A stretch of DNA of 32,000 bases from Ktedonobacterales bacterium (lineage in GTDB: Bacteria > Chloroflexota > Ktedonobacteria > Ktedonobacterales > JADMIN01), in assembly GCA_030167145.1 (NCBI GenBank), contig CP126532.1, positions 390,001 through 422,000 of the forward strand, given 5' to 3'. The notes under the pieces are model-generated. The model did not search any database. It had not been told where the DNA came from and saw only the letters and a list, made by a program, of their open reading frames with translations. Position 1 is the stretch's first letter. The number at the start of each line of letters is the position of its first letter. The position numbers and the translations under genes are program-made. Positions 1 through 32,000 of this stretch are shown in pieces.

Positions 1-2
1 CC

Positions 3-2222
3 ATGCCCGATAAGGCTCCCCACGCAGACAAGTCCCCTCACAAAGGGCACACAAGCACACGACACCGGCTGAATGCCCCAGACCTCTATATCAACCGCGA
101 GATCTCGCAACTCGCGTTTATTCGGCGCGTGTTGGAAGAGGCGCAATCCGAACGCCATCCGCTGCTGGAGCGGATCAAGTTTCTGGCATTCGTGAGCTTG
201 CAACTCGATGAATTCGTGAGTATTCGGGTCGCTGGTCTGTACGATCAGTTGGAAGCTCAGGTGCGAGACTCTGGGCCTGACGGCATGACAGCCGAGCAGT
301 TGCTGCCGAAGCTTCGCCCGCTCATCGAGAGCTTAGCGCGCGACCAATCGGCATATTTTAAGCACACACTCTTGCCGAATCTGTTGAATGCGGGGATTGA
401 GATCGTAGATCATGCGCATCTGACACGCGGGCAGAGGGAATCGTTGACAACCTACTTCAAGCGCGATGTGTTGCCAGTGCTGACACCGCTTGGATTGGAT
501 TTAGCGCACCCGTTTCCCCATATTTCCAGCCGAAGTCTCAATTTAGCAGTTACATTGCGTGATGCGGATGCTGGCGAGCTGTTTGCGAGAGTGAAGGTCC
601 CAGCGACGTTGCCACGGTTGGTGCCTGTGCTGATGAATGGCCATGAGCGCAACGGGAATGGTAAGTCGCGCACGCAGAACCGGTACGTCTTCGTCTGGCT
701 AGAGCAACTCATTGCCGCGCACCTTGGCTTGCTTTTTCCTGGTATCAAGGTGATTGCTTCGTATCCGTTCCGTGTCTTGCGCGATGCTGATCTGGAGATT
801 CAGAACGATGAGGCTGACGATTTGTTGGTGACAGTGGAGGAGGGGCTACGTCAGCGACGCTTTGGCTCGGTCGTCAGTTTGGTGGTGCAGTCGGAGATGC
901 CGGCGAAAGTGCGTGAACTCCTGAAGGAGCATCTCGAAATCGGTGCGGATGAGATGTACGAGATGGAAGGGCCGCTTGGCCTGGGCGACCTGATGCAACT
1001 ACTGGAATTGAATCGGCCTGATCTGAAAGATGCGCCGATTAGCGCACGAGTGCCCGTGGAACTGCGGTATGGGCAAGATCCGTTCGCCGTGATCCGCAAA
1101 GGCGATTTGCTGCTGCATCATCCCTATGATGCCTTTAGCTCCGTATCTGAATTCATTGAGGCTGCCGCGCGTGACCCACAAGTGCTGGCGATCAAGCAAA
1201 CGCTCTATCGTGTTGGGAGCAAGTCGAGGATTGTTGATGCGTTGATGGAAGCCAATGAGCGCGGCAAGCAAGTGGCAGTGTTGGTGGAGTTGAAGGCGCG
1301 CTTCGATGAAGAGAACAATATTGAATGGGCACGTGCTTTGGAGAAAGCTGGGGTGCATGTCATCTACGGGCAGGTAGATCTGAAGACACATGCGAAGGTG
1401 GCCCTGGTTGTGCGGCGCGAGGCAAACGGACTGCAACGTTATGTGCATCTGGGCACAGGCAATTATAACGCCTCGACGGCACGAGTGTATGAGGACTTCG
1501 CATTGCTGACCTGTCGGCCAGATATTGGCGAGGATGCTACACAACTCTTCAACGCGCTCACGGGATTCGCACGCGGGCTTATCTATTCTAAATTGCTGGT
1601 GGCGCCGGGGTCGCTACGGCAGGGGCTGGTGCGGCGCATCGAGCGCGAGATCGAGCGACATAAGGCGGGCGGTCAGGGGCATATGATTCTCAAGACGAAC
1701 AATCTGGTGGATGCCGGCATTATTCAGTGGCTGTATCGCGCGTCTCAGGCGGGAGTACGAATTGATCTGATTGTGCGCGGGATCTGCTGCTTGCGTCCAG
1801 GCGTGCCGGAGGTGAGTGAGAATATTCGCGTGGTGAGCCTTGTCGGCAGATTTCTGGAACATAGTCGCATCTACTATTTCGCGAATGGCGGGATAGGTGA
1901 TGATGAGGTGCTGACAGGCAGTGCGGACTTGATGCCGCGCAATCTCGACCACCGGGTCGAGGTGGTATTCCCCATCGAGGATCGCGGCTTACGTGGGTAT
2001 ATTACACAGGTGGTCCTGCCAGCATATCTTAAGGACACGGCGAATGCTCAACTCTTGCTTACTGACGGTGTGTATGAGCGCCTCAAGCCAGCGAAAGGTG
2101 AGCCTCCGTTTGATGAGCAGATATGGTTCGCGCAGGAGGGGCAGCAGCAGCAGCAGCGCGACATAGAGACGCCGCTTGCGTTGCATTCGGTCGAGCCACC
2201 CACTGAGATGCAGACCGCTTGA
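3..2222 (+). CDS. ppk: Polyphosphate kinase 1 (PPK1)
   Basis: 739-aa ORF. It carries the PPK N-domain signature 'YINREISQLAFIRRVLEEA', the phospho-histidine motif 'DLKTHAKVALVVRRE' and a second HKD-like motif 'RFLEHSRIYYF'. The ATG at 3 is 2 nt from the window edge, so the true start could lie upstream. The C-terminal tail contains (CAG)5 = QQQQQ at 2142-2156. Confidence 0.95.
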   Translation: MPDKAPHADKSPHKGHTSTRHRLNAPDLYINREISQLAFIRRVLEEAQSERHPLLERIKFLAFVSLQLDEFVSIRVAGLYDQLEAQVRDSGPDGMTAEQLLPKLRPLIESLARDQSAYFKHTLLPNLLNAGIEIVDHAHLTRGQRESLTTYFKRDVLPVLTPLGLDLAHPFPHISSRSLNLAVTLRDADAGELFARVKVPATLPRLVPVLMNGHERNGNGKSRTQNRYVFVWLEQLIAAHLGLLFPGIKVIASYPFRVLRDADLEIQNDEADDLLVTVEEGLRQRRFGSVVSLVVQSEMPAKVRELLKEHLEIGADEMYEMEGPLGLGDLMQLLELNRPDLKDAPISARVPVELRYGQDPFAVIRKGDLLLHHPYDAFSSVSEFIEAAARDPQVLAIKQTLYRVGSKSRIVDALMEANERGKQVAVLVELKARFDEENNIEWARALEKAGVHVIYGQVDLKTHAKVALVVRREANGLQRYVHLGTGNYNASTARVYEDFALLTCRPDIGEDATQLFNALTGFARGLIYSKLLVAPGSLRQGLVRRIEREIERHKAGGQGHMILKTNNLVDAGIIQWLYRASQAGVRIDLIVRGICCLRPGVPEVSENIRVVSLVGRFLEHSRIYYFANGGIGDDEVLTGSADLMPRNLDHRVEVVFPIEDRGLRGYITQVVLPAYLKDTANAQLLLTDGVYERLKPAKGEPPFDEQIWFAQEGQQQQQRDIETPLALHSVEPPTEMQTA

Positions 2223-2273
2223 GAGGGTTCGGCTGTTCCATGGCGTCAAGTTGCCTGCGAGAGGAGGATGGCG

Positions 2274-3266
2274 ATGAAGGATACCCGCTATGCGTTGGGG
2301 ATTGATGTCGGCGGTACGAAGATTTACGCTGGAGTCATCGCCCTGGAGACGGGGGAGGTGGTGGGGTCGGCACGCAAGCGCACGCATCCAGAGCGCGGGG
2401 CAGATTTCTTCACCAAGCGCCTGCAAGAGGTCGCCGCAGATGCTCTGGAATCGGTGCATCTGCCCAGCACGGCGCAGGTCGCGGCTATCGGCGTGGGCCT
2501 GGCTGGGCAGGTAGACCGAGAGCGCGGGCTGCTGCGCGGCGCGCCGAATCTGGCGCGAGGCGTGGAGGATCTTCCGTTGCGCGACTTGCTGGAAAAAGCA
2601 TTCGATCTCCCGGTGATTCTGGGCAATGATGCAGAGGTGGCGACCTACGGTGAGCAACACTATGGGGCAGGCCGCGAATGCGACGATTTCATTTGCATCT
2701 ATGTGGGCACGGGTATCGGGTCGGCCATTGTGCACAAGGGCGTGTTGCGGCGTGGCGCAACGGGAACAGCGGGCGAGATTGGGCATACCGTCGTGCAGTA
2801 TGGCGGAAGGATGTGTGGCTGTGGTGGACGTGGCCATTTGGAAGCGTATGCGTCGCGCTCAGCGATCACCAAGGTGCTGTTCGCGGAACTTGCGCGGGGG
2901 CGCACGTCGAAATTGCAGGACTACCTGAAACCTGATGAAACGGCGATTCGCTCGAAGACCATCGCCCGGTGTGAGGAGGAGAAAGATCCGCTGATGCTGG
3001 AGACGCTCAGCGAGGCAGCGGACTATCTCGGCGCGGGATTAGGGTCGCTGGCAAGCTTTCTGAATCCGTCGCGGATCATCATAGGTGGCGGACTGATCGA
3101 GGGGACAACGTTCCTCTTCGAGCGCGCCAGCCTGCGCGCACGCGAAGTGGCGCTGCCCGTGCCGGGGCGCGCGCTGGAGATCGTGCGCACTGGTCTGGGC
3201 GACGATGGAGGTATCGTCGGCGCTGCCTGGATGGCGGTACACATGCGTCCAAAGAAAGACAGCTAA
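2274..3266 (+). CDS. ROK-family sugar kinase (glucokinase-like)
   Basis: Actin-fold ATP motif 'ALGIDVGGTKIYAGV', 'LGNDAEVATYGE', and ROK zinc-site region 'GHTVV..CGCGGRGHLEAY'. The ORF track starts at ATG 2268, but GAGGAGG (2261-2267) abuts that codon. ATG 2274, with about 6-nt spacing, is therefore preferred. Confidence 0.85.
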   Translation: MKDTRYALGIDVGGTKIYAGVIALETGEVVGSARKRTHPERGADFFTKRLQEVAADALESVHLPSTAQVAAIGVGLAGQVDRERGLLRGAPNLARGVEDLPLRDLLEKAFDLPVILGNDAEVATYGEQHYGAGRECDDFICIYVGTGIGSAIVHKGVLRRGATGTAGEIGHTVVQYGGRMCGCGGRGHLEAYASRSAITKVLFAELARGRTSKLQDYLKPDETAIRSKTIARCEEEKDPLMLETLSEAADYLGAGLGSLASFLNPSRIIIGGGLIEGTTFLFERASLRAREVALPVPGRALEIVRTGLGDDGGIVGAAWMAVHMRPKKDS

Positions 3267-3412
3267 CCTGCGTTGGCGCGGAGCGGGAAGCAGATATAGC
3301 TACCAGGCTGGGAACTTTGCTACCCATTCCGCACACGTCATATCCTGGCTTGCAAGGCGAATATGCCAGCGGCCATCAGCGGCATGGTAAGCCGCGACAT
3401 CGAGGCCAGCTA

Positions 3413-4576
3413 TCAGGGGGCGAAGAGCGTTTGCCAGTAGCCGTTATGTTTGCTGCAAACGCCGACGATGCCACCCGATTTACTGTACATGCCGTCCTTG
3501 CATTCAACTACATAGCCTGTTTGGGTCGCGAACCTGGGCACACAGGTGAAGTACACGCCATTGCAGAAGTTGGCTGGCGGGGAAAATATCTGCTTGCAGC
3601 AGGTGAAATTGTAACCCCAGGGGTTGCAGTTGACGGCAGGGCATGGTGTAGGGGTGGGAGGGACGGGCGTGGCAGTCGGCTGAGGGCGTGGGGTGGCGGT
3701 AGGCGCTGAGGTTGGGATCGCGGTCGGCTGTGGTGTGCTGGTGGGCACAGTGGTGTTGGTGGCGGTAGGAAGCGATGTCGCCGTCGCTGAAAGACCTGTT
3801 TGGCCGATCTGCCCGGCAACAGGCGCTGCCCCACTGATGCCGGTGTTGCCGACCATGCCGCCAAGGAATTGCGAGCCAAGGAGCGCGCAGAGAGCAAGGA
3901 TGATCACCAGTGCGCCGCACCCGACACCGGAGCCGATGCCCAGCCGTGCGGAGCGCGGCGCGCGACGGAAACGTTCCAGCAGCAATCCTGGCAGGCGCAG
4001 TGGCCCAGCGGCGGATGTGGCCTGAATCGCCGGAAGAATCGGGCGTGTAACCGATGGCATCGGAGGGCGTTGCAGCGGCGCACTGGGCGGTCGCTCGACA
4101 CGTGGAATCGGCGGGCGCTGGATCGGGTGCGTCAATTGCCCAGATTTGTCAGCGCGCTGTATCACCCAGGGTGGCAATTCTGGCCCCAGCCAGTCTGAGG
4201 ACGGAACAGCGGGCGTGGGGGTCTGTTCTGCGGCGGTAGCAGGTGCCGCGGTATCTGGAGTGGCAACTGGCAGGCTCGCTGCGTCATGCGCTCTGGGCGA
4301 CTTACTAACCGCAGCAGGGAAGCCGAGCATGTTGGCAACTTTCGTCGCAGTGGCTGCGCTCACCCAGTCCGCGCGAAGGCGCGCACCAGCGTTGTCGGAG
4401 AGCACGATGGCGCGCAGCAATCCGCCGTATAGCGACAGAATCGCCACTGCGGATATTTCCGTCCTGGCCAGACGTACTGAGCGTATGGGGGACGTAGCGG
4501 CGAGGCGCACCTCATCATCGGTGATGATGAGGCGACCTTGCTTGCAACGTAGAGTGAGCGGCGCGGAAGTTGCCAT
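3413..4576 (-). CDS. Single-pass membrane protein: N-terminal PH-like domain, Pro-rich linker, TM helix, Pro/Thr-rich linker, C-terminal 8-Cys domain with DUF3761-like end
   Basis: 387-aa ORF with one hydrophobic helix 'GVGCGALVIILALCALLGSQFLGG'. The PT linker reads 'PTSTPQPTAIPTSAPTATPRPQPTATPVPPTPTP'. The C-terminus 'ECKDGMYSKSGGIVGVCSKHNGY' resembles the DUF3761 C-x-DG-x-S-x-S...G-x-CS-x-HGG pattern (recalled from memory). Only a weak SD (AAGGG) precedes ATG 4576. Confidence 0.6.
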   Translation of the reverse strand: MATSAPLTLRCKQGRLIITDDEVRLAATSPIRSVRLARTEISAVAILSLYGGLLRAIVLSDNAGARLRADWVSAATATKVANMLGFPAAVSKSPRAHDAASLPVATPDTAAPATAAEQTPTPAVPSSDWLGPELPPWVIQRADKSGQLTHPIQRPPIPRVERPPSAPLQRPPMPSVTRPILPAIQATSAAGPLRLPGLLLERFRRAPRSARLGIGSGVGCGALVIILALCALLGSQFLGGMVGNTGISGAAPVAGQIGQTGLSATATSLPTATNTTVPTSTPQPTAIPTSAPTATPRPQPTATPVPPTPTPCPAVNCNPWGYNFTCCKQIFSPPANFCNGVYFTCVPRFATQTGYVVECKDGMYSKSGGIVGVCSKHNGYWQTLFAP

Positions 4577-4608
4577 AACACCAGCCCTTTGTATGCACTG
4601 CTGTCATA

Positions 4609-5754
4609 TTAGCTGGTGAGTAGCGCAGAATCAATCAGATAGGACGCTTCGGCCCCATAGAGCAGAAACCTGCCCGATCCGCAGATGAGCAGCGGACCAG
4701 GCACAGGCAACTCGCCTAGATTTACATCTTTGCCAGTCAGCAGGTTCGTCAAGTGAAGTGTTTCTGGGTCAGTGGCGATGTCGGTCCATGCGACCCAATT
4801 GGTGGAGATGACCTCGATGTTACCATCTATCACGATGCGAGTATCGCGCGTCACCTGGCCTGTGATGACGTCCACGATCAGCATATCGTCATCGGAGGTG
4901 GCGCCCAGTATGGCATGTGGCCCCACCCAGAGCAGCGGATCAGCCGCAATCGCCGCCGCTGGATAGGGCAGCAGACTCGCCCCTGTTAGCAGCATGGTGC
5001 GGTCTCCAGAGTCGGCGTGGACGACGAGTACCTTTCCATCGGGTGATGTGGCTGGCCCCTCGGAGGGCGGGCGCAGTTCACCGACATCGGCATGCGTGAG
5101 AAACACCGATGTGCCATCGGCTGGGTTTGCCGTATAGAGGCTTGAATCAACCGGAGAGTAATAGATGATGCGGCCCGCCTGCCAGCCGAGAAAAGTAGCG
5201 GCGGAGGCTATGATGCGCGGCTGGCCACCAGTGCGGGGTACAACAGCGACGGAGTTCGCCGCAGCGGCGGCGCCTGGCTCGGTGGCAGCAAGCCACTTGC
5301 CATCGGACGAAGATGCGGGATCAATGCCCACTAAACCAGTGGGTGACAGATGACCATGCGTGTCCATTATGGCGATTGCGCCCGCGTCTTTGACATTGGA
5401 GGGAGACCTCCAGACGAATAAGCCCGATGAGTCGGGAAGCCATACCGCATTAAGATAGGGTCCAGTAGACGAGGTGTAGGTGGCAAGAGACTGGCCGTTC
5501 AAGCTGAAGAGTTTTAGGGCCTTAGACGTAAGATCGGCAACCATGGTGCCGTTGGGAGAAGGCGACAGCGCACCATTGGCAACAATCGCAAGCTTTTGAA
5601 TACCTACATGGAGTGGAATGGTGGTGGGTGCGGGAAATGCGGTCCGGGGCGTGTTGCGAGAGGACGAGGAGATATACGCCGCAGTAGCGCAGGTCAACAC
5701 GAGAAAGATCGCCACCAACCCTACGGTTCGAGTTTGCCATTTCGATTGTTTCAC
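4609..5754 (-). CDS. Membrane-anchored/secreted beta-propeller-like protein (PD40/TolB-like repeats), function unknown
   Basis: 381-aa ORF with a GTG start preceded by GAGGAG (plus-strand ctcctc 5761-5766) at 6-nt spacing. The N-terminal signal/anchor is 'TVGLVAIFLVLTCATAAY'. Repeated 'S(P/S)DGK'-type turns ('SSSDGKWLA', 'TSPDGKVLV') are typical of PD40-like blades. It lies 32 nt upstream of the 3413-4576 gene. Confidence 0.65.
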   Translation of the reverse strand: MKQSKWQTRTVGLVAIFLVLTCATAAYISSSSRNTPRTAFPAPTTIPLHVGIQKLAIVANGALSPSPNGTMVADLTSKALKLFSLNGQSLATYTSSTGPYLNAVWLPDSSGLFVWRSPSNVKDAGAIAIMDTHGHLSPTGLVGIDPASSSDGKWLAATEPGAAAAANSVAVVPRTGGQPRIIASAATFLGWQAGRIIYYSPVDSSLYTANPADGTSVFLTHADVGELRPPSEGPATSPDGKVLVVHADSGDRTMLLTGASLLPYPAAAIAADPLLWVGPHAILGATSDDDMLIVDVITGQVTRDTRIVIDGNIEVISTNWVAWTDIATDPETLHLTNLLTGKDVNLGELPVPGPLLICGSGRFLLYGAEASYLIDSALLTS

Positions 5755-5891
5755 ACACTGCTCCTCACAAGAGTGGGTTTGCGGATCTCAGCAAAGAGTT
5801 GGTCAGTTCTCAGCTACTATGAGGAACGAGCAGCACAGCAGGAGAGGTACATATCTTGCGTTATGGGCCGATGTGGGGGAACCCACGGATC

Positions 5892-5924
5892 GCCAAGGAT
5901 TGGCGTGCTCTGCCAAGGATGGCG
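5892..5924. repeat. Two tandem copies of GCCAAGGAT(T)GGCG, each a mini-hairpin, 20-nt period
   Basis: Copy 1 is 5892-5905 (with C5891 it forms CGCCAA-gga-TTGGCG, a perfect 6-bp stem). Copy 2 is 5912-5924 (GCCA-agga-TGGC). Both sit inside the 5755-6215 non-coding gap. Confidence 0.35.
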
Positions 5925-6215
5925 GTTTCTGCGTTTGAAGGATCAATATGTGAGGTGCGGGCATCGCTGGCTCGAAGACGCTCCACGTTCTCTGCTCCGA
6001 TGCAAAACGCCCCATTTCGTCGAACAATAGCATTCTCACTCAACTTATTGTATTGTATGATCGTATGCAGTTCAGTGACAATTCCATTAACATCGTGTCT
6101 GGTTGTTTCCCAAGCAGAGGCAGTTTGGCATGCCTTTGTCTCTCCCTTCTTCAGAATGTCGTACTATAGGTGAGAGGTGTTCTCTTATCGTGTCCTCGAT
6201 TGCGAGGTGGCGGGA

Positions 6216-8759
6216 ATGGGCGGCACGGCTCGTGAGCAACGAACGCGGCTCGCAATTATAACAAGCAACACGCAGCAAGAGCCAGCCACGCCGCAAGGCG
6301 TCGCGCGAACCTGTTTCGGGTTCTGCGGATTTCGCCTGCTGGCGGTGGCGCCGGGTGGTCAACAGACGCGGCTCGCACATCAGGCGCAACTGCTGACGCG
6401 CCTTTCCCGCGCGACACGAGGGCTGCCAACAGCGAACCGGGCCATTGAATTGCGGTACATCGTCCGGCCAGGGACGGTGGAGAGTGTGTGGCGCGATCAG
6501 GTAGAATGCTATCTGCTAGCGCGCGTCTCGTGCTGGCACGAGGCGCGAGTGACATTGCGCGGTCAGGTTGAGACATTTTGCACGGATCTGCGACATCTGC
6601 TGGGCAACACACTGCCACATTACCGCTTCGAGGCTCTGGCGTCGGTCAGTGAGTTGCGTGGGGCGCTCCAGCCTTTTACATCCGTAGATACCATAGAGGT
6701 ACGACACCGGCTCTCTGCGCCTACCGCCGCCGGGAGCGCTCCGATAGTAGACATGCTGCCCCTACCACTGCTCGGCGTTCCCGATGTTGACACGATTGTT
6801 GATCTGATGCTGCACCAACCGGAACCGTCGGCGGTCTCGTTCTGCTTTGAGCCGCTACCAGTGGACGCCGATCTGCCGCTCGTGACGCAAGAAGAAGGAG
6901 CATCGCGCGAGCCAGAGGCGATTGTCGGTGCGGTTGCCAGGCAGGCGCTGTTTGGTGAGCAGTTGAGTGTACAGGCACTAACACGTGTTCATGAGGATCG
7001 CTCGATGCTGCGGTGGCAGGCGCAACACTTGGCGGCGCTGCGGCAGCGAGCATTCCGGCTGCGCATTCAGATTGCGAGCGCGGGTGAGATTAGTGATGCC
7101 CTTGTTGCGACCTTGGTCGGCGAGGTCGGAGGGCCAGGGCGGCTCACTGCGGATGCGGCATGGCAAGATCCCACGCTGCCGCTCGCGGGCGGGGCCGAAT
7201 GGGTGCGTCCACGATCAGCGAGGTTGCGTGGCAAGAGCCAAAGTGAGTTTGCCACTGCGGTAGGAAACTGGCGCACTTTGGGGTTCCAGCCATGGGGAGA
7301 GGCTATGACGGCGGCCAGCGTGGCTGGCCTCTCGTTCTTAGCCGATCTAGGCGAGGCGACGCGGCTTTTTGCACTGCCCACAGCGGCGACATGGTTGCCG
7401 GCGCAGCATGCCGCACTGGCATTGCCATTCCGCGGAGGGGTACACGATGGGTTACGGCTTGGCGTGAGCCGTGTGCGCGATACCGAACGCGAGGTGCTCG
7501 TGTCCCATGAGTCGCGGATTCATCATCTCTGGATGGTTGGGCAGACTGGCACGGGAAAGTCAACGCTACTTGAATCGCTGATCGAGCAGGACATTCACGC
7601 CGGACGCGGCGTGATCGTGATTGATCCGCATGGCGATCTGATCCGGCAAGTACTAGGGCGTATACCCGCCGCACGTACACGCGACGTAATCCTGTTCGAC
7701 CCAGCGGATACCGCATATCCAGTTGGCATCAATCCGCTGGCCGCGCAAGGCGAAGACGCGCAAGCATTGGTGGTCAGCTCGTTCATTGGGCTGCTGACCA
7801 AGCTGTATGATCCGTATCATCAGGGGATTGTCGGGCCACGCTTCGAGCATGCCGCCCGCAATGGCTTGCTGACCGTGATGGCGAACGGTGGCACCTTGAT
7901 CGAGGTGGTGCGTGTCTTTCAAGATGACTCGTTCGTTGCGAAACTGTTGCCCCAGGTCACCGATCCACTGGTGAAACGCTACTGGACGGATCAAATCGCA
8001 CGAACAAGCGATTTCCATCGTAGTGAGGTGCTGGATTGGATCGTGTCGAAGTTTGGCCATTTTGTCACCGATCCCACCTTGCGGCGCATTTTGGGCCAGA
8101 CAAAGAGCAGCTTCTCATTCCGCGAGGCGATGGATAGTGGCAAAATCGTGCTCTTGAGTCTTGCGAAGGGTCTGCTCGGCAGCGACAACGCAAATTTCCT
8201 GGGATTGATCTTACTGCCGATGGTGTTGCACGCGGCGCTTTCACGGGCGGATCTCCCGCTCACCCAGCGGCGCGACGTGTCGCTGTATGTGGATGAGTTC
8301 CAGAATTATGCGACGGATAGCCTGGCGCTGATGCTGGCAGAGGCGCGTAAGTATAAACTTGCGCTGATGCTGGCAAACCAGCATGTGGGTCAACTCACAC
8401 AGGAAGTCCGTGACGCCGTTGTGGGAAATGCTGGAAATTTGCTGTCGTTTCGTGTGGGAGCGAGTGATGCTGCGGCAATGGAACGCATCTTTTCACCGTC
8501 TCCGGTAAGCACGGAGCACCTCATCGGTCTGCCAAACTTCACCGCATACGGACGCTTGCTCATTGCTGGCCAGCATACCCCCGTATTCACATTGGAGACT
8601 GAGCCGATCACCAGCCGGTGGAGCAAAGCACGTGCAGAGGCTATTCGCGCATACACTCGCAAGACGTATGGGCGACCGCGCTCGGTGGTGGATGAGGAAA
8701 TCAACGAGCGCGCACACCTGAACGATGCACCTACACGTCGCAGTGGATTCAGCCTGTAG
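6216..8759 (+). CDS. Soluble P-loop NTPase of the type IV coupling protein / HerA-DUF87 / TraG-D_C class, with a large uncharacterised N-terminal region
   Basis: Walker A 'GQTGTGKS' at 7539-7562 followed by 'VIVIDPHGDL'. Walker B 'LYVDEF' has its D-E at 8292-8297. 'ARKYKLALMLANQHVGQL' is TraD/TraG-C-like. No TM helices are evident. The ORF track starts at GTG 6177, but ATG 6216 is preceded by GAGGTGG (6204-6210) at 5-nt spacing and is preferred. Confidence 0.8.
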   Translation: MGGTAREQRTRLAIITSNTQQEPATPQGVARTCFGFCGFRLLAVAPGGQQTRLAHQAQLLTRLSRATRGLPTANRAIELRYIVRPGTVESVWRDQVECYLLARVSCWHEARVTLRGQVETFCTDLRHLLGNTLPHYRFEALASVSELRGALQPFTSVDTIEVRHRLSAPTAAGSAPIVDMLPLPLLGVPDVDTIVDLMLHQPEPSAVSFCFEPLPVDADLPLVTQEEGASREPEAIVGAVARQALFGEQLSVQALTRVHEDRSMLRWQAQHLAALRQRAFRLRIQIASAGEISDALVATLVGEVGGPGRLTADAAWQDPTLPLAGGAEWVRPRSARLRGKSQSEFATAVGNWRTLGFQPWGEAMTAASVAGLSFLADLGEATRLFALPTAATWLPAQHAALALPFRGGVHDGLRLGVSRVRDTEREVLVSHESRIHHLWMVGQTGTGKSTLLESLIEQDIHAGRGVIVIDPHGDLIRQVLGRIPAARTRDVILFDPADTAYPVGINPLAAQGEDAQALVVSSFIGLLTKLYDPYHQGIVGPRFEHAARNGLLTVMANGGTLIEVVRVFQDDSFVAKLLPQVTDPLVKRYWTDQIARTSDFHRSEVLDWIVSKFGHFVTDPTLRRILGQTKSSFSFREAMDSGKIVLLSLAKGLLGSDNANFLGLILLPMVLHAALSRADLPLTQRRDVSLYVDEFQNYATDSLALMLAEARKYKLALMLANQHVGQLTQEVRDAVVGNAGNLLSFRVGASDAAAMERIFSPSPVSTEHLIGLPNFTAYGRLLIAGQHTPVFTLETEPITSRWSKARAEAIRAYTRKTYGRPRSVVDEEINERAHLNDAPTRRSGFSL

Positions 8760-8818
8760 CGCAAGATGTTGCGCTGGGCCAGTCTTCGCACAGCGTAAGA
8801 CTCGCGCGTGGTGCGCGC
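8759..8818. terminator. Three consecutive GC-rich stem-loops filling a convergent intergenic gap (candidate bidirectional terminator region, no U-tract)
   Basis: The three hairpins are GCGCAA-gatg-TTGCGC (8759-8774), AGTCTTCGC-aca-GCG(T)AAGACT (8781-8802) and GCGCG-tggtg-CGCGC (8804-8818). They lie between the ATPase stop (TAG 8757-8759) and the LLM oxidoreductase stop (8819-8821). Confidence 0.35.
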
Positions 8819-9685
8819 TCATGAGTCGAGGACAGCCTTGACCTGACGCAATCGTTCGATATGCGCTTCCACGGTAGGGAGTCGTAACCCCATTGTGTTG
8901 ACAGTGAGGTGGGTTGCGCCGATGGCTTGCCATGCATCCACGTAGGTGTGCCAGTCGTCCTCTGGCACGAGACTTAGCGAAAGTCGGGCTTCGATAGCAA
9001 CAGCGCTCTCTGGACGCCCGGCTGCGCGTGTATACGCGCGCAGCCGTTCGACTTGCGCACGTGATTCGTCGTCAGGCCGTCGCTGCGGGAGCCAGCCGTC
9101 GCCCAGACGCGCCGTGCGCTTGATGGCCGCATCAGAATGGCCACCCATCCAGATCGGAATAGTGCGCCGCACGGGCAATGGATTGATGCCTGCATCTTCG
9201 ATGGTGTGCCAGCGTCCGTTAAAGGTGATGGCCGTATCGGACCAGAGCGCGCGCAGTGCAGCGATCTGCTCGTCCATCCGCGCGCCGCGTGTGTGAAAGT
9301 TCTCGTTGAGGCCCTGATATTCAACCGGATTCCAGCCCACGCCGATTCCCAGGCGCATGCGCCCGCCACTCAATACGTCTACCGCTGCTGCCTGTTTCGC
9401 GACGAGTGCGGTCTGGCGCTGAGGAAGGATGAGAATGCCAGTGACGAGTTCTAGGCGTTGGGTCACGGCAGCGAGGTAGCCAAAGAGCACAAATGGCTCG
9501 TGAAACTGGCTCGCCTGGGTGTAGGAACCTTGCCAATTAGGGCGGCTGGCGGTGTTCGCCCCGAGCACATGATCGTATGCAAGAATTTGGTCATAGCCGA
9601 GGTCTTCGACCGCCTGCGCGTAGCGGCGAATTTGGGACGGATCTACGCCGATTTCGGTCTGCGGGAAGATGGCGCCGACGCGCAT
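8819..9685 (-). CDS. Luciferase-like monooxygenase (LLM) class, probable F420-dependent oxidoreductase
   Basis: 288-aa ORF. 'MRVGAIFPQTEIG.DP..IRRYAQAVEDLGYD.ILAYDHVLG' and 'RMRLGIGVGW' are typical of LLM/TIGR03619-like F420 oxidoreductases (family recalled from memory). An SD GGGAG lies about 7 nt upstream of ATG 9685. Confidence 0.85.
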   Translation of the reverse strand: MRVGAIFPQTEIGVDPSQIRRYAQAVEDLGYDQILAYDHVLGANTASRPNWQGSYTQASQFHEPFVLFGYLAAVTQRLELVTGILILPQRQTALVAKQAAAVDVLSGGRMRLGIGVGWNPVEYQGLNENFHTRGARMDEQIAALRALWSDTAITFNGRWHTIEDAGINPLPVRRTIPIWMGGHSDAAIKRTARLGDGWLPQRRPDDESRAQVERLRAYTRAAGRPESAVAIEARLSLSLVPEDDWHTYVDAWQAIGATHLTVNTMGLRLPTVEAHIERLRQVKAVLDS

Positions 9686-10057
9686 ATGGTGGCTCCCTTG
9701 TTGCGGTTGATAAGAGTTGACATATACACTTCGGCGACGGGCGGCATACCTGCGACGATCGTATATAAAGCGCCCTGGCGGTTCAATGATCGTCGCTTTC
9801 TGCCGACTTTCTCACTCCGCGCCAGTATAGCATGCGCGAGGCATAATCCGGGAGTTCGCCGCGCTTCCACCCGTTTTCTGCGCTGGTTCAGCGCACGAGA
9901 TGCCTATGTCTGCGCCAATTGTGCCGGTGAAAGCGCTATGCTAGTAGCCGAAGCCGTGGTTCGCAAACCCAGTCGCCTGCGGTTTCTCTCCTCCGAACGT
10001 GCCCATGCATTTGGTTTGTGAGTTGCTCCTGACATGAAGTTGGGTTCACTCACCATC

Positions 10058-10079
10058 AACGCGCATGGGCGCGTTTTTT
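10058..10079. terminator. Hairpin plus T6 run (terminator-like as read on the + strand), 55 nt beyond the stop of the minus-strand STAND gene
   Basis: AACGCGC-atgg-GCGCGTT gives a 7-bp stem at 10058-10075, with T-run 10074-10079. Read on the minus strand, the hairpin is followed by only a weak T-poor tail. Confidence 0.3.
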
Positions 10080-10133
10080 GGTGAGTTTGGTGATTTCTAA
10101 GTACGCAACGTGATCTATGCGCGCACCCTGCGC

Positions 10134-12761
10134 TCACGCGTGGCGCTTGAGCGGGTGCGGGAGTTCGCGCATGCGTTTCAGCAGGAATATACCGCGCCGT
10201 CTAAGAGAACGCGCATCACACTCTCGCACGGTGTCGAGCGCACGCTCCGCCAGGGCGCACGCGACATCGCACAAGCCTATTTCATAGGCATATTCGGCCT
10301 GCTCTAGGAGTATCTCAGCACTTGTAAACTGGCAGGTGGAATTGCGAACTGTCTCGGCCATTTGTTCGACATAGGATTGTGAGAGGGAGAAGTCGCCCTG
10401 GACACGAGCCAACTGGATTTGTGCTTCAAGCCACAGCGTATCGTTGCGGTGAGCAGACTTGTTGTTGGCTTTGTCTGTCAACAATCGCACGCATCTGGTG
10501 AGATCTTTAAAGGCGGTGGCGTTGTCGCCGCGCAGGCGGGCACATGCGCCGCGCTTGAGGAGCGCCTGCGCCATATCGCGGACATCGTCGCCACGCGCAC
10601 GACTTTCCTCTACGGCGCGCTCCGCGAAGCGCCACGCTGCGTCGTAGTCGCCTTCGTGCTGCGCAAGCTCAATGAGATTATAGAGTGGAGTTGGATACGA
10701 CGATTGATATTCAGATTGCTCAACTATGTCCAGCCCTTCCTCCCATGCGCTGCGTGCGCCTAGCAGGTCGTCCTGATAGTAGCGAACAGTCCCCAGCCGG
10801 TTGAGAAACTCGATGAGATGGAAATGGTCACCCAGTGTAGTGGAAGCATGCACACCACACAGCAGGGTGCGCTCATCTTCAACATAGCCCAGTGACGGCA
10901 TACCAAACGATGAGAGCGTGGCCACCAGGCGCACAACCAGGGCATGCTGCCCAGCGTGCCATACGTGCCAGAGTGCAAGGCGCAGGAGCGCTGATTTAGC
11001 GGCAAGAGCAGGGATATTGTCATTGTAGCGTTCGAGATACGCCAGAGCATACGAACATAAACCTTGCTGAGCCATGTAGAGGGTTGCGGGTTCCAAATGC
11101 TGTGCGCATTCAGCAGCATAGGCTCGTAGCAGCGGATGGAGGCGAAAATGTGTCCCAGGAGGCTGGCCGGGTGCCAATTCGCTCGATTGGCCAACGCTGC
11201 GATTGTCACCGGGTATAACCTCGAGCAAAGAGTGACGTAGTAACTGACCAAGTATTGCGGAGGTCTGCGCCGTCAATGTCTCCGGCTCTTCGCCGATCTC
11301 CCAGAGAGGTGCAGTCCCCGGCATATCGAGGATGGCGAGCGGCTCAGCTGCCCCTCGCGATACTCCCGCGGAAGCATTTCCACCAAGGGGCAGTTGCGGT
11401 AACGCTGGAGGCGTGTCATGGAGCGCAGCAGCGACCTCGACCTCAAATGAGTGATCACCTATCAAGGAGAGTAAGGCAAATCGCCGTCTTGATTCGGGGT
11501 CCAGAGGCTCAAGCGCCTGAACAAGTGTAGCGTGAAGTGCGCCATCGTCGTCTAACAACGCATCGAATGGATGATGGTTCACTTGTCTGGTCAAGAGCGA
11601 GAGCGATACACCGCGAGTACGGATGGCGCTGGCTGCCGCCTCGACGGCGAGGGGCAGCCCGCCGAGCGCGGCACAGAGCTGAGTGGCAAGGATTTGCGCA
11701 TCTTCGCTTAGCTCCTGCCCTACTAGCGAAGTGAACAACGCTACGGCATCTGGCGTTTCAAGCGGAGGAACGTGGATGCAGTGGGTTGAGATAGGCGCAC
11801 GCGGGATATACCGACTTGTGGCTAAAACAACATGTTTGGCATGACTCTCGACTCCAGTCACAACATGTGCCCCACCAATGGTCAATGCCTCAAGCGCCTG
11901 GGATAAGGGGAACCGCGGCTCAAGACCGTCAAGCAGAAGAAGCATGCGCTTGTCCATTAAGACGGCGCGAACGTGGTCTATCGTATGGGCAAGATCATGT
12001 GATGCGAGCGTTCGCCCGTCGAACGCGCCATCGGAAGTCCGCAACCATGCGACTGTTGTTAGCGTCGCATCAAGCGTCTGCGTGCCACCACGGTGCAGAA
12101 GGGATTTTCCTCGGGTGGTGGCGTCCTGTGAAGAATCGAACATTGTGATGATGTCTTGTAACAGCGAGAGGAGGCCATCTTCTCCAATGCGGCCCACACA
12201 GGTGAAGGTGACGATGCCATCAGGAAACAGGTGCGCGTGTTGCTCTCGGTGGCGAGCGAGCACTACGTGCATCGCTTCAGCGGCCAGAGCGCTTTTGCCA
12301 GCGCCGGGCATTCCCGTGAGCACATAGCAGCCTGATTCGACAGTGGTCAACATATGGACGAGATTGTCCAGTATCTCGTTTCTCCCCACCAGTTGTGGGG
12401 GACGCAGCGGCAGCAGAAATGGCGCTGGCCGGTGCGGTGCAGCAAGAGCGCGCTGCAATTGATTTACCTGGTCAGCCTCTTCGGAAGTGAGGTCAGTCAG
12501 TTCAGAGAGGCGAAGGTAGCTACGAACCTGCTGTGGTGTTTTGCACAGCAGCCATGCCAGCGCGAGAACACGCTGACGCACACCACCGCGAAACGGATGC
12601 GCCAACAAACCTGCCTCAAGGCGCGCCATGAATGCCGCAGAGATGCCCTGATTGCCTGTATGGATGTCATATGTCGCCGCGTGTACCAATGCCCTTTGAC
12701 TTGGCCAGCCACATTCACGGCGGCGTTCGCTCAACCAACGACCAAACCGCACCGCATCCAT
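10134..12761 (-). CDS. STAND NTPase: N-terminal XRE-type HTH, NB-ARC ATPase, C-terminal TPR array
   Basis: 875-aa ORF with SD AAGGAG (12770-12775) 8 nt upstream of ATG 12761. HTH-like 'FGRWLSERRRECGWPSQRALVHAA'. P-loop 'GMPGAGKS' at 12291-12314. Walker B 'MLLLLDGLE', 'VVLATSR', and the NB-ARC hallmark 'GGLPLAV' (about 11649-11663). The C-terminal roughly 350 aa are helical repeats with a TPR-like A/L/Y pattern. Confidence 0.85.
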   Translation of the reverse strand: MDAVRFGRWLSERRRECGWPSQRALVHAATYDIHTGNQGISAAFMARLEAGLLAHPFRGGVRQRVLALAWLLCKTPQQVRSYLRLSELTDLTSEEADQVNQLQRALAAPHRPAPFLLPLRPPQLVGRNEILDNLVHMLTTVESGCYVLTGMPGAGKSALAAEAMHVVLARHREQHAHLFPDGIVTFTCVGRIGEDGLLSLLQDIITMFDSSQDATTRGKSLLHRGGTQTLDATLTTVAWLRTSDGAFDGRTLASHDLAHTIDHVRAVLMDKRMLLLLDGLEPRFPLSQALEALTIGGAHVVTGVESHAKHVVLATSRYIPRAPISTHCIHVPPLETPDAVALFTSLVGQELSEDAQILATQLCAALGGLPLAVEAAASAIRTRGVSLSLLTRQVNHHPFDALLDDDGALHATLVQALEPLDPESRRRFALLSLIGDHSFEVEVAAALHDTPPALPQLPLGGNASAGVSRGAAEPLAILDMPGTAPLWEIGEEPETLTAQTSAILGQLLRHSLLEVIPGDNRSVGQSSELAPGQPPGTHFRLHPLLRAYAAECAQHLEPATLYMAQQGLCSYALAYLERYNDNIPALAAKSALLRLALWHVWHAGQHALVVRLVATLSSFGMPSLGYVEDERTLLCGVHASTTLGDHFHLIEFLNRLGTVRYYQDDLLGARSAWEEGLDIVEQSEYQSSYPTPLYNLIELAQHEGDYDAAWRFAERAVEESRARGDDVRDMAQALLKRGACARLRGDNATAFKDLTRCVRLLTDKANNKSAHRNDTLWLEAQIQLARVQGDFSLSQSYVEQMAETVRNSTCQFTSAEILLEQAEYAYEIGLCDVACALAERALDTVRECDARSLRRRGIFLLKRMRELPHPLKRHA

Positions 12762-13461
12762 AGATTGCGCTCCTTGGTGACACCTGACACCTCGCGAGGT
12801 AGGTTGTCCTGCGATCTTTGGAGGTTGCTACTCGCTGCTATGCTGGCTAACAGCCCTCTGGGGTCCTCCCGCGGTGCCTTGCGCCTAGAAACATATACGC
12901 TGGATAGGCATCGCTTCTAACAGCATCGGAGCGAAATTTCTCTCCCCAGATTCCTCCGTCGTTCACCAACACTATTTCCGATGATTCTGCGAGTTCTATG
13001 CGACGTCTGTGCGTTTCTCCGCAATTTTTGTGCGTGGACACAGCAGCGACTAGGCTATGCTCACGCTAAGACGAGTAGGGACTCCGATCATCGTGAGCCA
13101 CATGTATCTTTCGAATCGCGAGCTAGAGGACCGTACATAAGCTCCTTCACACAGCCCGCCAGGCCCGCTCCCTGCATATATGCCTGCTTATGGCTCTTTG
13201 GAACGTGGGGTAAGGGCTTGAGATCAGCAAAGATATCGAGGAGGTGAGCAGAGCAACTACTGGGCGCGCTGAACAGCGTGTACGCAGATGATGGGGTTAC
13301 GTAAGTGCCATACAGACCTCACCATCTCTATCGCGTATTCGGCTCTCGTACAAACTCCGCAACGTCGCTTGAGATGGGCGACCTGAAAGGGCCGAGTACG
13401 GGAAGCCACAGCAAATGGCACGTCGAAACATGGCAATTTGACATCAAGAGGAGACTCTCGC

Positions 13462-15213
13462 ATGCGATTGGGACTTCGCAAACTCTCGTTCCCAGGACTG
13501 CTCGTCCTGTTGGGCACGTTTGCACTGCTGGTATCCGCCTGCGGCAGCACCAACACGAGCAGTGGCAACCTCGCGGCAAATCAAACCTTCAACATCGCGT
13601 GGGCCGGCGGCGGCAGCACCGACATTGCCACGCTCGACCCCGGCCAGGCCTCTGACAGTGGCTCGATTCCGATTGTCAACATGCTCTATGACGGGCTGGT
13701 GGTGCTGGATAAGAACCTGAAGGTCGCCAACTGGGGCGCGGACAAGGTGACGACGAGCGCTGACGGCCTGACCTACACCTTCCATGTGCGCCCCGGCCAG
13801 AAGTTCTCCGACGGCACACCAGTGCATGCCTCGGACTACGCCTACGCCATTGACCGCTCGGATAATCCCTGCCTGCAATCTCCGGTGAACTACTATCTCT
13901 GGTCCATTAAGGACGCGGCGACCTACGCGGGCGAGACCTGCACCAATGGCGTCATCACTGGCAGCGTTCAGACGCTGATCGGTGACTCGGTGGTGGCCGA
14001 TGATGGCGCGGGCACGCTGACCATCACGCTGGCGCAACCTGCTGGCTACTTCCTGGATGCGATGACCTATTCCACGTCGTATGCCCTGGAAAAGAGCGTG
14101 GTAACAGGCCCTAACCTGGGCCAGGACGACAAGTGGACCAACACCCTCGCGGCTGACACCTCCGGCAAGGCCACCGGGCAAGGTGGCAGCGGCATGTTCT
14201 ATGTGCAAACATGGGACCACCAGGGCAACCTGATTTTGAAGGCCAACCCCAACTGGTGGGGCGTCTCGGCGGGCAAGAAGCCCAAGCTGACGCAGGTCAA
14301 CTACAAGATCTTTGCCGATGGCGATACCCAGTACAACACCTACAACTCCAGCACTACCTACGACATGACTGACTTCATCCCGGCGGCGCAACTCGCGTCG
14401 GCCAAGAGCCAGCCCGATTACTACAGTGCGCCATACCTGGAAGTCAACACGGTGGCGTTGAACTGGAACATCAAGCCGTTCGACAACCTCGACGCACGGC
14501 TGGCGTTCTGTGAGGTCATCAACCGCGACCTGCTGAATACCACCGTCTCGAAGGGCGCGAACATTCCGAGCTGGCATCTGGTGCCCAAGGGTATGCCGGG
14601 CTACAACACCAGCCTGACCGGCCCCGACGGCCTGACGGCCACCACGGGCGACATCGCTAAGGCGCAGGCGCACTGGAACGCCTACCTGGCGACGGTGGGC
14701 GGCACCCCCCCGCCGATTGTCTACTCGTACAACACGTCCAGTTCGGCGGCCAAGCTCTATGCTGAGGCGTTGATCTCGGCGTGGAACCAGAATCTGCCGA
14801 AAGCCAATGTCACCTCGGACAGCCGCGACTGGACGACGATTCTGAAGCTGGAGCAGCAGAAGAAGGTGCAGTCGTACCGCTTCGGCTGGATCGCCGACTA
14901 TCCCGATCCTCAGGACTTCCTGACGCTGCTCTACTCGACGACCTCAAGCTACAACGAGCAGAACGCGAGTGTGCCGCAGGCGGACCAGTTGATGGCGCAG
15001 GCGGATGCGATCTCGGATCCAGCCAAGCAAGATCAGCGCATGCAGCTCTACAACCAGGCGGAGCAGTTGCTGGTCAACAACGTGGCGATCTGCCCATTGA
15101 CGCAGGGTCAGAACTACTATCGCGTGCGGACGTACATCAAGGGCTTCCAGGAGAATGCTCAAGGGCAGCAGGCGACGACGGAGTGGCCGAATGTCTACGT
15201 CCAGCAGCATTAA
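13462..15213 (+). CDS. ABC transporter substrate-binding lipoprotein, family 5 (peptide/nickel, OppA/DppA-like)
   Basis: Lipoprotein signal 'LLVLLGTFALLVSAC' with lipobox LVSAC. 'LKANPNWWG...KPKLTQVNYKIFAD' is typical of SBP_bac_5. The ORF track starts at 13438, but AGAGGAG (13447-13453) sits 8 nt before ATG 13462, so that start is preferred. No permease or ATPase genes are adjacent. Confidence 0.9.
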   Translation: MRLGLRKLSFPGLLVLLGTFALLVSACGSTNTSSGNLAANQTFNIAWAGGGSTDIATLDPGQASDSGSIPIVNMLYDGLVVLDKNLKVANWGADKVTTSADGLTYTFHVRPGQKFSDGTPVHASDYAYAIDRSDNPCLQSPVNYYLWSIKDAATYAGETCTNGVITGSVQTLIGDSVVADDGAGTLTITLAQPAGYFLDAMTYSTSYALEKSVVTGPNLGQDDKWTNTLAADTSGKATGQGGSGMFYVQTWDHQGNLILKANPNWWGVSAGKKPKLTQVNYKIFADGDTQYNTYNSSTTYDMTDFIPAAQLASAKSQPDYYSAPYLEVNTVALNWNIKPFDNLDARLAFCEVINRDLLNTTVSKGANIPSWHLVPKGMPGYNTSLTGPDGLTATTGDIAKAQAHWNAYLATVGGTPPPIVYSYNTSSSAAKLYAEALISAWNQNLPKANVTSDSRDWTTILKLEQQKKVQSYRFGWIADYPDPQDFLTLLYSTTSSYNEQNASVPQADQLMAQADAISDPAKQDQRMQLYNQAEQLLVNNVAICPLTQGQNYYRVRTYIKGFQENAQGQQATTEWPNVYVQQH

Positions 15214-15264
15214 GCATTGGGTCAGAGCGTAATCACAGGTAAGGGACACCCCACGTGTCTGCGA

Positions 15265-15308
15265 GTGGCCTATCCGTTTCAGTGGAAGCGGATAGGCCAC
15301 TTTATTAT
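15265..15308 (+). terminator. Rho-independent terminator of the SBP gene
   Basis: GTGGCCTATCCG/CGGATAGGCCAC is a perfect 12-bp stem, extendable to about 16 bp through TTTC/GAAG with loop AGTG (15265-15300). It is followed by TTTATTAT (15301-15308) and lies 52 nt after the stop. Confidence 0.8.
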
Positions 15309-15355
15309 GGTGATTGTGGCGGCACAGCAGCTACTTCCGGGGTGCGTATAGGTGG

Positions 15356-16120
15356 TTATCCCAGCGCTCCAAACGTATCAAGCGCGAGCGTAGCAGAGAC
15401 GATAGCGGCGGTTTCGGCGCGGAGGATACGCGGCCCAAGTGTGACGGGGAGAGCGCCAGCGAGTCGCGCCAGCTCAATTTCTCTGGCAGAGAACCCCCCT
15501 TCAGGACCAATGAAGATCCGCACTTCAGAGATGCTTGCGATTCCGCCACGGTCCGCGATAGCACCTGCTAGAGTTGCGCGCAGGGGCATCTCGCGTGTCT
15601 CTTCCCAGGGTATGAGGGCGATACCGCCAGCGGGCACTTCAGTCAGGGCGTGCGTCAATGGGCGCGGTGTACCTAGCTCTGGTAGACATGTCCCACCGCA
15701 CTGTTCGATGGCTTCGGCGACGATCTTCGCCCAGCGGCGGCGCTTGGATTCGCTAGCTTCCTCAGCAGCGACTGAACGCTCGCAGAGGAGCGGCACGAAA
15801 GCCGCGACTCCAAGTTCGGTGCATTTCTGCAGAACAGTCTCATACTTCGCCGCTTTCAGCATGCCCTGACACAAAACGACGCGCATCGCAGATTCAGCGT
15901 GGCCTGCCTGGCGCGCACCGATGCGCGCAATTACGCGCTTACGCTCGACCAGCACCAATTGTGCGGGATACTCGCCCCCGACTCCGTCCAGCAGATGGAG
16001 CATGGTGCCGGTTGCCAGACGCAGCACATCACGCGCTTGATGCGCGATTTCGGGCGGCAGTTCGATCTCAGTGCCAGGGAGAAGGGCCAACCCCTCAACG
16101 ACAAAGCGACCAGCAGGCAT
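15356..16120 (-). CDS. rsmE: 16S rRNA (uracil1498-N3)-methyltransferase RsmE
   Basis: 'RFVVEG...EIELPPEIAHQARDVLRL..G..L.LLDG.GGEY.A.L' and the C-terminal 'IGPEGGFS.REIE' SPOUT motif. ATG 16118-16120 overlaps the prmA stop as TGATG (1-nt overlap). The upstream 12 codons in the ORF track are therefore rejected. Confidence 0.9.
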   Translation of the reverse strand: MPAGRFVVEGLALLPGTEIELPPEIAHQARDVLRLATGTMLHLLDGVGGEYPAQLVLVERKRVIARIGARQAGHAESAMRVVLCQGMLKAAKYETVLQKCTELGVAAFVPLLCERSVAAEEASESKRRRWAKIVAEAIEQCGGTCLPELGTPRPLTHALTEVPAGGIALIPWEETREMPLRATLAGAIADRGGIASISEVRIFIGPEGGFSAREIELARLAGALPVTLGPRILRAETAAIVSATLALDTFGALG

Positions 16121-17088
16121 CAGGCGTCTCCTCGTGTGCCAGCAAGTGTCACCCAATCGCCTTCGAGAAACTCGCGGATATTGACCATACCAGCAGCGCG
16201 CAATGGCTCTTCCGCTTCATGGCGGCGGTCGGCGATGATGCCGCTGGCGATCACCACGCCACCAGGGCGCGAGGCGCGGAGGAGCGCGGGAGCGAGTTGG
16301 GCGATGACACGCGCGATGATATTTGCCAGCACGATATCGAATGCGCTGATTTCCGGGCCGAGGATCGAGATGTCGTGTGGAAGTGGGGTGAACGGCTCGC
16401 CAGCCGCGCCCGCCAGGGTGGCAAGCTGCACATCTATGCGATCTGCAACGCCATTGGCGTCGGCGTTGGCGCGCGTGGCCTCAACGGCGACAGCACTGAC
16501 GTCGAGCGCCAGGACGCTCGCAGCGCCAAGCTTGAGCGCGGCAAGTGAGAGGATGCCGGAGCCGCAGCCAACATCAATCACGCGGTCGCCAGGCTTGATA
16601 ACATCTTCGAGCGCCAGGATGCAGTTGCGCGTGGTAGGGTGGAGTCCCGTGCCAAAGGCCATGCCAGGATCAAGCTCCACGACAGCCTCGCCTGGCTGTG
16701 GCGCATACTCGCGCCAGGAAGGCTTGATGACTGTGCGTTTGCCCAGGTGGGTAACGTGATAGTGTTCCTTCCAGGCATTGGCCCAATCCTCTTCGGCGAG
16801 CCGCCGCACACTGATGTCGCTGATATTACCCGCGCCGATCTGGCGCAGATGCCACATCCCTTCGGCAATGCGCGCATGCGCCTCTTCGCCAGCGGGGTCA
16901 GAGGGAACGTAGACGCGCACGACAACAGGCGCACCAGGCATCGGTAGCGCGACCTGCCCATCATCCACCAACTCGTATGGTTCTTCGATGGCCACGCCGC
17001 CAGAGGCATAGCGGCTCATCACTTCGCTGATCGCCTCGACGGCTTCAGGGTCGGCGGTGACACTCAACTCTAACCAGTATTCGGGCAT
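16120..17088 (-). CDS. prmA: Ribosomal protein L11 methyltransferase PrmA
   Basis: 'WLELSV....EAVEAISEVM...GASGVAIEEP' is a PrmA N-domain. The SAM motif is 'VIDVGCGSGILSLAALKLGA', followed by 'DIVLANI'. The conserved prmA-rsmE order supports the call. Confidence 0.92.
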   Translation of the reverse strand: MPEYWLELSVTADPEAVEAISEVMSRYASGGVAIEEPYELVDDGQVALPMPGAPVVVRVYVPSDPAGEEAHARIAEGMWHLRQIGAGNISDISVRRLAEEDWANAWKEHYHVTHLGKRTVIKPSWREYAPQPGEAVVELDPGMAFGTGLHPTTRNCILALEDVIKPGDRVIDVGCGSGILSLAALKLGAASVLALDVSAVAVEATRANADANGVADRIDVQLATLAGAAGEPFTPLPHDISILGPEISAFDIVLANIIARVIAQLAPALLRASRPGGVVIASGIIADRRHEAEEPLRAAGMVNIREFLEGDWVTLAGTRGDA

Positions 17089-17142
17089 GGGTCTTTAATC
17101 CTTTGCAAGGCGATGAGTCCAAGTACTAGGCGTGACGACGGT

Positions 17143-17856
17143 TCACACACACTCCGCACTCATAAGTATCATCTCAGGCGTAGAGTCTACAGCAAACCAG
17201 GGACCATCGTTATCCATACCGTATGGTCCCCAAGCGACTGCGAATTGAAGTTGGCAATGCTCCCCTGCCTGTAAATTTGGCAATTGTACGCGTAGACCAT
17301 CATCCAAGTATTCGACCGTGCCCAGGCTATTGGGAGTGGTCAGCCAACGAGTAGGCAACAGGCTTTTTTCGGTCGCGGCTAATGCAAGCCATTGATCATC
17401 CTGGGTGCCCAAGGCAACGAGCGTGCGGATATCATCCCACTGTTGCGCCGCAAGTCCTTGCCCGCTGTTAATACCTCCCGTTTGCCACCTATATCCTGCC
17501 TCCCATCGGGAGACGAATTCGCTTGACCTCATTGGCATGGACGCCTGTACACGCCATAACCCCGCCCTGACATCGTCCAATATCCACCAAGGCACCGTAT
17601 CCGTTCGATCTCTTTGACGTGAAAACCGCTGCCAATAGAGAATAGGGCTTAACAAAAGTTCCGCCGTGTATGCTGTAGAGCGCCAGTGGAGTACCCAGGA
17701 ATCATTTGGCAGGCAATAGGTGCTTTGCGCGGGCTCTTCAGTGATGTGCTTGTTGCCTAGCCACGCATCGAAACGAATATTACCAATAGGTGTTTCTACC
17801 CCTGGAAACACCGTGTTCGATACCAACTTTGCAAGCGAGCAAGTGAACAGATCCAC
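17143..17856 (-). CDS. Hypothetical Trp-rich protein (no family recognised)
   Basis: The ORF-track version is 243 aa from TTG 17874. AGGAGG (17864-17869) lies 7 nt before GTG 17856, which gives about 237 aa. The protein has 14 Trp. No competing gene occupies either strand. The local GC is visibly lower than in the neighbouring genes. Confidence 0.5.
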   Translation of the reverse strand: MDLFTCSLAKLVSNTVFPGVETPIGNIRFDAWLGNKHITEEPAQSTYCLPNDSWVLHWRSTAYTAELLLSPILYWQRFSRQRDRTDTVPWWILDDVRAGLWRVQASMPMRSSEFVSRWEAGYRWQTGGINSGQGLAAQQWDDIRTLVALGTQDDQWLALAATEKSLLPTRWLTTPNSLGTVEYLDDGLRVQLPNLQAGEHCQLQFAVAWGPYGMDNDGPWFAVDSTPEMILMSAECV

Positions 17857-17897
17857 GGATGTACCTCCTGGCAACAGGACGCGGGTCGCGGACCTGT

Positions 17898-17927
17898 ATT
17901 GTGAGCGCAGTGAGAACGCTGTGTCAA
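17898..17927 (-). promoter_or_regulatory. Candidate sigma70-type promoter for the Trp-rich ORF
   Basis: On the minus strand: TTGACA (17922-17927), an 18-nt spacer, then CACAAT (17898-17903). It lies about 40 nt upstream of the GTG start. Confidence 0.3.
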
Positions 17928-17952
17928 ACAGTAGGCTGATATCAAATTAGAC

Positions 17953-20223
17953 TCATCCCACACGCAGATCAAGGAAGACCACCTGCGCGTGGTCGGGCGT
18001 GACCCAAGGCGCGCGACCCTGGACACCGGGCACGCTTTCAAGCGTCACAGGCAGGGGCTTGAGGTCCTGGCCGACCGGACCAGCGGCAACGCTTACGCCA
18101 ACTGGCTCAAGGCCCTGCTCACGGGAGGTGACGTACATGCGTGCGCGCAAAGCGTAGACTGTGCTCGGTTGCCAATAGCTCATTGGACGCAAGGCAAGCG
18201 CGGGAAAATCCACGATGCCAAGCTGCGAGCCATCACTGCGGGTGAGGATAAGCTGCGGGGCATACTGCCCACTGAGTGGAGCTGATATGCGCCAGTAGGT
18301 GGTGATGGTGACGAACGTATTCACATCGGGCGGCGTGGTCGGGGATATATCGTAGCCCGTCAGCTCCAGATTGGAGCCAAAGCGCGCGATGACTGTATGC
18401 GATGGCAGTGTAGTCGCGGTGAGATCGGAGAAACTGTAGAACGTCTCCGGCAGGCCATAAGGGTCGTTGGGATTCAGCGTAGGGCCGCGGCCACGCGCAA
18501 GCAGCAGATAGCCATCGCGTGCGGCAACGACATGATATTCCTGACTCAAGAGCAGCGCGCGGACGGTGGCGAAGTACTGGTCGGCGGAGACGAATGGATA
18601 TGTCTCGCCAGTGATGTCGAGGAAGACATAGTCTACATTGTTCGCCTTGTAAGGGAACTGGTAGATATAGCGACGCTGGCTGATGTGCGGAATCAGCGCG
18701 GCCTGCGCCGACACGCTGGCGTTCGCTGGAATCAGCGGCAGCATCTCATCGGCGATACGGGTGTGGGCGGTGGTTTGCGGCCAAGTGAAATCGTGAGTAA
18801 TGGGCAAATAGCCGTGGCCTTGCTGCTCGTGCAGGCTGAAAAGCAACATGAGTCCCACTAGCGCATAGACGGCGACACGGCGAGCGTAAGAAGGGAACAC
18901 GCGAACGGCCGGCGCGGGCACTCGCACAGGTGATGCGAAGCGGCTGCCTGGGATGGCGAGCGTCGCGCGGTTTAGCACCGGCGTGGCGCGTGCTGCCAGC
19001 CAGCGGGCGACACCGGCGAGCATCCAGACGCTGGCGATGCTGGCAAAGATGAGCATCGGCACGATTTCAGCATTATAGTGATAGAGGCCGGAGCGCATCG
19101 AGGGATTCGTGCTCAGGATGTTGATGGCGATAGCAGGGGCAGCAATGACGAGCGCGAAGGGGCTGAGTAGCGGCAAGTAGGCCACAGGCGAGAGCAATGT
19201 GCGGAGATAATAGACGCCACCAGCATCCAAGACATGGTCTTTCACGACCTGGAGCGGGTGCGTGAGCAGGTAGATGCCCGCTTGCACGGGTGAGTGGCCC
19301 AGGTAGGCATAGCGGCTGGCGGTGGGCGAGGCGCCAAGCGGGCTGAGCGCACGCATAATGGGGAGTTCGATGGCCAACCAGAGCAGTGCCAGCACGCAGA
19401 GGCCAAGGCCGATGCGCCAGCGCCGCTGGAAAAAGAGGATGCTCAGGCCAATGAGCAGGACATCAGCGGGGATATTCTCTTTCGTTGAGAGCGCCAGCAC
19501 ACAGGCGATCACCAGCCCCACGTTGTTGCGCGACATCATGAAGTAGAGCGCGAACATCAAGAATGCCGCTGAGAGCGTCACCGCGTGGAAATCATACGTC
19601 ACAGCGGCTTGAAGCGCTGGATAGAGCAAGAAGAGTGCGGCAAAAGCGACGCCCGCCACCAAGCTGCGGAGCCACCGGCTGGCGAGCCAGAATGCAGGGA
19701 ATGCCCCACTGGCAACAATGAGCGCCTGAAGGCAGAGCAGGAGCTTGGGCGAGGGAATGATGGCGTAGAGCAGGCCGAAGACAAACATGATCGGCTCGAA
19801 GTGGATCGCGAGCCGCGAAACATCACCCAGGCAATTGGTATCGCCAATGGGATTGCAGATGGTTTGGTGCATCCCATAGCCGTGCGCCAGGTTCCATAGG
19901 GCCTGATCCATAATGCCCATATCCTCACCATAGGTGAGATAGGCGTCATGCTTGGCGAACATATAGAAGGCGAAGAAAAGGAAGAATGCCACCGCAAGCA
20001 ACGCGACCACCGCGAGCGCGATTCGGGCGGCGATGCCCTGGCGTGCGGGCGGTAATTCTGGATAGGGATAGCGGTCCAGCAGGCGGTTCACACGTGCTTT
20101 GAGCACAGGCCACCAGGAAACACGAGCGCCTACTGGTGGCGTAGTCGAATCGGGGCGCGCCTCCACTGGTGAGCGCGTCGCCTCATCGCCAGAATTGCCA
20201 ACATACGTGCCGCTCGCGTCCAC
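17953..20223 (-). CDS. DUF2079-family polytopic membrane protein (putative GT-C-like glycosyltransferase) with large C-terminal extracytoplasmic domain
   Basis: 'YGEDMGIMDQALWNLAHGYG' matches the DUF2079 DLGIFDQALW-type motif. There are at least 10 hydrophobic helices, then a soluble tail of about 300 aa. The ORF-track start at 20322 overlaps the upstream gene by 80 nt. GTG 20223 is preceded by GAGAAGGGA (20231-20239) at 7-nt spacing, 19 nt after the upstream stop, so it is preferred. Confidence 0.8.
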   Translation of the reverse strand: MDASGTYVGNSGDEATRSPVEARPDSTTPPVGARVSWWPVLKARVNRLLDRYPYPELPPARQGIAARIALAVVALLAVAFFLFFAFYMFAKHDAYLTYGEDMGIMDQALWNLAHGYGMHQTICNPIGDTNCLGDVSRLAIHFEPIMFVFGLLYAIIPSPKLLLCLQALIVASGAFPAFWLASRWLRSLVAGVAFAALFLLYPALQAAVTYDFHAVTLSAAFLMFALYFMMSRNNVGLVIACVLALSTKENIPADVLLIGLSILFFQRRWRIGLGLCVLALLWLAIELPIMRALSPLGASPTASRYAYLGHSPVQAGIYLLTHPLQVVKDHVLDAGGVYYLRTLLSPVAYLPLLSPFALVIAAPAIAINILSTNPSMRSGLYHYNAEIVPMLIFASIASVWMLAGVARWLAARATPVLNRATLAIPGSRFASPVRVPAPAVRVFPSYARRVAVYALVGLMLLFSLHEQQGHGYLPITHDFTWPQTTAHTRIADEMLPLIPANASVSAQAALIPHISQRRYIYQFPYKANNVDYVFLDITGETYPFVSADQYFATVRALLLSQEYHVVAARDGYLLLARGRGPTLNPNDPYGLPETFYSFSDLTATTLPSHTVIARFGSNLELTGYDISPTTPPDVNTFVTITTYWRISAPLSGQYAPQLILTRSDGSQLGIVDFPALALRPMSYWQPSTVYALRARMYVTSREQGLEPVGVSVAAGPVGQDLKPLPVTLESVPGVQGRAPWVTPDHAQVVFLDLRVG

Positions 20224-20242
20224 CAGCAGATCCCTTCTCACT

Positions 20243-21292
20243 TCAGCGTGCGCTAGCTTGCGCCTGCGCCTGCTCTTGCGCGCTGATGTCTGGTAACGCC
20301 GGACCACGAATGGCATGGGCAACGGAGATGCTCAGCAACTCTGCGCCAGTAGAGAGAAGTCGGGCAAGGATAGCGATAACGGCGGCAACGCCTGCGGCAG
20401 CCGGAGCAAGTCCGGCGGCGATCACCAGCCCGCCAATCGCAAGTTCGCGGAAACCGACGCCGCTGGGCGTGACGAATGCCAGAAAGCCGATGTCCCAGCC
20501 AATGGCATAGATGCCAATGGCGAGGATGAGCGCAGTGGCAGGCAGCGGTGTGGAGACGAGTGAGCGCACCAACAGATAAAAGCCTGCGCCCGCGATGACC
20601 CAACTGACGAGCCAGAAGAGCGTGACGATCAATATGTCGAAGTAGCTGAGCGAGAAACGTACCGGTTCGCGGCCCAGTTTTTTCAGTCCAAAGTTGAGGG
20701 CGCCCTTCAGTACGCGCGGATGCAGACCAAAGAGCAGCAGCGCCACAAGCAATACGCCAGCGATGGCCAGCGAATCTGGCGGTAGCGCTTTGGCTGCCGC
20801 TCCGGCGTCGGACCAGAAGAAGAGCGTCAGCGCGAACACCAGCGCACCAGAAGCCAGCTTAGTCGCAAGCTCCACCACCATACTGGCGAAACCAGCCGAC
20901 TTGGGCACGCCCCGCTGCTCCGCCCAGAGTACACGCGTAATCACATGCCAGACATTTCCCGGAATGTAGCGCACGAACTCTGCGCCCAGATAGATGCGCT
21001 GTGCGGAGATCATGTCCAGATTGCTGCCCATGCGCCGGAGAATCGCCCGCCAGATGACGGCAAACGAAAACTCCTGTACCACCAGCAAGGCGAATGCGGC
21101 GACTAACAGTCCCCATTGCACATGCCATTGATAATTCCGCAGGCTAGACCAACTCTTCCAGACAGCAGTGGCGACAAAACCCACGATCAAGACAAGCACA
21201 ACCGCCTGAACCACACGCTTGTGACGCTTAAAAAAGCCCATTGCGGAACCGATGAGTCCGGTCCGCTGGCGCGTATCTGCTGGCACGCTCAC
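20243..21292 (-). CDS. Flippase-like / lysylphosphatidylglycerol-synthase TM-region family membrane protein (UPF0104)
   Basis: 349 aa with about 8 TM helices. 'WRAILRRMG' and 'GAEFVRYIPGNVWHVITRV' resemble the LPG_synthase_TM/TIGR00374 pattern. The GTG start overlaps the GT2 stop as GTGA (21289-21292). ATG 21241 is an alternative start. Confidence 0.8.
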   Translation of the reverse strand: MSVPADTRQRTGLIGSAMGFFKRHKRVVQAVVLVLIVGFVATAVWKSWSSLRNYQWHVQWGLLVAAFALLVVQEFSFAVIWRAILRRMGSNLDMISAQRIYLGAEFVRYIPGNVWHVITRVLWAEQRGVPKSAGFASMVVELATKLASGALVFALTLFFWSDAGAAAKALPPDSLAIAGVLLVALLLFGLHPRVLKGALNFGLKKLGREPVRFSLSYFDILIVTLFWLVSWVIAGAGFYLLVRSLVSTPLPATALILAIGIYAIGWDIGFLAFVTPSGVGFRELAIGGLVIAAGLAPAAAGVAAVIAILARLLSTGAELLSISVAHAIRGPALPDISAQEQAQAQASAR

Positions 21293-22299
21293 TCCAATAC
21301 CTGCCTGACGCTATATTCTTCTTCGGGGCGATAGGCGAAATGGCGGATCATCTCGCTCTGCAAGCCGGTGAGGATGAAACTCACACCGAAGATCAGCAGC
21401 ACGATACCAACAAAAAGCAGTGGGCGATTGTGGATTTCCTGATGAGAGCCAAACGGCAGGAAGCGGTCGAGGACGACATAGAGATCTACGGCGAGGCCCG
21501 CCAGCGTGGCAAGGAAGCCGATCGTACCGAAAAGGCGCAGGGGCGTCCGCAGATAGCTCATCAGGAAAAGCACCATGAGCAGATCGAGGAAACCCCGCAT
21601 GAAACGCCGCGCGCCGAACTTCGACTTGCCAAACTTGCGCTTATGATGCTTCACCTTGATCTCAGTGACACGGAAGCCGCGCTGATGGGCCAGCACTGGA
21701 ACGAAGCGGTGTAATTCACCATAGAGCTTGATGTCATCGAGCACCTCTTTACGGTATGCCTTGAAGCCGCAATTAATGTCATGCAGTTTGACGCCGGTAG
21801 TGCGCGAAACCATGCCGTTGAAGAAGAATGAAGGCAGCGTTTTGGTGATAGGGTCATGCCGTGGATATTTCCAACCGGAGACGAGGTCATAGCCCTCAGC
21901 CAGTTTATCCAGGAATTTCGACATCTCAGCGGGGTCATCCTGCAGGTCAGCGTCCATTGTGAAGACGACATCGCCCTGCGCCTGCTTGAATCCGGCGAGC
22001 AGGGCGGGTGTCTTGCCAAAATTGCGCCGGAAGCGGATCGCTTTCACATGCGGGTCGCGGTCGTGTAGGGCGGTAATCACCGTGAATGAGCCATCGCGAC
22101 TGCCATCGTCAACGAAGACGATTTCGTAGGTATAGCCGAGTTGGCGGAGATGAGTCGTCACCGCGTCGTAGAGCGGCTGGACGCTCTCTTCTTCGTTGTA
22201 GACTGGCACGACAACCGAAATCGCGACGTGTGTTTGTCGGCCTACTCCTTGCGGCGCTGTTTGTGGCATAGTTGGCTCGGCATGTTCTATCTGCTGCAT
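21289..22299 (-). CDS. Family 2 glycosyltransferase, polyprenyl-phosphate sugar synthase type (GtrB/ArnC/DPM1-like) with two C-terminal TM helices
   Basis: 'ISVVVPVYNEEESV', 'EIVFVDDGSRDGS' and 'VFTMDADLQDDP' (DXD) are present. The C-terminal hydrophobic segments are 'LLMVLFLMSY' and 'LLFVGIVLLIFGVSFILTGL'. An SD GGAG lies 9 nt before ATG 22299. Confidence 0.9.
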   Translation of the reverse strand: MQQIEHAEPTMPQTAPQGVGRQTHVAISVVVPVYNEEESVQPLYDAVTTHLRQLGYTYEIVFVDDGSRDGSFTVITALHDRDPHVKAIRFRRNFGKTPALLAGFKQAQGDVVFTMDADLQDDPAEMSKFLDKLAEGYDLVSGWKYPRHDPITKTLPSFFFNGMVSRTTGVKLHDINCGFKAYRKEVLDDIKLYGELHRFVPVLAHQRGFRVTEIKVKHHKRKFGKSKFGARRFMRGFLDLLMVLFLMSYLRTPLRLFGTIGFLATLAGLAVDLYVVLDRFLPFGSHQEIHNRPLLFVGIVLLIFGVSFILTGLQSEMIRHFAYRPEEEYSVRQVLE

Positions 22300-22359
22300 C
22301 TGTTGCTACTCCGCGACGGCACAAGGGTACAGAGGGTCAATTTCCCTTTTAGCCTCGCT

Positions 22360-22388
22360 ATTATCATACCGCACGCCAGGGCAGTCAA
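22360..22388 (-). promoter_or_regulatory. Near-consensus sigma70-type promoter for the GT2 operon
   Basis: On the minus strand: TTGACT (22383-22388), a 17-nt spacer, then GATAAT (22360-22365). It lies about 60 nt upstream of ATG 22299. Confidence 0.55.
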
Positions 22389-22411
22389 CGCGGCTGGTAC
22401 TGCTAGCCGCG

Positions 22412-22420
22412 TGCTACAAT
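22412..22420 (+). promoter_or_regulatory. Candidate extended -10 promoter (TGcTACAAT) for the thioesterase gene
   Basis: TG at 22412-22413 plus TACAAT at 22415-22420. No good -35 element is present. It lies 66 nt upstream of ATG 22487. Confidence 0.3.
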
Positions 22421-22486
22421 GACGAACGATGACGCCGGAACGGTATCGCGCGCGGGTCACATACAAGCGAGTGGAGGGGCGGCACC

Positions 22487-22873
22487 ATGGGCCTTGAGGT
22501 CGGTATGAGGGGCGAAGTGTCGCTCGTGGTTGGAGAAGAACAAACGGCGATGGCGTTCGGCGCGGGCGGAGTGCGCGTGTTTGGAACTCCGGTGATGATC
22601 GGGCTGATGGAGAACGCGGCATGGCGAATGGTGCAGCCGGAATTAGCCGAAGGCGAGACGACGGTCGGCACACTCGTCAATGTGCGGCATCTGGCTGCTA
22701 CTCCGGTGGGCGATACGGTTATCGCGACGGCGGAACTGGTGGAAGTTGATGGGCGGCGGCTCGTCTTCCATGTGACGGCGCGCGACAGTCGCCAACTCAT
22801 TGGCGAGGGCACGCATGAACGGGCGCGCGTGCTGCTAGACCGCTTCCTGGCCCGATTGTACGGCGATAAGTAG
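22487..22873 (+). CDS. Hotdog-fold thioesterase, FlK-like family
   Basis: 128 aa with SD GGAGGGG 7 nt upstream. 'FGTPVMIGLMENAAW', 'VRHLAATPVGDTV.ATAEL', 'VDGRRLVFHV.ARD' and 'GEGTHERA' align by eye with Streptomyces cattleya FlK, which I recall from memory. The recalled Thr/Glu/His positions are conserved. Confidence 0.8.
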   Translation: MGLEVGMRGEVSLVVGEEQTAMAFGAGGVRVFGTPVMIGLMENAAWRMVQPELAEGETTVGTLVNVRHLAATPVGDTVIATAELVEVDGRRLVFHVTARDSRQLIGEGTHERARVLLDRFLARLYGDK

Positions 22874-23002
22874 TTTGCACCGCGCTTACCATCTGGCGTC
22901 TTGTGCTATGCGATACAATACGACTGCCTGAGACGTTGCCGGGGGGTGCATAGCGAAGCCGGACGAGCAGGGCATGGGTGCGCGAGTGAGGCAGGAGCCG
23001 AT

Positions 23003-23587
23003 ATGTCATTGATCAATATGGCGAAGCGTGAGATCAACTGTAAGATTGTGTATTACGGGATTGGTCTCAGTGGCAAAACGACAAATCTCCACTTCATTCA
23101 CAATACCGTGAACCCACGTGATGTCGGCGATATGGTTTCGATTGATACGGAGACCGAGCGCACACTCTATTTCGACCTGCTTCCCCTTGACTTGGGCACG
23201 TTCCACGGATTCCGCATCCGCTTTCAACTCTACACCGTTCCCGGCCAGGTGCTCTATCAGCAGACGCGCATCTCGGTACTGCGCGGAGCCGACGCGGTGG
23301 TCTTCGTCGGCGATTCGCAGGCGAGCAAACTGCAAGAGAATATCGAGAGCTTCAACGAACTCAATGCGCAGTTGCGAAACATGGGCAAGAATCCTGGCGA
23401 TTTCCCGCTGGTGATGCAGTGGAACAAGCGCGACCTGCCCGATACCTTGCCGGTTCCCGTGCTGGAGCAGTATCTCAATCCGTATCGTGCGCCCAGCTTT
23501 GAGGCGATAGCGGTTCGCGGGCGCGGTGTGATCGAGAGCCTGCGCGTCTCCATCAACATGACGATGCGCCGCCTGGAACGTCCGTAG
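23003..23587 (+). CDS. mglA: MglA-family Ras-like small GTPase
   Basis: 'REINCKIVYYGIGLSGKTTNL' contains the P-loop at 23057-23083. 'TERTLYFDLLP' carries R53, 'LYTVPGQ' carries T78 and Q82 (23234-23248), and 'NKRDL' is present. This is near-colinear with M. xanthus MglA as I recall it. AGGAG (22993-22997) lies 5 nt before ATG 23003, so the TTG-initiated 34-codon extension in the ORF track is rejected. Confidence 0.9.
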   Translation: MSLINMAKREINCKIVYYGIGLSGKTTNLHFIHNTVNPRDVGDMVSIDTETERTLYFDLLPLDLGTFHGFRIRFQLYTVPGQVLYQQTRISVLRGADAVVFVGDSQASKLQENIESFNELNAQLRNMGKNPGDFPLVMQWNKRDLPDTLPVPVLEQYLNPYRAPSFEAIAVRGRGVIESLRVSINMTMRRLERP

Positions 23588-23604
23588 AATGTTTCCACGC
23601 GCGA

Positions 23605-24792
23605 CTACAGCAGTCCAAACAGGTGCGCGCCCAAGAGTCCGCCAGCATAGACGAGAAGCGGAGCGAACGAGAGCAGCAGCATAAGGCGCGCGCGGCGACG
23701 CTGCGCCGGAGATATAGCCAGAGCCTGCGCTAGACCAGTTGGCAACTCAGGAAGCCGCGACCCCTTTCTCACGAAGAGGCGATCTGCCCACGCATCACCA
23801 ATAAAACCACCTGCTGCCCTCCCCAACCGCACCGCGAAGAGTGTCGCGTCTCGCAAGGGCAATCCGGTTCGCGTCACAATCAGCCGCTCAAGATAGGTGG
23901 TATCTCGATCCTCATGCGGACTGCGATAACCAACGACGTATCCCCAAGCCAGGGTAGCATGCCCGCCTTCGAGTATGTACGCTGGCTGTGGTTTGTAGAG
24001 TGTTGGATCTCGGCGATCAATGCGAATGAATGAGCGAACGTCATCCCACCTGACACGCTCGGTTTTCTTGCGGAATCGCCCGTATTGCCAACTCAGCCCA
24101 TCTTCATCAACCAGAAGTGACGGGAACGTAAGGGAAGCCGCCGCAATGGCAACGGAGGTGAGCGCCATACCCAGCGGTATCAGAAGAATACAGTAGAGCA
24201 GAGGTACAGGGCCGATCATGACGCTAGTCATTGCTGAGCGCCCATAGAAAGTGTAAGCAAGTGGCTCAGCATACAAGGGCAAAAAGGCAAATGGTATCAC
24301 GACGAGAGGAAACACGGTTTGATAGGCAAGCATGTGTGTGTCATCAATCCAACGAGGACGAGGGAACGCCGGTGGTTCAGCAGCTAACTCCTCTGGCAGC
24401 AACGATACTGGTTGCTCATCAGCAAGCGGGATGAGCGTGTCATCACCTGATGCAGCAGTCTCGCGCAACGCCCACGATGCCACGATGAATTTTTGGTAAT
24501 GACTGCCGCTCTTAACACTGGCAGCACCCGGAAGCAATAGGAGAGCAAGTCCCAGCATGATCAAATCGCCATTCAAGAAGTAGGCATCATCGTGATTGGC
24601 GTGTGTTAACACGATCCAGATCACTACACCTGTCATAGCGGTCACAATCCGGCCAAGCACGAGCGCGCTGTTCATTTGGTTCGTGACAACACGGAATCTC
24701 TTGGCAGCGTTGCTCCTATCCTGAGCGACAGCGCGCAAGATAGCCTCGCTGTCGTCCAGTGAGATTGCATCATCCACCATTTCACTCGCCAT
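23605..24792 (-). CDS. Polytopic membrane protein with bPH-like (YdbS/YdbT-type) domain
   Basis: Several TM helices are present. 'LLVDEDGLSWQYGRFRKKTERVRWDDVRSFIRI' resembles a bacterial PH (bPH_2) domain flanked by helices. ATG 24792 is preceded by GGGAG at 5-nt spacing and overlaps the upstream gene end by 11 nt. The ORF-track start at 24981 would overlap by 200 nt. Confidence 0.6.
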   Translation of the reverse strand: MASEMVDDAISLDDSEAILRAVAQDRSNAAKRFRVVTNQMNSALVLGRIVTAMTGVVIWIVLTHANHDDAYFLNGDLIMLGLALLLLPGAASVKSGSHYQKFIVASWALRETAASGDDTLIPLADEQPVSLLPEELAAEPPAFPRPRWIDDTHMLAYQTVFPLVVIPFAFLPLYAEPLAYTFYGRSAMTSVMIGPVPLLYCILLIPLGMALTSVAIAAASLTFPSLLVDEDGLSWQYGRFRKKTERVRWDDVRSFIRIDRRDPTLYKPQPAYILEGGHATLAWGYVVGYRSPHEDRDTTYLERLIVTRTGLPLRDATLFAVRLGRAAGGFIGDAWADRLFVRKGSRLPELPTGLAQALAISPAQRRRARLMLLLSFAPLLVYAGGLLGAHLFGLL

Positions 24793-26122
24793 TCTTGCTC
24801 CCGTCACTTCCGCGTGAGTTGCCGGCAGGGAAGCCGCGCCCACTTCTGCCGCGTAACGTCGTCGAGCGGCGATTGGACCTCGGCGGGGGCGGCGGTGGAA
24901 TACGCTCGCCAGGATAGGTGGTCGTTGGCTGTTGCTTGGAGCTGACGATCTCTTGTGTTCGCGAGCGGATATCCCGATCAATGTCGCGTATCTGGCGGCG
25001 CGTGCGCATGAAGATGTAGAGCAGCGCGATGCCCAACGCGCCCACGATGAGAATGTTCACCAGCACCGTCCAGGGGCTGGTGGGCGCACTGGCGATTGGG
25101 GGATAGCGCACGAGGCCGCCCGCGCCCGCGAAGATGACGGGCTGTTGTGATGTGCCGGGCATTACGAGAATTGCTGTGATCTGATGATGCAGTCCCTCGG
25201 CAAGTAATTTCCACGTACGTCCGCCATCTAGCGAGTGGTAGATAGTTGCGTCAGTGCCAGCATAGAGCGAACCAGGCGCCTGCGGGTCCGCCGCGAGCGA
25301 GAGCACACGCCCAGCGGGAATGCCGGTACCCACCGCAGTCCAGGTTTGGCCGCTGTCGGTGCTGGCGAAGAGACCCTTGTTCGTACCCGTGTAGAGCGTC
25401 GGACCAGTGGCATTCAAGCCGTGGTCGGGCAGTTCGATCAGCGCGAACTCCTGTGGCGGAAGACCTGTGCCGCGCGCCGCCCATGACGCGCCACCGTCGG
25501 TTGACGCAAAGAGGCCTACGCCATCCACCGCCGCATAGAGTGTGTGGGTGGCAGCTTGCCAGAAGAGGGTGTTGATGTTGGCATGCGCAGGCAGGTCATT
25601 GCCTGCGGGCTGCCATGTCTGGCCACGGTCGGCGCTCATATACACGCCGTTCTGCGTGGTTCCCGCGAAGAGCGCATGCTGATCGGCGACGTAGAGCAGC
25701 GCGTCCATGCTGTCATCCGATGGGAAACCTTGCCCGCGTGCGCGCCAGGATTCGCCGAAATCCGTGCTCACATAGAGTCCATCGCTGGTTCCGGCATAGA
25801 CGGCGCCGCCCTGTTGGGGGTCGGGAACGAGCGCCAGGATGACGACATTGCTCGGTATTCCCGCGCTCGTCAAAGGCACACGTGTGTGGTCGGAGAGCAC
25901 GCGATACACAATGCCGCTTTGGCCGCCCGCATACACCAGCCGCGTATTGCTGGTATCGCGCGCCAGCGCCAGCACATTCTGCGTGTCTGCATCGGTCATC
26001 TGCTCCCACGCGCCAGCGTTTGTCGCGCTACAGCCTGCCGCCAACAACGCGAACGCCAGCAACGCAAGCAATCCCAGCGCCGAAGCCTTTCGACTTTTTC
26101 GTTTCCGCACATGCGCCCCCAT
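24782..26122 (-). CDS. BNR/Asp-box beta-propeller lipoprotein (Ycf48/sialidase-like fold) with C-terminal TM anchor and Pro/Arg-rich tail
   Basis: Signal peptide with lipobox 'LLAAGC'. Five Asp-boxes fit S-x-D-x-G-x-(T/S)-W: STDFGESW, SADRGQTW, STDGGASW, STDSGQTW, SLDGGRTW. The C-terminal helix is 'VLVNILIVGALGIALLYIF', and the tail contains PPPPPP. An SD AGAGAGG lies 4 nt before ATG 26122. Confidence 0.8.
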   Translation of the reverse strand: MGAHVRKRKSRKASALGLLALLAFALLAAGCSATNAGAWEQMTDADTQNVLALARDTSNTRLVYAGGQSGIVYRVLSDHTRVPLTSAGIPSNVVILALVPDPQQGGAVYAGTSDGLYVSTDFGESWRARGQGFPSDDSMDALLYVADQHALFAGTTQNGVYMSADRGQTWQPAGNDLPAHANINTLFWQAATHTLYAAVDGVGLFASTDGGASWAARGTGLPPQEFALIELPDHGLNATGPTLYTGTNKGLFASTDSGQTWTAVGTGIPAGRVLSLAADPQAPGSLYAGTDATIYHSLDGGRTWKLLAEGLHHQITAILVMPGTSQQPVIFAGAGGLVRYPPIASAPTSPWTVLVNILIVGALGIALLYIFMRTRRQIRDIDRDIRSRTQEIVSSKQQPTTTYPGERIPPPPPPRSNRRSTTLRGRSGRGFPAGNSRGSDGSKNGE

Positions 26123-26143
26123 TTGACCTCTCTGATGCCGTCC

Positions 26144-27136
26144 TTACGGCAGAATGTCTAGCTCCTGGCCGAGGCCGCGCTCGCGCGCCAACTCATACAC
26201 GCGCCCCGCTGTCGCGACATCTTCCAGTGCGATTCCCAGCGACTTGAAGAAGGTGATCTGCTCCGCGCTGGTGCGCCCCGGAATCTCCCCCGCGACGATC
26301 TGCCCTAGCTCCACTGCGCGCTCGAAATCGAACTCGCGCCGCGCCGCGGGAATGAGCAGATCGCCCGCCTCGATCTTCGCCTGTTCCAGCGAATCAACGG
26401 CAACGACGGAACTGCGTTCGAGGGTGACGGCATCCACTTCGCGCCGGGTGGCCCAGTTTGACCCCATCGCATTCACGTGCGTGCCTGTCTTCAGCCAGTC
26501 GCCAAGCAGCACCGCATCGCGGGCCGTCGTGGCAGTGGTGACGATATCCGCCTCACGCACCGCCTCTTCGGCGCTTGCCACTGGCGCCATCTCGACGCCG
26601 GTCAGCGCTGTCAACTCCGCGCAGAAGCTCTCGCGCCGGGCCTCGTCACGTCCATACACATACATACGCGCGATTGGGCGCGCAGCACACAGCGCGAGCG
26701 CTTGTGTACGCGCCTGGCCGCCGGTGCCAATCACGCTTGCGATGCGCGCATCCGCACGCGCCATATAGCGTGTCGCGAGACCTGAGGCCGCGCCGGTACG
26801 CATCTGGCCAAGCAGATCAGCTTCGATCAGCGCGAGCAGCCGCCCGTCCGCGCCGGAATAGAGGAGGACGACGAAGCGCACACCACTGGCAAACGCGGTA
26901 TACGCCTTGAAGCCCAGGAGGCCAGGGCCGTCCTGTTCGGGATGGCCCGGCTGGCCGGGCACGTAGGCCGAGAGAAGATGCAACACGCCGCGCGCTTCGG
27001 GCAGCACGATGCGCGAGCGCGGTGTGTTGCGCGCATTGCCCGTCGCCTGATGGCGGAACGCCGCGTCCAGCACGTCGAGTGTGTCGGGCATCGAAAGCAC
27101 AGCGCGCACGTCATCCTCGCGCAGCACCAGCGCCAT
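26144..27136 (-). CDS. Ornithine cyclodeaminase / mu-crystallin family NAD(P)-dependent enzyme
   Basis: 'LREDDVRAVLSMPD.LDVL..AF' is an OCD N-terminus. The Rossmann motif is 'VIGTGGQARTQALAL', followed by 'VNAMGS'. An SD AAGGGAGG lies 7 nt before ATG 27136. Confidence 0.9.
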   Translation of the reverse strand: MALVLREDDVRAVLSMPDTLDVLDAAFRHQATGNARNTPRSRIVLPEARGVLHLLSAYVPGQPGHPEQDGPGLLGFKAYTAFASGVRFVVLLYSGADGRLLALIEADLLGQMRTGAASGLATRYMARADARIASVIGTGGQARTQALALCAARPIARMYVYGRDEARRESFCAELTALTGVEMAPVASAEEAVREADIVTTATTARDAVLLGDWLKTGTHVNAMGSNWATRREVDAVTLERSSVVAVDSLEQAKIEAGDLLIPAARREFDFERAVELGQIVAGEIPGRTSAEQITFFKSLGIALEDVATAGRVYELARERGLGQELDILP

Positions 27137-27166
27137 GGCTGAACCTCCCTTGCATGGGCGTGGACG

Positions 27167-27400
27167 CTATCCGCCGCCCACAGGCGCAAAAAGCTCAAGG
27201 CGGTCGCCTTCGCGCAGTGGAATACCTTCGCGCAGCACCCTGTTGTCCCGGCGCACTAACGGCAGTTCGTCAGGATCAGCACTGAGGGCGTGAGCCAGGT
27301 CGGCAAGTGTCGCGCCATCTGGCAGGTCCACGGTGCGCTCAGGCTGCCCACCAAGAAGATAGCGACGCGGTTCGCCGAAGGCGACAACCGTTACGTACAT
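27167..27400 (-). CDS. ThiS/MoaD-like beta-grasp small protein ending in Gly-Gly-Gly
   Basis: 77 aa ending '...LELFAPVGGG-stop', the size and C-terminal GG of sulfur-carrier/ubiquitin-like proteins. An SD GAGGGGAAG lies 6 nt before ATG 27400 and sits inside the end of the upstream gene, whose stop is at 27403-27405. Confidence 0.7.
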   Translation of the reverse strand: MYVTVVAFGEPRRYLLGGQPERTVDLPDGATLADLAHALSADPDELPLVRRDNRVLREGIPLREGDRLELFAPVGGG

Positions 27401-27402
27401 GG

Positions 27403-28773
27403 TCAGCTTCCCCTCTGGCGAAGCAATTCGTCCAGCGCATCTACGATGATCTGGTTTTCTTCTACGGTGTTGTAGAAATGCGGCGAGATGCGGAGCAGAC
27501 CAGGGCGGTAATCTACCACGATACCACGCTCACTCAGCGCCTTGACCAATTCATCGGGCCGGTCGAGTCCAAGCATGACGATAGAGCTTCGCTGCGTGCC
27601 ATCCAGCGGACTCCGTACCGGCCAGCCCTTTGCCTGGACGCGCCGCACCAGATCGTCAGCCAAGAACATGGTGCGCTCGCGAATGCGCTCAACGCCGATT
27701 TCGAGGATCATATCCAGCGAGGCCGACGCGGTATAGATCGGCGCGATAGCTGGGGTGCCTGCTTCGAGCCGCGAAGCGGTGTCCTTGTACTCAAAATCGG
27801 TGGTGCGAAACTGAAACTGGTCACGAGCGGAGAACCAGCCCGCCACGGTTGGCCGCAACTTCGGGATGAGGTCTTCGCGCACATAGATAAACGCCAGCCC
27901 TGGGCCGCCCATCAGCCATTTAAGCGTGCCGGTGACGAGGAAATCTATACCTAGCGCCTTGACATCAATGGGTATCTGGCCGGTGCCCTGGTAGTCGTCT
28001 ACCAGCAGCAATGAGCCATTGCGGTGCGCCGTCTCCGCGAGCGTTTTGATATCCTGAATATAGCCGCTCAAGAAGAACACGCGCGAGGTGGCGACGAGGC
28101 CGGTGCGGTCATCTATATGCGCGGCAAAGCGCTCGGCGGGGAGGGTGATGCCATCTTCGCTGCGCACAAACTCAATGTCAACGCCGCTCTCTTTTCTGAC
28201 AAGCCACTGGTAGGCGAGCGTGGGAAAGTCCATCTCAGCAAGAACGACCTTATTGCGGTCGCCAAGGTCGAGGCCGCTGGTGATCTCGCTGAGCGCAATC
28301 GAGACGTTAGGGGCGATTGCGATTTCGTGCGGCTGCGCGCCAATCAGCCGCGCGACCTTCTCGCGGACGGCGGCAATCTCGCCAAGCCAGATGCTGTACC
28401 ATGCCTGAGCGCCATGCTCGTTCCAATACTCCTGAAAGCGCGCCATACCAGCCATCGAGCGGAGTGATAGCGGCCCAAGCGAACAGCTATTGAGATACGT
28501 CTTGTGCTGGAGAATCGGGAACTCTTCCCGGTACTTCAGCAGGTCGCGATGTGGCTCGCGCCCAGGCCGCGACGATGTCTTTGGCGATGCGGCGCGCTTC
28601 GTTGAGCCGGTAGTAGAGCTGGTCTTTGCCCGTGTCCGCGCGCCTGCGCTGGCCGAGGAACTGGTCCGCTGCTGCACGTACTGCCCTCTTCTTTCGTGGT
28701 GGAGGATGCCAATCGGCTCCGAATCCGATTGTATCACCATCCGAAACAGGGCATGGACATGTGGGAGAGCCAC
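27403..28773 (-). CDS. Class V-fold PLP-dependent enzyme (kynureninase/epimerase-like, not a canonical cysteine desulfurase)
   Basis: 'YLNSCSLGP' is present. The PLP-lysine region 'VTGTLKWLMGGPG' resembles the kynureninase-type (S/T)xKYLNxGPG motif. 'RLEAGTP' and the C-terminal 'LRISPHFYNT' are also present. The only Cys is in 'NSCSLGP'. The start is uncertain: GTG 28773 (ORF track, no SD) or GTG 28677, which is preceded by AGAAGAGGG (28684-28692) at 6-nt spacing. Either way the N-terminus is Ser/Thr/Arg/Lys-rich low-complexity sequence. Confidence 0.85.
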   Translation of the reverse strand: MALPHVHALFRMVIQSDSEPIGILHHERRGQYVQQRTSSSASAGARTRAKTSSTTGSTKRAASPKTSSRPGREPHRDLLKYREEFPILQHKTYLNSCSLGPLSLRSMAGMARFQEYWNEHGAQAWYSIWLGEIAAVREKVARLIGAQPHEIAIAPNVSIALSEITSGLDLGDRNKVVLAEMDFPTLAYQWLVRKESGVDIEFVRSEDGITLPAERFAAHIDDRTGLVATSRVFFLSGYIQDIKTLAETAHRNGSLLLVDDYQGTGQIPIDVKALGIDFLVTGTLKWLMGGPGLAFIYVREDLIPKLRPTVAGWFSARDQFQFRTTDFEYKDTASRLEAGTPAIAPIYTASASLDMILEIGVERIRERTMFLADDLVRRVQAKGWPVRSPLDGTQRSSIVMLGLDRPDELVKALSERGIVVDYRPGLLRISPHFYNTVEENQIIVDALDELLRQRGS

Positions 28774-28777
28774 ACGG

Positions 28778-30358
28778 CTAGACTTTGGCGCTACGCCATT
28801 TGCCGCTGCGGAAGCGCCAGTAGGTGATACTGGCTTGCGTGCAGTAATCTACCACCATCGCGAGCCGTGCGCCAGGGAGTGCCAGCAGCGGAATGAAGAG
28901 TAGCGCAACCGGCACACGAATGCCCCACGTGCCAGCGGCGCGGACCAGCACCGGGAACTTGGTGTCACCCGCCCCGCGAAGCGCGCCGATGAATACGAAG
29001 GCGATGCCGCAGGCGGGCAGTGTGATGAGCGAGAAGCGGGTGGCGAGGTCGCCCGCATGCAACACGGCGGGATCGGCAATGAAGAGACCCAGCAGAATGC
29101 GTGGAAAGAGACCAGCGAGCAGGCCGACCGAACCAACCATCAACAGGCATGGACGCATAGCTGCCCAAACAGCCCGCGTCGCCAGATCGGGGTCAGCGGC
29201 GCCAAGCGCCTGGCCGACGAGCGTTGTCGTAGCGACGGAGAACCCGAAGCCAGGCAAAGTGCCGATACTCTCGACTGTATTGATGGCAGTGTTGGCCGCG
29301 TAGGCGTCGGCGCCCAGCGGAACCACGACACGCAGAAAGCTGAGAATGCCAATCTGAAACACGGTCAGTTCCGCCGCGGAGGGCAGGCCAACCCGCAATA
29401 CACGGCGCGCCAACGCCACATCGGGCCGCAACGACGAACGGACCAGACGTGGCGCGCGCTTGTGCTCGCGCGTGAGCAGAAACAGCGCCACTATCGCACC
29501 GAGAGTCCAGCCAGTAGCCGCCCCGATAGCTGAACCAAGGACTCCAATGGGGGCAATGCCTAGCGAAGGCACGCCATTCATCAGCGTCCAGGATGCAAGA
29601 ATATTGATGCCGTTGACGAAGAGCATGACACAGAGCGGGCGACGCGCGTCCCCCGCGCCACGCATCGAAGCCGTACAAGCGGACGCGATACCCGTTGCCG
29701 GAAAGCCGAGCGAGTAGAGGCGGATGAAGCTGGCGACGAGGGACGCTTCCTGGCCGGTGACGCCAAGCGCGCGGGTGATGACCTCTGCCATTGGCACGGC
29801 AGCCAGCACCAACAAGAGACCCGCGGTGATGCCCAGCAAGATACCTTGTCCGGCAGCACGTGACGCAAGTCCGCGGTCGTTCGCGCCGGTAGCACGCGCC
29901 ACCAGCGCCGTGACGCCGATATTGATGGCGAAAAAGGATGTCATCACCACCCAGGCCGCCGTCGAAGCCACGCCTACACAGGCGACAGCCGTTGCCTGGC
30001 TGTACCCAAGGAAGGCGATTGCGTGCGCCGTGAGATGGCCGGAGAGAAAGGTGTCGGATGTGCCTACGCCGAGCGCCAGTAGTTGCTCGCCGATGGCTGG
30101 CAGCGCCAACGACCAGACACGTGAACGCAACTCGCGATCAGTTACACTGCTTGCGCTGCCAGTGCTCGTAGCGGTTGCAGCAGGCCCGATGCGGCCGAGC
30201 AAGCGCCGCCAGCGCATACGCTGATGCAGCGCGGCTATGCGCCAGGTAGCCCGGTGACGGGGCGCGGAGGCGCCTAGATGTAGCTTCTTTGTGCGGGACG
30301 AGGAACCAGTGGGGGACGTGGTCGCGCGTAACGGGAGACTGACACGATGCAGACGCAT
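28778..30358 (-). CDS. MATE-family efflux transporter
   Basis: 'LALPAIGEQLLALGVGTSDTFLSGHL' is a MATE N-terminal motif, repeated in the second half as 'VLRVGLPSAAELTVFQIG'. There are about 12 TM helices. The start is uncertain (ATG 30358 or ATG 30217). Neither has a good SD, and about 70 aa precede the conserved core. Confidence 0.85.
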   Translation of the reverse strand: MRLHRVSLPLRATTSPTGSSSRTKKLHLGASAPRHRATWRIAALHQRMRWRRLLGRIGPAATATSTGSASSVTDRELRSRVWSLALPAIGEQLLALGVGTSDTFLSGHLTAHAIAFLGYSQATAVACVGVASTAAWVVMTSFFAINIGVTALVARATGANDRGLASRAAGQGILLGITAGLLLVLAAVPMAEVITRALGVTGQEASLVASFIRLYSLGFPATGIASACTASMRGAGDARRPLCVMLFVNGINILASWTLMNGVPSLGIAPIGVLGSAIGAATGWTLGAIVALFLLTREHKRAPRLVRSSLRPDVALARRVLRVGLPSAAELTVFQIGILSFLRVVVPLGADAYAANTAINTVESIGTLPGFGFSVATTTLVGQALGAADPDLATRAVWAAMRPCLLMVGSVGLLAGLFPRILLGLFIADPAVLHAGDLATRFSLITLPACGIAFVFIGALRGAGDTKFPVLVRAAGTWGIRVPVALLFIPLLALPGARLAMVVDYCTQASITYWRFRSGKWRSAKV

Positions 30359-30383
30359 ACAAACAACCTGCTATGGAACGCCG

Positions 30384-30399
30384 TGTTAGATGAATATCA
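30384..30399. promoter_or_regulatory. Copy 1 of duplicated 16-nt motif TGTTAGATGAATATCA (candidate operator)
   Basis: It matches 15/16 positions of copy 2 at 30509-30524. It lies in the leader between the candidate promoter and the MATE start. Confidence 0.4.
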
Positions 30400-30495
30400 C
30401 ACATACAAAACGCGAAGAGCGTCATCAACACGACAAGGACAATGGGAGTGAAGCCTTGTAGAGTGTAACGTGCACACATGAACAAGGTAACATAG

Positions 30496-30525
30496 ATCGT
30501 AACAAAGATGTTAGATGAACATCAA
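30496..30525 (-). promoter_or_regulatory. Candidate promoter of the MATE operon
   Basis: On the minus strand: TTGATG (30520-30525), an 18-nt spacer, then TACGAT (30496-30501). The -35 element and spacer overlap motif copy 2. Confidence 0.3.
30509..30524. promoter_or_regulatory. Copy 2 of duplicated 16-nt motif TGTTAGATGAACATCA (candidate operator)
   Basis: It matches 15/16 positions of copy 1, 125 nt away, and overlaps the candidate -35 element and spacer. Confidence 0.4.
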
Positions 30526-30551
30526 CCGCTATAGCGTTGGATGTGAGAGGA

Positions 30552-32000
30552 TTATGGTAAGCGTGTGAGTGGCGGCGCGAGCGGCAACTCCAAGGTGAAA
30601 ACCGTGCCAGAACCGGCCTGGCTCTGAACACTCAGTGAGCCGCCGAGCGCCCTGGCGATAGCGTTTGCTATCGGCAACCCCAGCCCAGAGCCTTCTGATC
30701 CAACATGCGCGCGATTCCCGTGCTCTTCGTCCGCGAGCGGCGGAATGGTCGGCGTCGGGCGATTCTGGCTCTGTGCGTGTCGTCGGCCCGTCCGCGCAGC
30801 ACGATAGAAGCGGTCGAAGATATGTGGCAGATCGTCGGGCGCAATACCCTCACCGTTGTCAGAGACGCTGACAATCGCGTTGCGTTCGGTGCGGTGTACC
30901 CACACGCGCACCCATCCGGAGGCATCTTGTCGCCCATATTTCAGCGCATTATCGAGCAGGATGAGCAGTACTTGCTTGAGCCGGTCGGCATCGGCGAGCA
31001 CCTCAAGCCGCCCTGCGCCATCGCCACGCATCGCCACCTCACGCTCGCCAGCGAGAATACGCGCCTGATCCACCGCTTCGCCAACGAGGGCCGTGAGGTC
31101 GAGGCGGCGAACCTCCAGCGGGCGCCCTACATCCAGCCGGGCGAGCGTGAGCAAATCATTCACGAGGCGCGACATGCGCTCAGCCTCGCCACGTACCGCC
31201 AGCAAGACATGCTGGGCAGTTTCCGGGTCATCGCGCACCGCACCGCGCAGCAACACATCCATGTATCCGCGAATGGAGGTAAGCGGAGTACGCAATTCAT
31301 GTGAAGCATCGGCGATGAACTGGCGCATGCGCTCCTCCGAGTGCTGCTGCGCAGCGAACGCGCGCTCGATGCGGGCGATCATCTCATCGAACGAATCGGC
31401 TAGCTGGCCAATTTCATCGCCACCGTGTGGCAGACGAACACGTTGCGAGAGATCACCCGAGGCGATACGGCGCACCGTCGCGGTCATGCGCGTGAGCGGG
31501 CGCAGCGCGCTAGCGGTGAGCGGGCCACCCACCACCACGCCCACGACGAGAATCAACAGCATTGCCAGCAGGAGCAAAATATTCAGATCGGCCAGCGCTA
31601 CGCGGGTCGTCCGGTAGGTGGTGACGACTTCTACGATGCCGAGCGCATTGTTGTTGGCATTGACGCAGCGTGAGACAGTGTTGTAGCGCACAGGAATCAG
31701 AATGATGCCCAGGCGCTGGCCATCTGACCCGGAAGCGTCGTAGCTGACCGTCGCGCCGTTGATCGGGCCAAAGGCGCTGCCCTGGCGCGATTTCGCGACA
31801 GCGGCGAGCGTCTGGCTCAAATGCTTGCGGTCCAGATAGGGGGCATTGTCGCCTACCGGTGTCGCGCCATCTTCAGGAGCAATGACAGCGCCATTGAGAT
31901 CCAGCAGATAGGCTGCCTGAAACGCAGGGTGGCCAACAGTAAGTTGGTTTGCGATAGCTTGTTCGAAAGCCTGCTGATAGCTCAGCGCATCGGTGCAATT
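30552..32000 (-). CDS. Sensor histidine kinase (periplasmic sensor, TM, HAMP, HisKA, HATPase_c); 5'-truncated by the window edge
   Basis: HAMP 'LRPLTRMTATVRRIASGDLSQRV', H-box 'ADASHELRTPLTSIRGY', N-box 'LLDNALKYG', G-boxes 'DNGEGI' and 'GSGLGLPIA'. The ORF track starts at TTG 31820. I translated the frame upstream by hand and it stays open to nt 32000 (...AAYLLDLNGAVIAPEDGATPVGDNAPYLDRKH-), so the gene continues beyond the window. Confidence 0.9.
   Translation of the reverse strand, partial: NCTDALSYQQAFEQAIANQLTVGHPAFQAAYLLDLNGAVIAPEDGATPVGDNAPYLDRKHLSQTLAAVAKSRQGSAFGPINGATVSYDASGSDGQRLGIILIPVRYNTVSRCVNANNNALGIVEVVTTYRTTRVALADLNILLLLAMLLILVVGVVVGGPLTASALRPLTRMTATVRRIASGDLSQRVRLPHGGDEIGQLADSFDEMIARIERAFAAQQHSEERMRQFIADASHELRTPLTSIRGYMDVLLRGAVRDDPETAQHVLLAVRGEAERMSRLVNDLLTLARLDVGRPLEVRRLDLTALVGEAVDQARILAGEREVAMRGDGAGRLEVLADADRLKQVLLILLDNALKYGRQDASGWVRVWVHRTERNAIVSVSDNGEGIAPDDLPHIFDRFYRAARTGRRHAQSQNRPTPTIPPLADEEHGNRAHVGSEGSGLGLPIANAIARALGGSLSVQSQAGSGTVFTLELPLAPPLTRLP

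What the first reader, a model, noticed from the sequence alone, without database searches (positions are those of the whole stretch)
26144..30358. MATE exporter / Cys-less class-V PLP enzyme / GG-terminated beta-grasp protein / OCD-family enzyme: candidate uncharacterised carrier-protein-dependent amino-acid-derived metabolite operon
**Gene arrangement (seen in sequence).** Four same-strand genes are tightly packed.
- MATE stop to PLP start is 4 nt if GTG 28773 is used, or about 100 nt if the SD-backed GTG 28677 is used.
- PLP stop to beta-grasp start is 2 nt, and the SD for the small gene lies inside the PLP gene.
- Beta-grasp stop to OCD start is 30 nt, with a strong AAGGGAGG.

**Unusual features (seen in sequence).**
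- The 77-aa protein ends ...PVGGG-stop. That is a ready-made diglycine C-terminus, as in ThiS, MoaD, CysO, HcyS and QbsE.
- It is not next to thiG/thiF, moaE, or any E1-like adenylyltransferase, rhodanese or JAMM protease anywhere in the 32 kb.
- The PLP enzyme has the class-V fold-type I lysine region (TGTLKWLMGGPG). Its only cysteine is the N-terminal 'NSCSLGP', so it lacks the C-terminal catalytic Cys loop of NifS/IscS/SufS and is unlikely to be the sulfur donor.

**Established precedents.**
- Protein-thiocarboxylate carriers partner with PLP enzymes to build thio-amino acids (CysO-CysM, HcyS-MetY).
- PLP enzyme plus OCD-family enzyme pairs build unusual amino acids (SbnA/SbnB make L-2,3-diaminopropionate).

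**Inference.** This combination plus a dedicated MATE exporter looks like a small pathway making and exporting a modified amino acid, possibly sulfur-containing or cyclic. I do not recognise the arrangement as a described pathway.
Basis: partly seen in the sequence, partly recalled or inferred. Interest (0 to 1): 0.7.

Follow-up and report, generated by a model that had tools for sequence, protein, structure and literature searches.

The report
ThiS-like carrier beside PLP and OCD enzymes
A small ubiquitin-fold "sulfur-carrier-like" protein sits between a PLP enzyme and an ornithine-cyclodeaminase-family enzyme in a clade of uncultured Ktedonobacterales soil bacteria, a pairing I found described nowhere and whose function is unknown, while the neighbouring exporter gene is an unrelated neighbour.

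Summary
MATE, class-V PLP enzyme, 77-aa ThiS/MoaD-fold protein ending PVGGG and an OCD/mu-crystallin-family enzyme lie head to tail on the minus strand, with the stated spacings and family assignments.

- **MATE:** it lies upstream of the PLP gene in 0 of 63 species-representative relatives, so it is not part of a conserved unit.
- **Wider array:** the class-wide Ktedonobacteria arrangement is PLP, Zn-ribbon membrane protein, optional OCD, then a BNR/Ycf48-like protein. An IscS-type cysteine desulfurase often lies upstream.
- **ThiS-like gene:** it is a later, clade-restricted insertion, present in 5 of 56 representative loci. It appears gained once and lost repeatedly, and is under purifying selection.
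- **Partners:** it is followed by the OCD-family gene in 16 of 16 informative loci and preceded by the PLP gene in 14 of 17. ThiS-like/OCD is therefore the invariant pair.
- **Fold:** a confident beta-grasp model, closest to SAMP1 and MoaD.
- **Enzymes:** the PLP enzyme is equidistant from SufS and kynureninase and reaches no curated family threshold. The OCD-family protein lacks the cyclodeaminase residues.
- **Missing parts:** no E1, rhodanese, JAMM or riboswitch was found nearby.

Most likely this is an accessory thiocarboxylate-type carrier serving an amino/imino-acid transformation. The chemistry is unresolved. I rate it a new variant of a known kind, of moderate interest.

The parts
27167..27400 (-). 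77-aa MoaD/ThiS-family beta-grasp protein with a ready-made C-terminal ...ELFAPVGGG. It is the focal, clade-restricted gene.
   Evidence: PF02597 scores 38.9 bits. It falls below the thiS and moaD equivalog cut-offs. The AF2 model has pLDDT 91 with a disordered tail at residues 75-77. Best Foldseek matches are SAMP1 3po0 and mycobacterial MoaD 6jbz_B, TM about 0.8. About 80 homologous clusters have an invariant tail. dN/dS is 0.07-0.3.
27403..28677 (-). 424-aa class-V fold-type-I PLP enzyme, intermediate between SufS and kynureninase. PLP lysine K253 lies in GTLKWLMGGPG. It has no catalytic-Cys loop, and its single conserved Cys65 lies in YLNSCSLG.
   Evidence: Aminotran_5 plus KYNU_C. SufS scores 123 bits against a cut-off of 475, and kynureninase 90 against 246. 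The best PDB sequence match is kynureninase 1qz9, E 4e-29. The AF2 model is equally close to SufS and 1qz9, TM 0.75-0.77. Motif conservation is shown. P0001 is the identical 424-aa public protein.
26144..27136 (-). 330-aa OCD/mu-crystallin-family NAD(P) enzyme. It is closest to archaeal Pyr2C reductase and alanine dehydrogenase and lacks the cyclodeaminase residues. It is the invariant partner of the ThiS-like gene.
   Evidence: PF02423 scores 215 bits. No NCBIfam equivalog cut-off is reached. PDB matches are 6t3e at E 3e-55 and 1omo at E 3e-40. R40/K77/R113 are conserved, and H53/N227/R231 occupy the positions of OCD E56/D228/K232 (PMC4141209). It follows the ThiS-like gene in 16 of 16 informative loci.
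27401..27415 (-). PLP/ThiS-like junction: GAGGGGAAGC TGA CC, immediately before the ATG at 27400-27398. The PLP stop lies 2 nt before the ThiS-like ATG, and the SD-like AGAGGGGA (27410-27417) lies inside the PLP gene. This looks like translational coupling.
   Evidence: Read directly from the sequence. In relatives the spacing is 2-34 nt or a 4-nt overlap (L097).
27137..27166 (-). 30-nt spacer between the ThiS-like and OCD genes, containing AAGGGAGG.
   Evidence: Read directly from the sequence.
24782..26122 (-). 446-aa BNR/Sortilin/Ycf48-like beta-propeller protein with an N-terminal signal/lipobox-like sequence and a C-terminal TM segment. It starts 21 nt after the OCD stop. It is the class-wide syntenic partner of the PLP gene and probably not part of the chemistry.
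   Evidence: Pfam BNR and Sortilin-Vps10, and NF045728. It lies downstream of the PLP gene in 54 of 56 representative Ktedonobacteria loci.
28778..30358 (-). 526-aa MATE transporter. It is adjacent on the same strand but is NOT a conserved member of the unit.
   Evidence: TIGR00797 scores 215 bits against a cut-off of 147. It is upstream of the PLP gene in 0 of 63 representative loci, and otherwise only in the near-identical strain L007.

Best explanation
The locus is a lineage-restricted elaboration of a conserved Ktedonobacteria gene array. That array is [IscS-type desulfurase], SufS/kynureninase-like PLP enzyme, Zn-ribbon membrane protein, [OCD-family enzyme], BNR protein.

In one clade of uncultured Ktedonobacterales, a MoaD/ThiS-type beta-grasp protein with a ready-made GG C-terminus was inserted directly after the PLP gene. 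It has stayed locked to the OCD-family gene ever since.

**Most likely mechanism (inferred, not shown).**
1. The small protein is an accessory C-terminal carrier. It is adenylated, and probably thiocarboxylated, by a MoeB/MoeZ/ThiF-type E1 encoded elsewhere in the genome.
2. It feeds or receives a group in a two-enzyme amino-acid transformation.
3. The class-V PLP enzyme makes an alanine, imino-acid or keto-acid intermediate from a cysteine-like or beta-substituted amino acid.
4. The OCD-family enzyme carries out the NAD(P)-dependent imine/amine redox step. It resembles alanine dehydrogenase and Pyr2C reductase, not a cyclodeaminase.

**Consequences.** The carrier is dispensable: the PLP-OCD pair works without it in most relatives. 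The MATE transporter is an unrelated neighbour.
For: **Shown.**
- The gene is real and constrained.
- It has a beta-grasp fold with a flexible GGG tail, closest to SAMP1 and MoaD.
- The ThiS-like clade is confined to this type of locus in Ktedonobacterales. The next relatives, at 47% identity or less, sit beside 2-oxoacid:ferredoxin oxidoreductase, AOR or Mrp/ApbC genes.
- It lies 2-34 nt after the PLP gene, or overlaps it by 4 nt.
- An OCD-family gene lies downstream in 16 of 16 informative loci, and the PLP gene upstream in 14 of 17.
- In L097 the block PLP, ThiS-like, Zn-ribbon protein, OCD has entirely different flanks.
- On the PLP tree, ThiS-bearing loci include the basal branches of one clade. 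This fits one gain followed by repeated losses.

**Hints of a sulfur link.**
- In the sister clade a bona fide IscS/NifS gene (445 bits to NifS) lies immediately upstream of the same PLP gene in 29 of 63 representative loci.
- The PLP enzyme is as close in fold to SufS as to kynureninase.

**Redox role of the OCD-family enzyme.**
- Its best structural relatives are TlLhpI (6t3e) and AfAlaDH (1omo). The carboxylate-binding residues are conserved and the cyclisation residues are replaced (PMC4141209).
Against: - No E1, rhodanese or JAMM gene was found in the window or in about 110 related loci. This rests on Pfam scans of the larger ORFs and a motif regex written from memory, so it is only a weak negative.
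- The PLP enzyme has no Cys at the SufS/IscS catalytic-loop position, so a classical persulfide hand-off is not possible.
- The carrier was lost repeatedly while PLP and OCD stayed. It also occurs with OCD but no class-V PLP gene nearby (L111, L114). The three-part chemistry is therefore not obligatory.
- More distant PLP homologues (50-55% identity) sit alone among housekeeping genes.
- The most constant neighbours of the PLP gene are membrane or extracytoplasmic proteins with no obvious metabolic role. Conserved order may therefore partly reflect ancestry rather than function.
- No substrate can be named.
Confidence: 0.35

Rival explanations
1. Synteny without shared chemistry. The ThiS-like protein is a general sulfur carrier or ubiquitin-like protein, serving Moco, thiamine, tRNA thiolation or SAMP/TtuB-like conjugation. 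It merely landed in, and is inherited with, a conserved Ktedonobacteria gene array. The PLP and OCD enzymes act independently of it.
For: - The carrier is present in only 5 of 56 representative loci and was lost repeatedly.
- PLP, the Zn-ribbon protein and the BNR protein are conserved together despite having no evident common function.
- No dedicated E1 or protease lies nearby.
- The nearest outgroup carriers are MoaD-like genes beside AOR or oxidoreductase genes.
Against: - The clade is found essentially only at this position, and is translationally coupled to PLP or OCD.
- The block keeps together when the flanks change (L097, L111, L114).
- The protein fails the thiS and moaD equivalog thresholds.
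- No thiG or moaE gene and no TPP or Moco riboswitch is nearby.
Confidence: 0.25
2. The beta-grasp protein is a non-covalent subunit or regulator of the OCD-family enzyme. It would resemble MoaD inserting its tail into MoaE, or a TGS/Ub-like regulatory domain. No thiocarboxylate chemistry would be involved.
For: - OCD co-occurs with it in 16 of 16 informative loci, including loci with no class-V PLP gene.
- Spacing to OCD is tight, at 30-35 nt, where the Zn-ribbon gene is absent.
- No E1 gene lies nearby.
Against: - An invariant exposed GGG C-terminus is the hallmark of activated carriers.
- OCD-family enzymes are not known to need such a subunit, and most OCD genes at this locus lack it (33 of 38 in the representative sample).
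Confidence: 0.12
3. A four-gene operon makes a modified, possibly sulfur-containing or cyclic, amino acid on or with the carrier protein, in the manner of CysO-CysM, HcyS-MetY or SbnA-SbnB. The product is exported through the dedicated MATE pump.
For: - The four genes are on one strand with short spacers and no convincing intergenic terminator.
- Carrier plus PLP enzyme has precedents (established knowledge: CysO/CysM, HcyS/MetY, MetO/MetM).
- The OCD family includes imine reductases for sulfur-containing cyclic ketimines. The mouse CRYM structure 4bv8 is named thiomorpholine-carboxylate dehydrogenase.
Against: - MATE is upstream of the PLP gene in 0 of 63 representative relatives.
- No release protease (Mec+/JAMM) is present.
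- The PLP fold differs from all known thiocarboxylate-using PLP enzymes.
- SbnB-family membership fails, at 99.7 bits against a cut-off of 326.9.
- The carrier is optional.
Confidence: 0.08
4. A thiamine-thiazole variant. The small protein is a true ThiS, and the OCD-family dehydrogenase is an NAD-dependent source of the glycine imine (dehydroglycine). It would replace ThiO or ThiH for a ThiG encoded elsewhere.
For: - thiS is the best NCBIfam hit of the small protein, and JGI names homologues 'sulfur carrier protein ThiS'.
- OCD-family enzymes oxidise alpha-amino acids to imino acids (PMC4141209).
- ThiS-like/OCD is the invariant pair.
Against: - The thiS score of 26.3 is below the cut-off of 37.45.
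- No thiG, thiF or thiE gene and no TPP riboswitch is present in the window or in L029, L097, L111 or L114.
- Most related genomes have the OCD gene without the ThiS-like gene.
- No OCD-family glycine dehydrogenase is known to me.
Confidence: 0.06

Closest known systems
CysO-CysM (M. tuberculosis), HcyS-MetY (Wolinella) and MetO-MetM (Streptomyces): thiocarboxylate-dependent thio-amino-acid synthesis
   Same: A MoaD/ThiS-fold carrier with a GG C-terminus is encoded next to a PLP enzyme. The E1 can be a shared housekeeping enzyme such as MoeZ.
   Different: - The PLP partners there are fold-type II (CysM, the threonine-synthase-like MetM) or the Cys/Met gamma family (MetY). Here it is a class-V SufS/kynureninase-like enzyme.
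- Those clusters carry a Mec+/JAMM hydrolase and usually an E1. None is found here.
- They have no OCD-family enzyme.
- The carrier here is dispensable in sister genomes.
Cysteine desulfurase (IscS/NifS/SufS) to ThiS/MoaD/TtuB sulfur relay
   Same: A class-V fold PLP enzyme lies next to a beta-grasp sulfur carrier. In sister Ktedonobacteria a true IscS/NifS gene lies directly upstream of the same PLP gene.
   Different: - The PLP enzyme here has no Cys at the catalytic-loop position (DYRPGLLRISP against SufS RTGHHCA).
- It scores far below the SufS and IscS cut-offs.
- No rhodanese or E1 is present.
Kynureninase (P. fluorescens 1qz9; TIGR01814)
   Same: It is the best sequence match in the PDB. 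The K(W/Y)L(M/N)GGPG lysine motif, the C-terminal D-Y-R carboxylate-binding Arg and the KYNU_C domain are shared.
   Different: - It scores 90 bits against a cut-off of 246, at about 25% identity.
- It has the SufS-like DDYQ in place of the kynureninase DLAHS.
- No other kynurenine-pathway genes are nearby.
Archaeal OCD/mu-crystallin subfamily: T. litoralis Pyr2C reductase TlLhpI (6t3e) and A. fulgidus alanine dehydrogenase (1omo)
   Same: These are the best structural-database matches (E 3e-55 and 3e-40). The Rossmann motif and the Arg-Lys-Arg carboxylate-binding residues are conserved.
   Different: - The specificity positions are H53/N227/R231, against L/V/A in TlLhpI, R/D/K in AfAlaDH and E/D/K in OCD.
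- No hydroxyproline dehydratase is nearby.
- No equivalog cut-off is reached.
MoaD genes adjacent to aldehyde:ferredoxin oxidoreductase (Iyer, Burroughs and Aravind 2006, PMC1779556)
   Same: The nearest sequence relatives outside the clade are carriers of this kind (P0210 next to AOR). They are stand-alone short MoaD-like proteins encoded away from moaE.
   Different: The partner enzymes differ: tungstopterin AOR, 2-oxoacid:ferredoxin oxidoreductase or Mrp there, against PLP and OCD-family enzymes here.
SbnA/SbnB and CmnB/CmnK (L-2,3-diaminopropionate synthesis)
   Same: A PLP enzyme is paired with an OCD-family dehydrogenase.
   Different: - SbnA and CmnB are fold-type II enzymes.
- The SbnB family model scores 99.7 bits against a cut-off of 326.9.
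- No carrier protein takes part.

Membership tests
ThiS/MoaD beta-grasp superfamily (PF02597) | Sequence match above the Pfam gathering score | tested here: met
   38.9 bits against 22.5, covering residues 9-77.
ThiS/MoaD beta-grasp superfamily (PF02597) | Beta-grasp fold with a flexible C-terminal Gly-Gly tail | tested here: met
   AF2 pLDDT is 91 and residues 75-77 are disordered. Foldseek finds SAMP1, MoaD, Urm1 and ubiquitin, TM up to 0.80. GGG-stop is invariant in the clade.
ThiS/MoaD beta-grasp superfamily (PF02597) | Activation by an E1-like adenylyltransferase and formation of a C-terminal thiocarboxylate | not testable with these tools
   No E1 was found in the 32-kb window or in the related loci. 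The rest of the 5-Mb genome could not be searched, and the modification needs mass spectrometry.
ThiS proper (TIGR01683) and MoaD proper (TIGR01682) | Equivalog score, and a thiG/thiF or moaE neighbour | tested here: not met
   thiS scores 26.3 against 37.45, and moaD 17.7 against 66.15. No ThiG, ThiF or MoaE was found among the scanned window ORFs. No TPP or Moco riboswitch was found.
Type II cysteine desulfurase (SufS/CsdA) | Family score, and a catalytic Cys in the C-terminal loop after the carboxylate-binding Arg | tested here: not met
   sufS scores 122.7 bits against 475.1. The only Cys is residue 65. The loop reads DYRPGLLRISP.
Kynureninase (TIGR01814) | Equivalog score | tested here: not met
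   90.1 bits against 246.4. KYNU_C scores 32 bits against 27, and 1qz9 is the best PDB match, so the protein is related but not a member.
Class-V fold-type-I PLP enzymes (PF00266) | Domain match, PLP-binding Lys and an Asp contacting the pyridine N | tested here: met
   140 bits. K253 aligns with the PLP Lys of SufS and kynureninase, and D228 with their Asp. Both are conserved in 80 or more of 83 sequences.
Ornithine/lysine cyclodeaminase (sensu stricto) | Cyclisation residues Glu56-Asp228-Lys232 (P. putida numbering, PMC4141209), and equivalog score | tested here: not met
   The aligned positions are H53, N227 and R231, with N227 in 62 of 62 homologues. OCD equivalogs score 145-171 bits against cut-offs of 337-350.
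OCD/mu-crystallin superfamily (PF02423) | Domain match and the Arg-Lys-Arg substrate-carboxylate residues | tested here: met
   215 bits. R40, K77 and R113 are invariant in 62 homologues.
   0 of 63 representative loci with at least 2.5 kb of upstream sequence. It appears only in the near-identical L007.
PLP/ThiS-like/OCD triad as a conserved unit | Recurrence in independent genomes, with changing flanks | tested here: met
   - All three genes are present in about 11 independent loci. Three further contigs end before OCD or start after PLP.
- L097 has different flanking genes.
- The triad is nested, however. Among 56 representative Ktedonobacteria loci with the PLP gene, 38 have OCD and 5 of those also have the ThiS-like gene.
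- The ThiS-like and OCD genes also occur without a class-V PLP gene nearby.

The most novel reading that the evidence does not exclude
The ThiS-like protein and the OCD/mu-crystallin-family enzyme form a new kind of carrier-dependent imine/amine redox system. One form would be a thiocarboxylate, or a C-terminally tethered amino acid, processed by an NAD(P)-dependent imine reductase, with the Cys-loop-less class-V PLP enzyme supplying the imino/keto-acid or sulfur-bearing intermediate. The product would be a sulfur-containing or cyclic imino acid. This would be the first functional link between ubiquitin-fold carriers and the OCD family, and the first thiocarboxylate partner with a class-V fold.
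Probability: 0.15. Interest if true: 0.75.

Novelty: new variant of a known kind. Interest (0 to 1): 0.42.

Why it matters
All characterised free-standing MoaD/ThiS-fold proteins with a GG tail are sulfur carriers or protein modifiers. Each new genomic partner has so far revealed new sulfur chemistry, for example cysteine, homocysteine, thioquinolobactin, 2-thiosugars and thio-cofactors.

A carrier clade locked to an OCD/mu-crystallin-family enzyme, and usually co-translated with a Cys-loop-less SufS/kynureninase-like PLP enzyme, has no described precedent in the surveys and literature I could search. If the link is functional, it would extend carrier-protein chemistry to a new enzyme family. 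It would also give a first functional handle on a class-V PLP subfamily that is widespread in Chloroflexota and has no assigned function.

If the link is only synteny, the locus is ordinary. The scores stay moderate for three reasons: the unit occurs only in uncultured soil Ktedonobacterales, the carrier is dispensable, and no substrate can be named.

Tried and rejected
- **MATE as part of the unit:** rejected on synteny.
- **E1, rhodanese or JAMM nearby:** Pfam scans of the main window ORFs found none. The Pfam labels on called genes in L001-L010, L091-L099 and L111-L114 show none. A ThiF/MoeB motif regex, written from memory, over six-frame translations of 100 loci found nothing. The regex is only a weak negative.
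- **Riboswitches (TPP, SAM, Moco, glycine):** none in window 24-32 kb or in L029, L097, L111 and L114 at E up to 1.
- **Promoter and terminator scan:** no sigma-70-like site. The terminator-like hits lie inside genes and barely exceed the shuffled expectation. This says nothing decisive about co-transcription.
- **Assigning the PLP enzyme by structure:** the AF2 model (pLDDT 80) is equally close to SufS and kynureninase, so the fold does not decide its function.
- **More distant PLP homologues:** contexts in Acetothermia and Chloroflexia (L086, L089) are housekeeping genes only and gave no functional clue.
- **Literature:** searches combining ThiS or thiocarboxylate with OCD/mu-crystallin, and for Cys-less desulfurase-like enzymes, found nothing relevant. 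The 2006 beta-grasp neighbourhood survey lists no such context.
- **True cyclodeaminase:** rejected from the residue signature and the equivalog scores.
- **SbnA/SbnB-like Dap synthesis:** rejected because the SbnB score is far below its cut-off and SbnA has a different fold type.
- **Not used:** the exhaustive representative-protein search, because its hits carry no genomic context.

Full report
**1. What is in the sequence**

On the minus strand of window 24.7-31.8 kb there is an uninterrupted same-strand run of genes:
- a histidine kinase (30552-31820);
- a MATE transporter (28778-30358);
- a class-V PLP enzyme (27403-28677);
- a 77-aa ThiS/MoaD-family protein (27167-27400);
- an OCD/mu-crystallin-family protein (26144-27136);
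- a BNR/Ycf48-like beta-propeller protein (24782-26122);
- a 458-aa membrane ORF with no Pfam match (23605-24981).

PLP stop to small-gene ATG is 2 nt, with an SD inside the PLP gene. Small-gene stop to OCD ATG is 30 nt, with AAGGGAGG. MATE stop to PLP start is 100 nt for GTG 28677. That start is the one used by the identical public protein P0001, which comes from a 5.07-Mb contig of a Ktedonobacterales MAG.

The PLP protein has one cysteine, at residue 65 in YLNSCSLG. Pfam scans of the main window ORFs find no ThiF, rhodanese, JAMM, ThiG or MoaE.

**2. The small protein is a real, constrained beta-grasp carrier-like protein**

- It passes PF02597 (38.9 bits) but not the thiS or moaD equivalog thresholds.
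- A profile search finds about 80 clusters at 53% identity or more. All are from Ktedonobacterales-type contigs and all end ELFAP[VI]GGG. Identity then drops sharply to 47% or less.
- Pairwise dN/dS is 0.07-0.3.
- AF2 gives pLDDT 91 with a disordered tail at residues 75-77.
- Foldseek places it with SAMP1, mycobacterial and archaeal MoaD, Urm1, TtuB and ubiquitin, TM up to 0.80.
- The nearest outgroup relatives lie beside 2-oxoacid:ferredoxin oxidoreductase genes, an aldehyde:ferredoxin oxidoreductase (the classic MoaD-AOR pairing) or Mrp/ApbC. The clade therefore derives from generic MoaD-like carriers.

**3. The two enzymes**

*PLP enzyme.* It matches Aminotran_5 and KYNU_C. Its best PDB sequence match is P. 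fluorescens kynureninase (E 4e-29), followed by SufS.
- It reaches no NCBIfam threshold: sufS 123 bits against 475, kynureninase 90 against 246.
- Its AF2 model (pLDDT 80) is equally close to SufS and kynureninase, TM 0.75-0.77.
- It combines a kynureninase-like lysine motif (KWLMGGPG) and C-terminal DYRPG...SPxFYNT with a SufS-like DDYQ.
- The position of the SufS catalytic Cys is not a Cys.
- Its single Cys65 is conserved in 82 of 83 relatives. It lies in the motif that aligns with kynureninase GNSLG. From memory, that motif lines the kynureninase substrate pocket. The detection pattern included this motif, so its conservation is somewhat biased.

*OCD-family protein.* It is closest to T. 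litoralis Pyr2C reductase (6t3e, E 3e-55) and A. fulgidus alanine dehydrogenase (1omo).
- Following the residue scheme of PMC4141209, the carboxylate-binding R40, K77 and R113 are invariant.
- The cyclisation residues of true OCD (E56/D228/K232) are H53/N227/R231 here, with N227 in 62 of 62 homologues.
- It is therefore more likely an amino-acid dehydrogenase or imine reductase than a cyclodeaminase. This is an inference.

**4. Synteny**

I scanned one genome per GTDB species with a PLP profile, which returned 80 loci. I located the window's proteins in them by tblastn.

Among 56 Ktedonobacteria loci with at least 3 kb of downstream sequence:

| Gene downstream of PLP | Loci |
|---|---|
| BNR protein | 54 |
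| 125-185-aa Zn-ribbon plus TM protein | 43 |
| OCD-family protein | 38 |
| ThiS-like protein | 5 |

The Zn-ribbon protein is absent from the window.

Among 63 loci with at least 2.5 kb of upstream sequence:
- MATE is present in 0;
- a bona fide IscS/NifS cysteine desulfurase is present in 29, often preceded by a group II decarboxylase;
- a divergent nickel-pincer-nucleotide-type ornithine cyclodeaminase is present in 6.

More distant PLP homologues (50-55% identity, from Acetothermia and Chloroflexia) stand alone among housekeeping genes.

On a PLP neighbour-joining tree, the ThiS-bearing loci all fall in one clade of uncultured Ktedonobacterales, including its basal branches. Loci lacking the gene are interspersed among them. 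This fits one gain followed by repeated losses.

**5. What the ThiS-like gene is tied to**

I pooled the genome loci, a metagenome scan with the ThiS profile and direct look-ups. This gives about 19 independent ThiS-clade loci.
- Where enough sequence is available, the OCD-family gene follows in 16 of 16. It follows either directly or after the Zn-ribbon gene.
- The class-V PLP gene precedes in 14 of 17, at 2-34 nt or with a 4-nt overlap.
- Exceptions: L108/L111 (ThiS-like, Zn-ribbon, OCD, BNR, with a divergent class I/II aminotransferase upstream and no class-V gene within 10 kb); L114 (ThiS-like then OCD); and L102 (next to a DNA methyltransferase, with a short contig).
- In L097 the block PLP, ThiS-like, Zn-ribbon, OCD has entirely different flanks and no BNR gene.

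The invariant pair is therefore ThiS-like plus OCD. The triad is common but not obligatory, and the MATE gene is a chance neighbour.

**6. Interpretation**

All characterised free-standing GG-tailed MoaD/ThiS proteins are activated at the C-terminus by an E1 and then act as thiocarboxylate sulfur carriers or protein modifiers. This is established knowledge. Shared housekeeping E1s such as MoeZ are well documented, so the absence of a local E1 is not decisive.

Several observations make a functional link more likely than chance parking: the clade's confinement to this locus, its translational coupling, purifying selection, and co-migration with OCD (and usually PLP).

Two observations give a modest hint of sulfur chemistry. 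An IscS gene lies next to the same PLP gene in the sister clade, and the PLP enzyme has SufS-like features.

Against a defined pathway:
- the carrier is dispensable;
- the PLP enzyme cannot form a classical loop persulfide;
- no release protease is present;
- the PLP gene's most constant neighbours are membrane or extracytoplasmic proteins;
- no substrate can be named.

I therefore commit, at about 0.35, to an accessory thiocarboxylate-type carrier that serves an amino/imino-acid transformation by the PLP and OCD-family enzymes. The rivals, with their confidences, are:
- synteny only (0.25);
- a non-covalent subunit or regulator of the OCD-family enzyme (0.12);
- a ThiS plus dehydroglycine-forming dehydrogenase variant (0.06).

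No TPP, SAM, Moco or glycine riboswitch supports any cofactor link.

**7. Novelty**

The open-access literature I could search holds no paper linking thiocarboxylate carriers with OCD/mu-crystallin enzymes. The systematic beta-grasp neighbourhood survey, PMC1779556, lists no such context. All component families are known.

The finding is a new genomic variant of a known kind of system, in uncultured bacteria, with unresolved chemistry. Interest is moderate (0.42). The most novel reading that the evidence does not exclude is a carrier-dependent imine-redox system. It has about 0.15 probability and would merit about 0.75 if true.

Noticed in passing
L017, L019, L020, L024-L026, L029, L034, L039-L083, L097 (e.g. 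L072:8248-8628, L097:8320-8829); absent from the window: A family of 125-185-aa proteins occupies the slot right after the PLP (or ThiS-like) gene in 43 of 56 representative Ktedonobacteria loci. Each has an N-terminal Zn-ribbon (CPxC...CxxCG), one TM helix (GVGAVALGVGIELLRR) and a conserved C-terminus (KGYEVxETVVYMRRVIRR). The two members scanned (L067, L097) match no NCBIfam family.
   Followed up: partly
L038-L079 and L088 (e.g. L067:5437-6621 and L067:3749-5368): In Ktedonobacteraceae, Thermogemmatispora and Dictyobacter genomes, a bona fide IscS/NifS cysteine desulfurase (445 bits to NifS) lies immediately upstream of the Cys-loop-less PLP gene on the same strand. A group II decarboxylase (DABA/PanP-like) often precedes it. 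None of the ThiS-bearing loci sampled has this IscS gene.
   Followed up: partly
L005:6591-7811 (-), and also L021, L022, L030, L031, L035-L037: Loci with PLP followed directly by OCD, lacking both the ThiS-like and Zn-ribbon genes, carry a divergent nickel-pincer-nucleotide-dependent ornithine cyclodeaminase. TIGR00300 scores 489 bits against a cut-off of 411. Two unrelated 'OCD' types are thus side by side.
   Followed up: partly
window 27100-27700 compared with L007: The window and the near-identical strain L007 are mostly about 90-95% identical in DNA across MATE, PLP, OCD and BNR. Identity falls to 78-88% over the 3' end of the PLP gene and the ThiS-like gene, where the protein is 83% identical against 96-99% for its neighbours. 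This could be a local recombination patch or relaxed constraint.
   Followed up: no
window 24782-26122 (-): A BNR/Sortilin/Ycf48-like beta-propeller protein has a lipoprotein-like N-terminus and a C-terminal TM segment with a Pro/Arg-rich tail. It starts 21 nt after the OCD stop and is the most constant neighbour of the PLP gene across the class Ktedonobacteria.
   Followed up: partly
L102:842-2041 (-) and L102:2679-2912 (+): One ThiS-clade gene sits next to a DNA cytosine-5 methyltransferase, with no PLP gene upstream. This may be a rearranged or mobile context.
   Followed up: no
window 23605-24981 (-): A 458-aa multi-TM ORF with no Pfam match overlaps the end of the BNR gene if its TTG start is used. 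Homologues follow the BNR gene in L007 and L013.
   Followed up: no
window 6177-8759 (+) and 10134-12761 (-): A TrwB/HerA-like coupling-ATPase-type protein (860 aa) and an NB-ARC/AAA_16 plus TPR STAND-type protein (875 aa) lie elsewhere in the window.
   Followed up: no
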